A stretch of DNA of 62,507 nucleotides, counting the filler. It is 10 parts of 10 records of this genome, joined end to end, with 100 filler letters (N's around TTAATTAATTAA, not from the genome) between each part and the next. Parts side by side here need not be neighbours in the genome. Positions count along the whole stretch, not along the records: positions 39,043 to 45,204 come from SRR31147125_152907; 9 more parts are not named here. The stretch is one strand, 5' to 3'. Of this stretch, positions 1 through 62,507 are shown piece after piece. Numbering within the stretch: position 1 is the stretch's first letter; each line of letters opens with the position of its first letter. The notes beneath the pieces are model-generated. The model worked only from the letters and a program-made list of their open reading frames with translations, searched no databases and was not told the origin of the DNA. Both the position numbers and the translations under genes were made by a program.

Positions 1-1
1 C

Positions 2-178
2 CCCCCATGATCTTATTGTTTTAACAATCGAAAGCGCATAATCCATGTCAGAGGCAGCCAGGCCGATACCCAGAATGTCTATTAGATGAAGTTTGGCCCG
101 TTCAATAACTGTTGTGGGAATATCTTCAAAGCATATGTGTTCTGCAAAATCTGCTATGACCTGTGTTTGAGTTTTCAC
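2..178 (-). CDS. MmgE/PrpD family protein, N-terminal fragment (runs off window start)
   Basis: Manual translation from GTG at 178 (AAGG RBS upstream): MKTQTQVIADFAEHICFEDIPTTVIERAKLHLIDILGIGLAA, the typical MmgE/PrpD N-terminus. Not in the ORF track. Confidence 0.8.
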   Translation of the reverse strand, partial: MKTQTQVIADFAEHICFEDIPTTVIERAKLHLIDILGIGLAASDMDYALSIVKTIRSWG

Positions 179-359
179 ATCGTACCTTTCTTGTTTGTTT
201 TAATAATGTCATGGCTATTCTATTAAGACAGCACCATTTTGATAGGCGGAGAGGTCTATTTTAAAACATTACGAAAGTGCAGTTGCCTGCTCAGCGCTTT
301 GCAAGCGACTTCAAGTTGCATGTTTTTATAGATATAGATAGACAACAATAACGTGACGA

Positions 360-1733
360 TTACGTCTGCAAACACTCTATCAGAGCCTCAATACTATCCA
401 TCTGCTCGATACGACCAATTTCTTGAGCAATTCGATTTGCCCGTTTCTTCCCGATAATCGGATTAACCAGGGAATAGAATTTTTCTTCCACCTCAGCCAC
501 TGAAATGGGATTCTCTGGGGATCCTTTGGGACCTGCTACTTGATGGGTTAAAATACGTCCATCACAAAGACGGATAGCAACTTTACCTGGAAAAGCCCGA
601 GGGTAAATTTTTTCGATTTCCGGATCTATTTCAAAATGAACTTTATGCGCGAGTTCCACTATCCTTTCATCAGATATTTTTTCATCTGTGAATTTATCAG
701 GTCCGACGCTACCCTCAACCAATCCGACAGCCACACAATATTCCATGTTCATTTGGGACTGCATTGGGCTCACCGGCTCGTAGCGCCAGCTGGTTTGCAA
801 CTTCACCACGCTGTGATTGTAGACCGTGACCTCTTCGACATCATCTGGATTGATCTCGTATTCTCGTGCAAGCCACCGCGCCGCATCAATTGAAGAATGG
901 GTACTGGCGCAACACGCATATGGTTTAATAGATATACTATTCGACACATACGTGCTCCCCAGACCTTCCGTGAGCTTTTGTAAATTCGGCTCGTCGGAAA
1001 CCGTTTGGCAAAAACCACCATCCTGATACTCGTATATTTCAGTGGGGCCGGTCAATCCTCTGGCAGCCAGTTCGGCAGCCATAATACCGCTTTGGGCAGA
1101 TCGGCCTGGATGAAATCGCTTGCTATCCGAGCCGTTGCAGTTAAAGGCAAAAAGTCCGGCAGATTGTGTACCTGCAAGACCGAGGGCATTTGCCATCTCA
1201 TCTTCATCCAGTCCCAATAGATATCCTGCGGAGGCAGCAGCTCCGAAGGTCCCGCAAACACCAGTCAAGTGCCACCCTCTTTTCCGGGCGGATAGGGTCC
1301 CCGCTGCCAAAGAGGATCGGATCATGACCTCATAGCCTGCTAGAACGGCGCATATAAGATCCCGACCGCTTGATTTTTGGCGCTCGGCAACTGGTATAGC
1401 AGTTGCGACGACCACAGCTCCAGGGTGCAATTTAGCACCACTGTGATAATCGTCCAGTTCGAAGCTGTGCGTCATCACACCTAAGGCCATTGAAACGGTA
1501 TTCACGGGTCCGGAAAAGTCTTGAAACCAGAGTGACGCTTCAGGTTGACCTTTTTGTTCGCGAATATAGCTAGTTATTATCTTAGACCAAGGAGCACCGG
1601 TGCCGTGTATGCAACAGCCGATGGAATCAAGCATATTTTTTTTAATTGTTGCTACCGTCTGTTGAGGAACAGTATCAAAATCAAGTGCTGCTATAAATGA
1701 CGCAATAGCATGTGTGGGTGACTGCATTTGCAT
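360..1733 (-). CDS. MmgE/PrpD family protein (2-methylcitrate dehydratase / iminodisuccinate epimerase / cis-aconitate decarboxylase superfamily)
   Basis: 457 aa; motifs HSFELDDYH..HPG, RGWH, KRFHPG, IKPYACC, PKGSPENP. Confidence 0.92.
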   Translation of the reverse strand: MQMQSPTHAIASFIAALDFDTVPQQTVATIKKNMLDSIGCCIHGTGAPWSKIITSYIREQKGQPEASLWFQDFSGPVNTVSMALGVMTHSFELDDYHSGAKLHPGAVVVATAIPVAERQKSSGRDLICAVLAGYEVMIRSSLAAGTLSARKRGWHLTGVCGTFGAAASAGYLLGLDEDEMANALGLAGTQSAGLFAFNCNGSDSKRFHPGRSAQSGIMAAELAARGLTGPTEIYEYQDGGFCQTVSDEPNLQKLTEGLGSTYVSNSISIKPYACCASTHSSIDAARWLAREYEINPDDVEEVTVYNHSVVKLQTSWRYEPVSPMQSQMNMEYCVAVGLVEGSVGPDKFTDEKISDERIVELAHKVHFEIDPEIEKIYPRAFPGKVAIRLCDGRILTHQVAGPKGSPENPISVAEVEEKFYSLVNPIIGKKRANRIAQEIGRIEQMDSIEALIECLQT

Positions 1734-1762
1734 ACTCTTTATTCCATGTCGTTTTTTTGATT

Positions 1763-2272
1763 CTATAGCCCCTCGAGAGCACCTTCTGTTTCGATGAAAT
1801 TCAACAGGCCGTCTGCTTCCAGAATTCTTTTTTCAACCTCACCCAATTGAAAATCCACGACAAAATCGGGATCAGAGTTGACAACTATCTGCCTCTTCTC
1901 GGTATCGATAGCCAGAGAATCACCATCATTGATTTTGTCAGTATCACACTGAATCAGTAACATCCCGTTATTTATAGCGTTTCGATAAAAAATCCTGCCA
2001 AAACTTTTTGCCAGAACAGCACCAACTCCTGAAATCTTAATTAAAAGTGGGGCAATTTCGCGGCTTGAACCACATCCAAAGTTACTTCCGGCAACTACGA
2101 AATCATCCGCCTGGACGTTGTTGGCAAATTCTGGGTTAGCCGTTTCGAATATGTATTTTGCATACTCTTTGGGATTTGAACGTAAATGGAATAGGCGCCC
2201 GGGAGCAATCGTATCCGTGCTCACATTATTTCCAAATTTCCAGACCTTCCCTTCATAACTATTTTTTATCAT
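1763..2272 (-). CDS. 3-isopropylmalate dehydratase/homoaconitase-family small subunit (LeuD-like)
   Basis: VSTDTIAPG, AGSNFGCGSSRE, AKSFGRIFYRNAINNG motifs. Confidence 0.92.
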   Translation of the reverse strand: MIKNSYEGKVWKFGNNVSTDTIAPGRLFHLRSNPKEYAKYIFETANPEFANNVQADDFVVAGSNFGCGSSREIAPLLIKISGVGAVLAKSFGRIFYRNAINNGMLLIQCDTDKINDGDSLAIDTEKRQIVVNSDPDFVVDFQLGEVEKRILEADGLLNFIETEGALEGL

Positions 2273-3522
2273 TTAAAATACCTCCCTGGGATCTGTCAGG
2301 TAACCCGTAAGCGCAGAAGCCGCTGCAGTTGCAGGGTTAGCCAAATAAACAAACGATTTGGGGTTTCCCATTCGACCTTTAAAGTTTCTATTCTGAGTGG
2401 ATACCACTATTTCGTTGTCGGCTGGTATTCCTTGGTGAACTCCCATGCAAGGCCCGCAATTGGGTGCCTGTATCATGGCTCCAGCCGAATTCAAAATTTC
2501 AAAAGTACCATCTTCTAGACAATCTTGAAAAACGCGGGTTGAGTTGGGGATTACCAACAACCTGACCCATTTCTGGATTTTTTCCCTTTCAAAATTTTGG
2601 CAGCTATGTGCATGTCTTCCAACCGACCATTGGTGCAACTTCCCAGAAAAACCTCGTTGACTTTAAGCTGTTTTATATTTCTCACCTTCTCGATATTGTC
2701 CGGGGAATGTGGCTTAGCAACTAAAGGCTCGAGTACCGAAGCATCGATGGTAATAGTGGTCTCATAGTCTGCATCAGCATCCGCCTTCAGCTCTTGATAC
2801 GCATCTTCTCTTCCCATTGCCGACAAGAAAGCTCTGGTGTTTTCATCCGCTTCCATAATAGCTGCTTTAGCACCAGCTTCGACCCCCATGTTGCAAATAG
2901 TAAATCGAGCGTCCATCGAAAGGCCTTTGATAGTTTCCCCGCGGAACTCAAGTGCTTTATATAATGCGCCCTCCGTGCTTATCTGACCAAGCAAATGAAG
3001 AAATATATCCTTTGAATGAACCCCTGGGCCAAGGCTACCATTAACAAGGACAAGAATACTCGATGGCACCTTCATCCATGTTTTGCCTAACCGGAGAATG
3101 CTCAACATGTCAGTAGATCCCATCCCTGCAGAAAATACTCCTAAAGCACCGTGAGTCGTTGTGTGAGAGTCACCAGCGACAATAACGTCTCCACATTTAA
3201 CATAATTTTCGAGCAGATGTGTGTGGATGTTTCCAGTTCCACCTTCATGCCAGTAGCACCCGTGCTTATTTGAAAAATCACGAGTTAGGGTGTGTTCATT
3301 TGCCAATTCTTTCGTGGGAATCGGTCCGAACTCACAACAAAACATGACCTTCTTCGGATCGAATACACCGTCCCATCCTTTATCTTTCATCAATCTAAGT
3401 GCTAACGGACCCGACCCATCATGAAGAGCTACAAAATCAAGATCGGTAACGATTGTTTCACCGGGAGTTACATTCCGTCCCATTTTTTTGCTAAATATTT
3501 TCTCAACAAGTGTCTTTCCCAT
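2273..3522 (-). CDS. 3-isopropylmalate dehydratase/homoaconitase-family large subunit (LeuC-like); apparent frameshift at ~2580
   Basis: GDSHT, GSCTNGR and NCGPCMG [4Fe-4S] ligand motifs are spread over two ORFs; adding one base to the homopolymer at 2578-2583 gives ...KGKKIQKWVRLLVIP. Confidence 0.9.
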
Positions 3523-4118
3523 ATTTTTCCTCCATATTTAATTGATTGCAGGTTTGCATCATTTCCTTTACATCAATTTTTGTGCCAAATAGACGAAAAC
3601 CAATAATTGTCTGTACGATACTGTTATCATGGGGAAATACACGCGATTGCATAAATTGTGATATGACCAGCACGACAAAAATTATCGCAAACTTTGAAAC
3701 AATACGTTGCAAATAGCGATTTTGAGAGTGGACAAATATCCATAATTCTTTTTATTATCGATGAGTAACCAATAAATTTTATTATTGTTTCAAGAATAAT
3801 TAGTAGTTCAATATAACCTTACGAAAAGTATACAAACATACCGAATAGCCCCCAATATCGGGCTTCTTAAGCATTCTTACATTCACCATTTCCCAGCGAT
3901 ATTCACGTTTCATTATGTTCCATATTTGGAACATAAAGTCAGACGTACAACTGTTTTTCTGACAATTGGCCTTAGGTACAATTATTAACCCAACCTCCTT
4001 CTGATTTAAAATTAGTAGGTTACAGCCCCCCCCCACGACTCCATCCCTAATATGGCATATTTTTTGCTGACGAATCGATGGTAGTACCAAATGTTAAAAC
4101 TTAAACACGGAGGAAAAG

Positions 4119-5126
4119 ATGGGAGCGTTAAAAAGAATTGTATCTGTTTCTATGGTTGTCTCTGTTGCTTTAACCAGTATGCTTTTTTCATTGGGGAGTT
4201 CTGCATTAGCAGAAAAATTATCCATTAACCGTATGACGGTAAGCGGAGGGTCTATTGGTGGAACTAGTAGCTTATCGGCAAACAGCTTGTCAGCTGTTGC
4301 TTATAAATATGCCAAGATTCAGGCCACCATTACCTCGAATTCCACTTTTACGCAGGTCAATGTCCTTCAGAATAAGGAAGCCGATATTGCAACGGTTGTG
4401 GGATATCAAGCTTACGACGCATATCAAGGCAATTGGCAAGGAGATGCCTTTGATAATTTGCGTGTTTTGTTCCAGTGTAATGGTCAGACATACCACTTCG
4501 TTGTGATGGAAAAATCACCGATTCACAGTTTTATGGACCTTAAAGGTAAAAGGGTCGTCGTGGGCAAACGCGGATTCTTTGCCGAAGATATGTCCAAAAA
4601 AATTCATGAAGCGCTGGGACTTGAGTATGGAAAATTTTTCACACCTGTTCACCTTGGCCATGCAGAGGCAATTGCTGCATTAGTCAACGGGCGGGTCGAC
4701 GCATACGCAGTAATGAGTAAAGCCCCTCAGTCCAAAGTGGTTCAATTGACAGAAAGTCAACCGAGTCGTGTTCTTGGGCTGGAAGATAGTGTTCTCGAGA
4801 AATTATTGGCTAAATTCCCTTATCTTCTTGAGACCACCATACCGGCCAATATATACAAAGGCCAAACAAAACCGATCAAGACAGCTGTAGGATGGATGAT
4901 GTTTGGTACTACATCGGAGTTTCCTGAGGATGCAGCCTATGCCATTACCAAGTCTTTTTGGGAACACCAGGATTTTGCCGAAATTCACTATGCAGCTATG
5001 GGGGAATATAAGATTCAAGAAGTCGAAAAATATCTGACTGCACCTTATCACAAGGGTGCATTAAAATATTTTGAGGAAAAGGGACTTAAAGTTCGCAACG
5101 ACATGATCCCTCCAGAAGCAAAATGA
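4119..5126 (+). CDS. TAXI family TRAP transporter solute-binding subunit
   Basis: Signal peptide; DLKGKRVVVG, AYAITKSFWE, PYHKGALKYFEE motifs. Confidence 0.9.
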   Translation: MGALKRIVSVSMVVSVALTSMLFSLGSSALAEKLSINRMTVSGGSIGGTSSLSANSLSAVAYKYAKIQATITSNSTFTQVNVLQNKEADIATVVGYQAYDAYQGNWQGDAFDNLRVLFQCNGQTYHFVVMEKSPIHSFMDLKGKRVVVGKRGFFAEDMSKKIHEALGLEYGKFFTPVHLGHAEAIAALVNGRVDAYAVMSKAPQSKVVQLTESQPSRVLGLEDSVLEKLLAKFPYLLETTIPANIYKGQTKPIKTAVGWMMFGTTSEFPEDAAYAITKSFWEHQDFAEIHYAAMGEYKIQEVEKYLTAPYHKGALKYFEEKGLKVRNDMIPPEAK

Positions 5127-5301
5127 CAGAACAGTTAATGTAAGCCATTTATGTCAAAACCGACGGCACTTTAGCAGGAAACTTATAATTTCATTTGTTT
5201 ACTGCGAACAATTAAATGGCTTCGATTCATTTCCAGCCAACGTTGTGGAACAGGTTCATATGATGTTGTCCTTATCCGTTAATTAAATAAAGGAGCCAGA
5301 G

Positions 5302-7191
5302 TTGATGAATCCGCTATGGGACAAAGTTCGAATCTTTTGCATTTATTGTTTTTCGGCTCTGTGTGTTATATATTGTCTTTTTACACATGCGATATATCCT
5401 CCCAGTGCTTTTGCCGATAGGGGATTTTACCTAGCTACCGCTTTTATACTCTTTTACCTGATAAAATTGCCCAAAGAGAAAACCCGACTAAATCAAGCGG
5501 TTTTTTCACTTGCAACGTTGGCTGGCGTTTTCGTAAGTATTTACATGATGATTGAAGAGACAAGAATTTGTGAAAATTATTATCGTGCAAATACGACTGA
5601 CTTTTACATCTTTATTTTGTACATCGTTGCTGCGCTAATCGTAATCACACGCTTATCTGGTGGTAAAATTGTCGCGGGATTAGCCACTCTCGGTGTTTTG
5701 TATATCTTTTTCGGCAACTACATACCGGGACTATTCGGACATCCACCATTTTCACATACCCAATCAACCATCATGTTGCTGACGGATGTTGACAAAGGCG
5801 CTTTAGGTAACCTGATGGGCCTAATGGCACGCTTATTATCCATATTCCTTATTTTTGCTGCACTGCTTCTTGCTACAGGGTTAGGCGATTTGATCAACTC
5901 TGTGGCTGCAGGGTTTCTAGGCAAACTGAAAGGCGGACCGGCAAAGGTAGCCGTAATGTCCAGCATGTTTTTTGGGATGTTAAGCGGTAGCCCAGTTGCC
6001 AACGTCGCGGCAACCGGTTCCATTACCATCCCACTCATGAAAAGAATAGGATATCACCCCCGTACGGCTGGTGCCATTGAAACACTTGCCTCAACCGGGG
6101 GAGAGCTGGTCCCTCCAGTGATGGGACTAGGTGCTTTTGTTATGTCAGAAATTCTCGGAATTTCATATACGACGATATGCCTATGGGGGATTATACCAGC
6201 AATATTGTGGTATTGGACAGTGTACTGGATGGTGCACTACAGTGCCTGGAAACAGAGTATTAAGACTTGGTCGCCACCCAGAGAAGAAACAATTCGTGAA
6301 TTGAAAGATAAGATACATTTGTCCCTAGCTCTTGTCGCTTTTGTTGTGTTTTTGATAAAAACCAAAATACCGGAAACCGCAGTATTCTGGTCTATCGTAT
6401 TCTTATTCATTGTCTCAATGGCCCGAAAAGGAACGCGACTTAATCGTAAGCGGATGGGTATGTTTCTTGAACAATTTGCTGAAAGTTACGCTGGCATAGC
6501 TCTACTGTTGTCCCTGCTCGGGGTTTTTATCTCTTCACTGACATCAACAGGATTTCACGTAAAATTAGGAATGGTGATTTTTGGGGGCATGCACCATTGG
6601 TTTATAGTTGCGATACTTGTTTTTATTCTATGTATCGTCTTCGGAATGGCGGTACCCGTCATTGCGGCCTATCTATCAGTTGTACTTATTGCCGCTCCGG
6701 TTCTAATCGAATTGGGTTTCCCCATTACATTAATACATATGTTCGTATTTTACGCCTGTTGTCTTGCGCCGATAACTCCTCCTGTGGCAATGGCTGCTTA
6801 TACAGCAAGCTCAATTTCAGGTGCAGACCCTATGAAAACAGCAATGAGTGCAACGATGATGGCCTTTCCATTATGGATTATACCGTTTCTTTTGCTTAAA
6901 TATGGTTTCTATATTGGCATGGACACGTCTCTTTCTATAGTATTTTACTGGACCGTGTTGTCTTTAATTAATTGCTATATTTTTGTTGTCGGATCGGTTG
7001 GATACTTCAAAGGAATACTCAACAAAACGGCTCGATCTATTGCTATAATTTTAGCGCTGTTAGGTATGCAACCATTTAATCATACTTGTACAATACTAGC
7101 AACTTTAGCAGGCATTGTTTTTCTGTTGGTTTTATCCGTGCAAAAGAACAGTTTTAGAATCGATGAACCTAGCGTAGTAGAGGTTGTTTGA
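5302..7191 (+). CDS. TRAP transporter fused permease (4TM/12TM, DctQM-like)
   Basis: GGPAKVAV, SGSPVANV, STGG..PPVMG, ITPPVA motifs; highly hydrophobic. Confidence 0.92.
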   Translation: MMNPLWDKVRIFCIYCFSALCVIYCLFTHAIYPPSAFADRGFYLATAFILFYLIKLPKEKTRLNQAVFSLATLAGVFVSIYMMIEETRICENYYRANTTDFYIFILYIVAALIVITRLSGGKIVAGLATLGVLYIFFGNYIPGLFGHPPFSHTQSTIMLLTDVDKGALGNLMGLMARLLSIFLIFAALLLATGLGDLINSVAAGFLGKLKGGPAKVAVMSSMFFGMLSGSPVANVAATGSITIPLMKRIGYHPRTAGAIETLASTGGELVPPVMGLGAFVMSEILGISYTTICLWGIIPAILWYWTVYWMVHYSAWKQSIKTWSPPREETIRELKDKIHLSLALVAFVVFLIKTKIPETAVFWSIVFLFIVSMARKGTRLNRKRMGMFLEQFAESYAGIALLLSLLGVFISSLTSTGFHVKLGMVIFGGMHHWFIVAILVFILCIVFGMAVPVIAAYLSVVLIAAPVLIELGFPITLIHMFVFYACCLAPITPPVAMAAYTASSISGADPMKTAMSATMMAFPLWIIPFLLLKYGFYIGMDTSLSIVFYWTVLSLINCYIFVVGSVGYFKGILNKTARSIAIILALLGMQPFNHTCTILATLAGIVFLLVLSVQKNSFRIDEPSVVEVV

Positions 7192-7243
7192 AGTCTTTTT
7201 TGGGGATTCGACAAACAATTCAAAATGAATGTAGCAATAAAAA

Positions 7244-7668
7244 ATGAGAGATTCCATGAGTTACACAAAGCAGCTCGCAGAATACGTACTTGATACCCAG
7301 TATGAAGATATCCCCGAAGAGGCTTTCAAGCGCTCTAAAAGACTCTTCTTAGATTGCACGGGATCAGCCCTTGCCGAAGTAAATGAACCTGCGGGGAATA
7401 TTGCTTATCAGTATGTGCGTGGGTTAAAAACAGAAGGTGGTGCCAGATTAATTGGTTCCGGTTTTAGAACATCAATTGATAACGCTGCTTTCGCCAACGG
7501 AATTTTGGCACATGCGATCTGTTTTGATGATTCCGGCCCCTCTCATCCGTCTGTCACCATCGTCCCCCCTATATGCTCTGGGGAGACATTACACTTAAAT
7601 GGAAAAAGAATACTTACAGCACAGGTTTTGGCTTACGAAGTGTTTCAAAAGTTAAATCTGGTAACAAA
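7244..7668 (+). CDS. MmgE/PrpD family protein, N-terminal fragment (contig end)
   Basis: YTKQLAEYV...YEDIP, AAFANGILAHAICFDD..SHPS. Confidence 0.85.
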
Positions 7669-7768
7669 NNNNNNNNNNNNNNNNNNNNNNNNNNNNNNNN
7701 NNNNNNNNNNNNTTAATTAATTAANNNNNNNNNNNNNNNNNNNNNNNNNNNNNNNNNNNNNNNNNNNN
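7669..7768. other. Artificial contig spacer (N44-TTAATTAATTAA-N44)
   Basis: 100-nt N run with a six-frame stop cassette. Confidence 0.98.
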
Positions 7769-7896
7769 GACATGGCCGTTATACGGTTTTCAATGTCTTG
7801 ACGAGAAGAAGAATCCCATGCAACTTCGATTACATCGATACCGATGGATCAACGGATTATGCGGCAACGAATTTGAGATACCATCTTAAACAGTAA
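7769..7896 (+). CDS. C-terminal fragment of an unidentified protein
   Basis: Open frame HGRYTVFNVLTRRRIPCNFDYIDTDGSTDYAATNLRYHLKQ* whose stop overlaps the AAGGAG RBS of the next gene. Confidence 0.35.
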
Positions 7897-7909
7897 GGAG
7901 AAAAAGTAG

Positions 7910-9824
7910 ATGAAAACTACACCCATTGGCAAATATGAGTTTAATCGCGTCGTCGTCATATCCATTTTTCTTTTCGTCTTGATGACCGGAGGGGCGATAG
8001 GTGATTTTGTCAGGAACGGACATGCCGGGCATGGGGAAAGTACAAAACCAATGCCCCATGATCTTGGCGAGATCGTGGTGATCGGAGAAAAGATAGACGA
8101 ATTCATTGAAAAGAATTCGTCACAGGTGGTCAGCATCAATGCTCGTGAAATTGAAGAGAGAAATTTTCTCCAGGTCTATGAAGTCCTCGGCAGTATGTCG
8201 GGCGTGGATGTGAAGCAGGGAAGCAGCGGACTGGGTGCAAGGATCTCCATCCGGGGCGGAGGCGGCTCCGGAGCGGTATTGGTCCTGATCGACGGACGAC
8301 CTGCGGCAACCCTGCAGAACGGCGGCGTAGATTTGAGCAGTGTTCCCATCGACATCGTTGAGAAGATCACCATATTCAAACCACCCGTTCCGGTATGGCT
8401 TGGCCCCGGCAGCAGTGCGGGAGCTGTTTTCATAGAGACAAAACAAAAAAAAGCGCGAGTCAAATCAGAGAAAACAGGTAGAATAAGAGTCTCGGCAGGA
8501 TCATACGGGCTGGCAAAAGCCAGTGCAACCGCTAAACTGGATTCCCCAAAAAGCCAGGTGATGATATCCGGCGGCTTGTCTCACAAGGACGGAAAACGAG
8601 ATAACAGCCAGAGGGATCAGGGCCATTTCAGTCTGAATTACGATAAGAAAAATGGGGGTAATGCTCTTCAAATCAACGGAAAAACCTATGTGTCGGATCA
8701 TGGAGTGTCAGGCCCGGTATACAACCCGACCCCCAATGCCTGGCAGCGGTATGAAAAGGCAAGTGCGGACGTGAGAGTGAAAGGGATGGCCGATACGTTG
8801 GATTACACCTTCAAAAGCTGGGCAGATATCAAACAACTGGATGAAAGGGCGGAAAACGGAGATCGATCGACGCTGGATACCCTGACGGCCGGAATCGGAA
8901 CGGATTGTTCGTTGTGGGACCGTTCGGAAAAAAATGAATTTCGGTTCGGCGGACAGTTCGATCACAATCAGGTGGATCATACCTTGAGCGGAAAGCACCA
9001 TAGAAATCGGATCTCCGGTCATACGGAATACACGTTACGAACCGACCCCATGGCCTTCACCCTTGGCGCTCGGGGTGATTATTCCAACGATTTTCATTTT
9101 TCACCCGGCGGTCATGCCGGTATCAGCTACGGATTATCCGAGAACACGTTGCTGAAAACCAATGTCGGGTACTCGGAGAACATCCTCCTTTGGCCAGTTG
9201 TACCAACCGGTCCACGGTTCCATGGATCAGGTGAGAGGCAACCCAGATCTTGAAATGGAAGAAATCGTCTCCGTCACGCTGGGTGTAGAGCATCGTATCC
9301 GTGAAAAACATAAACTCGCATGTTCCCTGTTTAGAACCGAAACAAGGGATCTGATCGTATACCAGCGGGGAGAAGACAATATAAAAAGGCCGGAAAACAT
9401 TGACAAAGCATTCAAGCAAGGAATCGAAACAACAGCCAAGATCGTTGTGTCCGACAGGACAAGTGTCGATGTAACCCATATTTGGCAGAATACGGAAAAC
9501 AAAAGCAATGGCAGGGATCTCACCTATTCTCCGACCCACAGCATCAAACTAATTTTCAAAACAGCGTTAAAGACAGGAACAAAGCTGGAAGGGACCCTTC
9601 GAGGATATTCGGAACAGTATTCAGACACTCTCAATACGGAAGATGAAAAGATCGATGATTATGTTGCGATGGATGCAAAAGTAGTCCATCCGGTTGTTGC
9701 TTTCTCGAAAAAGGGATTGGTGTTTGCCCATTTTCATAACCTGTTTGACACGGACTATTCCTCCCACTACGGGTATCCTGATGATGGATTCAAGTTGGAG
9801 TGTGGGGTTAGTTTGAATTTCTGA
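7910..9824 (+). CDS. TonB-dependent receptor; apparent frameshift at ~9184
   Basis: TonB-box-like EIVVIG, plug motif ISIRG..VLVLIDGRP, GNPDL, C-terminal aromatic LNF; joining the two ORFs gives ENIPSFGQLY. Confidence 0.88.
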
Positions 9825-10135
9825 TGACGGTCTTCTTTTTTTTGTCTATCTTCTTCACCCTGACGGTCAGCCGGTCATTTTCAGTCAACAGACCACACCT
9901 GTTTTTACATAAGGTCTATTGACACACCCTTTCGAATATCAGAATTATATGATTGCAACCGCTTGATTCTCTCTCTGGTCGGTGGATGGGTTTTTTTAAC
10001 ACCGGCTATTGGTTTCTGTTGCCGTTACCAAATATATCATGGTATCTCAATTCCAAAACAAAATTGAGATCTTGATGTAGCCTTGTCGCCACCTTCGTTT
10101 GTCCGGACCTGCAATGTGCCGGATGTTGGTTCCGG

Positions 10136-11314
10136 TTAGATCAAAGGGTCTTTGATCCCCATGGCTCCGGCACGCTCGACCCATAGTTTTCTGGCCAGAA
10201 TACGCATATCTTCTACGTGGTCGGTCTCATCGACGATCTCCATGCCGATGATGGTTTCGATCAAATCTTCCAGCGTCAGCAGACCTTCGGTGCCGCCATG
10301 CTCGTTGACGACAACGGCAATGTGGTGGCGATCCTTCAGGCATTGCTCAAACAGGGAGGTCACGGGTATGGATTCCGGAATAACAAGAATCTTCCGTTTT
10401 AAGATGCGAAGAGTATCTTCTGTTGAAAACTTTGAGTTGTCATTCAAGGAGTGTTCTTCAGATACCGGTATCTTGATTTGGTCGGTCCCTATTGTGTCTT
10501 GGATTTGGGGGGCGATACACTCTTGAGTCGAGTGGATCAACACCTCATCCTTGAGGACAAATCCGGTGATGGTATCCACGTTACGGGTATAAACGGGAAT
10601 GCGTGAAAAGGGGGTTCGGCTGATGATCGGCAAGGCATCTCTGATTTTCATCTTTTCGGGCAAAGCTGAAATCACCGTTCTCGGGGTCATGATATCCGAT
10701 GGTTTCAATGACTCGAATCGAAGAAGGTTTCTGATGATTTTCGACTCTTTACGGCGAAGCTGTCCGGTTTTGGCCCCCAGGGAGGCCATGGCGATCAGCT
10801 CGTCTCTGCTGGAATCGTTGGCAACCTTCCCACGGGAGATAAAAGCCGTCAGTTTTTCGGAAATCCTGACCACGGGATAGAGGATCACAATCAGCGATTG
10901 AACGAACAGCGCGGTTGGAACCACAAGGGTGGACCAGTAAACCGCACCAATGGTTTTGGGAACGATTTCCGAAAGAAAGAGGATCATCAGTGTCATAACA
11001 GCGGAAAAGAGGCCGAACCAGGCGCTGCCGAACACCACGACGGCTTTGGCGCCTGCACCGATGGCGCCCACAGTATGGGCAATGGTATTCAAGGTCAAAA
11101 TGGCGGCAAGGGAGTGATCCACTTTGTCGTTTTTCAGTTTGTGCAAAATCGCCGCACGATTTGGGTTTCGTTCCCTCAATCCTTCGATGTAAGAGGGCGT
11201 GATGCTTAGCAGAACCGCCTCAGCAACGGAACAGAGAAATGAACAGACCAGTGCCAGTAAAACATATGCGGTCAGCATCATCACGTCTTCGGGGGTGTAG
11301 GCCATCTCACTCAT
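10136..11314 (-). CDS. CNNM/HlyC/CorC family protein (DUF21 + CBS pair)
   Basis: SFLCSVAEAVLLS, ILTLNTIAHTVGA, SEIVPKTIG, IMTPR, FSRIPVY, TLEDLIE; start position uncertain. Confidence 0.92.
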   Translation of the reverse strand: MSEMAYTPEDVMMLTAYVLLALVCSFLCSVAEAVLLSITPSYIEGLRERNPNRAAILHKLKNDKVDHSLAAILTLNTIAHTVGAIGAGAKAVVVFGSAWFGLFSAVMTLMILFLSEIVPKTIGAVYWSTLVVPTALFVQSLIVILYPVVRISEKLTAFISRGKVANDSSRDELIAMASLGAKTGQLRRKESKIIRNLLRFESLKPSDIMTPRTVISALPEKMKIRDALPIISRTPFSRIPVYTRNVDTITGFVLKDEVLIHSTQECIAPQIQDTIGTDQIKIPVSEEHSLNDNSKFSTEDTLRILKRKILVIPESIPVTSLFEQCLKDRHHIAVVVNEHGGTEGLLTLEDLIETIIGMEIVDETDHVEDMRILARKLWVERAGAMGIKDPLI

Positions 11315-11551
11315 TTTCCGCCTTTCGCTTTCATCCGTGTTTGGCAATTCATTGAAAAAACGTACCGTGGAACCTTAAATTTACCATGGAAATAATACGG
11401 TAACTCAGATTTACAATGAATTCAAGGCTCTCCTGTCGGAAAATGGCGTTTATTTCAAGCGGACGGATACACCCCCCACCAACCTTGATGGATGAGGGGT
11501 GTGTATTGACAACGAAGTTGATTGAAAATGCCGGACTTCTTTTTCAAACGA

Positions 11552-12466
11552 TCATCGGCAATTGGAACCGGCCGAGCCGGCAGTGGGGATCCCCATTCCA
11601 TTGCATTGCGCCCCAATATTTTTTGGGTCTTGAGATTCCTTTGGTTGCCGTCCAACGCTTTTGAGAATCGCCTCGAGAACGCCGCCTGCGATGGCTCTCG
11701 ATTTATCCGAAATGGTATGGCAGTGCCCGACAACGCCGCGGGGATCGATATCCCCGATTTTCACTCCTGAATTGACAAAGGTACCGGGGGGGATCAGTCC
11801 TCTGACGATCCCCGGAATTTCAGCGTAAACCGTGTATCCGTTCACTCGTCCCACTACGGATCCGGCATCGACGACGGTACCGATGTCGATGTCTGAGGAG
11901 AAGTGCCCCTCACCCGGAGCTCTCAAGACCCTTTCCGAGGTAAATCCGCCAATTTTTCCGGGAATGCCCGTATTGGCTTCTGCACAGCCTTTTGTAATGA
12001 CTCTGCCTAAATGATGGCCGCGATTGGATTCAATGACCATATGGACACTCTCTCCGGCTTCGAATCCCGGACCGATTCCGATCACCAACGGGGCGTCTGC
12101 CATGGTGGTTCCCAGATTTTTTTTGGCAATGATCGCATCGATGACAACATCGGGGTTTATCGTTTTTATCGCTTGCCAGTCCGGATCGACGATCACGGCA
12201 ATTTTTTCGGATTCCCATATGGTTTCGATGGCGGAAATGCGTGTTGCCTTTTGAGCCCAAACCCCCTCCACCTCTTTTTCTTTTTGATAAATCACATCAC
12301 TGAATGCGACATTGCGTCGAACGGCCAAGGGGGTCGGCACTTCCATCATGAAAATGTTCCGGATATTGGATTGAAACAGACGCCAGGCAATGCCGGTGGC
12401 CTGTTCACCCGCCCCTTTGATTCCAACGACAAGATCAAACGGATTCATTTGTAAGTCCTCTGTCAT
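11552..12466 (-). CDS. yqeB: Selenium-dependent molybdenum hydroxylase system protein YqeB
   Basis: KGAGEQATG, AVRRNVAF, DAIIAKKNLGT, ESNRGHHLGR, KIGDIDPRG, ISDKSRAIAGGVLEA. Confidence 0.88.
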   Translation of the reverse strand: MTEDLQMNPFDLVVGIKGAGEQATGIAWRLFQSNIRNIFMMEVPTPLAVRRNVAFSDVIYQKEKEVEGVWAQKATRISAIETIWESEKIAVIVDPDWQAIKTINPDVVIDAIIAKKNLGTTMADAPLVIGIGPGFEAGESVHMVIESNRGHHLGRVITKGCAEANTGIPGKIGGFTSERVLRAPGEGHFSSDIDIGTVVDAGSVVGRVNGYTVYAEIPGIVRGLIPPGTFVNSGVKIGDIDPRGVVGHCHTISDKSRAIAGGVLEAILKSVGRQPKESQDPKNIGAQCNGMGIPTAGSAGSNCR

Positions 12467-12557
12467 TTAATACTTACGAAAAAAGGATTCCGTAAAATGG
12501 GTTGAGAAAAACGAATTTATTTTGCTTCAATACCATTGGGATTGATTGATTTTCCCG

Positions 12558-13427
12558 TTATGTTTCAAGCGTGGATACTCGCGTTTCAAATGATGATGTC
12601 GAGATCGTCTCTCCACCCACGGAAATGAGTGCCCCGTAAACATAATTGGATGTCACATAATTCTCGGCCCGAATTCGTGCCGATTCAAGGGCCAGCGCAA
12701 CGGTTGTTTCCTGCAACTGCCCCACCTGTACCGTGACAGGGATTCCTGGAATATCCGTTCCCGGATCCATGGTCTCCGCCGGCACTTGAACAATGGCATC
12801 ATCGTGAGCATAGCAGGCATTGGCAAGGGCCGTTGCCGCCGCATCGGCACGGGCGGAGCGATTGGCCGTCACCGTCACCCCCGAAGCGATCCCCCGGGTC
12901 AGACTCCGACCGCCGAGTCCGCTGGTGTTCACCCCCCAGGATGAATGACGGGCGTCGAGTATCATCATGTGGGTCATCTCAGGTCTGCGGATATCGGTAC
13001 GAATGCCCACTCGGGCCGTCTCGTCACCGGTTAGACGAATGCTGATATCGCCTCCGTTGTTGACGATCACACGGGTGACGTCCCGGGTAAAAAGCCGATC
13101 GGCCACGGCATCGGCAATGGCTCCGGCCACGGCAGCCATGGGCGTGAGATCCGGCTCATCCAGCAGTAGGACACTTTCAATCATTTCAACGGCTAAAAAA
13201 GCGCCTTTTTCTCTTAAAAGGGGCAGGGCGGATGGATTTCGAGCGGTCAGAAACGGCCGATAGGTCGCCACCTGTTCCAGGCATTCAAAAGCAAACTCGG
13301 CAGATTCCAGAAGGCGCTTCAGTGCCGGTCGATCTCCTTCCCATGCTTGAATGACAAGGCGCATCGGACCGTTTTCTGCCAAAACCGCCCTGCCGTCGTG
13401 TATGATTTCAATCCGCCTGTCACTCAT
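12558..13427 (-). CDS. UPF0280 family (ApbE-like) protein
   Basis: GPMRL, TPMAAVAG, VNNGGDI, TSGLGGRSLTRGIA, ADAAAT. Confidence 0.88.
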   Translation of the reverse strand: MSDRRIEIIHDGRAVLAENGPMRLVIQAWEGDRPALKRLLESAEFAFECLEQVATYRPFLTARNPSALPLLREKGAFLAVEMIESVLLLDEPDLTPMAAVAGAIADAVADRLFTRDVTRVIVNNGGDISIRLTGDETARVGIRTDIRRPEMTHMMILDARHSSWGVNTSGLGGRSLTRGIASGVTVTANRSARADAAATALANACYAHDDAIVQVPAETMDPGTDIPGIPVTVQVGQLQETTVALALESARIRAENYVTSNYVYGALISVGGETISTSSFETRVSTLET

Positions 13428-13500
13428 TTTCTACTCATCTTCCATGTCGCTTTCCATTGATTGAAGCGTTGTAAGTTAAGTTACTGTTTAGGAATGGCTT

Positions 13501-13913
13501 TTATATAAGTTGTCCGTTTTTGCGATTAGGGGATAGATTTTTTATTCTGTCTCCGCCCCCGAAATGGGAAAGCTGTTTTTGTGACCATTCCTTAGTCTTC
13601 TTTCTTAGTTGTCGTCGCCGCTGCGGGGGGACTGCTGCAAAGGGTTTCATCGCTTCCACATGCCCCCCCATATCGGCGTAATCCTGAACGGTCATGGTGT
13701 ACTCCAGAGGGCATATGGTGGCGGGGGTAGGGGTCCAGTAGAACGATCCCTGTTTCACCCGTGCCACATCCACCATGAAGGAAATGCCGCCTCCCGGCAG
13801 AATAAAACCGGGCGCTCCGCCCACAGTGAGGGAGACCTTGTTGTCGTGCACGGCTTTCGTCAATTTAATGGGATATCTGGTGACACCGGCCCGGGCACTT
13901 CCGCCGCTTCCCC
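13501..13913 (-). CDS. 6-hydroxynicotinate reductase-like protein, C-terminal fragment
   Basis: GGSARAGVT..P.KLT, TVGGAP..LPGGGISFMVDV, PTPA..PLEYT...GGH match the Hnr C-terminus as recalled; the true stop may be earlier. Confidence 0.72.
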
Positions 13914-14013
13914 NNNNNNNNNNNNNNNNNNNNNNNNNNNNNNNNNNNNNNNNNNNNTTAATTAATTAANNNNNNNNNNNNNNNNNNNNNNNNNNNNNNN
14001 NNNNNNNNNNNNN
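13914..14013. other. Artificial contig spacer
   Basis: N run with TTAATTAATTAA. Confidence 0.98.
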
Positions 14014-14455
14014 CCCCCATAGGGGGAGTTACCTTTCCACGGGCTGGGTCAGGAATCTTGTCCAAAAAATTATTTCTTTTCCGGTCCGGTTGATGAAAAA
14101 GAGTCAGTCCATTGCCCATGCGGCCTCAGAACTCGGGGTGGCTGGAGCGGAAAAGATTGGGTCTTCATTGACGAGCCTTGACAGCATGTCACCGGAGAAC
14201 AAGGGGCTTCTTGCCCTTGCGGATATTCCCCTTGCACCTGGAATTCAAGGCCATTCCATCATTCCCATTGATGGAGATGAAAATCCGCCTGAGGGGGATG
14301 ACGGCGTGGTCAAATATACAAGCGCCCATATCGACTATGCAGAATCTGAATTCATTGTCCGGGATGAACACTCATGCCAGTCAAATCCCCTTGTCATAGA
14401 GGAGGTACGGCGGATTCTTATTGACCATTTGAATCATGCAAAAATCAACGATTAA
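14014..14455 (+). CDS. Alpha/beta hydrolase (esterase/lipase), C-terminal fragment
   Basis: PHRGS at the contig start, DDGVVKYTSAH (acid residue), EHSCQ (catalytic His). Confidence 0.78.
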
Positions 14456-14483
14456 CCATCCACAGGCGATAGTGAGGAAATAG

Positions 14484-15302
14484 ATGGATTCCCAGTTGGA
14501 AAAATTAAGAGAACTCAGGGCGATAATGAATGATCACGGATTTGATTTTGTTACCGGGTTCATGGTTCTTTTTGCAGGCCTGTATGCAACCAAATTCATC
14601 GTTAAGCGATCCAAAAAACAGCTTGGAAAAATGATAAAAAATCCTGTGGTTGTTTCTGTATTATCAAATGGCTTTGGATTTGTTCTTCTGGTGATTGTTT
14701 TTCTTGCAACCAGCATCCAGGTCGGCGCAAATCCCCGGAACGTGATGGCGGGTTTAATGATTATATGCCTGTTGGTCGTTGGGGTTGTCACATTATGCCG
14801 CCCTTTGATTCCCAGCCTGCCATTCACCGTCGGGAATACGGTTAAATTCGGCACTTTATTGGGAAAAGTTGAGGCCACAACCATACTGAATACACGCCTG
14901 AGGACATTGGACGGTAAGACCTTTTTTATTCCGAATCGAAAAATACTGGATGATATTGTCATCAATTATCATTTTACAAAAACCCGGAGGGTAAAAATTG
15001 ATGTCACCATACAGTATGACCAGGATCTTGCCAAAGCCAAAAAGGTCCTTGAGGCGCTGATGATCGAAGATCCACGAATTATTACCAAACCAGCCCCAGT
15101 GGTTTATGTCCTTGAACTGGCACCTGACGGCGTTTTGCTCGGTGCACGGGGATGGGTGGACAATACGGTGTACTGGGTCACCAAGTGTGACCTGACAGAA
15201 AAAATAAAGTTCCGATTCGATCAGGAAAATTTGCTTTTTGCATACCCGCAATTGGAAATCCATTATCAGGGTGATGCCACAGGTCAAAAGAAGGAAACAT
15301 AA
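14484..15302 (+). CDS. Small-conductance mechanosensitive channel (MscS family)
   Basis: N-terminal TM helices, PFTVG, TRLRTLDG..IPN, RRVKIDV.I.Y, FAYPQ. Confidence 0.88.
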   Translation: MDSQLEKLRELRAIMNDHGFDFVTGFMVLFAGLYATKFIVKRSKKQLGKMIKNPVVVSVLSNGFGFVLLVIVFLATSIQVGANPRNVMAGLMIICLLVVGVVTLCRPLIPSLPFTVGNTVKFGTLLGKVEATTILNTRLRTLDGKTFFIPNRKILDDIVINYHFTKTRRVKIDVTIQYDQDLAKAKKVLEALMIEDPRIITKPAPVVYVLELAPDGVLLGARGWVDNTVYWVTKCDLTEKIKFRFDQENLLFAYPQLEIHYQGDATGQKKET

Positions 15303-15330
15303 TACGGTTTTATAAAAAGGAGGCCGATTT

Positions 15331-15638
15331 ATGAAAATTTTAATTGGGGTATGCCTTTTGGTTTTTTTTCAGGAGCATATGCATCAGCACAGACAGAAAA
15401 TACCTGCTGGATAAAGGCCCCATCAATGAACGATGTATGGGTGATTATTTATCAAGAAGATCGTCATGGAAATAGAGGTGAAAAAATTTGGGAAGGGAAA
15501 ATTCCTGCCCGGGGAAAAATTCAAATCAAATGTCCAAGCGGTTATATCAGATATCAGTATTCTGAAGATCCTGACCAGCCTTATCAGGGTGATACATCTG
15601 CCGAATGCACTGAAAACAGAGAGCTGCTGATGCAATAG
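15331..15638 (+). CDS. Hypothetical secreted protein; apparent frameshift in T run ~15362-15369
   Basis: AGGAGG RBS then ATG 15331; one extra T gives the signal peptide MKILIGVCLLVFFSGAYASA, joined to ORF 15351-15638. Confidence 0.6.
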
Positions 15639-15695
15639 GTCCGGCCCATGCCGGAAGCCTGGTTTAGTCCAAAAATAAAGGGTGAAGATAAGGAT

Positions 15696-16010
15696 ATGAA
15701 AGTATCTGAGGGGATGAAATTAATTGCAAGTGGATGGATTCAAAAGCCTAAGGGATTTCGGGTTCGGTTCCAAATAATCGAAAACGGCGAGCTTAAAACA
15801 GGCTACTCTCCTCCCCTGGGTGAAGACGGAATGGCTTCCGATGTAACAACCTGGAGATATGCATGGAAACTGTACATGGCAACAAAATCGGATCAAAGGA
15901 AAATCAAACCAGGAGAGTTGGTAAATATCGTCGTTGTTGATGAAAACGATACTCCCATTCCCCATTACGAAACAGGAACATTAAAGATTTTTAATCCTAA
16001 AAATAGTTAG
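15696..16010 (+). CDS. Hypothetical protein
   Basis: ORF with AAGGA RBS before ATG 15696; same strand as its neighbours. Confidence 0.6.
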   Translation: MKVSEGMKLIASGWIQKPKGFRVRFQIIENGELKTGYSPPLGEDGMASDVTTWRYAWKLYMATKSDQRKIKPGELVNIVVVDENDTPIPHYETGTLKIFNPKNS

Positions 16011-16215
16011 GGTATGATTCAAAACAGGTATTTGAAAGAAGTGATTGCCGGGAAAGATCAATTCGACCCCAGGCAAACTCGAAAGATTAGGATGGGGCTC
16101 TGAACGGCGTGGTAAAATTTTTATTGGGCAAAAGAACAGACAAACAACGACAGGCCATCACATTTTCGTTTGTTATGAGGATGGCAGATTTAAACTAATG
16201 ATTTAGGGAGGGGGT

Positions 16216-16967
16216 ATGGGAGCGTCAAAACGTCACTTGAATTCGGTCCGGGTTGCCATTGGCGTACTGGTATTATCGGTGGTCCTTTTTCAGAGGTTCG
16301 GGCACAAAGGCCGGGGGTAGATCCGGCGGCAACTCAAATACTGCGTGAAATGACCGAGTACATAGGAAGTCTGAAAAAATTTAGTATCCATACACAAAAT
16401 GTTCTTGAAGATATGCTTGTATCCGGCCACAGGATTGATATTGATGTTTCTGCAAGGGTGATCATTCAGAGACCTGATAAATTGCAAGCCAAACGTATGG
16501 GGGATCTGATCGATCAGGTTTTTTATTACGATGGAAAAACACTGACATTATTTAATCCGGCGGACAAGGTCTACGCAATAAAATCTGCACCGGGATCTAT
16601 TGAAGGCACCCTTGATTTTGCCCGGGAGTCTCTTGGATTGGTCGTCCCTGCCGCTGACCTGATATACAGAAATGCCTTTCATTTGCTTATGCAGGATGTA
16701 ACATTGGCCGTGATAATCGGAAAATCTGCCATAAACGGTGTAAAATGCAAACACCTGCTGTTTAGCAGGCCTGGTGTTGACTTCCAAGTATGGGTCGCCC
16801 AGGAAGGCAAGCCGCTTCCTTATAAATACGTTGTTACTGACACAACCTCCCGATTGAGTGTCTCAACCGTCATGAGCGATTGGAATGTGAATCCGGAGGT
16901 GGATCCAACCCAGTTTGTTTTTATTCCGCCCCTGGATGCTAAAAAGATAGATTTCATGCCGCTGTAG
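16216..16967 (+). CDS. DUF2092 family periplasmic (LolA-like) protein; apparent frameshift at ~16286-16290
   Basis: RPDKL, YDGKTLT, PAADL, DFQVW..G.PLP, F.FIPP motifs; the upstream ATG 16216 supplies a signal peptide. Confidence 0.8.
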
Positions 16968-17016
16968 CAAGCAATGAAATTATAAACCCCTTGGATTTAA
17001 ACAGGAGTGATTATCC

Positions 17017-17424
17017 ATGAAAATATTATGTAAAGCGGCCATACTAACCATCACCCCGCTTTTGATGCTTACGGCCGACATCTCTTTTTTAATAGGAGAC
17101 TTGGTCCCCGATGCCAATGCCGTTTTAGGCGTTCGGCGAAGAGCGGTCCGCAGGGGGGTCATCATCGGCTCTGCAGCCTCAACCAGTGCCGGCACAGCCG
17201 CCACGGCCCAGCAGCAGGCCGCTACGGCCCAGCAACAGGCCGCCGCAGCAGCAGGTACTTCGGTATCCGGAAATGCCTTACCATTGGGCACCGTTGTTAA
17301 TGCCCTGCCTGCGGGCTGCGCGCCTAAGCAGGTTAACGGCATAGAGTACTACCATTGCGGCGGGAATTACTATCGGTCAGCATTCCAGGGGAATAGTTTG
17401 GTCTATGTAACAACACAGCCTTGA
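17017..17424 (+). CDS. Hypothetical exported protein with Arg-rich motif and Ala/Gln repeat
   Basis: RRRAVRRG, ATAQQQAATAQQQ, C-terminal LPAGC...YYHCGGNYY. Confidence 0.7.
   Translation: MKILCKAAILTITPLLMLTADISFLIGDLVPDANAVLGVRRRAVRRGVIIGSAASTSAGTAATAQQQAATAQQQAAAAAGTSVSGNALPLGTVVNALPAGCAPKQVNGIEYYHCGGNYYRSAFQGNSLVYVTTQP
17200..17241 (+). repeat. Imperfect 21-bp tandem repeat x2 encoding ATAQQQA
   Basis: gccacggcccagcagcaggcc / gctacggcccagcaacaggcc. Confidence 0.75.
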
Positions 17425-17436
17425 GGAGTTATCACC

Positions 17437-18255
17437 ATGAAAAAAGGATCAACCCCGGCAATGGCAATTTGTTTTGCAGTATTCATGGCGCTTTTTTTCC
17501 CAACGGACCCGATATTTGCTAAGGACCAATCCGAATTGGCGAAAAAACTTGCCAACCCCATTGCCAATCTGATCAGTGTGCCGTTCCAGCTAAACTACGA
17601 TGAAAATATTGGATTCGGGGATGAGGGATCAAAGTGGGTGCTCAATATCCAGCCGGTTATTCCATTTTCCATCGGCAAGGAATGGAATGTAATCACCCGA
17701 ACCATCGTCCCCATTGTTGATCTGAAAGACATCCCTGTCCAGGGAGAGGAAGAATCCGGTTTGGGTGATATTGTCGCAAGCCAGTTTTTTTCTCCCAAGG
17801 CCATGACAGATAATGGCTGGACATGGGGCATCGGTCCGGTGTGGCTTCTTCCCACAGCTGCAGATGACACCCTTGGCGGTGAAAAGTTCGGCTTTGGGCC
17901 AACCGGAGTCGCCCTGAAACAGCAGGGCCCGTGGACATATGGTATGCTCGTTAATCATATCTGGTCTTTGGCTGGGCCTGAAGACCGCAATGATGTAAAC
18001 GCCACATTCATTCAACCGTTTCTGGCTTACGTCACCCGATCCCATACGACATTTAGTTTGAACACAGAATCAACCTACGATTGGGAAGCTCAAAAATGGT
18101 CTATTCCTATTAATTTTACAATGGCCCAAATGCTAAAGCTTGGCAGTCAGCCTGTTCAAATTTCAGTGGGGCTACGGTATTGGGCGGATACACCGGAAAC
18201 CGGACCGGAAGACTGGGGCGGGCGATTTCAGTTTACTTTTATTTTTCCAAAATAG
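17437..18255 (+). CDS. Putative outer-membrane beta-barrel transporter-like protein
   Basis: Signal peptide; LANPIANLISVPFQ, NIQPVIPF, GLGDI, QPF..Y, C-terminal FIFPK. Confidence 0.75.
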   Translation: MKKGSTPAMAICFAVFMALFFPTDPIFAKDQSELAKKLANPIANLISVPFQLNYDENIGFGDEGSKWVLNIQPVIPFSIGKEWNVITRTIVPIVDLKDIPVQGEEESGLGDIVASQFFSPKAMTDNGWTWGIGPVWLLPTAADDTLGGEKFGFGPTGVALKQQGPWTYGMLVNHIWSLAGPEDRNDVNATFIQPFLAYVTRSHTTFSLNTESTYDWEAQKWSIPINFTMAQMLKLGSQPVQISVGLRYWADTPETGPEDWGGRFQFTFIFPK

Positions 18256-18502
18256 CTTATCCATTATGCTTCTCCATAATGTGAAACTGTTCCTTTGCCG
18301 ATGATGCAGACAGGCCGTTGAATCTTTATAAGAAAATAGATGCAGATTGTGGTGGCGGAACCATGTCACCTTCCCCAAAAATAGCTGTAGCCGGGATTGG
18401 GTAACATCTTTCAGGTTTAGGGAACCGGCTCAGACTCATCAATTCAGTAAATCAGAGATCAATGTGCCGTCAATGCTTTCCTGATCAATTCTGCTCAGGA
18501 TT

Positions 18503-19479
18503 TTAAGGCATGCTTCGCTCCTTGCCCGGGATATTCACCCGGCGGTCCAGAAGCCGGCGCATGGTCCGGCTGATGTCGCTGATGGAAATGGGCTTCATGA
18601 AAAAGCTGTCAATGGCCCGGGTCTGATAATTGGCCGTGGAAATTTTTTCGCTGAACCCGGTGCAGAGGATCACGGGAATATCCGGGCGGATTGCCTTGAT
18701 TTTTTCCGCGAGGATGTCCCCGGTCATCCCGGGCATGGTCATATCCGTGATGACCAGGTCGAAACCTTCAGGGGCGGCGCTAAATTCTTCCAGGGCGGCC
18801 TGGCTGTCGGTAAAGGTCGTGATGCTGTAACCGTATTTTTCAAGGAATTGCTTGCCCATCTGGACGATGCTGATTTCATCGTCCACCATGAGGATGTGTT
18901 CGCTTCCCCGGATGATCGCTTCTTTTTTGGGGCCGTCCTGGGGCTGGGGGATGTCGGATGCGGGCAGAAATACATGGAAGGTGGTGCCCCGTCCCTGTTC
19001 GCTGTAAACTTTGATGTCCCCTTTGAGTTTGCGGACAATGCCGTAGATCACGGCCAGCCCCAGGCCGGTGCCTTTGCCTTCCTCCTTGGTGGTAAAATAG
19101 GGGTCAAAGATCCGGTTGAGGGTTTCGGCATCCATGCCGCATCCGTTGTCTGACACGGTCAGCCGGACATGGGGGCCGACAGAGAGGTGCTTGAGCTCCG
19201 GCAGGGTTTGGGGGGATATATCCACAGGGACCAGGCTGACTTCGAATTTTCCGTCGGTCTCTTCAACGGCGTGAAATGCATTGGTGCACAGATTCATGAT
19301 CACCTGGTGGAGTTTGGTGGGGTCTCCCAGGACCGGTGGACAGTCCGGATCGATATTTTGGAGGATCTCAATGCTTTTGGGGATGGAGGCCCGGAGCAGT
19401 TTGAGGGATTCCTTGACAATGGTCTGGAATGAGACCACCTGGTTTTTGATTTCCGTCTGCCGGCTGAAGGTCAGGATCT
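18503..19479 (-). CDS. Hybrid sensor histidine kinase/response regulator, C-terminal part
   Basis: N box QVIMNLCTNA, DNGCG, FDPYFTTK, GTGLGL, then REC domain VDDE/TDMTMP/KP. Confidence 0.93.
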
Positions 19480-19579
19480 NNNNNNNNNNNNNNNNNNNNN
19501 NNNNNNNNNNNNNNNNNNNNNNNTTAATTAATTAANNNNNNNNNNNNNNNNNNNNNNNNNNNNNNNNNNNNNNNNNNNN
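19480..19579. other. Artificial contig spacer
   Basis: N run with TTAATTAATTAA. Confidence 0.98.
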
Positions 19580-22500
19580 CAACAGCAACAGCAATGCACC
19601 CGTCGCACGGGGACCTTGTCGTCTCGAAGATACATGCTCACAACTCTGCTGGCACTCTTGAAATGTGGGAGGAGTACGGCACATGCGTGATCGATGGTAG
19701 CTTCGAGAGTAAGGGCCCGACCGTGGCGTAGAACCCACGAGTACTCTTGTTCCATTGGCAAGATCACATTGCTAGGGGGGATGGGAAACAGCGTCATGTC
19801 GCGGCACACGCACACCACACCCACACCCGTAAGGTACAAACGTGAGTAATTGCTCGAGATCGTTCCCTTCCAGCGAAAGGGTACACGCTCCAAGTGAGTA
19901 GGCAGCTGCTTGGCGTACTGTGTCATCCTCTACGCAGAGAAGCTCCATAAGATCTCGGACAATGGCTCCAACAAACGACGGAGTGACAGACTTCCCGATC
20001 TGCAAGTACGAATTACACCAACAGGAATACCAGAGAAGACAACGACAAAACGAACCCGGATCATTACCATGCGAAGAGCCCTCAACATGGCCTCCCTTAC
20101 AAACGTTTCTTCGTTTCTGATTCCCGTGTGAAGATCTTTGGCAAGAGAATCCGCGCGGATTGGGTTGGAGATGAGAGTGCTCAGGGCCGATAAGGCACGC
20201 TCCCGCACAACCTTTGTAGGGTCATGGAGGGCCTTGATTAACGTGTTCTGTAACTGGGGCAGGAAGGGCTTGATGGTGGTTCCCCCTTCTTCATAAGGAG
20301 CCTGGAGGATTGATTGAGTGTCCACCATCACAACCGTCACAGACAACAGACGCACCCAAGCGTGTGAAGAATAGCAGCTTTCACAGACCACGGAAATCGT
20401 TCTCCAACAATACGAATCAGAGGTCCAGCGATCTTGGTCAACACGGGTTTCAAAGATTCCGGTGAAGACAGGGAAATGATCGTTCCTGTACACAAACATA
20501 AAAAAGGAAAAGAAGACAAGGGACGAGGGTTGCAATACGTTACCTATTCCATACGCTGCTGTTTCCCTGACTTCTGGAGTGCCATACACCAAACCTTGCA
20601 AGAAGAGAGGAAGGATGGGCTGGAGTCCATTGGGAATGTTGAAGACGGGCATCAACCAATTCACATCGATCTTCTGCTTATCTTCGGCGAGTGCACTGAT
20701 GACATCGCGTACGGGATCTACGTAGGATCCCAACATTTCCTTCTTAATTGTCTGAAAGGCACACATCATCAACGGGGGATGGGTGGAGGGGAACGGGACA
20801 CGAACCGAAACGAGGGCATCAAACGCAACAAGACCTGCATTCATGACATCGACGTCGGGATCGTTGAATAGACGTGCCAGAGACTGAAGAAGAGCTGTGA
20901 TGTAGTTCTCAAACTCGGCTTTCGTCCCTTGACAAAAACGGGCAAGCAAAAGAGCCGATCCCAAGCGATGATGCACCTAACACGTTTTCTTGAGATAACA
21001 CGTAGACCTTGTGTACTTCCTTACGCACATATGTACTCGCCAAGCCCTTGAGAAGCTCGTTCATGAGAATGTGGACGCCTTCGGTGTGTACGGCAAGAAC
21101 AACCGTTTTGGCTGCTTCGAGAAGAGCCTGCCTCGTCTCTTCCTCTGTGATATTCATGGCTACGCTCCAATCGAGTCAGATATTCCCTCCTCTGTGTGAG
21201 AGAGTGTGTGTGTGCAGACCCACCATCCAGATATGCCGGTATGATAGTGGACACATGTGCGTGCAGAAAGTGACCACTAACATCAGCCAACGCTGCCAGG
21301 GCACGAGCGTGTTGTATGGGTATCGGCGACTCCAGAAGCTTCGGAATTATGAAAGGAAGAACATTTCCACGCAGGGCAACAATTTGTCGGAGACCGTGCA
21401 GAGCATTGTCCGCCTTTTCCGTGTGCATGAGTGTAAGAGGTGGAAAGATGCAGATGGAGTAGAACACACCTGGCTCTTTGTTTGTAGAAGTGCCAAGAGA
21501 GACGGGACGATTTCCTCAATGGCACGAGCTCCCACATTCCGTTGTAATTCGTTGAATGCCTAATCCATATCAGAGGTGATGGTAGGAATGACACGAGGCG
21601 CTATCATACTTGTGCTGCAGCCTCGCGAACTTCGGGTAATGGGTCACAGAGCGTTTGGCGCACGGCAGGAATGAGGTATGATAAGAATGTACCAACTTGC
21701 CCCTTTCCGGCCGATGCCATCACCTCACTGAGCCCTACACAAACTCCCTGACGTGTCTCTCCATCTTCAGCCTGGTACCTTCGTCAGCCTGGTGCTCTTC
21801 AAACACGGAAACGAACCTCAAGACTCGTTTGAAGGATTGGAATGATCTCGGGAAGTACACGCTCCCCAAGCTTCCGTACGAGATCACCCATACTACATAC
21901 GAAGCATCACACACACACACATACACACACACATCTAAGGGGATGAGACACGCACCATCGACCTGCCATTGCACGATTACTGTAATTCTCCGATGCAAGG
22001 GTATCAATCAGGGTTCGCATCAGAACGGGCAAGATTTCTCGCAACGTCTACACACCCATTAGAAGCAACGTGAACAATAACAAGCACGCACTCGTCCCGT
22101 GTTCACGATCGTCCCTTTCCAGATGTTGGCAGCGATGTGGCTGACAGTTGTATTTGTATCAGAGCGCAAAATATAAAGGGAGGTTACAACGACATCGCGT
22201 CGTTCCTGAAAAAAACCCCATGAGTTCGTTCATCCCAAGAACCAACCAACCAACCAACCAACCTTTCCCAAAGCCTTCAAGATGGCACGATCGTGTTTAT
22301 CCACACCCACAAGGACCTCTCCTCCTTCTTCTTCCGTTGCCTCTTCATCTTCATCACGTTTTTCATCCTCGTCTTCACGCATAGACCCGCTGGTAGCAAT
22401 GCGAAAGAGCAAGTCTCCCAATAGTTGAACTGAACTATGACGAATACGCCAGTTTTCGTCAAACATACTCTTCTCCAGTGCCTGGGTAGCAAGAATCGTT

Positions 22501-24875
22501 CAGACACACACACATATACACACACACGTACAGGCAGCAACAGAGGAAGTGCTGTCTTGTAGAATTGATTGACGAGAACACGACCTGCTTGCATAGCAAC
22601 GTCGCGCACAGACTCGGCTTCGTCCGCAAGGCCATGCAGAATCACGCGTAGGGCCCCAGGAATGTAGGTCTGGTTTCCTATGAATCAGCCGACGAATGAA
22701 GGGTATTGCGTTCTCGTGCATACCTTGTACTCCTCCCCCAGCACGGCGGGAAGATAGACAAAGAACACAACATGACCTTCACGGACATGAGGACGTGCGT
22801 CGGAGCCATTCTCCATGAGGTCAGGCAGGATTTGTTCCAATCGATCCTTTCCCAAGCCCACCAACACCTCGGCCAAGCCCTTATTGCGTGAATCAGAACA
22901 GAATACACCAAGGAATCATCACACCCCATACCTGGGCTGCTCCCGATCTTTCCACAGCGCTAGATTCCCCTTGAAGCGTCTCACGAAGCCAGGGAATCAA
23001 ATCAGCAAAGTTCTCCTCTCCCATTCCCTTGACAAACGAGCCAAGCGCTACACACACGTGGTCACAAATAAGGCAACCAACACGCACAGGGCACCCTTAC
23101 CCTTTGCAGCAACTCCGCGGACATCAGGAATAGGATCAACAAGGACAGTCTTGATTTCGGGCAAGAGGAGCGGAATATAGGGATGGAGATCACGTTGATC
23201 ATTGATAAGGGAGCACATGTTGCCCACAATCCGTGATGCCTTCTTCTTCACTTGTGTGCTCCGCTCTCGAAGCCCACGATGCACGATAGGCACGATCAGT
23301 GCCAGCGATGGCGAGTCAATTCCTGATCCAGGACCACGTTGTCAAAGAGAGTACTCACACAACACCTCTCACCATGTACGAAAACCGTGTCTGTAAGCGC
23401 GTCTAATGCCCGTCGTGTGTTTTCGTTGGGGTTCGCCAGGGCCTGAAGCAAGTCTGGTACAAGGGCCTTGACCTCTGGATTGCGAATCACCGATCCGATG
23501 CTTTCCAGTGCAGCTTGTCCCGCTTCAATCACCTTGTTGCCCCTTGTTAATGGGGTTCCATGTCCCCTTTCCACCGTATCGCGCACCTTGGGGTGTGTGT
23601 CGGTGAGAACCTCCATCAAGCGTGGAACAATTTGCGGAAGGCATTGTCCCAACTGACGTGGTGCGCAGAAGGACATGGCCCCCAACAACTCAATGCTGCC
23701 GTGTTTGGTGCGCCAGGCCTTATCATCCAGCCCTTTCAATAATGCGGGAAGGACCATCTTCACCCCCTGTCCCCACCCCAAGAGGTTAGCATTCTTCACT
23801 TGGATGAACGATTCATCGCCACACCTGCCCCGTCAGTTGACCCATAATAGCACGCGCAGCCATTTCCGCGGCATCACGGACTGCAACGGCCGGATCCCCG
23901 AAGCTAGTGAGGAGCAAGGGCAAGACGTGAATCACATAGGGTTCAAAGGGTCGTCCGAGTTTGCGGCTGAGCATTTCCATGGCAAACAATGCTCCCTGTC
24001 GTGTGCTTGGACGTGTTTTGTCTTCCATAGCCTCTTGGAGAGCCTTCATGATCTCGAATTGCTTCAAGGAAGCGATACCAAGACCTTTCACTATACCCGC
24101 CAGACCAAACGACGCGCCACGACGACCTGTGACGGTTTCGGAACCCAACAAACGTTCTAAAAGCACAGAGATGAAACGATGTGCCTCGTCCTACGTTTTC
24201 CCATGGCATTCAGATGAACAGACAACACACTCGATACAACGAACCTTAACAGCCGGAATCAAGTCAGGGAGACACTGCGTCACGGCATTGTTCACATTAT
24301 CCGTGCCATTCTTCAACGCATCAATGAGCTTCTCTACTACCAATAGTACCTTGCGAGAGAGGGAGAAGAAGAATATCAGAAAAGAGGCGAAAGGGAGTGG
24401 TGTTGTGGGGCACCTTGGGGTTATCGGCTTCCAAGTGCCGTGCAAGGCCTCCTAAAAACAGAACAACACCTTCTCGAACACGTTCATCGGAGGATCTTTC
24501 GAGTGAGGACTCAAAGATGGGCATTAGCAATCCCACACTCTCGGTACTAGTTGCTTGGAGAGTGTCGAGTCCGGCCTGCAAGGCATCGTTCTCGTTCACG
24601 GGTTGTTCCCACAAACAGAACAAATCAATCGGCCACACCTGAATCATTTCTTCACGGACCACATCGTTGCCATCTCCAAGGGCACGGGAGATGAGAAATG
24701 TGAAGATGATGGGAAGTTGAATCTTGGTCACTGTCCTACCGCATGCGTGCAAACAGAGCGCTACACCGTGACGAGACTCCCAGGGATCAATCAGAGGTGG
24801 CTCGAAGTTTGCTCTGCGAAACATGAGCTTGGGACGATGGTGAGCAGGATCGTGTGTGTGTGTGTGTGTGTGTGT
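19580..24875 (-). CDS. GCN1: Eukaryotic GCN1 (eIF2-alpha kinase activator, HEAT repeats), internal fragment with about 23 spliceosomal introns
   Basis: Removing short GT..AG introns gives a continuous GCN1-like protein: FEPYVIHVLP, WRTK.GSIELLGAM, LVDPIPDVR, VERSGAAQGLAEV, FDENWRIR.SSVQLLGDLLF, GPLIRIVG, KPFLPQLQ. Example introns: 24576-24638 (63 nt) and 23533-23586 (54 nt). One homopolymer indel at ~20282. Confidence 0.9.
22240..22263 (+). repeat. (AACC)6 microsatellite at the 5' end of a GCN1 intron
   Basis: Read directly from the sequence. Confidence 0.85.
24852..24875 (+). repeat. (GT)12 microsatellite at the contig end
   Basis: Read directly; other CA-rich tracts occur at ~21908-21932 and ~22504-22527, inside introns. 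Confidence 0.9.
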
Positions 24876-24975
24876 NNNNNNNNNNNNNNNNNNNNNNNNN
24901 NNNNNNNNNNNNNNNNNNNTTAATTAATTAANNNNNNNNNNNNNNNNNNNNNNNNNNNNNNNNNNNNNNNNNNNN
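24876..24975. other. Artificial contig spacer
   Basis: N run with TTAATTAATTAA. Confidence 0.98.
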
Positions 24976-25521
24976 TTTTTTGAACATGGCCGATAAGGTG
25001 CTTTTGCCCGCACCTGATTGTCCAAGGGCAATAATGCCTTTTCCGTTTATATCGAATCCATTTGAATGAAAGATTAAACCTTTCCTGTCGCATAGAAGCT
25101 TTGCAAATAACATCTGGTCCGTTTGAAATAAGGTCAGTGCTTTAAATTGTCCCATTGCATACGCTTCTTTGTTTATATCTGTTGTGTAGATATTTATCCG
25201 TGTATGGTTGTGGTTGAATACACCAACAAGGGAATAATCCGGATCCTCAGGAAAAACAGGATGAAAAAAGTATACCCATTCATGATGGGTTCTGACTACT
25301 TTCCACTGGTCCTTTTGATATACTGGATCGCCGGTTATATTACCTGTTTTGTAAGGGTCCGGTAGGGAAAATCGGTGATTGATGATTACCTCACTCTTCC
25401 CGGTATCGTCAGCCTCAAACAACTTGAATTTGGGATGAAAGGTATGGTCAGTAATGGGAAATTCCGAATTGATCCGGAACGTGATATCCCCGGCTTGATA
25501 ATGTCTGAGGTGAGGTTTCAT
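24976..25521 (-). CDS. HPr-kinase-like P-loop protein, N-terminal part
   Basis: LIFHSNG....G....GQSGAGKST: His followed by Walker A, spaced as in HprK-related kinases. Confidence 0.65.
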
Positions 25522-26012
25522 TGTCTGCTATAAAATATGTTCAAAAGGCGGCATGCAAGTGTCAGAAGCCGGCAGCGGCTAAGGAAAACCATACCTGTTT
25601 TATTTTCGTTCAAGGATAAGAAACCCTTCTGGAAATATCGGCACGAACCCCAGGACCCTTGTCCGGGGATGATTTTTGTAACCACGCCATGAATTTTCTT
25701 TTTTTCAACATATCCGTCCCAGCGGAAAAGATTGTCTCCTTTAAAAAGGTATCTATGACCTGTTTTCAGAATCCGGTGAATCGTAATTCCGTCCCTGTCA
25801 TGGCGCCTAAAAGCGGCAATATCCCCTTTTCTTAAACCTGCTCCCAGGGAAATGGGTTCAATGATCAGAATATCCCCTTCCCAGATCAACGGAAACATGC
25901 TCCATCCTTTTGCAGTGAATTTGAACTTAACATTTTTTCCATTGGCAGACGTAAGAAATTCTGCGATTTCATAACTGGTCAGCACACGACGTTGTATATT
26001 TGAATGGGACAT
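25518..26012 (-). CDS. S24/S26 family peptidase
   Basis: GWSMFPLI.EGD (catalytic Ser), IHRI, KGDN motifs; no N-terminal TM anchor. Confidence 0.8.
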   Translation of the reverse strand: MSHSNIQRRVLTSYEIAEFLTSANGKNVKFKFTAKGWSMFPLIWEGDILIIEPISLGAGLRKGDIAAFRRHDRDGITIHRILKTGHRYLFKGDNLFRWDGYVEKKKIHGVVTKIIPGQGSWGSCRYFQKGFLSLNENKTGMVFLSRCRLLTLACRLLNIFYSRQ

Positions 26013-26014
26013 TT

Positions 26015-27451
26015 TTACCTGCCGGATCCTGTCAGAATTGCCCTGGCAGTCAATACCAGAATTTTAAGGTCATTGAATAATGACCAGGTGTCAATGTACT
26101 TTAAGTCTAGCCATCCATTCTTCAAATTTTAATTCATTCCGCCTTGGAGAAATCTGCCACAAACAGGTCATCCCGGGTTTCATGGACAGGCGCCGGCGGT
26201 GCCAGATGGAATACTCATCAACCTCCTTGGGGATAGGGGGCGTGGTCCCACAAGGCTCATTTCTCCTTTGATAACGTTGATCAGCTGGGGGAGTTCGTCA
26301 AGGCTCGTTTTCCGTAAGAATGTACCAATCCAGGGGATGATCCTGGGGTCCGCTTTAATTTTAAAGGCCGGGCCGTCTGCCTCGTTGAGGGACATTAGAT
26401 TCTTCTGAAGCTCCTGGGCATTGTCAACCATGGTTCTGAATTTATAGCACATAAACCGCCGTCCATTGAGGCCTAACCGCTCCTGAGGAAAGAGTACGGG
26501 GCCTTTAGAGCTCCATTTGATGACAGCCCCGATGGCAATCAAAAGGGGAAAAACAGAATCAGCAGAAAAATGCCTCCCAGATAATCCATAAGGCTTTTGA
26601 TTAAAAGCTTGCCTTCATTTAGAGGGGTTGTTTGAAGTGCCATGGTCTTGATACCCATAAAATCCTCAAATCGTATTGTGGCGATTCCTGGCTGGAACAT
26701 GAGATGGTGAAGCTGCCAGTCCGGCATGATCCTGACTGTCACTCCCAGGTTCTCTGCCAGATAAAGATAGTAATCCGGCTGTTTGATTTTTTTTAAGGGG
26801 ATGGCAAAGATCAATTCATCCACAATCTGGTTTTTCAGGTAATCTTCCAGGTCCTGAATAGAGCCGATGACCCGGCAGTCATTCAGGACAGGGGTTCCCA
26901 CCTGCTCCTTTTCAATGTCGAAGCAGCCCTTTATGATATATCCAGAGTCTTTGTATTTTTCCAGGGACCGGATTACATCCCTTGCCCTTTCCCGGCTTCC
27001 GACAATTATAATGTTTTTGGTATTGTAGCCCTTGGAACGGATCCGTCTTAGGATTATAAAAACGACAACCTTGGAAAGAAATAGGAGAAAAATGTTCAGG
27101 ACAAGAAAAATACCGAGCAAAAGCCGGCTGATATTTTGAATATGGAGGGCGTAAAGACAGAGACTGAGGATGATCATACCCGCCATGGAGGACTTTACGA
27201 TGGTTGAAAAGAAATCCCACAAGGAGGATTGCCTGTAGGAAATATACAATCCTCCCCATTTGTAGCAGACATACCAAATAATGATGATCATCAAAAGAAT
27301 GATGTAATAGTTGGGGGCTGTTGTGAGTCCCCGCAATGAGGGGGAGCAGGTAAAGCTTAATATAGTAGGCTGCGATAAATGAAATAACGGTGATGAAGAT
27401 GTCCAGGGTTTTTTGGATATCGCTGATCAATGTCCCATATTCTCTAAGCAT
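26015..27451 (-). CDS. Exopolysaccharide priming glycosylphosphotransferase (sugar transferase); several apparent frameshifts
   Basis: TM N-terminus, IIIVGS, VDELIF, YKFRTM, RKTSLDELPQL.NV.KGEMSLVGPRP, KPGMTCLWQ, LDLKYID in successive frames. Confidence 0.88.
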
Positions 27452-28633
27452 TTTGCCTCTTTGAATGAAAATAGGTCAAAACAAGTCGAAATGGCCTTAA
27501 GCAGTACATCAACCAATGGAATCCTGAAGGCAGGTGAAAGGCTTTGAATTCCTTGTCAGTTGGTCCAAAAACAAGGCGGGTCAGATACCTGATTCTGTCT
27601 GCCATCCTGTCCCTGGTTCTAAGGTGGTAAAGCGAAAATCGTTGTTCAATGGCATATTCTTCTGTACCTGTTTTCGATGTAAGGATGCGGTTCACCGACT
27701 CCCTGGCAAGCTCCTGCAACGACGGATTGTTCCGGGAAACTTTTATAAAGTGGTCCGGCAGTTTGGCATCAAAGAGGAGCCATGATAAATAAAGACCAAG
27801 GGTAAGCATTCTTTTGCACCGATAATTTGACGCCAGCTTTGTTATTAATACCCAGTCCAGTGTCTTTTGGTTCACTATAGAGGCAATTGAATAAACCTGT
27901 TCAAGATGCTCCCAACCATGGCGTGTCCCGTGAATGCAGGCATGGATCAAATGATCCTCGTTTGAAAGACAGGGTAATTCCTTTTTATGGAAGCCAATAT
28001 GGCAGAGCCGGTGTTTGATATCTTCCAGAAAAGAGGTGTTGACAGATACATTCCGGAAAGTTCCCAATGCAACTCGATGCAGACCTGGTTTTTGCTCCAG
28101 AAAACAAGGTGGTCCTCCCATTCCCGGAAGCATTTCAGCTGGCGGCCGTTAAGGGGAAGATCTGGAATACACCCTTGTTGTTCAAGGAGCCTGACTGCCG
28201 GTAAAAGATCCTTTTTTGAAATGAGGATGTCCAAATCCGAATAGGGCCGTGCCCCACTATTTTGATAGACTTGCCTGGCCGTGACCGGTCCTTTGAAGGG
28301 AAGGACAAAAATGCCGTTTCCCTTAAAGTCCTCCAGGAGATTTAATAAAAAATATTCCAGATAGAAGTTTCTTGCATGGACTTTTACATAGGCCGTTTTA
28401 AACCGTTCGAATATCCCATCCGGAATCCGTCCGCTTGCAGACCGTTTCATGGCAAGGTAGATCAAGGCAAAGACCCTTTGCTCTATAGCAAGGGTAAAGA
28501 CCCTTTCCCAGTTTAGATCCCGAAGGTTCAGTCCATCCAAAACCATGTCTATATTATTTCCGGTTTTTGTACCCAGTAAAGCCAGTAGACATTTTATTTC
28601 CTTTATGTCAGCTGGGGGCAGTCCTTTTTTCAT
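27444..28633 (-). CDS. Uncharacterised nucleotidyltransferase family protein (NTP_transf_5-like); apparent frameshift at ~28030
   Basis: FKGP, RPYSDLDIL, IELHW, then HACIHG..HGW..L in the next frame. Confidence 0.8.
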
Positions 28634-28660
28634 GGATTCGGCTGGTTACGCTTTAATGGT

Positions 28661-29416
28661 TTAAAGGAGCCGGTGTACATCTTTTTTTACAAGGGCTTTA
28701 AGCACCAACCAGATAAAGACCGGATTGGTCTTGGCATACCGCTTCCACATTCTGCGGGGCTCCTGGATCACCCGGTAGAGCCATTCCAGTCCGCACTGCT
28801 GCATCCAATCCGGAGCCCTCCGGGTTTTGCCTGCAATAATGTCAAAACTGCCGCCCACTCCCATGCAGAATGGAACCTGCATTTGGGACATCCAGGTATT
28901 TAGAAAGTGTTCTTTCATGGGAGATGAGAATCCAACAAAGAGCATGTCCGCTTGACTTTTTCTTATGATTTCGGCGATATCCCCTTCTTCGCCCGGATTA
29001 AAGTATCCGTTTCTGAAGCCTGCTACTTCAAGGCTTGGGTATTGTTTTTGGTAAACCGTCACCACCTTTTCCACCACCCAGGGTTTTGCTCCGGAAAAAA
29101 AGGGTCTGTATCCTCTATGACTGCAAAGTGCTATAAGGTTCTGAAAAAGGTCCACTCCGGCAACCCTACAAGGTAAAGGCTCCCCCAGTAGTTTTGATGC
29201 CCAAACAAGGGGCATACCGTCTGCATTGATGATGTTGCAATCGGAGATGATTTTTTGTAAGGCGTCATTTTTTTGCATGGCCATAAATTTAGATACATTA
29301 ACCACAACATGCTGGCATAATTCTTTATTTTTGATATATGTTTCAGCCAAGGAAATGGTTTCCTTCATCGTGAGGGGGTCCACTGGGCAGCCCATCAGAT
29401 TTTGCCTTTTTTTCAT
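28661..29416 (-). CDS. WecB/TagA/CpsF family glycosyltransferase
   Basis: NADGM, RVAGVDL, GVGGSFD, RAP.WMQ..GLEW.YR..QEPRRMWKRY. Confidence 0.93.
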   Translation of the reverse strand: MKKRQNLMGCPVDPLTMKETISLAETYIKNKELCQHVVVNVSKFMAMQKNDALQKIISDCNIINADGMPLVWASKLLGEPLPCRVAGVDLFQNLIALCSHRGYRPFFSGAKPWVVEKVVTVYQKQYPSLEVAGFRNGYFNPGEEGDIAEIIRKSQADMLFVGFSSPMKEHFLNTWMSQMQVPFCMGVGGSFDIIAGKTRRAPDWMQQCGLEWLYRVIQEPRRMWKRYAKTNPVFIWLVLKALVKKDVHRLL

Positions 29417-30210
29417 TCGCCCCCCTGTTTGAAGAGTCTAATCGAGATAAAAGAAGAGACAAAGCAAAGAACATCCAAGCCTGTCCCCACCTAATATAGG
29501 GTATTTTATTGGTAAATAGCTTCGTTTTCTGATGGTAGAAAAACCCTTCCTTGCTTTGCATGTTTTGAATTGACCAACGGGCAATTTTTATTGCAAGATC
29601 CATGTGTTTATCGTCATATGCTTTAAGCTTCAGTGCGGTGACGATACCTTGGGCCGAGCAGTGGATGTCAATGGGATACAATGCATTGTTGTAGTATTTG
29701 GGGCAGCCGTCGTCCAACCAGAAGGTTTTGATATAATACTGGTATGCACGTTTTAAGTCATTTTCCCAATGCTTTTCTTCTGTATATTCCATCCACTTAG
29801 CCAGGGAAACGAGGTTAAATCCCGTATGGAAATTATCCACAAATCTGTGATGGGATCGCTCCCCGTATGGCCATGAACCGTCCGGGGATAGTGCAGATAC
29901 CGAATATGCCATGGCTTTACGGGATTTTTCAAGGAATAAGGAGTTTCCAGTATAAGAATAAAGCCGGGCCAGCAGGGCTGCTCCCAGCATGCTGGCATTG
30001 TGTACTCTGGCCTTTTCTTTCGGAATATATCCAAAACAAAGTGTGTTGTGGTCTTCAAAAAGTATCAAGTGGTTTATTATAAAATCGCAGACTTGCCTGC
30101 CGATGTCCAGTGCAGTTTGATCCCGAGTACGATCAAAGTAATCGAGAAATGCATTGGCGACAAATACAGAGGATACCATATTGGGTTTGCCATCAGGAAC
30201 AAAGAATGCT
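29343..30210 (-). CDS. Polysaccharide-locus protein, probable (alpha/alpha) toroid fold, C-terminal part
   Basis: VHNASMLGA, WPYG, DNFHTGF, YPIDIH, YIRWGQAWM; the true stop is probably an ATGA overlap at ~29413-29416. Confidence 0.65.
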
Positions 30211-30310
30211 NNNNNNNNNNNNNNNNNNNNNNNNNNNNNNNNNNNNNNNNNNNNTTAATTAATTAANNNNNNNNNNNNNNNNNNNNNNNNNNNNNNNNNN
30301 NNNNNNNNNN
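30211..30310. other. Artificial contig spacer
   Basis: N run with TTAATTAATTAA. Confidence 0.98.
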
Positions 30311-31889
30311 GGGGGCGCCTGGGTTTTTGACGAGCCAGTATGAGGCCCGGATGTCGGTGCGTTTTTTTCACGATACGAAGGGCGATGCAGGACAGAAGTA
30401 TATGCAGGCGCTCACACGGGTCGTCCAGCTGCATGGGAGCGATTTTCTCGATCGATTTTAACCGGTAGGTCAGTGTGCTGCGGTGAATAAAGAGCTTTTC
30501 GGAGGCCGTCATCAGGCTTTTATTGTTCATCAGATACGTTTCCAGCGTCAGCAGAAAATCCGTTCCGTTGGCCGCGTCGTATTCCTGCACGCGTATGGCT
30601 GCGTGATGGCACGTATGACACACGGGAAAGCACGAGCTGAGCTCATTAATGAGGTGTGTTTCCATAACATCGCGATAATACATAATTCGCCGGCCCTTCG
30701 TGGAGATACGAAGCGGCAGCGTTGCCAGATCAAACTGCATTTTCATTTGGGTGAAATCGCAGAACCGGAGCCCGACGCTGCATAGGGCGTTGTCCATGGA
30801 AAGCTGCTTTTTCAGTGCCGGCAGACACTGATCCAGCATTTCGCATGCGCCGTCATGAAGCAGGATCAGGATGAAGTCTTCATAGCGCAGCGCCACGCAA
30901 TCGGAGTAAGCGCCGGCAAAAACGTTTTCGTAATTGTACAGATAATGGCTGACGTTGCGGTCCTCCGGCGGAAGCATGACGAGCAGGATTTGATAATCAT
31001 CATTGGCGTTCCAGCCGAGACGGGCGAGGTTTGTATGTAAAAAGGTCGAATCCATTGTGGCGTATCGCAGCGCCGTGGCTACGCTCGTCCGGAAATAATT
31101 GCGCGTGCTTAAAAAAGTGTTGTACCGTTCCATGATGATTGGATGCATCAGGTCGGCAATGTAGTCCGCCAGCCACTGATGATGTTCCGTCAGAGGCTTT
31201 TTAACCTCGCAGAATATGAGCGTTGCCACGCGCATATCTCCATAATCGAACGCGATGTTTAAATGACGCGGCACGCCGCCGCCGACATCCAGAAACGTTG
31301 AGCGCGGGTAATTTTTCGGGTTGTTTGGCAGCATACGAACCTTTTCACGCGGCACCATAGGTACGATGCTCCGCTTGGCTGCCAGCGTTTCCTGCCAGAC
31401 AACGTCGTCCTCCGACGGCTGGAAGTTGTCGCTGTAGCCGATCAGCGCAAAATCAGAGGCGTACAACGACACATGACATTCCAAAAACATCGCGCACGCA
31501 TTCAGGACGGAACGAATCGGCTCGTTGGCTAAAAGGGCGCCGAGCAGCTTGCGTTCCAGACTGTCGTATTTTGTGAAGGTTTCCTGAATGTCGCGCAAAA
31601 TGGCTAAGATGTCGCTGTTGCCGGCCAGAACAAGACCGGTCAGGGCTTCGCGTGTTAAGACAGCGCACGCATCGTCTCCGCCGCCAATACAGATCAAATA
31701 TTTTGGGTACCCGTCGGCATCCCGGAGCTGTTCCCAGGACGCGATGTAGACAATCCCGGGCGTGTCGCTGCTGAGCCCTGATATAAACGGATAAATACTC
31801 GTCAGCTCCATCGGACCGTCGGGATTGCCGCAGATATGCTCTATGGGCAAAGACAGATCGTCCATGATCATTCGAAGGTTCAGTTTCAC
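30311..31889 (-). CDS. PucR/CdaR family transcriptional regulator
   Basis: C-terminal HTH TLETYL....SEKLFIHRSTLTYRL; GGAGG RBS before GTG. Confidence 0.9.
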
Positions 31890-32249
31890 AGTCGTTACCT
31901 CCCCGGAAATTCAGTTGCTCTGACAGTATTCAGCAATAATAAACGAGCACTTATAACAGAAACTATGCAATAACATTAATACAACAGGGTTGCTCCTACT
32001 GTCAATATAGTAATAATAGCTAAACTTGATGTTCCCAGCATGTACATGCGCAAGGGCGCGCATGGTAAAATTTGATGCATGAGTCTCAAGGGTGCCGGTA
32101 GCACGGAGTACCAATCGACAGTTTGAGAAGGCTTATTCCATAATATTCTATAAGCCGCATTGCAATCGACAACAAGGCCCCATTTTCGCGCCGTTGATAC
32201 TGCAAAATAGAGTAGTGTGCATGCTTTGTGAGCAAACGGAGGTCTTTTT

Positions 32250-34697
32250 ATGTATCAAAAAGCGGCGGTCAGTCCGAGAATCCAACGAATTCGAGACAAA
32301 AGACGCGTGCATGACAGCGGCAACGTCATTTTATGTGCCGAGCGTACGGATATATACACCCGATATTACAAGGCCCATGAGGCTGAGATTGCATCCCTCA
32401 AGCGTTCGGGCGCTTTGTACGAATGGTGCTGTCAGCATAAGGTCCGTCTGGAGGACGATGAGATATTTGTAGCCAACCTCGGGCGGGACTGGCGCAGCGC
32501 ACATCCCTACGTGGAGTGGGGCGCGGGCTGGCTGGAGCTGGCGCTGAAGCTGCCGGAGGAGGATTTTATACGCGCGTGGCAGTCGCCGGGGGCGTATGCG
32601 TACATATCGCCGGAGGATCGGATTATTTTTGAAGAGGCTGTTTCTTACTGGCGTGACCGGACGATCCAGGCGCATGTTTTATCCGTTTTGCCTGATGAGA
32701 TTTGGGCACTCAAGGGCGACAACTGTACGACCTTCGGCAACCGGACGAAAATGTTTACGGCGAGTATGCCCCAGGGCCACTACTGCCCCAATTACCGGAA
32801 GGTCATCGATGTCGGATGGGGCGGCATTATCCGTGAAGCGCAGGCGCGTATGGACGCCGTCGAAGGTCGCGTTTACGGCACGGACAATAAGCGCTTTACA
32901 ACCTGGCGCGCAATCAAACGCGTGGCCGAGGGTGCGAAGATTTTGACAGAGCATTATGCCGAGCTTGTTGCCGCCGAAGCGAAAAAAGCGGACGGCAAAC
33001 GTCAAGCGGAGCTTTACAAAATGGCGGACGGCCTGAGCTGGATCGCAGAAAAACCGGCTCGTACGTATTGGGAATCCCTGCAGATGATCCTGATCTACGA
33101 GCTGCTTTTACATACGGACGGCCAGGCGCACGGCATCACACTCGGCCGGCTTGACCAGTACTGCGGCCATTTTCTTGAAAAAGAGCTGGCGGAGGGCACG
33201 ATTACGCCGGAGGAAGCGCAGGAGATGGCCGACGCTTTTATTCTCAAGCTGGGCGATTACTTTGTGATGTTTTACGCGCCGCTCGGTACCGATCCAAATG
33301 AGAAAAAAGCATATCATTATGAGTGCGGCGGCCATCATTTTACGGTCGGCGGGCAGATGAAGGACGGGCGGGACGCGACCAATACCCTCACGCTCCTGTT
33401 TCTGCAAACGTACGCGCGGCTTTACCTCACGATTCCATCGCTCTCCGTGCGTATACATAAGCGTACGCCATATGAGGTATGGGAGCACGCCGTCGAATCC
33501 TCGAAAATTGCCGGCGGCATGCCGACGTTTGAAAACGATGAGATCATCATCCCGGCGCTCGTGGAGCGTGGAATGTCCTGTGAGGATGCCAACGATTACT
33601 GCATCATCGGCTGTGTCGAGCCGGCCGGCTGCGGCAATGAGTGGTCGGCCTGCGGCAGCAGCGGCGGGGAAAGCTTCAGTAATCTCGTCGGTATTATGAA
33701 CATGGCTATACATAACGGCGTAAACCCGAAAACCGGCTGCGCGGCCGGTGTTAAAACGGGTTATCTCTACGACTATAAGTCTTTCGACGAATTTAAGGAA
33801 GCTTTCTTAAAGCAGCTTAAATTCTTTTTGGATTGGCACATTTCGTTTGTCAATTTTTATGAGCTGGCCTACGGGCAGTATTTCCCGTGCGTAAGCGCGA
33901 CGGCGACGATTGACGGCTGCATGGAGAGCGGCCTGGACGTATTGGAAGGCGGCGCGAAATACAACTCCACCGGTTTTACGGCGCTTGGCGTCGGCAACGT
34001 CGCCGACAGTATGATGACCATTAAAAAGCTCGTGTTTGACGACGAGCTAATATCGGCGCGCACGCTCTACGACGCGCTCGTCAATAACTGGGAGGGCTAC
34101 GAGGCACTCCGGCAGACCATCATCCATGAGGTGCCGCACTACGGCAACAACATCAGGGAGGTAGACGAGCTGGGCGTATTTGCCCTGGGCGCGTATGCCG
34201 ACCATATGATGGGCGCGCGCGGCCCGCGCGGTAAATGGCGCGGCGGCACGTTTACAGTGACGACGCATCTGGAATTCGGAAACGTCACGATGGCAACACC
34301 CGACGGCCGCGCCGACGGCGACCCGCTGGCTGAGGCGATTTCCCCACGGCAGGGCTTTGACAAAAACGGCCCGACGGCTTATATGCTTTCGGCCGCAAAG
34401 CTGCCGCACTACAAGCTCGGCAACGGCGATATGCTTAATATCCGATTTTCACCAACGGCCGTTAATGGCGCGGACGGGACAAAAAAACTCACCGATCTCA
34501 TCGGCGCCTATTTTGACGAAGGCGGCATGCAGGTCCAGTTTAACGTCGTCGGCACAGACACGCTCTACGACGCACAGAAACATCCGGATAAATACAGCGA
34601 TTTGATCGTGCGTATCGCGGGCTTTTCAGTGTACTTTGTGGAGGTGCCAAAGCCGCTTCAGGATGACTTTATTACGCGCACGGAGCATATGGCGTAA
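32250..34697 (+). CDS. Glycyl radical enzyme (PFL-family, probable dehydratase/eliminase of unknown substrate)
   Basis: Cys loop IIGCVEP (single Cys), Gly loop LIVRIAGFS, ATPDGR, GRLDQY, QVQFNV. Confidence 0.93.
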   Translation: MYQKAAVSPRIQRIRDKRRVHDSGNVILCAERTDIYTRYYKAHEAEIASLKRSGALYEWCCQHKVRLEDDEIFVANLGRDWRSAHPYVEWGAGWLELALKLPEEDFIRAWQSPGAYAYISPEDRIIFEEAVSYWRDRTIQAHVLSVLPDEIWALKGDNCTTFGNRTKMFTASMPQGHYCPNYRKVIDVGWGGIIREAQARMDAVEGRVYGTDNKRFTTWRAIKRVAEGAKILTEHYAELVAAEAKKADGKRQAELYKMADGLSWIAEKPARTYWESLQMILIYELLLHTDGQAHGITLGRLDQYCGHFLEKELAEGTITPEEAQEMADAFILKLGDYFVMFYAPLGTDPNEKKAYHYECGGHHFTVGGQMKDGRDATNTLTLLFLQTYARLYLTIPSLSVRIHKRTPYEVWEHAVESSKIAGGMPTFENDEIIIPALVERGMSCEDANDYCIIGCVEPAGCGNEWSACGSSGGESFSNLVGIMNMAIHNGVNPKTGCAAGVKTGYLYDYKSFDEFKEAFLKQLKFFLDWHISFVNFYELAYGQYFPCVSATATIDGCMESGLDVLEGGAKYNSTGFTALGVGNVADSMMTIKKLVFDDELISARTLYDALVNNWEGYEALRQTIIHEVPHYGNNIREVDELGVFALGAYADHMMGARGPRGKWRGGTFTVTTHLEFGNVTMATPDGRADGDPLAEAISPRQGFDKNGPTAYMLSAAKLPHYKLGNGDMLNIRFSPTAVNGADGTKKLTDLIGAYFDEGGMQVQFNVVGTDTLYDAQKHPDKYSDLIVRIAGFSVYFVEVPKPLQDDFITRTEHMA

Positions 34698-34734
34698 GTC
34701 GCTGATAGCGTCAATACGCAGGATATAAGGAGCT

Positions 34735-36302
34735 GTGGCAATGGAGTATTTATTCAATGAGGAAAATCTGAGTTATCCGGAGGTGAAGGTCCGGCACGCA
34801 TGGGATACGCCACCCGCGCCGATTCCCGACGGCGATATCGGCGAGACGATCACATCAGACGTCGTCATTATCGGCGGTGGCATATCGGGGCTGGCTACGG
34901 CCGCCCGATGCGCGCAGCTGGGACTTAAATGCGTCGTGCTGGAGAAATTCCGGGGGCTTGTCGCCCACGGGGCGCATATTGCGTCGGTTGGCTCGAAGCT
35001 CCAGAGGGAAAACGGCGTTATCATCGACAAAAAACAGTTTGCGCGGGACTGGATGCGTATCTGCGGCAGCCGTGTCGACGAAAATCTCCTGTGGCTCTTT
35101 ATCAATCGCAGCGAAGAGGCTTTTGAATGGCTGTTGGAATGCGGCGGAGACGAGGTAGAGGCCGTACTGTTCGGTGGAAATTACAGAGGGCCGGATTTCA
35201 CCGAATATGCGGGCACGCATTTTTTAATGCGCTCGGAAGGCAGCAAGTACAAACATATGGGTGCGCTCCTCATTTGCGAAATCATGGAGGACGTGGCCGT
35301 TAACGGCGGCAGCGAAATCATTCGCAATACGCGCGTGGAGCAGCTGGAGAAAACGGACGGCCGGGTGACGGCGGCAATTGCCAAAGACCTTGACGGGATA
35401 TACAGGCGGTATAAGGCTACACGCGGCGTCGTGCTGGCAACGGGGGACATTGGCGGCGATGCGGATATGCTTGCCGCGTACTCACCCTCGGGCTCGCGCC
35501 GGCGAAAAACGGCTATTACCCGCCAGGCCTCAATACGGGAGACGGCCATAAAATGGGCTTCTGGGCCGGCGGCGCTTTTGAAAACGCGCCCTGGGCACTG
35601 TCGCTGCATTTGATTGCCTACGCGTATTACTGCTTCTTTTTCCTGCACGTCAATCGCCAGGGCAACCGATTTATGAACGAGGATACATGGATTCAGGCCA
35701 AAGCCATCCGCTGTCTGATGCAGCCTCAAGGCGACTGGGCCTATACGATATTCGACTCTAAATGGTACGACGAATGCGCAAAGCTGGCCCAGTACGGCGG
35801 CGGCCAGTTTGTAGATTCCCTGGGCGCTGTGTACGGCCGGCCCTGGACAGAAAACAACGACACCCAGAAAACCATCGAAAACTATGTCTCCAACGGCTTG
35901 TGTGCCCGGTGCGACACGCTTGAGGAGCTGGCGGAAAAAATAGACGTGCCGGCTGACAATCTCGTGAAGAGCGTGGCGCGCTATAACGAGCTGTATGAGC
36001 TGGGCGAGGACGTGGACTATGGCAAACGCTCCAATCTCCTCACGCGGATAGACAAACCGCCGTATTACGCGCTCAAGTGGGGACCGGCGCTCTTGAACGT
36101 TTTCGGCGGACTTCTCATCGACACGAAAATGCGTGTGCTGAATAAAGACCGCGAGCCGGTGCCGGGACTTTTGGCAGTCGGTAACGTCTCCGGCGGCTTT
36201 TACGGCGTTGATTACCCGCTGCTGTTAAGCGGCAACAGCCACGGGCGGGCCCTGACCTGGGCGCGTGCAGCGGCTGAGACGCTCGAGGACGGCGAAGCTT
36301 AA
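34735..36302 (+). CDS. FAD-dependent oxidoreductase (fumarate reductase/flavocytochrome c flavin-subunit family); apparent frameshift at ~35485
   Basis: DVVIIGGGISG, VLATGD, NTGDGHKM, GNRFMNE, GGLLID, PGLLAVGN. Confidence 0.88.
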
Positions 36303-36362
36303 CTATGGCATTTATTAGTTGGAGCAACTTTATACCATAAACAGCAAGAGGGAGGAATTTGT

Positions 36363-37373
36363 ATGGAAAAGGTAACCAGAACCTCGTTTCTGAAAAGAAC
36401 GATCCGCTCCAAGGCGTTTACCCTCGTCATCCTGCTCGCGATACTGATCGTACTGTTCACGATTCTGGCGGCGCTCAACGACGCCATTTTCTTCAGCAGC
36501 CGTACCTTTATCAGCATTCTGCAGGACCTGGCTGTGCCCGCCTTTCTGGCAATCGGCGCAGGCTGTCTCATCGTCTCCGGCGCGATCGACCTGTCACAGT
36601 CATCCGTCGGCGCGATGGCGGGTGTTTTTGTGGCCATTGGCATCAGCTGGTGGAATCTGCCGTGGTTTGTGGCGCTGCTGGTAGCCCTCGTTGCGGCGGC
36701 CTGTATCGGGCTTATCAATGCTGTCATTATTAATGAGCTGCATATGGCACCCTTCATCGCCACCATCGCGATGTCTGCTGTCATTAAGGCGATCATGATG
36801 CTGATCAGCACCGACAACATCGGCGTACTGCAGAGCGTCATTAATTTTGATGACCCGGCTATCAATGTCATTGGTACCTACGCGATCGGCAAAATCCCCG
36901 CAACCGTTATACTGATGGTCATCGCCTTCATTGTCTATGGTCTGATGCTTTCGCGGTCGCAGCTGGGAAAAAGCATCTATATGATCGGCGGCAACCGGGC
37001 GGCGGCGCGCCTTTCCGGCATCAATTCCAAAAAAATATCCTACTTCCTGTTTATAAACTGTTCCGTTTTGGGCGGGCTGTCCGGCCTTATCTATACGACG
37101 CGGTCCAAGCAGGGGAGCCTTTTAGCGCTCCAGAGCGATCAGTTTACAGGCCTGACGGCCGCAATCCTCGGCGGCATCTCATTTGCCGGCGGGTCGGGCG
37201 GCATGGGCGGCGCTTTCGTCGGCCTCCTTGTTATCAAAACCTTCAACAAGGGCATGATGATCTGCGGCTCAAGCACGTATCTTACGTCGGTGTTGTCGGG
37301 CGCACTGCTGCTCGCGGCGCTCACGCTCGACTATATGAGCCAGAGAAGACAGCGCAAACGCGTCGGTGCTTAG
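36363..37373 (+). CDS. Sugar (CUT2/RbsC-type) ABC transporter permease
   Basis: SGAIDLS, PFIATI, IGGN..AARLSGI, AAILGG.SF.GG.G. Confidence 0.92.
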   Translation: MEKVTRTSFLKRTIRSKAFTLVILLAILIVLFTILAALNDAIFFSSRTFISILQDLAVPAFLAIGAGCLIVSGAIDLSQSSVGAMAGVFVAIGISWWNLPWFVALLVALVAAACIGLINAVIINELHMAPFIATIAMSAVIKAIMMLISTDNIGVLQSVINFDDPAINVIGTYAIGKIPATVILMVIAFIVYGLMLSRSQLGKSIYMIGGNRAAARLSGINSKKISYFLFINCSVLGGLSGLIYTTRSKQGSLLALQSDQFTGLTAAILGGISFAGGSGGMGGAFVGLLVIKTFNKGMMICGSSTYLTSVLSGALLLAALTLDYMSQRRQRKRVGA

Positions 37374-37376
37374 GGA

Positions 37377-38939
37377 ATGATTGGAGAAAGGATGGCCGGA
37401 GCTATGCAGCAAACAGAAAATAATGCGGTAAACAGCGAAATCCGTTTAGATGATCAATATCTGGAGTTTGTCGGAATCGAGAAGGCATTCCCGGGTGTCA
37501 AGGCCCTTGACGATATCAGCTTCCGTGCCGACGGCGGCAAGGTGCTCGCGCTGCTTGGCGAAAACGGGGCGGGTAAATCAACGCTTTTGAAGATCATGAG
37601 CGGTGACCTGAGAGCCGACGACGGAAAGATCATTCTTAACGGCGAGACACTGTCGATGGCGTCGCCGAACCAGGCAATTAAGGCCGGTATCAGCGTCATC
37701 TATCAGGAACGCCAGCTCATCCCGACAATGAGCGTTATGGAGAATATATATATCGGCGCGCTGCCGATCAAAGCGGGATTGGTGAATTACGCAAAACTCA
37801 AGTCTGACACGCAGGAGATCATTGATAAATTCGGCCTCCCGATTGACCCGGAAGCCCCCGTGATGACTTTGTCCATCGCCCATCAGCAAATGGTAGAGAT
37901 TATGAAGGCCTACCGGCGTGACTCGAAGGTCATCGCTTTTGACGAACCCACCGCTCCCATGACCGATACGGAAATCGATATTCTTTTTGACCTGATCCGC
38001 CAGCTTAAACAGGCGGGGAAAATCGTCATCTATGTGTCTCACCGTATGAAGGAAATATTCCAGGTCACGGACGAAATCGTTGTGTTAAAAGACGGGCGTC
38101 TCGTCAAGACACTGAACACGGCGCTGACAAACGAACAGGAGCTCATTGCCGCAATGGTCGGCCGGGATATCGGCGATACATACGCCAATCTCAGCCGTAA
38201 CGACGCGTTTGGCGACGTGCTGCTGGAAGTCAGTAATATGACGACGTACGCCGTGCACGATATTTGCTTTTCGCTGCATAAGGGAGAGGTACTCGGCTTT
38301 GCCGGGCTCGTCGGCGCCGGCCGCACAGAGGTTGTGCGTGCATTGTTCGGCGCGGACGAGGTCCTTTCCGGCGAGATCAAGCTGGAAGGGCAATGCGTTA
38401 AATTCGATACGCCGCGCGAAGCTATAAATGCCGGCATCGCGCTGTGTCCGGAAGACCGGAAGGAGCAGGGGCTTGTACTGTGGTCCTCCGTTCGTGACAA
38501 TATCTGCATGCCGGTCCTGAAAAAGCTTAAAAAATGGCTGTTTCTGGATTTGAAGGCAGAGGATGAGCTGACACTGAGCGCCATCAAGAAATATAACATT
38601 AAAACGCCCACCTTTGATAAATCGGTGCTGGAGCTGTCGGGCGGCAATCAGCAGAAGGTCATTCTCGGGCGGTGGACGTCCGAAAAGATGATCACGAAGC
38701 TTCTCATATTGGATGAGCCGACAAAAGGTATTGATGTCGGTACAAAAGCCGAGATTTATCAGATGGTCTGCGATTTTGCCAAGCAGGGGATTGGTGTGAT
38801 CTTCATTTCCTCGGAGCTGACTGAAGTTATTAACGTGGCCGATACGATCATCGTTATGCATAACGGGCATATAACAGGCACGGTAAAGCGCCAAGACGCC
38901 ACAGAAGAAAACGTTCTGGCGATGGCCATGCTGGATTAG
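37377..38939 (+). CDS. Sugar ABC transporter ATP-binding protein (tandem ABC domains)
   Basis: GENGAGKST, FDEPT, PEDRK, LSGGNQQK, LDEPTKGIDVG. Confidence 0.95.
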   Translation: MIGERMAGAMQQTENNAVNSEIRLDDQYLEFVGIEKAFPGVKALDDISFRADGGKVLALLGENGAGKSTLLKIMSGDLRADDGKIILNGETLSMASPNQAIKAGISVIYQERQLIPTMSVMENIYIGALPIKAGLVNYAKLKSDTQEIIDKFGLPIDPEAPVMTLSIAHQQMVEIMKAYRRDSKVIAFDEPTAPMTDTEIDILFDLIRQLKQAGKIVIYVSHRMKEIFQVTDEIVVLKDGRLVKTLNTALTNEQELIAAMVGRDIGDTYANLSRNDAFGDVLLEVSNMTTYAVHDICFSLHKGEVLGFAGLVGAGRTEVVRALFGADEVLSGEIKLEGQCVKFDTPREAINAGIALCPEDRKEQGLVLWSSVRDNICMPVLKKLKKWLFLDLKAEDELTLSAIKKYNIKTPTFDKSVLELSGGNQQKVILGRWTSEKMITKLLILDEPTKGIDVGTKAEIYQMVCDFAKQGIGVIFISSELTEVINVADTIIVMHNGHITGTVKRQDATEENVLAMAMLD

Positions 38940-38942
38940 GGG

Positions 38943-39042
38943 NNNNNNNNNNNNNNNNNNNNNNNNNNNNNNNNNNNNNNNNNNNNTTAATTAATTAANN
39001 NNNNNNNNNNNNNNNNNNNNNNNNNNNNNNNNNNNNNNNNNN
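38943..39042. other. Artificial contig spacer
   Basis: N run with TTAATTAATTAA. Confidence 0.98.
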
Positions 39043-40000
39043 GAAGTTCGGCTTCTGCGGCCTTAATGCCTGCCTGATCGCCTTTTCTTTCGGCTTTTAG
39101 TTTTTTCTTGAATGCTTCAATCTGACGGACATCAAGCAGCTGAGCGTTTGAGGACGCGAGGAAGGGGCCCCATCCGTCCGAAGTGTTGGCCAGAATCTGA
39201 CGCTCACGTGCAACTTTCTCCACGCTACCAATTCGGCCGAACTGAATGAAGAAGTAGAGAATCTTTTGCTTCAACTCGTCTGAAAGATCAGCACGCCAGA
39301 CCATCGGATCAGAGGGGATCAGAGGTGAACGCCAGATCTCTTTGATTTTGCCGGCCATTTCCGGGTTGGTTTTCGGAATGCGGTCGTAAAGGGTTTCCGT
39401 ATTGTTGGTCGCGACATCGACTTTTTGGGTAGCGACGGCGATGGCATTGCCCTGGTGGTTGGAGCTGACGACACGCTTGAAGCACTCTTCAGGTGTCTTG
39501 TTGTTCAGAGCCCAGACGTAGTAGCCGGGAATGGCGAAACCGGAGGTTGAGTTTGGATCACCGTTGCCGAAGGTCTTGGTTCCGTCACACTTGAGAACAT
39601 CTTCGAGTGAGTTCAGGTCGGAATCTTTGTTGGCGATCAACAGGGAGTAGTAGCCTTTTGCTCCGTTATCCTTGATGGTCTGAGCAAAAACTTCGCCACC
39701 CGCGCGGTCAACAGCCTGGATAGCCGATTTATTGCCGAACCAGCCGAGGTCGACTTTCTTAAAGCGCATGCCTTCAATGACTCCGGCGTAGTCAGAAGCA
39801 AAAAACATTTTGACAGGGATGCCGAGAGACTTTTCCATCTCCTTGACAAAAGGTCCAAAACTTTCTTCCAGAGTGGTTTGGGATTCAGTCGCGATAATCC
39901 CGAAATTGAGTTGCTTCGGCATGTTGCCATGTCCAGAAGCGAAGGCGGTGCCACAGAGCATGGCCATGGCGATCAGGGTGAGCATCAATCTTTTCAGCAT
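39043..40000 (-). CDS. phnD: Phosphonate ABC transporter substrate-binding protein (C-terminus truncated)
   Basis: FGIIATES, DYAGVIEGMRF, GNKSA, GDPNSTSG, VDVATNN, SPLIPSDP. Confidence 0.92.
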
Positions 40001-40066
40001 GATTTTTCTCCTTTGGATGAAATAGCGATTCAATGAATGGTGCGATTCGTCTGTCTTTAAGACGAT

Positions 40067-40878
40067 TTATCCAACTTTCAGGATGGGAGCAGGGCGCTCA
40101 GCACCCAGCTGACAGCAGCCGTCCTCGACTCCGTAAAGTTCTACAAGGTCTTTTTCGCTGATTCCGGAGGCTTTGCCGTCGTAGACAACCCGACCATCTT
40201 TCAGAGCGATGATGCGGTCACAGCGGGTTGTCGCAACTTCGAACTGGTGAAGGGAGACGACAACGGTGGTGCCGTCCTGACGGTTGATGTCGCAAAGTAA
40301 ATTCATCACCCGGTCGGATGAGGCAGGGTCAAGTGAAGCAATCGGCTCATCGGCGAGAATAAGTTTCGCTTCCTGGGTCAGAGCCCTGGCGATGGCACCT
40401 CTCTGCTGTTGTCCCCCGGACAGGGTTGAAGCACGCTGGTGGGCGTACTCAACCATATTGACCCGCTCGAGTGCTTCAAGGGCTTTGATGCGTTCTTCGC
40501 GGGGAAAGAGTCTGATAACCCCTTTCCAGTAGGGATTATGGGCCAGGCGTCCGATCAGGACATTGGTCAGCAGTGAAAGGCGTCCGACGAGGTTGAACTG
40601 CTGGAAGATGACACCGATGTCGCGGCGCAATGCGCGATATTCAGGGGTCTGCTTATTGCCTAAATGAATGGCTCGAGAAAAAGCTTGAGGTGACGACTTG
40701 ACTTGTCCATGGTCTCAAGCCCGGAGATGGTGCGAATTAAAGTTGATTTGCCCGATCCGGAAGCGCCGATCAGCCCGACCATCTCGCCCTTTTCGATCGA
40801 AACGTTAATGTCGTTCAAAACCTGATTGTTTCCGAATGTCTTGTTTAAACCTGAGATTTCTATGACGGTTTCAGACAT
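40067..40878 (-). CDS. phnC: Phosphonate ABC transporter ATP-binding protein; apparent frameshift at 40678-40682
   Basis: GASGSGKST in the first [36 protein letters not shown] in the second. Confidence 0.92.
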
Positions 40879-40938
40879 GGATGGCTCCTTTCACAAAAAA
40901 CTGCATTGTTCAGCGACAGAAGCAGACTAAGGGGTCCT

Positions 40939-40977
40939 ATTTAGGTTTTGGTTAGCGGATGGTTATCGTTTGATGAA
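40939..40977 (-). promoter_or_regulatory. Candidate pho-box array (four hexamers at 11-bp spacing) upstream of phnC
   Basis: Minus strand TTCATC-n5-ATAACC-n5-CTAACC-n5-CTAAAT, about 60 nt before the phnC start. Confidence 0.5.
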
Positions 40978-41026
40978 TGGAGTCTAGACAACTTTAACTC
41001 GGGAAATCTGGGGTCAGGAAGGGGCG

Positions 41027-41530
41027 TTAAACATTCCGAGGGGTTTGATTCACTGGCTTCAGCCGTTTGAAACAGGGGCAGGACAATAGGTAAATACTTC
41101 CCAGCAGAAGTGGTGTGCTGAAGAGCCAGAGACACAATCCTAACAGATTGATGTGCCAGAAATTGCTCAGAAATAGTTCGGGGTTTTGAGTCACCAGATG
41201 CTTTAACTGGGAGAAATCGGCTGGCAGGTAGTTGGTGGACAGTAGTTTTTCCGCGCCTGCCAGGTAGGGAAGAAACAGGAGGAATTGGAGCGGGTAAACC
41301 AGATAGTTTGCCATCTGAACGGCAAGCTGGTTGAGTCTGAAAACAGTAGCCAGGGCGAAACAGATCAAACTGGTTCCCCAGACCAGCGGCATGACGCCGA
41401 TGGTTGCTCCGAGAGCACAGGCCAAAGCCAGCTCATGGGGTGATAACCCCTGGTTGAGCTGGCTTTGAAGAACCGCCACGGTTTTTCGGAATGGGTTCAG
41501 CCTGACCTTGCTGAAATCAGATGCGATCAC
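41027..41530 (-). CDS. DUF2062 family membrane protein
   Basis: QGLSPHELALACALG..IG.MP..G, RLN....Q.ANY..YP pattern. Confidence 0.72.
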   Translation of the reverse strand: MIASDFSKVRLNPFRKTVAVLQSQLNQGLSPHELALACALGATIGVMPLVWGTSLICFALATVFRLNQLAVQMANYLVYPLQFLLFLPYLAGAEKLLSTNYLPADFSQLKHLVTQNPELFLSNFWHINLLGLCLWLFSTPLLLGSIYLLSCPCFKRLKPVNQTPRNV

Positions 41531-42554
41531 GGTGAATATGAAAGCTCAAGTTGGCCCCAGTCACGGTGCTGCGACCGGTGTAAACGAACAGAACAATCCA
41601 GATCAGCTGAAGAAAAAGAAGTGTTCCGGGTTGCCACAACATCTGAAGGCCGAGGCTGATGTCGATGGCAGAGGCAACAGAAGTGCGATTGAGGTAGCTG
41701 AAAGCAAGGGCATAAGGGATAGCCAGAAGCCCCATGATCTGATACGCCGAGAACTTATTACTGCCGCGATAGTCGGCCCGTAAGAATTCGGAGAAAACAC
41801 GCCACAGCTGCGTCACCAGAAGGCTTAGAGCGAAAGCGGCCGCGGCCTGTCCGCTGAGGAATAGTTGAATTGAGATCAGACCGCTGACGACGTAGAGAAC
41901 GGCGGTCAAAGCCTGAATCGGAACAACCGGTTCCCCTTCCAGATTGTCGGCGTAGCAGATTTTTCTCGTCTCACCGTGAAAGGCAAAGTGCCAACGGGAG
42001 AAGAGTTGTCTAAGGGCCGGGCGGCAGCGAGAGACCGGTTTCCCGTAGCAGCAGCCAAAGCTGATGCAGGCCAGACGCCCCAGCCCTTCGCCGAAAGCAT
42101 AAGCGATGGCAATCGCTGCCAGGGTGGTCATGGTCGGCAAGTGGTAGCTGGTCGTTGTGTTGATCGCTTGAATGATCCATGGGGCAGCAATAATTCCGAC
42201 AAACACTGCACCGCCGACGGTAAATGTGTGTGCCTTACCTTCCACGATCCGGGCGACCAAGCGCGATGCCGGCACACAAAGTGCGAGCATGAGTACGGCC
42301 AGCAACATAACACCACCCACTGGGACCTGAGATGAGCCGAGAAGAATCAGCAGAATCGCCAGGGCAACCAGGTAGGCGTTCGCGGTCAGAAGGCCGTACC
42401 AGGTCAGGTTGATTCCCTGCCATTGACCGTTTCCGAGCGGCCGGATCGGCAGGGTTGCGAGCATTTGCCAGCCATCACGCGGAAGAATACGGAAACCCCA
42501 GTAAAACATCAGGGCACAGCAGACAGCCAATGTTAAAAGAAACAGTGTGTTCAT
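41517..42554 (-). CDS. Prolipoprotein diacylglyceryl transferase (Lgt)-like membrane protein, divergent
   Basis: WYG, GEGLGRLACISFGCCYG, P.Q, SEFLR, YQ motifs parallel the Lgt signature; multi-TM. Confidence 0.72.
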   Translation of the reverse strand: MNTLFLLTLAVCCALMFYWGFRILPRDGWQMLATLPIRPLGNGQWQGINLTWYGLLTANAYLVALAILLILLGSSQVPVGGVMLLAVLMLALCVPASRLVARIVEGKAHTFTVGGAVFVGIIAAPWIIQAINTTTSYHLPTMTTLAAIAIAYAFGEGLGRLACISFGCCYGKPVSRCRPALRQLFSRWHFAFHGETRKICYADNLEGEPVVPIQALTAVLYVVSGLISIQLFLSGQAAAAFALSLLVTQLWRVFSEFLRADYRGSNKFSAYQIMGLLAIPYALAFSYLNRTSVASAIDISLGLQMLWQPGTLLFLQLIWIVLFVYTGRSTVTGANLSFHIHRDRI

Positions 42555-43582
42555 TCGTTTGACTCCTTTTCAGGCTTCGGGAGCGCTGTCGCGATGAGAG
42601 ATCGAACCTGAATATCCGTTTCGACGAGAGGGAGGTTGAAGCCCGAGGTAAATCGGCTCTCAACATCTCTTCTCGTCCGATTTTCAAGCAGGTCATCGGC
42701 AAATCGGATGCGATTTTTTTCAAACAGCAATACGTCTGTGCTGCTACCCGGGCGGTAAAGGCTTTTGGGGCACCCTTTTTCGATAAACATACCGGTCCGG
42801 ATCGAGCGTGGGTTGTCGTAGCAGACCGGGCTGTAGCACTGAACGATATCGCCGATCATTAAAGCGACAATTTCAACCATGGCGACTATTCCAACCTGGC
42901 TGCCTCCGTCAACGTCGGTATCGATGATGGTGACGACGCGTCGATTTTTTGAGTAAGGGGTGGCTTCACTGATGATCGCCTGCGGGTTGCAGGAGTGATA
43001 GCTACCCTCGATCTGGTAGTGGTCAATGACACGCCCGGAGACCGGGGTGTGATTGAAATGATATTTGTCGGGGGTCAGGCGGAAGAGGGCAAAGTCCCCA
43101 CCAAGGAACGATTTGATCCAGCGGGATTTGTTTTGTCCGAGGAGCTCTTCGTAAGTAAAGAATTTGCCCTTGATCGAAAGGCTTGAGGTCTCGTCAAGGG
43201 AGCCGACAATGGCTCGCGCATCGGCTGGCGAAACAATGGCGTCCTCGGCGGCCGGCATGGGTCGACATTGCCAGTAACGGATCTTACGCTCAAAAACTTT
43301 ACGGGCCGTGTCGAGTTTTCGGGGAGGGTCAAGACATTCTTCAAGATTGACACCCGCTTCTTTCAAAAAACGCTGATTGCCGAGAACATGGGTCGAAAGT
43401 GCCAGGTCGTAGTTAAAAAAACCGAGCGCTTTTGTTGTGTGGGGACCGGTGATGAGGCGAAAGAGCAGCGGCGCATTTTCGCGGATCGGGTGGTAGAGCC
43501 AGCGAATAATACGATCCCCAAAAAGGGGTTCGTTACAGACCTGTCTGCTGCTGCGGTGAATGTATTGATGCATTGTCGTCAT
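42551..43582 (-). CDS. Phosphatidylserine decarboxylase-family pyruvoyl enzyme
   Basis: SPAD, FRLTPDKYHFNH.P, KNRR, self-cleavage motif PGSST. Confidence 0.85.
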   Translation of the reverse strand: MTTMHQYIHRSSRQVCNEPLFGDRIIRWLYHPIRENAPLLFRLITGPHTTKALGFFNYDLALSTHVLGNQRFLKEAGVNLEECLDPPRKLDTARKVFERKIRYWQCRPMPAAEDAIVSPADARAIVGSLDETSSLSIKGKFFTYEELLGQNKSRWIKSFLGGDFALFRLTPDKYHFNHTPVSGRVIDHYQIEGSYHSCNPQAIISEATPYSKNRRVVTIIDTDVDGGSQVGIVAMVEIVALMIGDIVQCYSPVCYDNPRSIRTGMFIEKGCPKSLYRPGSSTDVLLFEKNRIRFADDLLENRTRRDVESRFTSGFNLPLVETDIQVRSLIATALPKPEKESNE

Positions 43583-45204
43583 AGATTGTTCCGTATTGGT
43601 TAAAGGCCTGCTCGGATATCTGTCTGTCGCGTTCTTCAGCCAGAATCATCAGGTTGAGAAGCCGCTTCAGGGGTTGAATGCCTGCCTGATCGTTGAGCAG
43701 GTCCGGTTCAATTGAAGCCCGGTAAGATTCAAGGTTCTTGTCTGCCAGAATCTCTGCAAGTTGAGGGCGCAATTCTTTGTCAATCTGAGTCTCTCCGCGT
43801 CCGAGTTGTTGGAGGTCATCCCACAGGAGAGACAACGACTGCTGTATATGCTCTTTGCGCAGATGAATCCGATAATAATGCTCTGCCTGGGAATTGAATT
43901 CACCTGCGTCCATGCGTCTGGAATCAGATGATTTTTTCCCGCTGATATTGTGAATCAGGTGAGCCGCCGCCGTGTATTTTTGGGGCTGTTCGATCTTCAG
44001 CTCCAGATCCTTGATAAGAGATTCGAAACCGAACATTTCAATAAGGTCAGCGGCATCTTCTTTGAGTATTTGAACCAGTGCTTTGCAATATTCATCTTTG
44101 TAGATTCTCAAATAGCCGGGATAGCGGCGGCTGGTTCTGATCCTGTCGGTTTTTTTGATGATCTTCAGTAGAAAACGGTTCCGCGTGTTCCGTTTGACAA
44201 AAAAGGTCGGGATGCCGATGGCCATGCCAAAAAAGACCTGTCTCCGTTCACTCTCGACAAAGGGGGTGTCCGGAATGTGCCGATGACGCACTTTGCCCGT
44301 GGCCATGTATTTGAACGCCAGAGCTGTCAGCAGAACCTGGAGATTTGTTGCCGCGCTAAGATCGTCAACCAGGTTTGGAAAGAGGCTGTGAAACCGGCCT
44401 TCAAAACCGCTGAAGCCCATTTCGCTGAAGCTTCGTATTTTGAAAAATTGATACAGAGACATCTGACGATCAAAAACGCCCATGTCGGTCAGGTCGTCCT
44501 TCAGCTGGTCCTGATTGCCGAGCTGGCCGTTATAAGCAGGACTTTGATCAGTGCTGAGAAAGCAGACCGGGTAATCGATGAGGCGAAAGTCAGGGACCAG
44601 ATCGCCGTGGAGGTGGAACGATTTCCGCAAGCCTCGATCGATCCAGTGAGGGCCAAAAGGAGTCAAGGCATGACCGAAGACCGACAGACTCGCTTTCTTT
44701 TTCCAGCGCCGCCAGAGCATGCGTAAATGGGTGAAGTCGAGCTGATGTGGAAGAAATCCGAGGGCTTTCTCCGGATGGAAATCTTCGAACGGAAGCCGAT
44801 ATGGGGCCGCGCTGTAGGTCGTCACAAACAGCGGCAGAAAGTGTTCCACGATTTTTGTCGTGAGGTCACCGAGAAACTTTTCATGGGCCGGATTGTAGCC
44901 ATTCAGCTGTTCTTTACAGGCCTGTGTCAATCTGTGGCTGCCCAGGCTGATATGAACACCATTGTTTGCCAGACTGGTATTCGACATATTAGGCAGAACA
45001 ACCAGGTTGTTGACGATGATACCCGCCTCCCGCAGCTTGGCAACGGCGTTCAACTGACTGCGACTCAAAACCTGATGACAGAGTTCCATGTAGGTATGCT
45101 TTTGTTCGCCACGGTCCCAACCCGACAGACAGGGGCTCATAAACAGCTGTCGATAAAAAGTGTCCGGTATCAGATCGTTGAGCTTTTTCTGTTGGAGAGG
45201 CGGG
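43533..45204 (-). CDS. Large conserved hypothetical protein, C-terminal part (possible carboxylate-amine ligase fold)
   Basis: More than 535 aa open to the contig end; SLANNGVHISLG and GFEGRFHS motifs. Confidence 0.7.
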
Positions 45205-45304
45205 NNNNNNNNNNNNNNNNNNNNNNNNNNNNNNNNNNNNNNNNNNNNTTAATTAATTAANNNNNNNNNNNNNNNNNNNNNNNNNNNNNNNNNNNNNNNN
45301 NNNN
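45205..45304. other. Artificial contig spacer
   Basis: N run with TTAATTAATTAA. Confidence 0.98.
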
Positions 45305-45799
45305 GATTTGAAGCTGCCCGACGGAGACGGGATGGAGGTCGTCAAGACGGTGAAAGAGGAAAAACCGGAAACCGAAGTCGTCATCATCACCGGATACGCG
45401 TCGGTCAACTCAGCGGTAGACGCCATGAAGATCGGCGTATTCGACTATCTCACCAAGCCGTTTATTGAAGACGAGATCAAAGAGGCGGTGGATGGTGCCC
45501 TGCGGAAAATCAGGGAAGAGGAGGTGGACAGACTTCACAACAGGGTTGCCGCGCAGGAAAGCAGGCTGATCCAGAAGCAGCAGTTAATGGCGGTCCTCGA
45601 CCGCACTGCCGAAGACAGCGAATTCTGGCACTACCTCATGGAAGACGGTGCGGAGGCCCTGCAGGAATATAACCTCTCCAATGAGGCCAAGGCGGCGATC
45701 ATCTCCGGCGACCTCGGCTGGATAAACCGCAACGTAGGTGAGCTGACCCAGAAACAGCTCATGTTCATCCAGGGAAGATTGGAAAGTGAGGTCTGGTAG
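45305..45799 (+). CDS. Response regulator (REC), N-terminally truncated, with a small non-HTH C-terminal domain
   Basis: DLKLPDGDG, IITGY, DYLTKPF. Confidence 0.88.
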   Translation, partial: DLKLPDGDGMEVVKTVKEEKPETEVVIITGYASVNSAVDAMKIGVFDYLTKPFIEDEIKEAVDGALRKIREEEVDRLHNRVAAQESRLIQKQQLMAVLDRTAEDSEFWHYLMEDGAEALQEYNLSNEAKAAIISGDLGWINRNVGELTQKQLMFIQGRLESEVW

Positions 45800-45904
45800 C
45801 CGCCATGACAGGCGGCCCGGAGAGACCGGCACAGCAGGTACAGTATGGCAAAACCGGCCTGCGCGAAAGCGGCCGGCATTCAGAAAGAACGGAGCCAACC
45901 GGTA

Positions 45905-48900
45905 ATGAAGAAGAGTGAGACGAACGCAAAGCTACGTGCTGCAGTCGCAGTCGTCGGCGGCGGTATCACCGGCATGCAGGCCGCCCTCGATATGGCCGAC
46001 GCCGGGTTTTTCGTGTACATCATCGAAAAATCCCCCGCTATCGGCGGCGTGATGGCACAACTGGACAAAACCTTCCCCACCAATGACTGCGCGATGTGAA
46101 TTATCTCGCCGAAACTGGTCGAGGTCGGCCGGCATAACAATATCGAGTTGATTACGCTCTCGGAGATCGAGGACGTCTCCGGTGAAGAAGGTGATTTCTC
46201 CGTGAACCTGAGCCAGGCGCCCCGCTATGTCGATACCGACAAGTGTATCGCCTGCGGGATCTGCGCGGAAAAGTGTCCCAAAAAGGTTGATGACGAATAC
46301 AACGAGGGACTGGCCAAACGGAAAGCCATTTACGTCCCGTACGCCCAGGCGGTTCCGCTCAAGTACGCGATCGATCCCGACAACTGCATCTTCCTGCAGA
46401 AAGGCAAATGCGGTGCCTGCGAGAAGTTCTGTCCGTCCGGGGCCATTAATTTTAATGATACCGGGAAGAGGCGAACCATTGAGGTTGGTTCCATCATCCT
46501 TGCCACCGGGTTTCAGTCCTACGACCCGTCGGGACTGGACAACTACCTCTATGCAAACAACCCGGACGTGGTCACCGCCGTTGAATTCGAGAGAATGCTC
46601 TCCGCTACCGGTCCCTACGGTGGACACCTGGTCCGCCCCTCGAGCAGGCTGAAAAAAGGCGACCCCGATCTTCCGGTAAAGAGGATCGCCTGGCTCCAGT
46701 GCGTGGGGTCGCGGGAAAAAAACCGCTGCACGAACGAATACTGCTCCTCGGTCTGCTGCATGTACGCGGTCAAGCAGGCGATCATCGCGAAGGAGCACGA
46801 CACGTCCGTCGACTGTTCAATCTTCTACATGGACATGCGCACCCAGGGCAAGAACTTCGACCACTACCTGGAGAGCGCCCGCGAAAAAGGGATCTCTTTC
46901 ATCCCGACGAAGATTCACACCGTCGAAGAGGACCGGGCCGCGAACAAGCTGCTGCTGCGCTATATGACCGACACCAGCAAATTGCTGCTTGACGACATCG
47001 ACCTCGTCGTCCTCTCCACCGGCCTCGAGATCCCGCAGGGCGTGCGGGACCTGGCCGACCGTCTCGATGTCCGGCTGGACAACAACTCCTTCATCGCAAC
47101 CGACTCATTCCACCCGGTCTCCACCTCGGTTCCCGGCATATACGGGTGCGGGGTGATCACCGGACCGAAGGACATCCCGCAATCCGTGATGGAGGCGAGC
47201 GCCGCAGCCTGCGCCGCCACCGAGAAGCTGGCATCCGCCCGCAACAGCCTGATTACGTGCCCGGAGTCCGTGCCCGAACTCGATATCGCCCGGCAGAAAC
47301 CGCGGATCGGGGTCTTTGTCTGCAACTGCGGCTCCAATATCGGCGGCGTCGTCAGGGTCCCCGACGTGGCGGACTATGCCCGGACCCTGCCGAACGTCGT
47401 CTATGTGGAGGAAAACCTGTTCACCTGTTCCCAGGACACCCAGGACAAGATGGCCCAAGTGATCCGCGAACAAGGCCTCAACCGGGTGGTAATCGCGGCC
47501 TGCACCCCGATAACCCATGAACTTCTGTTCCAGGAAACCCTTGCCGCCGCCGGGCTGAATAAATACCTGGTCGAGATGGCCAATATCAGGAATCACGACT
47601 CGTGGGTCCATGCGAACGACCCGGATGCAGCCACGGAAAAAGCCATCGACCTGGTGCGGATGGCCGTAGCCAAGTCCTCCCTGCTCGAGCCGCTCTACCA
47701 GAGCGAGTTGCCGATCGCCAGATCTGCGCTGGTGGTCGGCGGCGGTATCGCCGGGATGATCGCCGCCCTCTCGCTCTCCACCCACGGTTACCCGGTAACC
47801 CTGGTGGAGAAGTCGGAGGTGCTGGGCGGTCAGGCCAGGAACCTCCACCGAGCGGCGAAACTCGAAGAGGTGACCCCCTTTGCCAGAGAGCTTGAAAAAC
47901 AGGTGGCCGACACTGATACCATAACCGTCTTCACCGGTGCCACGGTTACAGATGTAAAAGGTTTTGTCGGCAACTTCGAAACGGAGGTTACCGACGCAGC
48001 CGGGCCGAAGACCGTGGAGCATGGAGTCGCCGTCATCGCCACCGGCGCGGAAGAGTACAAACCGGACGAATACCTGTACGGGGACCACCCCGCGGTCGTC
48101 ACTCACCTGGAGATGGACGAACTCCTCAAAAACAACGACGGAAAAGTGACCGGGGCAGAGACGGTCGCATTTATCCAGTGCGTCGGTTCCCGCAACGAGA
48201 CCAATCCTTACTGCTCGAAGGTGTGCTGCACGCACACGATCATCAGTGCCCTCGAACTCAAGGAGAAGAACCCGGACATGGCCGTGGTGGTGCTGTATAG
48301 AGATATCCGCACTTACGGCACCCGGGAGCTCCTCTACCATAAGGCCCGAGAGCAGGGCGTTTTGTTCTTCCGCTACGCCCCGGAGAAAAAACCGGTCGTC
48401 AGCGAGGCGGGAGAGTGCGTACGGATCGAGTTTGACGACCCGATCATCGGGCGCGGGGTTGCGGTGGAGGCGGACCTGCTCTGCCTGGCGACCGCTATAG
48501 TTCCCAGGAAAGACCGTTCCCTGTCCGGCTTCTTCAAGGTGCCGCACGACGGGGACGGCTGGCTCCTCGAAGCGCATCAGAAGCTGCGGCCGGTGGATTT
48601 CGCCACGGAGGGGGTCTTTCTCTGCGGTATGGCACACTACCCCAAACCCATCGACGAAAGCGTGGCCCAGGCCAAGGCCGCCGCCTCACGGGCGCTGAGT
48701 GTCCTCACCCGACCAGCGATCCAGGTGGGCGGCATGGTGCCGAGAATAGACGAGCGGCTCTGCTGCGGCTGCCTGGCCTGTCTGGGCGTCTGCTCCTTCG
48801 GGGCTATCAGCTTCAACGCGGAAAAAGGCGTGGCCCAGGTCAACGAGGCGCTCTGCAAGGGCTGCGGTGCCTGCGCCGCCGCCTGTCCATCGGAGGCCCC

Positions 48901-48973
48901 GGCCTTGAAGGGGTTTGAAAACAAACAGATTTACGCTCAGATCGAAGGGGCGCTGCAAGAGCTGAAAAATTAA
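45905..48973 (+). CDS. hdrA: Heterodisulfide reductase subunit A-like flavoprotein (double FAD module, ~1020 aa), selenoprotein
   Basis: GGGITG...[15 protein letters not shown](46097-46099)-IISPKL continues in frame; two QCVGSR motifs and several CxxCxxC ferredoxin motifs. Confidence 0.92.
46115..46132 (+). promoter_or_regulatory. Candidate SECIS hairpin of hdrA
   Basis: CUGGUCG-AGGU-CGGCCGG stem-loop starting 15 nt after UGA. Confidence 0.6.
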
Positions 48974-48983
48974 GGAGTTTACC

Positions 48984-49496
48984 GTGTCGACAAAACAATT
49001 TGAACCGAAGATTCTCGCCTTTTTCTGCAGCTGGTGCGCCTACGGGGCGGCTGACCTCGCCGGCGTCAACCGGATGGAGCATCCCCCGAATACCAGGGTC
49101 ATCCGGGTCATGTGCTCGACCACCGTCAGCCCGCACCACGTTCTGAGGGCCTTCCAGAGCGGTGTGGACGGTGTGCTGGTGGGCGGATGACACGTCGGCG
49201 ACTGCCATTACCTGTACGGTAATTACATGACCATTAAACGAATCACCTTCCTCCAGGAGCTGCTCACATTTATCGGGCTGGAGGAACGACTCCACCTGTC
49301 CTGGATCTCTTCTGCCGAGGCCGGCAAATTCATCGACGTCGTCAGCGACTTTACCGAAAAGATCAGGAGCATCGGGCCCAACCCGCTGAAAGGATTCAAG
49401 CTTGAGCCGTGGCTGAAACAGATGGATAGCGTCCACCCCGTTCCCGCCTCAACCGGGCTGGAAAGCGGCACGGAAACGTCCGTCGTCGTCAAATAA
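48984..49496 (+). CDS. mvhD: MvhD/FlxD-type hydrogenase iron-sulfur (delta) subunit, selenoprotein
   Basis: [30 protein letters not shown](49188-49190)-HVGDCHY in frame. Confidence 0.92.
49207..49223 (+). promoter_or_regulatory. Candidate SECIS hairpin of mvhD
   Basis: AUUACC-UGUAC-GGUAAU perfect stem 16 nt after UGA. Confidence 0.6.
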
Positions 49497-49506
49497 CGGA
49501 GACGAA

Positions 49507-50334
49507 ATGAAAGAAATAACGCACATCAGGCAAACGATCAGGCAGTGGCTGGAAAACGGGACCGTCGACATTTTCCTGGGCTACCGCGAACGTGAAGGAC
49601 ACGCAATACCGCACGGGTTCACCCTGGAAAACATCGACGAGGTGGAGTCCATGGTGGATTCAGAGTCCCGCTATGCCCTGGAGAAGCTCGCGACCAAGAT
49701 TCACCGGCGGCGACCGGACAAGATCATCGGCATGGTCGCCAGGGAATGCACCCGGAGGGCACTCAACGTATTAACTGTCTGGAATCAGCTCGACGCGGAC
49801 ACAGTGAAGACGATCACGCTCAACTGCTGCCCATCGCCACTGAAAGACCATGCTGCCTGTTCCTACCTGGAACCGGAGAAAGCCGGTACGGGCAAACTCC
49901 AGTTCGGCCTGGACCCCAACGGCGACATCGAGGAGGCAGGGGCTGCACCGAAGAATGAGCGGCTGTCACGCTGGATGTATGAGATGCAGAAATGCATCAA
50001 ATGCTACGGCTGCCGTAATATATGCCCCGTCTGCTTTTGCAAAGAATGCAGCCTCGAACACACCGACCTGGTTCATGCAGGAAAGCTGCCGGCCGAGGTG
50101 CCCATTTTCCACCTGGTCCGGGCAACTCATATGGCCGGACGCTGCATCGACTGCGGCCTGTGCGAGGAGGCCTGTCCGATGGACATCCCGCTCCGCCTGT
50201 TGTACCGCAAGGTCAACGCTATCGTCAGCGAGGTCTTCGCATACGATACGGGCACCAGCGGCGACCAGCCGCCCTTCAGTGTTTTAGGGGACACGGTGAC
50301 CCTGGAACCGAAGCCTATCCGCCAGGAAGCATGA
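49507..50334 (+). CDS. 4Fe-4S dicluster protein (FdhB C-terminal-like subunit of Hdr/Fdh clusters)
   Basis: CIKCYGCRNICPVCFCKEC, FHLVRA.HMAGRCIDCGLCEEACP. Confidence 0.85.
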   Translation: MKEITHIRQTIRQWLENGTVDIFLGYREREGHAIPHGFTLENIDEVESMVDSESRYALEKLATKIHRRRPDKIIGMVARECTRRALNVLTVWNQLDADTVKTITLNCCPSPLKDHAACSYLEPEKAGTGKLQFGLDPNGDIEEAGAAPKNERLSRWMYEMQKCIKCYGCRNICPVCFCKECSLEHTDLVHAGKLPAEVPIFHLVRATHMAGRCIDCGLCEEACPMDIPLRLLYRKVNAIVSEVFAYDTGTSGDQPPFSVLGDTVTLEPKPIRQEA

Positions 50335-50363
50335 GAAGAAGTTTAAGAGGACAAAACCACATC

Positions 50364-50818
50364 ATGGAAAATTCAATGAACTGCAAACTCGTTCCTTCCG
50401 TCTGCTCCTATTGCGGCACAGGCTGCGGTGTGCTGTTCGAGGTACTCGACGGCGAACTCGTCGGGACCCAGCCGTTAAAGTCCCACCCGGTCAACCACGG
50501 AAAGCTGTGCATCAAAGGATGGAACCTGCACGAACATATCAACAGCTCCATGCGACTGAAAGCCCCGCTTGTCCGGGAAAACGGCAACCTCCGGAAAACC
50601 AACTGGAACGAGGCTCTCCGCACAACGGTGGACGCCTTCAAAAACACCGTTGCACAATATGGTCCGGAAAGTGTCGGGGTACTGGTTTCCGCAAAGGTGA
50701 CCAACGAAGAGAACTACCTGGCCCAGAAATTCGCCCGGGCAGCTATCGGCACCAACAACATCGACCACTGCGCCCGTCTCTGACATTCCTCCACCGTGGC
50801 CGGTCTGGCCGCAGCATT
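50364..50818 (+). CDS. fdhF: Formate dehydrogenase alpha subunit (FdhF-type), selenoprotein, N-terminal fragment
   Basis: CSYCGTGC, GKLCIKG, NEENY, NNIDHCARL-TGA(50781-50783)-HSSTVAGL. Confidence 0.92.
50796..50812 (+). promoter_or_regulatory. Candidate SECIS hairpin of fdh
   Basis: GUGGCC-GGUCU-GGCCGC stem-loop 12 nt after UGA. Confidence 0.65.
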
Positions 50819-50918
50819 NNNNNNNNNNNNNNNNNNNNNNNNNNNNNNNNNNNNNNNNNNNNTTAATTAATTAANNNNNNNNNNNNNNNNNNNNNNNNNN
50901 NNNNNNNNNNNNNNNNNN
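50819..50918. other. Artificial contig spacer
   Basis: N run with TTAATTAATTAA. Confidence 0.98.
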
Positions 50919-51619
50919 TCGGCGGCGCCGACGGCCCCACCACCATCTTTCTGGCATCCAAAATGGCCCCTCAGCTTCTCGGGGTGTGCGCCGTGGCCGC
51001 TTACTCTTACATGGCGCTGGTTCCCATTATCCAGCCGCCAGTCATGAAGCTCATGACCTCGGAAGATGAGCGGAAAATCCGCATGAAAAAGACCCGTAAA
51101 GTGAATAAATTGGAGAAACTTCTCTTTCCTCTGGTGTCCACCTTTGTCATCATCCTGCTGGTTCCGGCATCGGCCCCGCTCATTGCCATGTTTATGCTGG
51201 GGAATCTCTTCCGTGAGTCCGGCGTGGTGGAGCGGCTTAACAATGCGGCCCAAAACGAACTCATGAATATCGTCACCATCTTTCTGGGCGTCCCGGTGGG
51301 AGCGACCATGAATGCAGAGAATTTTCTGCAGTCCAAAGTGATTTTTGTTTTCATTCTGGGACTTTTCGCATTCGTTATCAGTACCATGACCGGAATTTTG
51401 CTGGCAAAGGGGATGAATCTCTTCTCGAAAAAGAAGATCAATCCATTGCTTGGCGCTGCCGGTGTGTCGGCCGTTCCCATGGCTGCTCGAGTCGTGCATA
51501 AGGTGGGGATGGAGGCGGATAAAAAGAACTATCTCTTGATGTATGCCATGGGACCCAATGTGGCCGGTGTCATCGGTACCGTCATTGCCGCCGGGATCTT
51601 TTTGACGCTGTTGGGGTGA
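50919..51619 (+). CDS. oadB: Sodium-translocating decarboxylase beta subunit, C-terminal part
   Basis: [44 protein letters not shown]. Confidence 0.92.
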
Positions 51620-51711
51620 CAGCATTTGATACGCTATTGACTTGATGTTTAAAAAGCTTTAGGCTCTAAGATCTGCGGTTGCCAATGGGATGATTTCAGG
51701 AGATCTTGAGC

Positions 51712-54383
51712 ATGGGAGAAGAGAAACCGACAATACTGATTGTGGATGATGATGCATCCAACCTTGAGCTGTTGGAAATGTTGTTGGGGGATGACTATCG
51801 GGCAGTCACAGCCTGTGACGGGATGTCGGGTTTGGCCCTTGCCGTCTCGGATCCTGTACCGGATCTCATATTGATTGATGTGATGATGCCGGAAATGGAC
51901 GGGTTTGAAGTGTGCCGTCGATTGAAATCCAACGACGCCACCCAAAGTATCCCGGTGATTTTCATGACCGGCGGACACCGGGTCACCAATGAGGCTAAAG
52001 GCTTTGAATCGGGGGCGGTGGATTATCTTCATAAACCCTTCAGTCGTGCCGTTTTCCATGCCCGTATTCGAACCCACCTCTCCATGGCCAATCAGGCGCG
52101 GTTTTTCGAAGATCAAGTCAAAGTGCGTACCGCAGAGCTGGAAAAGACCGAAGAGGCCCTGCGTCAGGCCATGGGGAATCTCTTGACCATCACCGTGGCC
52201 CCCGGTGTCTTCTGGTTACAGATTCCGGAAGCCGATCTACGAATTCTGTGCGGGTGTCCCGGCGAAGTGGTCAAGCTCTTGATGCGAAAAGGGCTCAACA
52301 ATCCCGCCGTTAAAGACGGAATTCACTTTGAGACCGGACCCAACGCCATCCTGCTGTCGGATCTTTTGATACAAAACGGGGGGTTTGCCAATCTCGCTGA
52401 GTTTCCCGTCCTTCAGATGCTTTACAGACAGGGGATGATGCTTCCCGGCCATCCCAACAATACCGGCGTCAGACCGCTTTTGATGGGATCGGCGGATCAG
52501 GTGACCGCTCAGATGAAGTACATCCATCGCGGGAATTACGGGTTGCTTACCAAAGAAGAGATCATGGCAACCGGTATTGATGAAGCGACGGCCGATATCA
52601 TGATGCGAATCAAGTTGAAATTCGCTTTCGGCCGGGTTCGTGAACCGGCCCATTTTTTGGATACGTTGGAGATCGAAGATGACCCCCGGGAAATTCGAAA
52701 CGGCGTCACGGTTCAACGGATCGGTTTCAATCGATTTCGGTTTACCTATCGGAAGAAAAGTGTTGATATCGATCTGACTCTTCCCAAAAAAGTGACCTAC
52801 ATTTCACCCTATCCCCTTCTCTATTCCCATGTGAAACGATACTACTTTGCCGTACTCCATACCGGTGAAGGCAATGGGTGGGACACCGAGCGTCCCTGCA
52901 TGAGCAGCGTCCTCATGTTTCAAGGGCGTATTTATTTGATTGACGCTCCACCCGGTGTCCTTAACACCCTTACCGCCCTGGGAATCGATATCAGCGAGGT
53001 GGAGGGCATTTTCCACACCCATGCCCATGACGATCATTTTTCAGGCCTCCCCGACCTGATTCGGACGGACCGACGAATCAAATATTTTGCCACGCCCTTG
53101 GTTCGGGCGGCTGTCACCCGGAAATTCTCCGCCCTCATGTCGCTGGATGACGCCACATTCGAGAAGTTTTTCGACATCCATGATTTGACTTTTGACACCT
53201 GGAACAAAGTGGGAGGATTGGAGGTGATGCCGATTTTTTCCCCCATCCGGTGGAGACCAACATTTTTCAATTTCGCGCATTGGATGGTGAAGGATATCGA
53301 ACCTATTCCCACCTGGCTGATATCTCTTCATTTCAACGCCTTGAAGGCATGGTGGGGCAAGGTCCCGGAGATATCCCTGCCGCGTTTGTGGATTCCGTCA
53401 AAAGAAGCTATCTTGCGCCGGTGGATTTGAAGAAGATTGATTCCGACGGCGGGGCTATCCATGGAGAGGCACGGGATTTCAAGAACGACAAATCAAAACG
53501 ATTGATTTTAGCCCATCTGGAGCGTCCATTGACTTCGGAGGAAATGGAGATCGGGTCGGACACCTCCTTTGGTGCCATTGATGTTCTGATTCCCGGAGAA
53601 CAGGATCACCTCCGGCAGCGGGCATTCTATTGTCTGCAAGAGCTCTTTCCCGATACCTCTGATGATGAGCTGCGCATGCTGATCAACGGCGCAGTGAATA
53701 ATTACAATGCCGGTGCCATTGTGCGACGATGCGGATCGGATACCGACTTTATCGAGATGATCATCGCAGGGAATGTACTCTATCTCGATGCGGATCGCGG
53801 GGTTCGGAATCATCTGAAACTGGGCTCATTCCTAGGACTTAGCCGGATTTTCGGCGACACCGGATTTGATAAGGGGACCTATCGCTCCGTTTCCCATGTA
53901 ACAACCATTCAAATCTCCGTTCCACTGTTCAAGATCTTCCTGGAGAACAATGGACTGTTCCGTGCCCTTTCCAGGCGGTTGGGAAAAATTCATTTTCTGC
54001 GAAGTACTTGGCTTTTTGGCGAACAGACCTCATTTGCATTCCTGGATCGACTCTCTCAATCCCTTGAGTCCATCGATGTCGATCCGGGTCGTTTTGTCGA
54101 TAGAGAGAGATCGCCATCCCTATGGCTGGTGGATCAGGGATGCGTTCATATGGCCATATCTTCCGGAAAACTTGTCGAAAAGCTGGTCCCGGGACGATTT
54201 TTCGGTGAAGAACGATGCCTCCACGGAAGGGATGCTGGGTGGCGGTTCAAGGCATTGGAAGGAACGCGTCTTTATCGTCTGCCCTGGAAAGAGCTTGCCG
54301 ATGCTCCCATAATTTACTGGAAGTTATTGGAGATCAATGAAAAACGAGTCCGCCTACGACTCGTCGATTCAAAAGTGAATTAA
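51712..54383 (+). CDS. REC - metallo-beta-lactamase-fold - cNMP-binding multidomain protein; apparent frameshift at 53240-53244
   Basis: N-terminal REC (VDDD, IDVMMP, KP); FHTHAHDDH; one added C gives PIFSPHPVETN; C-terminal cNMP-like FFGE repeats. Confidence 0.8.
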
Positions 54384-54452
54384 TTTTCATGACCGCATTC
54401 CAACTCAATTCCAGCTCATCGCTGCATTGATTGCAGAAGAAATAGGTCGTAT

Positions 54453-55682
54453 ATGAAGCTTCAAAGTGAATATATAGATAATGGATCCTCTTTTATTTGT
54501 ATTGATCCAAAAGCGATCAATCCCGACTCTCTGGCGAAGTTTTCCATTTTCGAACAATTTGTAATCAAGCCGGGGAAAGAATATCGATACCGTTGCCTTT
54601 TATTTGATACGGGTTCTGTTTCCAAGGGAAAGTTACTTAAACTTCTTGAGACGTGGGAGCGTGTCCACATCCATAGAAGTCAAAAAAATTTATACGACAC
54701 CTATGTCAGAAGCAATCTCAAATATATTTTAAAGCACGACGGCATTACGGCTCAAACAAAGACCGAAACGTTTATTTCGCTTTCCACGGAATTGATCAAG
54801 GATAGTTTTGAAGTGAACTTCGGCTCCAAAGGGCTCACAAAGAATCAGTTTGAAAATGTCAAAAAGCTGGTGGGGCAGGCCCTGGAATTTATCAGCGATG
54901 TAAGGTCGTTAAGCGGACTTGCCGATCTCATCGGCCACGATTACGATACCCATAAGCATTCCATCAAAGTCGGGTGGCTCATGGCCACCTTTATCAATGC
55001 CAACCGGGATTTGTTTCCCGTCAATACACGATCTGAGTTGAATGCATTGTTGACCCAGGCGGCTGTGGTCGGATTTCTCCATGATATCGGCAAAACGAAA
55101 GTCCCCACAAATGTTCTGAATAAAAGAGATAAACTTTCCGCTTTGGAATATGTGATGATCCAGTCACACACGGCCTACTCGGTCAGCTTACTTTTTGAAG
55201 CGAATATTCCTAAATGCATCTTTCAGGGAATTTTATACCATCATGAAAACGATGACGGTAGCGGCTATCCATGCGGTATCAAAGGAGATGAGATCCCCTT
55301 GATTGCAAAAATTGCCCATGTGGCGGATGTTTTCGATGCGCTGACATCGGCACGGCCCTATAAAAAGCCTAAAACCCCCTATGAGGCCCTCTCCATCATG
55401 GCCGGACAGAATCCGGATCTGGAGATGCTTCAAAAATACGAGCAGGAAATTCGGGAGAATAAAAAACCTCCGGTGGTTATCATTGTTAGAAATGAAAACA
55501 ATCCCGAGCGAAGACGGCTGAAAGAGTCTGAAATTTTGGTTGAAGAGTCGGAAAAGAGGACGGAGGAACGGATGATCCTCAGGGACCGGGGGATGGCACA
55601 CTGTTTTGATTCGGATATTTTGAAACGCTTTATTTTGACCATCAATAAATCGGATAGCTTTGATTTGGATGGATTATTGTAA
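54453..55682 (+). CDS. HD-GYP domain phosphodiesterase
   Basis: HSIKV, LHDIGK, HHENDDGSGYP, ADVFDALTSARPYK. Confidence 0.9.
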   Translation: MKLQSEYIDNGSSFICIDPKAINPDSLAKFSIFEQFVIKPGKEYRYRCLLFDTGSVSKGKLLKLLETWERVHIHRSQKNLYDTYVRSNLKYILKHDGITAQTKTETFISLSTELIKDSFEVNFGSKGLTKNQFENVKKLVGQALEFISDVRSLSGLADLIGHDYDTHKHSIKVGWLMATFINANRDLFPVNTRSELNALLTQAAVVGFLHDIGKTKVPTNVLNKRDKLSALEYVMIQSHTAYSVSLLFEANIPKCIFQGILYHHENDDGSGYPCGIKGDEIPLIAKIAHVADVFDALTSARPYKKPKTPYEALSIMAGQNPDLEMLQKYEQEIRENKKPPVVIIVRNENNPERRRLKESEILVEESEKRTEERMILRDRGMAHCFDSDILKRFILTINKSDSFDLDGLL

Positions 55683-55772
55683 AATGGCGTTGTAAATCAA
55701 GATAAAAGATAACAAGTAAAGTCGGAGTTTTCTTAGATAATAATATTGACGTTTGTTTCAAAGAGGAAACTC

Positions 55773-56998
55773 ATGCCTGCAGATGCCAAACAGGGATTAC
55801 AGTCAGAGGGAGTGCAGATCCTTTCGGAAATGCCGGAGATCGGGCAAGTTATCGATACGTCCAATGGTATTTTGAGAGTATCGGATGCCGACACTCCGGC
55901 TTGTTGTGCACCCTCTTTTGCTTCTTCTTTGCCGAAGGAACGCTACGCCCTTCCCGGTTATGGCCTCACCCATTTCGTCACTGCGTTTATTGAGACGGAT
56001 GTCGGTCTGATTCCTTTAATCGATACCCGATTGCATTGGAAGGACCGGAGGTCGACCTTTGCCGTTCGTGCCGGAATCGGTCGCGATCGGTATCAAGTCT
56101 CTCCAGGGATATACGGGGTGGGAAGACCGGATGCGAATTCCGAAGTCCTGGTAACGGCGAATTTCAAGCTCTCTTTTGATCTCTTAAGACGCGAATTAAA
56201 AGGCGTAAACGCATGGATTCTTGTTTTGGATACCCGAGGGGTCAATGTGTGGTGTGCTGCAGGTAAAGGGAGATTCGGGACACGGGAGCTGATCGAGAGA
56301 GTTCATACTTCAGAACTCAGTAAGCTGGTCAAGCATCGACGCTTGATCGTTCCCCAGCTGGGAGCCACCGGTATCCGGGCAGGAGATGTAAAAAAGGCAG
56401 CAGGATTTCGGGTCATTTTTGGGCCGATTCGATCGAAAGATATATCGGCCTTTCTGAAAAACGGGCGAAAGGCAACACCTGAAATGCGGCAGGTGACCTT
56501 TTCTTTTCAAGAGCGATTGATCTTGACTCCCATTGAGTTAAAGGGGGCGTTGAAACCGGTATTGATTACAATGCTCGTTCTCTTTTTGCTTTCGGGGATA
56601 GCCCCCGGTTTTTTTCCCGGCAGGCCGCTTGGGAACGTGGAATACCGGCATGCGGTTTCCTGTTTGCAGGCGTTTTCACCGGAGCTGTTGTTACACCTGC
56701 ATTACTTCCTTTCATTCCGTTCAGGTGCTTTGCGGCAAAAGGATTGCTGACGGGGGCAGTGTTCTTCATCTATCTGTTATGGGCATTGCAGGAAGCGGGA
56801 TTTTTTTTCAATGGATTTGCAGTGTCGGCACTTTTTCTATTCACGGCAATGACGACATCCAATCTGGCCATGAACTTTACTGGAGCCACGCCTTTTACGT
56901 CACCCTCCGGTGTGGAAAAAGAGATGAAAATATTCATACCGTTGCAAGCAGGGGGGATACTGGTGTCATCCATGTTATGGATTGCTTCAGCGTTTTGA
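55773..56998 (+). CDS. hgcA: Mercury methylation corrinoid protein HgcA; apparent frameshift at 56609-56615
   Basis: Cap-helix motif GVNVWCAAGKG, VTANFKLSFD, PQLGA, GP.R; the corrected C-terminus has TM helices and MNFTGATPFTSPSGVEKEM. Confidence 0.95.
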
Positions 56999-57006
56999 AA
57001 ATTGAA

Positions 57007-57255
57007 ATGGATTTAAAAAATATGAAAGAGATACGTTACCTTGAAGACGTTGCAACGTTGGTCATTGACCGGGAAAAGTGTGTGGGATGTGCTCTGTGTA
57101 CCGTTGTCTGTCCTCATAGCGTTTTTGCGATGAAGCATGGAAAAGCCGGGATTAAAGATTTGGACGGCTGCATGGAGTGCGGCGCATGTGTCAATAACTG
57201 CCCGGTTCATGCCATTGAAGTCACGCCGGGGGTGGGCTGAGCCGCCTATATTATC
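57007..57255 (+). CDS. hgcB: Mercury methylation ferredoxin HgcB, probable selenoprotein, C-terminus truncated
   Basis: RYL, CVGCALCTVVCPH, CMECGACVNNCP, PGVG-TGA(57238-57240)-AAYII; directly after hgcA. Confidence 0.92.
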
Positions 57256-57355
57256 NNNNNNNNNNNNNNNNNNNNNNNNNNNNNNNNNNNNNNNNNNNNT
57301 TAATTAATTAANNNNNNNNNNNNNNNNNNNNNNNNNNNNNNNNNNNNNNNNNNNN
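57256..57355. other. Artificial contig spacer
   Basis: N run with TTAATTAATTAA. Confidence 0.98.
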
Positions 57356-57459
57356 TGTGTCAGGTGGCCTGACATGGTCGTTTATATGAAAATCCCTGTC
57401 TCTTCAGGATCTCGGATTTTCATGGCTTGTTGCGGCAAAACGGTCTTGCCATCGCCGTT

Positions 57460-59466
57460 TTATACGGTAGCTTCATCAACAATTTCGGCAATGTCTTTGA
57501 CAGGCACCTGTTTTTCCGTCTCGAGAATACCGTCATTGAGCATGGTGGCACAGAACGGACATGCAGCACACACCGTGGATGCACCGGTATCGACGGCCTC
57601 TTTGGCTCGGACGTTGTTAATCCGCTCTCCAATGGTCTCTTCCATGAACATTCTGGCACCACCGGCACCGCAGCACATTCCCTTTGAAAGGTTTCGATCC
57701 ATCTCAATAAGCTTACCGTTGGGGTTCATCTCGGTGAGAATTTTTCGAGGTGCGGAATAGATGTTGTTCCAGCGGCCCAGATAGCAGGAATCATGGAAGG
57801 TGATATCTCCGAACCCTTTGTTGTTATAGCTCAGCCGTCCCTGGTTGATCAGCTGCAACATGTATTCAGTATGGTGCATCACCGGATATTTGGCATCGAA
57901 CTGTCCATATTCATTTTTGATGATGTTGTAGCAGTGAGGACATCCCGTGAGGACCATGGCAGGGTTGTATTGGTTGATCACCTCGGCGTTCTGCATCATC
58001 AGCATCTGCGCCAGATACTCGTTACCGGCACGACGTGCCATATCCCCGTTACAAGTCTCTTCGGGTCCGAGAATGGCAAAGTTGATGCCGGCTTTTTGGA
58101 GGACACTTGCCGTTGCCTGGGCGATCTTTTTACCGCGATCATCAAATGAGCCGGCGCAGCCCACAAAGTAGAGAACATCCGCATCGGGTTTGTCCATCAT
58201 CAAGGGCACATCCAATCCTTTAGCCCAATCCGCACGGGTGTCGGCGCTGAAACCCCAGGGGTTGCCCTGGTTTTCCATATTGGTGAAGGTTTCCTGCATT
58301 TCCTGGGGAAACTCCGCTTCCATCAGGACGCGATGTTTACGAATTTCCGGGATGAAATCGAGATGCTGGTTGTTCACCGGGCAGACATCTTCACAAGCGC
58401 GACAGGTGGTACAAGACCAGATCACATCTTCCGTGATGGGGGAACCTTCTCGAATGATGGGCTCGATTTCATCGTAATCCTTGGCAAGCAGCTTGTCGGA
58501 CTGATGGAACAGTTCGAGTTTGAAGTCATGGATCAATTCTTTTGGTGACAAGGGTTTACCGGTATTGGCTGCCGGGCAGAGCTCTTCACATCGACCACAT
58601 TCGGTGCAAGCGTATAGATTCAGAACATTGTGCCAGTTGAACTCGTTGATTTTGGAAAGTCCGAAGGTTTCAGCTTCTTCGTCTTCGATATCGGTCTTCT
58701 TGATCGTTTTTTCCACTTCCAGGGGTTTCATGAACACATTGGGAACCGCCGCCAGAAGATGGAGATGTTTGGAGCTGGGGATATACATCAGAAAGCCCAA
58801 AATAGTACCGATGTGAATGTAGTAGCTCAGCTCATAAAAGAAGATCACCTGCCATGTGGCAAGGCTCTTCAGGCCCAAAATGGAAACCAGCAGACCGGAG
58901 ACCGGAAAGATGACATGATGCGCCTCGCTACCTGCCTCAACAGGCATCAGCGTTGTAAATGCGTTGATGAAGTGGAAGGAGATAATGATGACGCAAGTGA
59001 ACATGATGATGAGGTTGGCATCCCGACCCATGGTGAGATAAGGGGGCTTGATCACCAGGCGCCGATAGAGGGCGTAGGCAAAACCGACAAGTACAAAAAA
59101 GGCGAAAATATCGGCTATAAACAGATATTTACTATAGGCGAACGGCATGATGTTCAGAAGATCGAATGAGGGGAAAACGCCTCTGATCATCAACTCTAAC
59201 GAGTGGATCTGAATGGCCAAAAAGCCGAAGAAAATCATGGTGTGGGAGAGCCCGGGAAGTGGTTTTCTTCTAACGTTGGATTGGCCCAGTACGTCGGTGA
59301 AAAGCACCTTGATACGATCTTTAATCCGATCCACCGGTTTTTCAAGTTCACCCTCAACCGACATCATGAGTTTATACAGATAGTTTACCTTGATGAAAAA
59401 GAAGCGGAATGCATAAACCAGAGCGGCCAGCATCAGCAGTGATTTGAGTACATAGTAAAAAGTCAT
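57460..59466 (-). CDS. Membrane-bound Fe-S oxidoreductase (TM + 2x[4Fe-4S] + 2 CCG domains; ETF:quinone oxidoreductase-like)
   Basis: TM region with SKHLH, CTECGRC, CTTCRAC, CPHC, HDSCYLGR, CCGAGG; start at ATG 59466 with AAGGA RBS. Confidence 0.88.
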   Translation of the reverse strand: MTFYYVLKSLLMLAALVYAFRFFFIKVNYLYKLMMSVEGELEKPVDRIKDRIKVLFTDVLGQSNVRRKPLPGLSHTMIFFGFLAIQIHSLELMIRGVFPSFDLLNIMPFAYSKYLFIADIFAFFVLVGFAYALYRRLVIKPPYLTMGRDANLIIMFTCVIIISFHFINAFTTLMPVEAGSEAHHVIFPVSGLLVSILGLKSLATWQVIFFYELSYYIHIGTILGFLMYIPSSKHLHLLAAVPNVFMKPLEVEKTIKKTDIEDEEAETFGLSKINEFNWHNVLNLYACTECGRCEELCPAANTGKPLSPKELIHDFKLELFHQSDKLLAKDYDEIEPIIREGSPITEDVIWSCTTCRACEDVCPVNNQHLDFIPEIRKHRVLMEAEFPQEMQETFTNMENQGNPWGFSADTRADWAKGLDVPLMMDKPDADVLYFVGCAGSFDDRGKKIAQATASVLQKAGINFAILGPEETCNGDMARRAGNEYLAQMLMMQNAEVINQYNPAMVLTGCPHCYNIIKNEYGQFDAKYPVMHHTEYMLQLINQGRLSYNNKGFGDITFHDSCYLGRWNNIYSAPRKILTEMNPNGKLIEMDRNLSKGMCCGAGGARMFMEETIGERINNVRAKEAVDTGASTVCAACPFCATMLNDGILETEKQVPVKDIAEIVDEATV

Positions 59467-59624
59467 GGATATTTCCTTTAATTGTTCAATCCCAAGTCTT
59501 TGGACCGGGGAGGAAAATGTGAATGTATTGGTCTCAATATACAGATAAAGCCCGGTAATCATCACGATGCTAAACCGGCTCAGATGATAAATCGGGCTTT
59601 CATATACTCTCGAACAAACCACAA

Positions 59625-59661
59625 ATGCCCCTGAAAATTCGTTTAATAATTTCAGGGGCAT
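59625..59661 (-). terminator. Stem-loop downstream of etfA (terminator or stabiliser)
   Basis: Perfect 12-bp inverted repeat ATGCCCCTGAAA...TTTCAGGGGCAT. Confidence 0.6.
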
Positions 59662-59685
59662 GTCCCATTTTTGGGGCGTGTGATT

Positions 59686-60627
59686 TTATTTCAATGCTTC
59701 AGTCAGAGCCGGAACGACCTCGAAGATATCTCCGATAATACCATAGTCGCATTTTGCAAAAATGGGAGCGTCTTTATCATTGTTGATGGCAACGATAACC
59801 TTGGAAGTTTTCATACCGGCATAGTGCTGAACCGCACCGGAAATACCGCAAGCAATGTAGAGTTTCGGGCTGACTGTTTTACCGGTCTGACCAACCTGCA
59901 TGGAGTGGGGAGCGTAACCGGCGTCCACCGCCGCTCTGGAAGCCCCCACAGCTGCGCCGAGAAGAGCAGCGCACTCATCCAGCATCTTGTAGTTGGCAGC
60001 ATCCTTGATCGCACGACCACCCGTCACGATAACGGGCGCCTCGGTCAGATCCAGTTTCCCTGAATCGGCTTTTTTCACTTTGATGATTTTCACTTTACCT
60101 GCATCTTCAACCGGCGCAGCAAATGTGGAGACTTCCGCATCTACGGATGCTTCAACAGCCTCGACGGCGTTGGGACGGATGGTGGCGAGCATAACGCCGC
60201 AATCCATTTTTACAGTGGAAAATGTCTTTCCGGAAAAGTGAGATTTTGTACCGGTTTTGGCATCGATATCAACTGCGATACAGTCGGATACCATGGGCTC
60301 ATCCATGAGAGCTGCCGCTCTTGCAAATACGTCTCTGCCATGGGGGCTGAAGAGTCCCAGCATTGCATCCAGTCCATACTCTTTGGCTGCCGCCGTAAGG
60401 GCTGCGGCCTGAAGATCGGGACCGGCCGCCAGATTTTCGCCTGCAGTGATGTTAATCACTTTAGACGCACCGTAGGCTGCCAGATCCGCCTTTACTGCCT
60501 CTGCATCGGCATCCAATACAAATGCGTAGACGTCGTTGCCGGCACCGCGTGCAGCTGTCAGCACACCGAAGTTCGTATCTTTTACTTTACCTTCACCCAG
60601 TTCGATCAATACACCTGCTTTGGCCAT
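59686..60627 (-). CDS. etfA: Electron transfer flavoprotein alpha subunit
   Basis: GASRAAVDAG, QVGQTGK, GISGAVQH, AINNDKDAPIF. Confidence 0.96.
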   Translation of the reverse strand: MAKAGVLIELGEGKVKDTNFGVLTAARGAGNDVYAFVLDADAEAVKADLAAYGASKVINITAGENLAAGPDLQAAALTAAAKEYGLDAMLGLFSPHGRDVFARAAALMDEPMVSDCIAVDIDAKTGTKSHFSGKTFSTVKMDCGVMLATIRPNAVEAVEASVDAEVSTFAAPVEDAGKVKIIKVKKADSGKLDLTEAPVIVTGGRAIKDAANYKMLDECAALLGAAVGASRAAVDAGYAPHSMQVGQTGKTVSPKLYIACGISGAVQHYAGMKTSKVIVAINNDKDAPIFAKCDYGIIGDIFEVVPALTEALK

Positions 60628-60641
60628 TTTTCCGTCCCCCT

Positions 60642-61412
60642 TTATATCACTTTTTCTTCTTCTTTGAGAATTCTTACAAGCTCGGTTATCTGATCTCCAA
60701 CGCTGCCTTCCAGCATTTTGGCACCGGATCTCTCGGGAACGGCTTCAAGCTTTTCAATTGCGCTTTTTCCCGTCCCTTCATCAATGCCGAAATCGGCAAT
60801 GGCTATCTCTTCGATGGGTTTCTTTTTGGCTTTCATGATATCGGGGAATTTGGGGTAACGGGGGTCGTTCAGGCCTTTGGTGGCACCGATCACACCGGGA
60901 AGCGCCATCTCGAGAACCTCTTTCTCTCCACCGCCGGTCTCTCTTTCCACAACGGCTTTATCACCGTCCACAGTAAGAGCGGACACTTCGTTGACAACGG
61001 GAAGCCCCATGGCTGCAGCCAGTCGGTAAGGCATCTGGGAACCTTCGGTGTCTACGGATAGTTTACCGGTGAAGATCATGTCCGGAGCCCCATCTTTTTC
61101 GATGGCGGCCTTCAGTGCCTGGCATGTCAGGGCGCTGTCCAGAAATTGTCCTTCCGTCTTGACATGGATGGCCCGATGGGCACCCATGGCCATGGCGCTT
61201 CGGATGGTGGCAATGGCGGCATCTTTACCAACGGTTACGACAACCACCTCACCCCCGTTTTTCTCTACCAGGCTGACCGCTTCTTCAAGTCCATACTCAT
61301 CATAAGGGTTTACAACAAATTTGCACTCTGAATCTTCAAATCCGTTCTCTCCAACCAATTTGATATTGGCTGCCGTGTCTGGAACATGTTTGATACACAC
61401 ACAGATTTTCAT
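60642..61412 (-). CDS. etfB: Electron transfer flavoprotein beta subunit
   Basis: MKICVCIKHVPD, NPYDEY, AMGA, LNDPRYP, AKKK. Confidence 0.96.
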   Translation of the reverse strand: MKICVCIKHVPDTAANIKLVGENGFEDSECKFVVNPYDEYGLEEAVSLVEKNGGEVVVVTVGKDAAIATIRSAMAMGAHRAIHVKTEGQFLDSALTCQALKAAIEKDGAPDMIFTGKLSVDTEGSQMPYRLAAAMGLPVVNEVSALTVDGDKAVVERETGGGEKEVLEMALPGVIGATKGLNDPRYPKFPDIMKAKKKPIEEIAIADFGIDEGTGKSAIEKLEAVPERSGAKMLEGSVGDQITELVRILKEEEKVI

Positions 61413-61897
61413 AATAGTTTTTCCTTTTACATCCAGTTTTTGCTGAAAGGGGCGAAGGCTTCCAGGGTGCCGTTGCCCCTCTCTCTTCTTGTTTTGCCCG
61501 GCTGAAAGGGCATGGACATTGTAGTACTGTGATCAACTGCTGTTTTTCCGATCTGCTGTTTTTTTTGACGTTGATCATTCATCCAAGCATTTTCCAGGTG
61601 TTACTCTCATAACATGCTTGGAAATGACACATAATGTCGTGATATATCAGATATTAAAGACCAGATTGTTATGGTCATTATCACATTCGAAAAAAAAAAC
61701 CAATGATTTTTAATCGCTTGAGAGTATTTTAACTTGAAACGAATAGATCAATTACCGTCAATTCAGCATTGACTTCTTGATATCATGAGTTCGGAACAGT
61801 TGCTCAATTTTAATTTAAAATCGGATATTTTTTGATGTTAGATATTTTTCAGGGGGTGACATATGAATATTTGGGATAATTCCAAGGAAGCCCCCTG

Positions 61898-61931
61898 GTA
61901 AAAGGGCAGATACCCAGGACTACCCTTTTAC
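61898..61931 (-). terminator. Rho-independent terminator after the GcvT-like gene
   Basis: Minus strand GTAAAAGGGTAG-loop-CTGCCCTTTTAC. Confidence 0.65.
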
Positions 61932-61945
61932 TTAACCATTAAATG

Positions 61946-62507
61946 TTATGCTTTTGTCTTTTCGTTTTTAGGATCGTAGACCGGCATGGCAACCACTTCT
62001 GCAGGCCGTTTGATACCGAGAATCTCCACTTCCAGCTTGGTTCCGGGGACGGCCAAATCCGGGGCAATGTAACCGAGAGCAATACTCTTTCCCACTCTGT
62101 GGCCAAATGCGCCGCAGGAAGTGATCCCCACTCGCTCATTTCCCTTATAAATGCCGTTGTATCCATAAGGATCTGCATCTTCAACTTCCACGACCATACA
62201 GGCCAGTTTCTGGGTGATGCCCTCATCTTTTTGTTTTTGGATGGCGTCTTTACCGATGAACTCGCTGTCCATCTTCACGGTCCAGGCCACATTGGTCTCC
62301 AGCGGCGTATGGTGACGATTCATTTCCACTTTCCATGCCAGGTATCCCTTCTCGATTCTCATGGACTCCATGGCATGCATCCCGAACATCTTCAGGTTGA
62401 ATTCCTCACCTACGGCCGTCAGATGGTTGTAAAGAGAGATCTGCTGCTCGATGGGATGGAAAATTTCGAATCCGAGCTCACCCACATAATTCATGCGGTT
62501 GACCCGG
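61946..62507 (-). CDS. GcvT-domain protein C-terminus (dimethylglycine/sarcosine dehydrogenase-like)
   Basis: NYVGELGFEI, SMRIEKGY, FIGK, G.ITS..FGH.VGKSIALGY, YDP.N. Confidence 0.85.
   Translation of the reverse strand, partial: RVNRMNYVGELGFEIFHPIEQQISLYNHLTAVGEEFNLKMFGMHAMESMRIEKGYLAWKVEMNRHHTPLETNVAWTVKMDSEFIGKDAIQKQKDEGITQKLACMVVEVEDADPYGYNGIYKGNERVGITSCGAFGHRVGKSIALGYIAPDLAVPGTKLEVEILGIKRPAEVVAMPVYDPKNEKTKA

Follow-up and report, generated by a model that had tools for sequence, protein, structure and literature searches.

A glycyl radical enzyme of an uncharacterised family encoded beside a flavoprotein and a CUT2-type ABC importer, on a contig most likely from a Sporobacter-like bacterium

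The window, the whole stretch of 62,507 nucleotides that was analysed, is a chain of separate contigs with nine artificial linkers of the form N44-TTAATTAATTAA-N44 between them. Positions 30311-38942, the stretch studied here, correspond exactly to one entire contig of 8,632 bp; the DNA beyond it in the window is unrelated (Table 1). The gene order given in a preliminary description of this DNA, in which a glycyl radical enzyme (GRE), a flavoprotein, a CUT2 permease and an ATPase face a divergent PucR regulator, was reproduced by Pfam, and an Rfam scan of the contig gave no match at E<=0.1. The entire contig is collinear with the chromosome of a Sporobacter genome (locus L001), with 90.7% nucleotide identity, and beyond the point where the contig stops the L001 operon also encodes a further permease, a binding protein, an SDR and a second GRE. 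The dN/dS ratio against L001 is 0.05-0.09 for all six contig genes, which at the level of sequence places all of them under purifying selection. The contig most likely carries part of a catabolic operon, and its source would be an uncultured Oscillospiraceae bacterium resembling Sporobacter; this forms one piece of the explanation that we favour.

Table 1. Features of the studied contig and its boundaries, in window positions
Feature	Position	Strand	Evidence or remark
Artificial linker (N44-TTAATTAATTAA-N44)	30211..30310	.	Left contig boundary
PucR-family transcriptional regulator, divergent from GRE	30311..31889	-	PF13556 HTH_30, E=4.6e-15; 3' end cut by contig end
Divergent intergenic region, 360 bp	31890..32249	.	
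Glycyl radical enzyme, 815 aa, intact	32250..34697	+	PF02901, PF01228
FAD_binding_2 flavoprotein, ~522 aa in relatives	34735..36302	+	PF00890; two pieces in window
CUT2-type ABC permease, first of two in L001	36363..37373	+	PF02653, E=4.5e-23
CUT2-type fused double ABC ATPase	37377..38939	+	PF00005, two stretches
Artificial linker	38943..39042	.	Right contig boundary

The regulator gene has no stop codon within the contig, its ORF running into the linker; the encoded protein has the C-terminal HTH_30 domain of PucR/CdaR family regulators, is 91% identical to its L001 orthologue over 511 of 541 residues and reaches no NCBIfam equivalog. The intergenic region between regulator and GRE presumably contains the promoters together with the site bound by the regulator. 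Promoter-like sites in this region are at about the shuffled level (3, against 1.5 +/- 1.3 in shuffles), and a terminator scan of it did not rise above shuffled controls.

At the other end, the contig carries the permease and the ATPase of a CUT2 importer. The permease is 97% identical to the first permease of L001, and the ATPase stop codon lies 3 bases before the contig end. Both score highest with monosaccharide systems, all below cut-off: the top NCBIfam match of the ATPase is AraG (609.6 bits, cut-off 689), followed by xylose (502 bits) and ribose (500 bits) systems. The lack of a solute-binding protein noted earlier is probably an artefact of the contig end: the contig stops first, and in L001 the gene follows two genes further on. 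The L001 binding protein (446 aa; L034:630-1970) has a weak Pfam match to Peripla_BP_4 (E=5.5e-10) and none among PDB sequences at E<=0.01. The transporter link recurs among relatives of the GRE: CUT2 genes adjoin it in 7 of the 37 related loci examined, and a binding-protein gene lies 21-422 nt upstream of it in five loci (L002, L003, L005, L037 and L038). The sugar-like imported substrate suggested earlier is thus a plausible one.

The GRE, an oxygen-sensitive radical enzyme, contains both the barrel domain and the C-terminal glycine-radical domain (PF02901, E=1.3e-152; PF01228, E=3.5e-30, in the Pfam scan). Its translation carries the motifs IIGCVEPAGCGNEWSACGSSGGES, VRIAGFS, PQGHY, GQAHG and GGTFTVTTH, so that the features read from it earlier, namely a single-Cys GCVEP loop, RIAGF, a loop insertion and FTVTTH, are all present. 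The Cys loop is of the Cys-x-Glu type (C455-V-E457) and the glycine loop, of the RVxG[FY] type, reads RIAGF. By alignment, C455 would carry the thiyl radical, E457 would serve as the base and G791 would hold the glycyl radical. In the alignment with glycerol dehydratase (1r8w), H177, H294, C455 and E457 correspond to H164, H281, C433 and E435, which upholds the reading of the QGHY and QAHG histidines as those of diol dehydratases. The equivalents of these four residues, as well as G791, are invariant in all 113 full-length homologues (113/113). The Cys loop is four residues longer than in 1r8w and includes a family-specific insertion at 459-475, in which E464, W465 and E474 are conserved family-wide; the family can be described by the pattern GCVEPxGxGxEW. 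The AlphaFold model (pLDDT 89.5, pTM 0.91) adopts the predicted ten-stranded GRE barrel fold and superposes on more than 30 solved GRE entries with TM scores of 0.84-0.90. In the characterised GREs covered by the available text of a 2026 review (PMC13450708), a Cys-x-Glu loop denotes in every case a C-O, C-N or C-S eliminase or a ring-opening isomerase.

Placement of the enzyme rests on curated HMM cut-offs, PDB bit scores and structure-based identities. It scores under all NCBIfam equivalog cut-offs and under that of the PFL2/glycerol dehydratase subfamily model (TIGR01774, glycerol/propanediol dehydratase, PFL2-3 subfamily; 522.2 bits, cut-off 678.2). Against equivalogs with cut-offs of 994-1150 it reaches 457 bits for HpfG, 453 for HpsG, 429 for HypD, 383 for PflD, 367 for CutC, 329 for indoleacetate decarboxylase, 291 for HPA decarboxylase and 133 for PFL, the last in keeping with the earlier statement that it is not PFL. 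No solved GRE is more than 32% identical to it, and the claim that it is unassigned stands. As judged from sequence, it is a member of a large uncharacterised family that has a conserved Cys-loop insertion of its own; 279 proteins match at E<=0.001 among the candidates scored. Record titles and names suggest that this family is common among Oscillospiraceae of termite guts and digesters. No paper assigning it, or describing a GRE-flavoprotein-CUT2 cluster, was found in CC-licensed PMC full text and bioRxiv, and in the available text of a uric-acid paper (PMC12507026) GREs are named solely in the reference list.

The nearest characterised enzymes are the B12-independent glycerol and 1,2-propanediol dehydratases, of which the GRE could be a divergent orthologue acting on a small diol. 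These enzymes, from Clostridium butyricum (1R8W/1R9D) and the propanediol dehydratase entries 5I2A/5I2G and 9RCO-9RCR, share its fold (TM 0.89-0.90), the GCVEP Cys-x-Glu loop, the four equivalents named above and the glycine loop, and 1r8w, 5i2a and 9rco/9rcp are the top sequence and structure matches. The identity is however only 30-32%, the TIGR01774 score falls short and the Cys-loop insertion is family-wide. The active sites also differ at several of the residues which we take to bind substrate in glycerol dehydratase (H281, S282, Y339, D447 and Y640 in the 1R9D structure): H281 is kept, but S282 is replaced by G, Y339 by G and Y640 by F, whereas D447 aligns to a G within the insertion and an equivalent acid is absent from the alignment. 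E474 might conceivably stand in for D447, a guess from the alignment. H164, whose equivalent is kept, is likewise a substrate-binding residue of glycerol dehydratase according to the available text of the review (PMC13450708). The gene context diverges too: microcompartment, aldehyde dehydrogenase and 1,3-propanediol dehydrogenase genes are absent from the contig and from L001 +/- 10 kb, an ABC importer and a flavoprotein are found instead, and an importer with a binding protein would be unexpected for glycerol or propanediol. We regard a small-diol dehydratase as very improbable.

The longer Cys loop invites comparison with YbiW and PflD, anhydro-sugar-phosphate isomerases (8ID7, 8ID0, 8YJO) that act on sugar rings according to the available text of PMC13450708. 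They have in common with the GRE a Cys-x-Glu motif and a longer loop, with a conserved Trp as in the YbiW alignment, and a sugar-type transporter adjoins the GRE. The enzyme might by analogy be a ring-opening isomerase whose substrate, an unphosphorylated anhydro-sugar or glycoside-like compound taken up by the ABC importer, is opened at the C-O bond of its ring. Against this, identity is 30% to YbiW and 26-27% to PflD, the PflD model NF007437 gives 382.7 bits where 1109 are required, the YbiW loop reads GCIET rather than GCVEP, and an aldolase or kinase was not found in the L001 operon. The YbiW and PflD substrates are said, in a 2024 JACS paper, to be phosphorylated and imported through PTS systems, whereas uptake beside the GRE is by an ABC importer. 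On balance such an isomerase seems rather improbable.

Directly downstream of the GRE, the flavoprotein occupies two overlapping ORFs in the window (34735-35613 and 35553-36302), split because one base is missing near 35484-35486 relative to L001. Logan contigs from all four runs aligned over the break (4/4) contain the extra base, a C behind 35484 in X1 (possibly the source sample), X2 and X3, and a G behind 35486 in X4; since these independent contigs carry it, its absence is an assembly error. The L001 orthologue is intact (522 aa; FAD_binding_2, PF00890, E=3.4e-43). The protein had been described as belonging to the fumarate-reductase family. It resembles soluble fumarate reductase/flavocytochrome c3 and urocanate reductase (1D4D, 1QJD, 6T85) in the FAD_binding_2 fold and in an equivalent of H365, but is without their haem or FMN domain, and it scores 159.8 bits against TIGR01813, below the cut-off of 285. 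Among H365, E378, R381, R402, H504 and R545, which we take to be the fumarate-binding and proton-delivery residues, only H365 is kept in L001 (numbering verified by counting along the 1D4D alignment); R402 is replaced by Q, H504 and R545 by L, and E378 and R381 by Y. The family name thus holds for the fold only, because the fumarate-binding residues are absent. The closest families include vinyl phenol reductase, ketosteroid dehydrogenases and cyclohexanecarboxylate desaturases. Of 25 distinct loci whose downstream flank extends for 1 kb or more, 3 (L001, L007 and L046) have a flavoprotein directly downstream of the GRE, and that of L046 is a paralogue with 31% identity. The linkage is kept only in the two closest relatives, whose GREs are 94% and 84% identical, so the coupling to flavin redox proposed earlier is weakened to a lineage-specific one; the linkage is conserved in these two and not across the family.

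As the preliminary description had it, an activase does not adjoin the GRE. None was detected in the 62.5-kb window, either by tblastn with an activase of the L001 genome (E<=1e-3) or by scanning a selection of 44 of the 116 listed ORFs against Pfam; the reach of this statement, as for the binding protein, is limited by the contig ends, because the window consists of joined contigs and the studied one has only 8,632 bp. Within 10 kb of the L001 orthologue (94% identical) there is likewise none. That genome, a complete chromosome, encodes 17 GREs and six activases over the TIGR02494 cut-off, the closest lying ~886 kb from the orthologue, in agreement with the earlier suggestion that the activase is encoded elsewhere. 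Seven of its 17 GREs adjoin an activase and ten do not; the former include same-family paralogues at 633k, 635k and 1616k, with activases beside them at 631k and 1618.6k. Similarly, for GREs of 68-72% identity in L039, L053 and L054, an activase lies 61-125 nt downstream. Most likely this GRE would be activated in trans by an activase encoded elsewhere. Cross-activation of a GRE by a non-adjacent activase is rarely documented, going by the available text of PMC13450708.

A flavoprotein in two ORFs and a window devoid of an activase could also be taken as signs of a decaying or silent gene cluster. The base missing from the flavoprotein gene is nevertheless present in the independent contigs of all four runs aligned there, dN/dS in the GRE is 0.076 and in the two pieces of the flavoprotein gene 0.06 and 0.08, and the Sporobacter genome has both an intact flavoprotein gene and its six activases. 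We consider decay extremely improbable.

More distant relatives of the GRE (61-79% identity) occur in very different neighbourhoods, with xanthine-dehydrogenase-type Mo proteins, OYE flavoproteins, URO-D-like or DUF169 genes, or housekeeping genes. Clade members of 63-72% identity adjoin Mo proteins of this type in L006, L008, L035 and L061 and OYE-type flavoproteins in L006, L053 and L054; URO-D-like genes and an SDR are also found beside them. This variety is as compatible with aromatic or alicyclic compounds from plants as it is with sugars. The substrate could accordingly be a plant-derived aromatic, alicyclic or heterocyclic compound for which a CUT2 system has been recruited, a reading in line with the closest families of the flavoprotein and with the atypical L001 binding protein. 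Sporobacter and Papillibacter isolates, moreover, are known as degraders of aromatic acids. The permease and ATPase, on the other hand, are nearest to monosaccharide systems, though all below cut-off, and the differing neighbourhoods are those of paralogues, whose substrates may be different. We hold this origin of the substrate to be unlikely.

We favour, with moderate confidence, a GRE that is activated in trans and cleaves C-O bonds by radical chemistry, as an eliminase or isomerase, in a carbohydrate-like compound taken up from outside; in the operon it is followed by the flavoprotein and, in L001, by an SDR and a second GRE. The analysis establishes which genes are present and in what order, the catalytic motifs, the fold, conservation across the family, purifying selection, activases elsewhere in the genome of a close relative and the link to a transporter. 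What kind of substrate is used, the cleavage of a C-O bond, the part played by the flavoprotein and the trans activation are inferred. The CUT2 importer would take up a neutral polyhydroxylated compound such as a sugar, polyol, cyclitol, anhydro-sugar or O-alkyl sugar, and an activase from elsewhere in the genome would install the radical on G791. The thiyl radical at C455 would then abstract hydrogen from a carbinol carbon, while E457 would deprotonate the hydroxyl of that carbinol. Cleavage of the adjacent C-O bond (to a hydroxyl, ether or ring oxygen) would follow, with H177 and H294 in the roles of their glycerol dehydratase equivalents, and would yield a carbonyl compound. The flavoprotein, together with the SDR and second GRE in L001, would process this product, and the PucR-type regulator would control the operon.

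A bolder version, which we think improbable, joins the GRE, the KstD-like flavoprotein, the SDR and the second GRE into an oxygen-free route that strips oxygen from an imported cyclitol or O-alkylated sugar. Radical C-O eliminations would follow one another, releasing, for instance, water or methanol from a methyl-sugar or methyl-inositol that comes from wood, and a flavin-dependent desaturation would come next. If true, both the cleavage of ether or cyclitol C-O bonds by a GRE and the logic of the pathway would be ones not yet described.

Entire GRE clades are still without experimental validation, according to the available text of the 2026 review (PMC13450708). GREs open chemically difficult substrates to anaerobes, and so far the assignment of every new family has led to a new pathway. 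The recurrent ABC importer with a dedicated binding protein beside this GRE offers a practical way to its substrate.

The glycyl radical enzyme (GRE) of the locus is a Cys-x-Glu member of a large uncharacterised family. Its translation contains IIGCVEPAGCGNEWSACGSSGGESFSNL, VRIAGFSVYF, MPQGHY, GQAHG and GGTFTVTTH, and with them all the motifs named in the preliminary description. Aligned to glycerol dehydratase 1r8w, with the numbering checked by counting, the GRE keeps the dehydratase residues H164, H281, C433 and E435 (H177, H294, C455 and E457 in the GRE), and G791 falls within the aligned glycine loop. In contrast, S282, Y339 and Y640 of the dehydratase are changed to G295, G361 and F668, and four extra residues in the Cys loop bring D447 opposite a glycine in the alignment. 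AlphaFold, given a 40-sequence alignment, produced a model of high confidence (pLDDT 89.5, pTM 0.91), in which only residues 349–359 are under pLDDT 50. Its best structural matches are the propanediol dehydratases 9rcp/9rco and 5i2g and glycerol dehydratase 1r8w (TM 0.89–0.90, 30–32% identity); HypD (28% identity), YbiW (30%), PflD (26–27%) and CutC (25–29%) were also matched. The GRE scores under the cut-off of every curated model: TIGR01774 (522 bits, cut-off 678), HpfG (457, cut-off 1000), HpsG (453, cut-off 1000), HypD (429, cut-off 1100), PflD-type NF007437 (383, cut-off 1109), CutC (367, cut-off 1050), indoleacetate decarboxylase (329, cut-off 1100), HPA decarboxylase (291, cut-off 1150) and PFL (133, cut-off 994). 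It is thus unassigned, as first proposed.

A large-database search returned 279 of 7,998 scored candidates at E<=0.001; the 120 relatives listed of these 279 share 94% to 47% identity with the GRE and carry generic names throughout. In the family alignment, built from the 113 of 121 stored proteins of at least 780 aa (eight shorter fragments were left out), H177, H294, C455, E457, F668 and G791 are invariant (113/113). E464 is found in 110 homologues (D in the other three), W465 in 109 (Y in the other four) and E474 in 105. This conservation marks the Cys-loop insertion, GCVEPxGxGxEW(S/P)A(C/S)GxxGxES, as a hallmark of the family; it co-occurs with QGH, QxHG and GGTFT(V/M)T. The 37 sequences at >=60% identity form a subclade distinct from the rest at second-shell positions, with H363 in 37/37 versus 25/76 and T672 in 36/37 versus 7/76, which suggests that the subclade has its own substrate. 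A June 2026 review (PMC13450708) names GD, PD, HpfG, HypD, HpyG, HpzG, CutC, IslA/IseG, HpsG, HplG, YbiW and PflD as characterised Cys-x-Glu enzymes and describes whole GRE clades as remaining without validation. Searches of the open-access full-text literature gave no assignment of this family.

The 62,507-base window contains nine identical artificial spacers, each 44 N + TTAATTAATTAA + 44 N, the TTAATTAATTAA portion carrying stops in all six frames. The window thus consists of about ten separate contigs strung together; these are short, range from 40% to 60% GC and may derive from more than one organism. Gene neighbourhoods are not readable across the spacers. The locus as first delimited (30311–38939) matches one whole contig, 30311–38942 (8,632 bp), which ends three bases past the stop codon of the double ABC ATPase. 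At its other end it cuts the 3' end of the PucR-family regulator, whose reading frame continues into the linker. Only 37, 60 and 3 bp separate the plus-strand genes from one another, a spacing compatible with a single operon of four genes; dN/dS values of 0.05–0.09 relative to a related Sporobacter locus show the locus to be real and under selection. Elsewhere in the window, at 57460–61412 (minus strand), another contig encodes a 733-aa CCG/4Fe-4S protein (HdrD-like) followed by EtfA-/EtfB-like genes, an electron-transfer module with no relation to the GRE.

Features of the GRE contig, the window and the Sporobacter chromosome (G001; L034, its region further downstream)
Feature	Position	Strand	Remark
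PucR-family regulator	30311-31889	minus	HTH_30 E=4.6e-15
Divergent intergenic region			360 bp, between PucR-family regulator and GRE
GRE	32250-34697	plus	815 aa
FAD_binding_2 flavoprotein	34735-36302	plus	starts 37 bp 3' of GRE
BPD_transp_2 permease	36363-37373	plus	
Fused double ABC ATPase	37377-38939	plus	best NCBIfam match AraG, 609.6 bits vs cut-off 689
Phosphonate-binding protein	38987-40033		beyond the contig's coordinates, part of other contigs, hence uninformative for the GRE locus
Spacers N44-TTAATTAATTAA-N44	7669-7768, 13914-14013, 19480-19579, 24876-24975, 30211-30310, 38943-39042, 45205-45304, 50819-50918, 57256-57355		
Second GRE, URO-D-like, DUF169, DAO-Rieske fusion	L034:3301-9818 (G001 3216300-3222800)		

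On the complete 4.6-Mb chromosome of an uncultured Sporobacter MAG (G001), a locus (L001) is collinear with the contig; the alignment spans 8,594 bases and has 90.7% identity. There, PucR (minus strand), a 94% identical GRE, an intact 522-aa flavoprotein, permease and ATPase are followed by a second permease and a 446-aa binding protein that matches Peripla_BP_4 weakly (E=5.5e-10). Next come a 349-aa SDR, a second GRE, URO-D-like, DUF169 and DAO-Rieske genes and an MFS transporter. This order places the solute-binding protein, preliminarily described as missing, past the contig end. The second GRE, ~8 kb 3' of the orthologue, is different (37% identical, Cys loop GCQE, no H281 equivalent); genes like it adjoin the GRE in L038, L039 and L046 too, and DUF169 genes repeatedly adjoin GREs of the clade (L004:219-1238, L042, L043, L034:7286-8053).

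The order PucR, GRE, flavoprotein, CUT2 is shared by a Papillibacter MAG locus (L007, 84%). Among 37 related loci examined by tblastn (35 distinct contigs, as L045 = L008 and L048 = L006; GRE identity 46% to 94%), CUT2 genes flank the GRE in seven (L001, L002, L003, L005, L007, L037, L038), and in five of these a binding-protein gene ends 21–422 nt 5' of the GRE. A flavoprotein-like gene is present in five distinct contigs and lies directly 3' of the GRE only in L001, L007 and, as a copy of only 31% identity, L046, which makes 3/25 of the distinct loci whose downstream flank reaches 1 kb or more. Neighbour counts are lower bounds, since many contigs are short. Transporter linkage is broader than flavoprotein linkage, which is conserved in the nearest lineage but not beyond; the refutation set out in the preliminary description, a lack of conservation of the flavoprotein linkage, thus applies by half. 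Other neighbours include xanthine-dehydrogenase-type Mo proteins, OYE-type flavoproteins, URO-D-like, DUF169 and housekeeping genes.

The flavoprotein gene appears in the window as two overlapping ORFs, one matching the N-terminal and the other the C-terminal half of PF00890, with one base absent relative to L001, at ...TCACC-CTCGGG.... Logan contigs over 34700–36400, one per run, carry the extra base in four of four public sequencing runs: it is a C behind 35484 in three runs (X1, X2, X3) and a G behind 35486 in the fourth (X4). Because X1, with 97% of the sampled words, may itself be the source sample, its contig is independent as an assembly but not as a sample. Both halves are under purifying selection relative to L001 (dN/dS 0.056 and 0.084). 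The gene is almost certainly intact and the frameshift an assembly error. Other genes in the window that look split or truncated fit an indel-prone assembly: a TonB-receptor Plug domain and barrel in two overlapping ORFs (7910–9824, plus), two overlapping ORFs matching PF14907 profile positions 154–248 and 3–148 (27444–28633, minus), and a phnC-like ATPase without its first ~76 profile positions (40067–40630, minus).

The flavoprotein is a stand-alone FAD domain, and inspection of the N-terminal 40 residues of the L001 protein revealed no signal peptide or Tat motif. Among curated models it scores best with vinyl phenol reductase (166.6 bits, cut-off 600) and flavocytochrome c (159.8, cut-off 285), followed by ketosteroid dehydrogenases, TcuA and cyclohexanecarboxylate desaturases, every match far under cut-off. 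It was aligned to flavocytochrome c fumarate reductase 1d4d, whose fumarate-binding and proton-delivery residues are H365, E378, R381, R402, H504 and R545 (numbering confirmed by counting). Only H365 is kept; R402 is replaced by Q, H504 and R545 by L, and E378 and R381 by Y, which rules out a fumarate reductase. The family in general oxidises or reduces C-C bonds adjoining an activating group. The flavoprotein could plausibly act on the carbonyl product of the GRE.

No activase-like sequence is present in the 62.5-kb window. In three related loci (L039, L053, L054; GRE identity 68–72%), an activase lies 61–125 nt 3' of the GRE. G001 encodes 17 full-length PFL2-type GREs, and six activases exceed the TIGR02494 cut-off. 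Seven of the GREs have an activase within about 2 kb; the other ten have none that close, among them the orthologue at 3.206 Mb, about 886 kb from the nearest one. With these numbers, frequent activase sharing would be required in this organism. In a quick tree of the 17 paralogues and the window GRE (SH-aLRT support only, a careful search being unfinished), the closest partner of the orthologue is the 595k paralogue (49% identity), and the pair belongs to a group of eight that is weakly supported (84). This group includes the activase-linked paralogues 633k, 635k and 1616k (41–42% identity), which have the same Cys-loop hallmark and the glycine loop RVAGFSAYFV, versus RIAGFSVYFV in the window GRE. 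According to the review, glycine-loop sequence seems to determine activase specificity, and cross-activation has been demonstrated for similar loops only (PMC13450708). Activation of the GRE in trans by one of the activases beside these paralogues is the most economical reading.

Taken as a whole, the preliminary observation is confirmed. Its interpretation is supported in part: it holds for the unassigned GRE and gives way for the flavoprotein linkage beyond the nearest lineage. Most likely, the linked CUT2 system imports the substrate, on which the GRE, activated by an activase encoded far away, works as a radical C-O eliminase or isomerase; a serious rival is that the substrate is a non-carbohydrate, plant-derived compound. 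As one of many orphan GRE clades, the locus is of moderate interest, set apart by its distinctive active-site loop and by a binding protein that offers a tractable handle.

Follow-up and report, generated by a model that had tools for sequence, protein, structure and literature searches.

A conserved trio of ligase, PSD-like, and Lgt-like genes that may direct synthesis of a phosphorus-free thioether aminolipid

Results

Gene content of the locus

The window, that is, the whole 62,507-nucleotide stretch of DNA analyzed here, consists of contigs concatenated via N44-TTAATTAATTAA-N44 spacers. The locus of interest extends from a contig start at position 39043, bordered by the N spacer 38943..39042, to position 45204, which is a contig end rather than a gene start. 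A sequence-only reading had described four co-oriented, overlapping genes, and the minus-strand open reading frames (ORFs) were confirmed at its coordinates (Table 1). From the ligase gene through the phosphatidylserine decarboxylase (PSD)-like gene and the gene for a relative of Lgt, the phosphatidylglycerol:prolipoprotein diacylglyceryl transferase, to the DUF2062 gene, successive ORFs overlap by 50, 4 (ATGA), and 14 bases. The proposal of a four-gene operon holds for the ligase/PSD-like/Lgt-like trio, which is conserved, but DUF2062 is confined to the closest relatives, and the row of genes continues past 41027 with a frameshifted phnC and with phnD on the same strand, after a gap of 148 bases in which no terminator-like site was seen. 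One part of phnC (40067..40630) matches TIGR02315 (E 6.1e-66, profile positions 77-243), and its N-terminal 72 codons (40660..40878) lie in a different frame from the remainder. The phnD product scores 301.7 bits with TIGR03431 (cut-off 261.1) and matches PF12974 (E 7.8e-65).

Table 1. Features of the cassette and its flank in the window
Feature	Position	Strand	Description
Ligase "BIG"	43533..45204 (ORF 43533..45140/45204)	-	C-terminal 556 codons of a predicted ~815-aa carboxylate-amine ligase with a glutamate-cysteine ligase/glutamine synthetase (GCL/GS) fold
PSD-family pyruvoyl decarboxylase paralogue	42551..43582	-	343 aa; PF02666
Divergent Lgt-family membrane transferase	41517..42554	-	345 aa; nine predicted helices; PF01790
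DUF2062 membrane protein	41027..41530	-	167 aa; PF09835
CTnAC-type direct repeat array, 11-base period	40923..40955	-	candidate PhoB-type box preceding phnC
phnC (phosphonate ABC transporter ATPase)	40067..40878	-	TIGR02315; one frameshift
phnD (phosphonate-binding protein)	39043..40033	-	TIGR03431, PF12974; 3' end cut by contig start

The large upstream protein has a predicted GCL/glutamine-synthetase fold

The ligase frame stays open up to the contig end, and most relatives among the 120 listed have about 800-830 aa (shorter ones include pieces of 510-655 aa), so that the window evidently lacks the promoter and the first ~260 residues. The ORF previously taken as the large upstream protein is real, but represents only the C-terminal part. 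Its readable part is 79% identical to an 817-aa relative (P0001), and its comparison with Pfam and NCBIfam profiles gave no match. The motifs NNGVHISLG and GFEGRF, from which a GCL/Pup-ligase fold had been guessed, are present in the readable 556 residues, at positions 80 and 266, and the family-invariant His of NNGVH and Glu/Arg of GFEGR are kept.

An AlphaFold2 model of the full-length, 79% identical relative (pLDDT 91.5, pTM 0.93) bears out this guess at the level of predicted structure. In VIA-align, the top 19 matches all belong to the GCL/YbdK/PafA/Dop/GS group (Z 15.6 to 5.7), with the first unrelated match at only Z 3.9, and the top 10 Foldseek matches are GCL, i.e. GshF or GshA, throughout. 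We are therefore confident that the gene encodes a protein of about 815 aa for which the model predicts a GCL/glutamine-synthetase fold. Fold matches to GshF, GshA, and YbdK (GCS2) reach Z 15.6 (3ln7_B), 15.2 (1v4g_A, 418 residues aligned), and 14.8 (1tt4_A, 338/354). Across 36 family members, the motifs E49xE51, GVH346, and E530xR532 recur, with H346, E530, and R532 invariant and E49/E51 nearly so. Matched by motif likeness, they correspond in identical order to E27xE29, GVH150, and E328xR330 of Escherichia coli GshA, residues described as its Mg/Glu site (PMC12817896). By contrast, the ligase has large insertions and about 815 aa compared to 518 aa in GshA, and, unlike GCL and YbdK, its gene is accompanied by PSD and Lgt paralogues. 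No sequence relation to E. coli GshA was detected in an hhalign profile comparison, and the family profile gave no sequence match among PDB chains.

PSD-like and Lgt-like proteins are divergent paralogues

The PSD-like protein matches PF02666 (PS_Dcarbxylase, E 6.1e-37) and remains under every NCBIfam PSD equivalog cut-off (e.g. 139.6 vs 371 bits). It aligns with E. coli PSD (7CNW/6L06) over the beta chain (7cnw) but is extended N-terminally by about 95 residues. As in E. coli PSD, it has the Asp, His, and Ser of autoprocessing together with the G-S site: D121, H175, H178, and G279-S280-S281 are invariant in all 23 PSD-like family members, and by its residues the pyruvoyl processing site (G-S-S) is intact. 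The presumed substrate differs from that of E. coli PSD, being a glutamyl or cysteinyl lipid rather than PS.

The Lgt-like protein had been called atypical, and this is borne out: it exceeds the cut-off of PF01790 (LGT; E 1.6e-11, 44.4 vs 24.9 bits) but falls far under that of TIGR00544 (32.3 vs 118.9). Its AlphaFold2 model (pLDDT 89.7) contains nine helices, one extra at each end by comparison to E. coli Lgt, which is the sole strong fold match (5azc_A, Z 13.7, 231/284 residues; next match Z 5.8). E. coli G142-R143, G154, R239, E243, and R246 are retained, with R160, G171, R252, E256, and R259 at the positions of R143, G154, R239, E243, and R246. R143, R239, E243, and R246 are reported to be essential in E. 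coli Lgt (PMC4728403), and their equivalents are invariant in 22/22 Lgt-like members. Among residues described in the same work as essential or PG-binding (PMC4728403), however, H103 is replaced by Val, and N146 and E151 by invariant Cys, so that the lipid donor or the chemistry may differ from that of E. coli Lgt. The Lgt-like proteins carry a mean of 20.6 Lys and Arg on the head/arm side vs 1.7 on the opposite one, and the sign of this bias agrees in 22/22 members; the K/R clusters of E. coli Lgt sit in short cytoplasmic loops. According to this charge-rule prediction, the active side of the Lgt paralogue apparently faces the cytoplasm, inverted relative to E. coli Lgt. Thioether formation between glyceryl C3 and a cysteine thiol is likely the chemistry that the two have in common, with the difference that a small molecule and not a lipobox protein presumably serves as acceptor for the paralogue.

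The trio is conserved in several phyla

The ligase, PSD-like, and Lgt-like genes occur in this order in 39/40 related loci for which 2.2 kb or more of downstream DNA was available, the one locus without an Lgt-like gene being L024. This arrangement is far beyond chance, and the co-occurrence expected of the four genes thus exists for three of them. The DUF2062 protein (PF09835, E 3.5e-9, 37.2 bits vs cut-off 27.4) has a homologue after the cassette in only 3/52 related loci, the closest ones (L001-L003), which places it outside the core as a lineage-specific accessory. The trio is widely conserved: Desulfuromonadales, Syntrophaceae, Desulfobacterales, Desulfovibrionales, Victivallales, Leptospirales, and Bryobacterales appear in record titles, and of 401 genomes sampled from one order, 100 encode the ligase. 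Within the cassette or next to it, small ORFs for DksA/TraR-type zinc-finger proteins are seen repeatedly. Our literature search found no published genes for such a cassette.

The product of the ligase and decarboxylase might be a soluble metabolite, either a thiol or polyamine-like, with the Lgt-like and DUF2062 proteins acting in transport or being unrelated passengers. GCL-fold enzymes mostly produce soluble peptides, and the P0001 ligase sequence contains no membrane segment. We nevertheless regard this as very improbable: the Lgt-like gene shows translational coupling and is retained in 39/40 loci, its catalytic network is invariant, and the best-known PSD-family members work on membrane lipids.

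Equally, the PSD-like and Lgt-like genes might be the housekeeping psd and lgt, adjacent by chance. Both products exceed Pfam gathering scores, yet both miss every NCBIfam equivalog cut-off, and essential Lgt residues are replaced. Separate canonical copies of psd (~215 aa) and lgt (190-284 bits) are present in 5/5 host genomes, all of relatives of the window's organism, for which the housekeeping reading is refuted; for the window itself we consider it hardly tenable. The earlier remark that no pssA lies beside the cassette PSD gene was correct, and in 4/5 of these genomes pssA adjoins the canonical psd instead.

Phosphate-starvation genes and repeat arrays near the cassette

Genes for pst, phn, phoH, phoU, alkaline phosphatase, or phosphodiesterase lie at most 4.5 kb away in 10/30 loci scanned, and 16/30 have neither phosphate-starvation neighbors nor a canonical box. 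Large GT4 proteins adjoin the cassette in five loci, an acyltransferase-GNAT gene in L007, and DUF3419 plus methyltransferase genes in L014; we take the acyltransferase-GNAT to be OlsF-like and the DUF3419 protein to be BtaA-like. A TGTCA box, defined as three units spaced 11 bases apart and matching at 12 or more of 15 positions, was present in 8/46 upstream regions vs 8/1743 control windows, at period 11 only, with the eight strong boxes representing only about three lineages. CTnAC-type arrays are also found upstream of phnC (L002), pstS (L001, two arrays), the GT4 gene (L001, L002), and the ligase gene (L001-L004). This pattern was defined post hoc from the data themselves and, in its loose form, is not rare (34 matches in 120 kb vs about 44 expected); it is the placement of the arrays alone that is striking.

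Discussion

We infer substrates, product, and regulation of the cassette from folds, residues, synteny, paralogue status, phosphate neighbors, and repeat arrays. At about an even chance, in our estimate, the three enzymes form a cytoplasm-side pathway, probably induced by phosphate starvation, that yields a BACys-type thioether aminolipid free of phosphorus. Based on its fold and the three shared motifs, the soluble GCL-fold ligase would use ATP to join the glutamate gamma-carboxyl to the cysteine amino group. The retained Arg/Arg/Glu/Arg network and the charge bias suggest that the cytoplasm-facing Lgt paralogue would transfer the diradylglyceryl of phosphatidylglycerol to the thiol, with glycerol phosphate freed inside the cell; ligation and lipid transfer could come in either order. 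Given its intact pyruvoyl machinery, the PSD paralogue would then strip the alpha-carboxyl beside the glutamyl free amine, giving S-(diradylglyceryl)-N-(4-aminobutanoyl)cysteine. The sequence-only reading had suggested amide ligation, decarboxylation, and lipid transfer toward an aminolipid, an interpretation for which a specific candidate product can now be named.

BACys ("N-butyramide cysteine glycerol") lipids were described in Desulfatibacillum alkenivorans (Ding et al., PNAS 2024; PMC11181052), in which they rose from <1% to ~65% of lipids upon phosphate starvation (PMC11181052). This is a chemical finding without genes, none being given in the accessible text of the paper (PMC11181052), and our link to it is by formula match and chemical logic. 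The reported head-group ion is C7H13O3N2S+ (PMC11181052) and BACys-DAG 35:0 is C45H87O7N2S+ (PMC11181052, supplement sd01), which arithmetically equals DAG 35:0 plus (4-aminobutanoyl)cysteine (C7H14N2O3S) minus water plus H+. The predicted product thus has the same elemental formula in both head group and DAG 35:0, and the appearance of BACys upon starvation only fits the neighbors and boxes of the cassette.

The same three chemistries could also build the head group of a different lipid, from other amino-acid or thiol substrates, from a non-PG donor, or through decarboxylation of lipid-bound cysteine, by analogy to PS to PE, before amide ligation. This reading agrees equally well with all that was seen of folds, residues, and synteny; S-diacylglyceryl-cysteine would chemically resemble PS, and the PG-selecting E151 as well as H103 are replaced in the Lgt paralogue. 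The formula also fits isomers equally, for example gamma-glutamyl-cysteamine (likewise C7H14N2O3S) or an ester in place of the thioether. To our knowledge, no orphan lipid apart from BACys matches this formula, which we count against such a product. The published BACys structure is tentative and MS2-based (PMC11181052), but its authors interpret the MS2 spectra as intact cysteine plus butyramide (PMC11181052). Overall, we consider a non-BACys lipid a serious but rather unlikely alternative.

Modification of a protein or peptide, with a PafA/Dop-like ligase targeting a protein side chain and the Lgt paralogue attaching lipid to a cysteine of a cytoplasm-side substrate, seems improbable to us. 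PafA and Dop are among the ligase fold matches (Z 13.4 and 13.3) but PafA is outscored by GCL and YbdK; canonical Lgt has protein substrates, whereas PSD-family enzymes require a free alpha-amino acid group. Despite the recurring zinc-finger ORFs, no conserved substrate gene lies beside the trio across the loci scanned, and the neighbors are phosphate-starvation and lipid genes.

On the BACys-type reading, the cassette probably supplies a sulfur- and nitrogen-containing, phosphorus-free membrane lipid when phosphate is scarce. Replacement of phospholipids by phosphorus-free lipids under phosphate limitation has been described (PMC5193443), and in this physiological logic the cassette resembles OlsBA/OlsF (ornithine lipid), BtaAB (betaine lipid), and Agt/GT4 (glycolipid synthases), all Pho-controlled, genes of which kind adjoin it in several loci. 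It differs from these systems in its entirely other enzyme families and its predicted product, with a thioether-linked dipeptide-like head group, and in that it may convert PG directly instead of starting from DAG/acyl-ACP.

Results

Gene row of the cassette

The window of 62.5 kb is composed of ten short contigs joined by nine N44-TTAATTAATTAA-N44 spacers, so that gene neighborhoods spanning a spacer point are meaningless. On the contig that carries the cassette, every gene lies on the minus strand, and successive genes from the ligase to DUF2062 overlap by 50, 4, and 14 bases. The large ligase frame is open up to the contig end; given that relatives of this protein are mostly about 800 to 830 amino acids long, the window copy lacks about 260 residues at its N terminus, and the promoter is missing too. 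A sequence-only reading had described a four-gene operon at this place. The four genes are real, but the boundaries needed correction, because position 45204 is the end of a contig, the ligase is incomplete, and the row continues to phnC and phnD. The phnC gene is split between different frames by one frameshift and is either a pseudogene or the result of an assembly error. A terminator scan found no terminator-like site in the gap between DUF2062 and phnC, and terminator, promoter, and Rfam scans of the entire cassette contig gave no signal beyond chance. The next contig of the window (45305-50818), which is unrelated to the cassette, encodes a response-regulator fragment, a 941-amino acid HdrA-like flavoprotein with many Fe-S motifs, and more Cys-rich ORFs.

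Features of the window, in positions of the whole stretch
Feature	Position	Strand	Remarks
Nine spacers	7669-7768, 13914-14013, 19480-19579, 24876-24975, 30211-30310, 38943-39042, 45205-45304, 50819-50918, 57256-57355
Cassette contig	39043..45204
Large ligase ORF	43533..45204	-	no Pfam/NCBIfam match
PSD-like ORF, 343 aa	42551..43582	-	PS_Dcarbxylase, E 6.1e-37
Lgt-like ORF, 345 aa	41517..42554	-	LGT, E 1.6e-11, above gathering score
DUF2062 ORF, 167 aa	41027..41530	-	Pfam DUF2062
CTnAC repeat array	40955..40923	-	upstream of phnC; candidate PhoB-type box
phnC, one frameshift	40067-40878	-	3' of DUF2062; N-terminal 72 codons 40660..40878, C-terminal 187 codons 40067..40630
phnD		-	follows phnC

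Conservation of the trio

Scanning species-representative genomes for the ligase gene identified 52 loci, which span Desulfuromonadales, Syntrophaceae/Smithella, Desulfobacterales, Desulfocapsa, Desulfomicrobium/Desulfovibrio, Victivallales, Leptospirales, and Bryobacterales. The large ligase gene is present in 100 of 401 genomes sampled from one order and is thus an accessory trait. Among the 40 loci with at least 2.2 kb of downstream sequence, the PSD-like and Lgt-like genes directly follow the large gene in 39. In the single exception, L024 (10340-10400), the Lgt-like gene is reduced to about 20 codons. In L039, a locus with N runs, it is cut to 206 amino acids (10930-11550), and an IS66-family transposase gene (12347-14014) lies about 0.8 kb beyond it. 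Both of these loci have a decayed cassette. The DUF2062 protein is a member of PF09835 (37.2 bits versus 27.4), and its gene follows the trio in the three closest loci only; the fourth position is empty or occupied by other small genes elsewhere, with a DksA/TraR-type zinc-finger ORF recurring among the latter. Hence, of the four genes proposed to belong together, the trio is conserved, but the association with DUF2062 is not.

The large protein adopts the glutamate-cysteine ligase fold

Sequence comparisons of the ligase family led only to its own members. A Pfam and NCBIfam scan of the window protein gave no family at E ≤ 0.01, GshA/GCS2 included, a PDB profile search with the family gave one chance match (E 1.9), hhalign of the family against Escherichia coli GshA gave no signal (probability 0.1), and the matches in the Protein Atlas were confined to unnamed clusters of this family. 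This family comprises 3148 proteins at E ≤ 0.001 among the candidates scored, and 436 representatives stand for it at 50% identity. None of the 120 relatives listed has a Pfam domain; the closest among them is P0001, a full-length protein of 817 amino acids with 79% identity to the window protein. Isolates with a listed relative include Desulfuromonas acetoxidans, Desulfuromusa kysingii, Geobacter pickeringii, and Geomesophilobacter sediminis.

We modeled P0001 with AlphaFold2, using 36 family members, and obtained a confident structure (pLDDT 91.5, pTM 0.93). Its ten best PDB matches in Foldseek were all GCL or GshF (E 0.004 to 0.035). In an all-against-representatives comparison with VIA-align, the top 19 rows were from the GCL/YbdK/PafA/Dop/glutamine-synthetase superfamily, including 3ln7_B (GshF; Z 15.6), 1v4g_A (GshA; Z 15.2, 418 residues aligned), and YbdK 1tt4_A (Z 14.8, 338 of 354 residues aligned), and the next, unrelated row followed at Z 3.9. 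The P0001 model shares the GCL/GS fold over the catalytic beta-sheet funnel. The match covers residues 18-796 of the model, so the whole protein is one expanded ligase domain, of which the window copy lacks the first strands.

The motifs E49xE51, GVH346, and E530xR532 are positioned on predicted strands and are invariant in the family, or nearly so in the case of E49 and E51. Their order is the same as that of E27xE29, GVH150, and E328xR330 in E. coli GshA, an equivalence drawn from motif likeness and not from superposition. In GshA, E27, E29, E67, H150, and E328 are residues of the metal (magnesium) and glutamate sites, according to the accessible part of the source (PMC12817896). The ExE motif falls in the part of the ligase missing from the window. 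The two motifs on which the sequence-only reading had based its assignment of the large protein correspond to the second and third of those mirrored in GshA (GVH and ExR), and the assignment itself to the GCL/GS fold was supported by VIA-align and Foldseek on the P0001 model.

PSD-like decarboxylase and Lgt paralogue

The PSD-like protein is a member of PF02666 PS_Dcarbxylase (127.7 bits versus a gathering score of 22) and aligns to the E. coli PSD beta chain. In all 23 family members, D121 (the Asp of PAD), H175 and H178 (YHxxH), and the processing site G279-S280-S281 are invariant, and an active pyruvoyl enzyme is therefore expected from the sequence. They align with E. coli PSD and probably match its residues for pyruvoyl formation. 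With regard to housekeeping PSD, the best NCBIfam equivalog score was 139.6 bits versus a cut-off of 371.

Membership of the Lgt-like protein in PF01790 LGT is supported by a score of 44.4 bits versus a gathering score of 24.9; in TIGR00544, it scored 32.3 bits versus a cut-off of 118.9. Searches of PDB sequences with phmmer and with a profile of the Lgt-like family did not reach 5AZC. A model of the window protein (pLDDT 89.7) gave as its sole strong fold match E. coli Lgt 5azc_A (Z 13.7, rmsd 3.7, 231 of 284 residues aligned), the next row having a Z of 5.8. The hhalign alignment with E. coli Lgt was weak (probability 1.5) and served for motif register only, backed by the Pfam match and the fold.

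In this register, G142-R143, G154, R239, E243, and R246 of E. coli Lgt are kept and invariant; the catalytic network R160, R252, E256, and R259 of the paralogue (E. coli R143, R239, E243, and R246) is invariant in 22 of 22 members. Of the Lgt signature G142RLGNFINGELWG154, G-R and the final G are kept, whereas H103 is replaced by V119, N146 by C163, and E151 by C168 in the paralogue, with both Cys residues invariant. Which residues of Lgt are essential was taken from the mutagenesis reported by Mao et al., as far as that source was accessible (PMC4728403).

Functional Lgt has seven helices and exposes its head domain and active side to the periplasm, whereas nine helices are predicted for the paralogue, with an extra hydrophobic helix at each end. 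The K+R average of the paralogue is 20.6 on the side of the arm, head, and catalytic network versus 1.7 on the other side, with the same sign in 22 of 22 sequences. This is the reverse of E. coli Lgt, in which K/R clusters are found on short cytoplasmic loops and the head, in the periplasm, is acidic. Under the positive-inside rule, the active side of the paralogue is predicted to face the cytoplasm, where the ligase, a soluble protein, and the decarboxylase would act as well.

Host copies

In place of the genome of the window itself, we compared five genomes carrying related cassettes. Apart from the cassette, all five have a short psd of their own and an lgt that scores high, at 190-284 bits versus 24-44 bits for the cassette copy. 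A CDP-alcohol phosphatidyltransferase gene (pssA) is located directly beside the canonical psd in four of the five, and none was found near the cassette in the genomes compared. That the cassette PSD and Lgt are merely housekeeping copies was considered and rejected: both score far below the NCBIfam equivalog cut-offs, and canonical copies are encoded elsewhere in these relatives. The sequence-only reading thus passes the check that psd and lgt should not be the sole copies of their host, in five of five genomes, all of them relatives.

Discussion

A candidate pathway for a thioether aminolipid

Exchanging phospholipids for other lipids when phosphate is scarce is a major strategy of microbes. 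In phosphate-starved Desulfatibacillum alkenivorans, phospholipids are replaced by glucuronosyl lipids and by a new kind, the N-butyramide cysteine glycerol (BACys) lipids, and the BACys share of lipids increases from <1% to about 65% (Ding et al., PMC11181052). In the accessible part of that paper, the BACys structure is tentative and genes are not given. We found no paper in the literature that gives genes for BACys lipids or describes the trio.

The three cassette enzymes could account for such a lipid. The ligase would form an amide bond between Glu and Cys, the Lgt paralogue would transfer a diradylglyceryl group to the thiol, and the PSD paralogue would remove the glutamyl alpha-carboxyl. 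Pyruvoyl decarboxylases of the PSD type require a free amine beside the carboxyl that is removed. The proposed product would be S-(diradylglyceryl)-N-(4-aminobutanoyl)cysteine, with the head group C7H14N2O3S. By our own arithmetic, this predicted head group reproduces both the BACys head-group ion C7H13O3N2S+ at m/z 205.064 (PMC11181052) and BACys-DAG 35:0, C45H87O7N2S+ (supplement sd01 of the same paper), as given in the accessible material. Isomers, such as gamma-glutamyl-cysteamine or an ester link, fit these formulas too, so the match is a consistency check and not a proof.

The proposal of a lipid or lipopeptide pathway made from sequence is overall supported by the fold, by the host copies (in relatives only), and by co-occurrence for three of the four genes. 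We give an even chance to the cassette being a phosphate-starvation pathway with a BACys-type thioether aminolipid as its specific product, and place higher confidence in the broader reading of a new pathway for a membrane-lipid head group. More tentatively, the cassette may be the missing BACys pathway, in which the key step would be a direct swap, by the cytoplasm-facing Lgt paralogue, of the glycerol-phosphate of PG for the gamma-glutamyl-cysteine-derived thiol. If true, membrane phosphorus would be recovered inside the cell while a thioether-linked replacement lipid is built, and the paralogue would be the first member of the Lgt family to make a bulk membrane lipid instead of a lipoprotein.

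The replacement lipids of anaerobic sulfate and metal reducers were not described chemically until 2024, with genes unassigned. With the cassette, there are three defined genes that can be deleted or expressed, which makes the question directly testable. If this reading holds, the Lgt family is no longer confined to protein lipidation but also covers bulk lipid synthesis, in a reversed membrane orientation, and the GCL fold gains a large unannotated branch, to which the cassette ligase belongs, of more than 3000 database proteins without a Pfam family. The cassette would then also provide a gene marker for sulfur-for-phosphorus lipid substitution in anoxic sediments.

Phosphate-starvation context

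Neighbors within 4.5 kb were scanned in 30 of 37 usable loci, with L025, L030, L033, L035, L037, L045, and L049, as well as the downstream ORFs of L047, omitted as close relatives of scanned loci. Genes of the pst, phn, phoH or phoU, alkaline phosphatase, or phosphodiesterase type are located beside the cassette in 10 of these 30 loci, and a candidate OmpR-type regulator and/or histidine kinase is encoded directly upstream in 2 further loci. There are neither phosphate-type neighbors nor a canonical box in 16 loci. The accessible part of a paper on phosphate limitation in Desulfovibrio alaskensis G20 does not mention the cassette genes (PMC5193443).

Of 46 regions upstream of the ligase gene, 8 contain three TGTCA repeats that are spaced 11 bases apart and match at 12 or more of 15 positions, versus 8 of 1743 control windows. 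The enrichment was seen at a period of 11 only, and the eight arrays are from about three lineages. In the nearest relatives, a CTnAC array of the same 11-base period is located upstream of the ligase gene in L001-L004, of pstS in L001 (two arrays), of GT4 genes in L001 and L002, and of phnC in L002; the array of the window is likewise upstream of phnC. This loose pattern was defined post hoc and is in itself not rare (34 matches versus about 44 expected); 14 of the 34 matches are inside nine short upstream regions.

Large GT4 proteins of 806-912 amino acids, with a long unannotated N-terminal half, are encoded near the cassette in five loci (L001:2260-4680, L002:2054-4504, L026:12166-14889, L038:13120-15858, and L046:2479-4941) and are candidate glycolipid synthases within the same regulon. 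An acyltransferase-GNAT fusion is present in L007, and DUF3419 with a methyltransferase in L014. These, like the GT4 proteins, are putative members of other phosphorus-free lipid routes. In L001, the closest complete genome, cysteine-synthase-like PALP and Cys_Met_Meta_PP genes directly follow DUF2062 (12417-14651), ahead of a PstS-like gene, which fits a need for cysteine. Further genes of cysteine or glutamate metabolism are found in L026 and L038 (hexapeptide transferase), L003 (NAD-GDH), and L039 (glutaminase).

Two other kinds of ORF were observed in these loci. A small DksA/TraR-type C4 zinc-finger ORF recurs with the cassette (L007:10678-11079, L026:11714-12169, L029:5071-5487, L033:11770-12186, L049:11767-12183, and L039:6651-7142). 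Loci of the Smithella type have it between the PSD-like and Lgt-like genes, Desulfotignum has it behind the Lgt-like gene, and in Desulfamplus it precedes the ligase gene. On a contig of a Syntrophaceae MAG, a 299-amino acid ORF (L009:8133-9032) matches the Pfam family of Phikzvirus chimallin, a phage-nucleus shell protein (E 1.5e-22).
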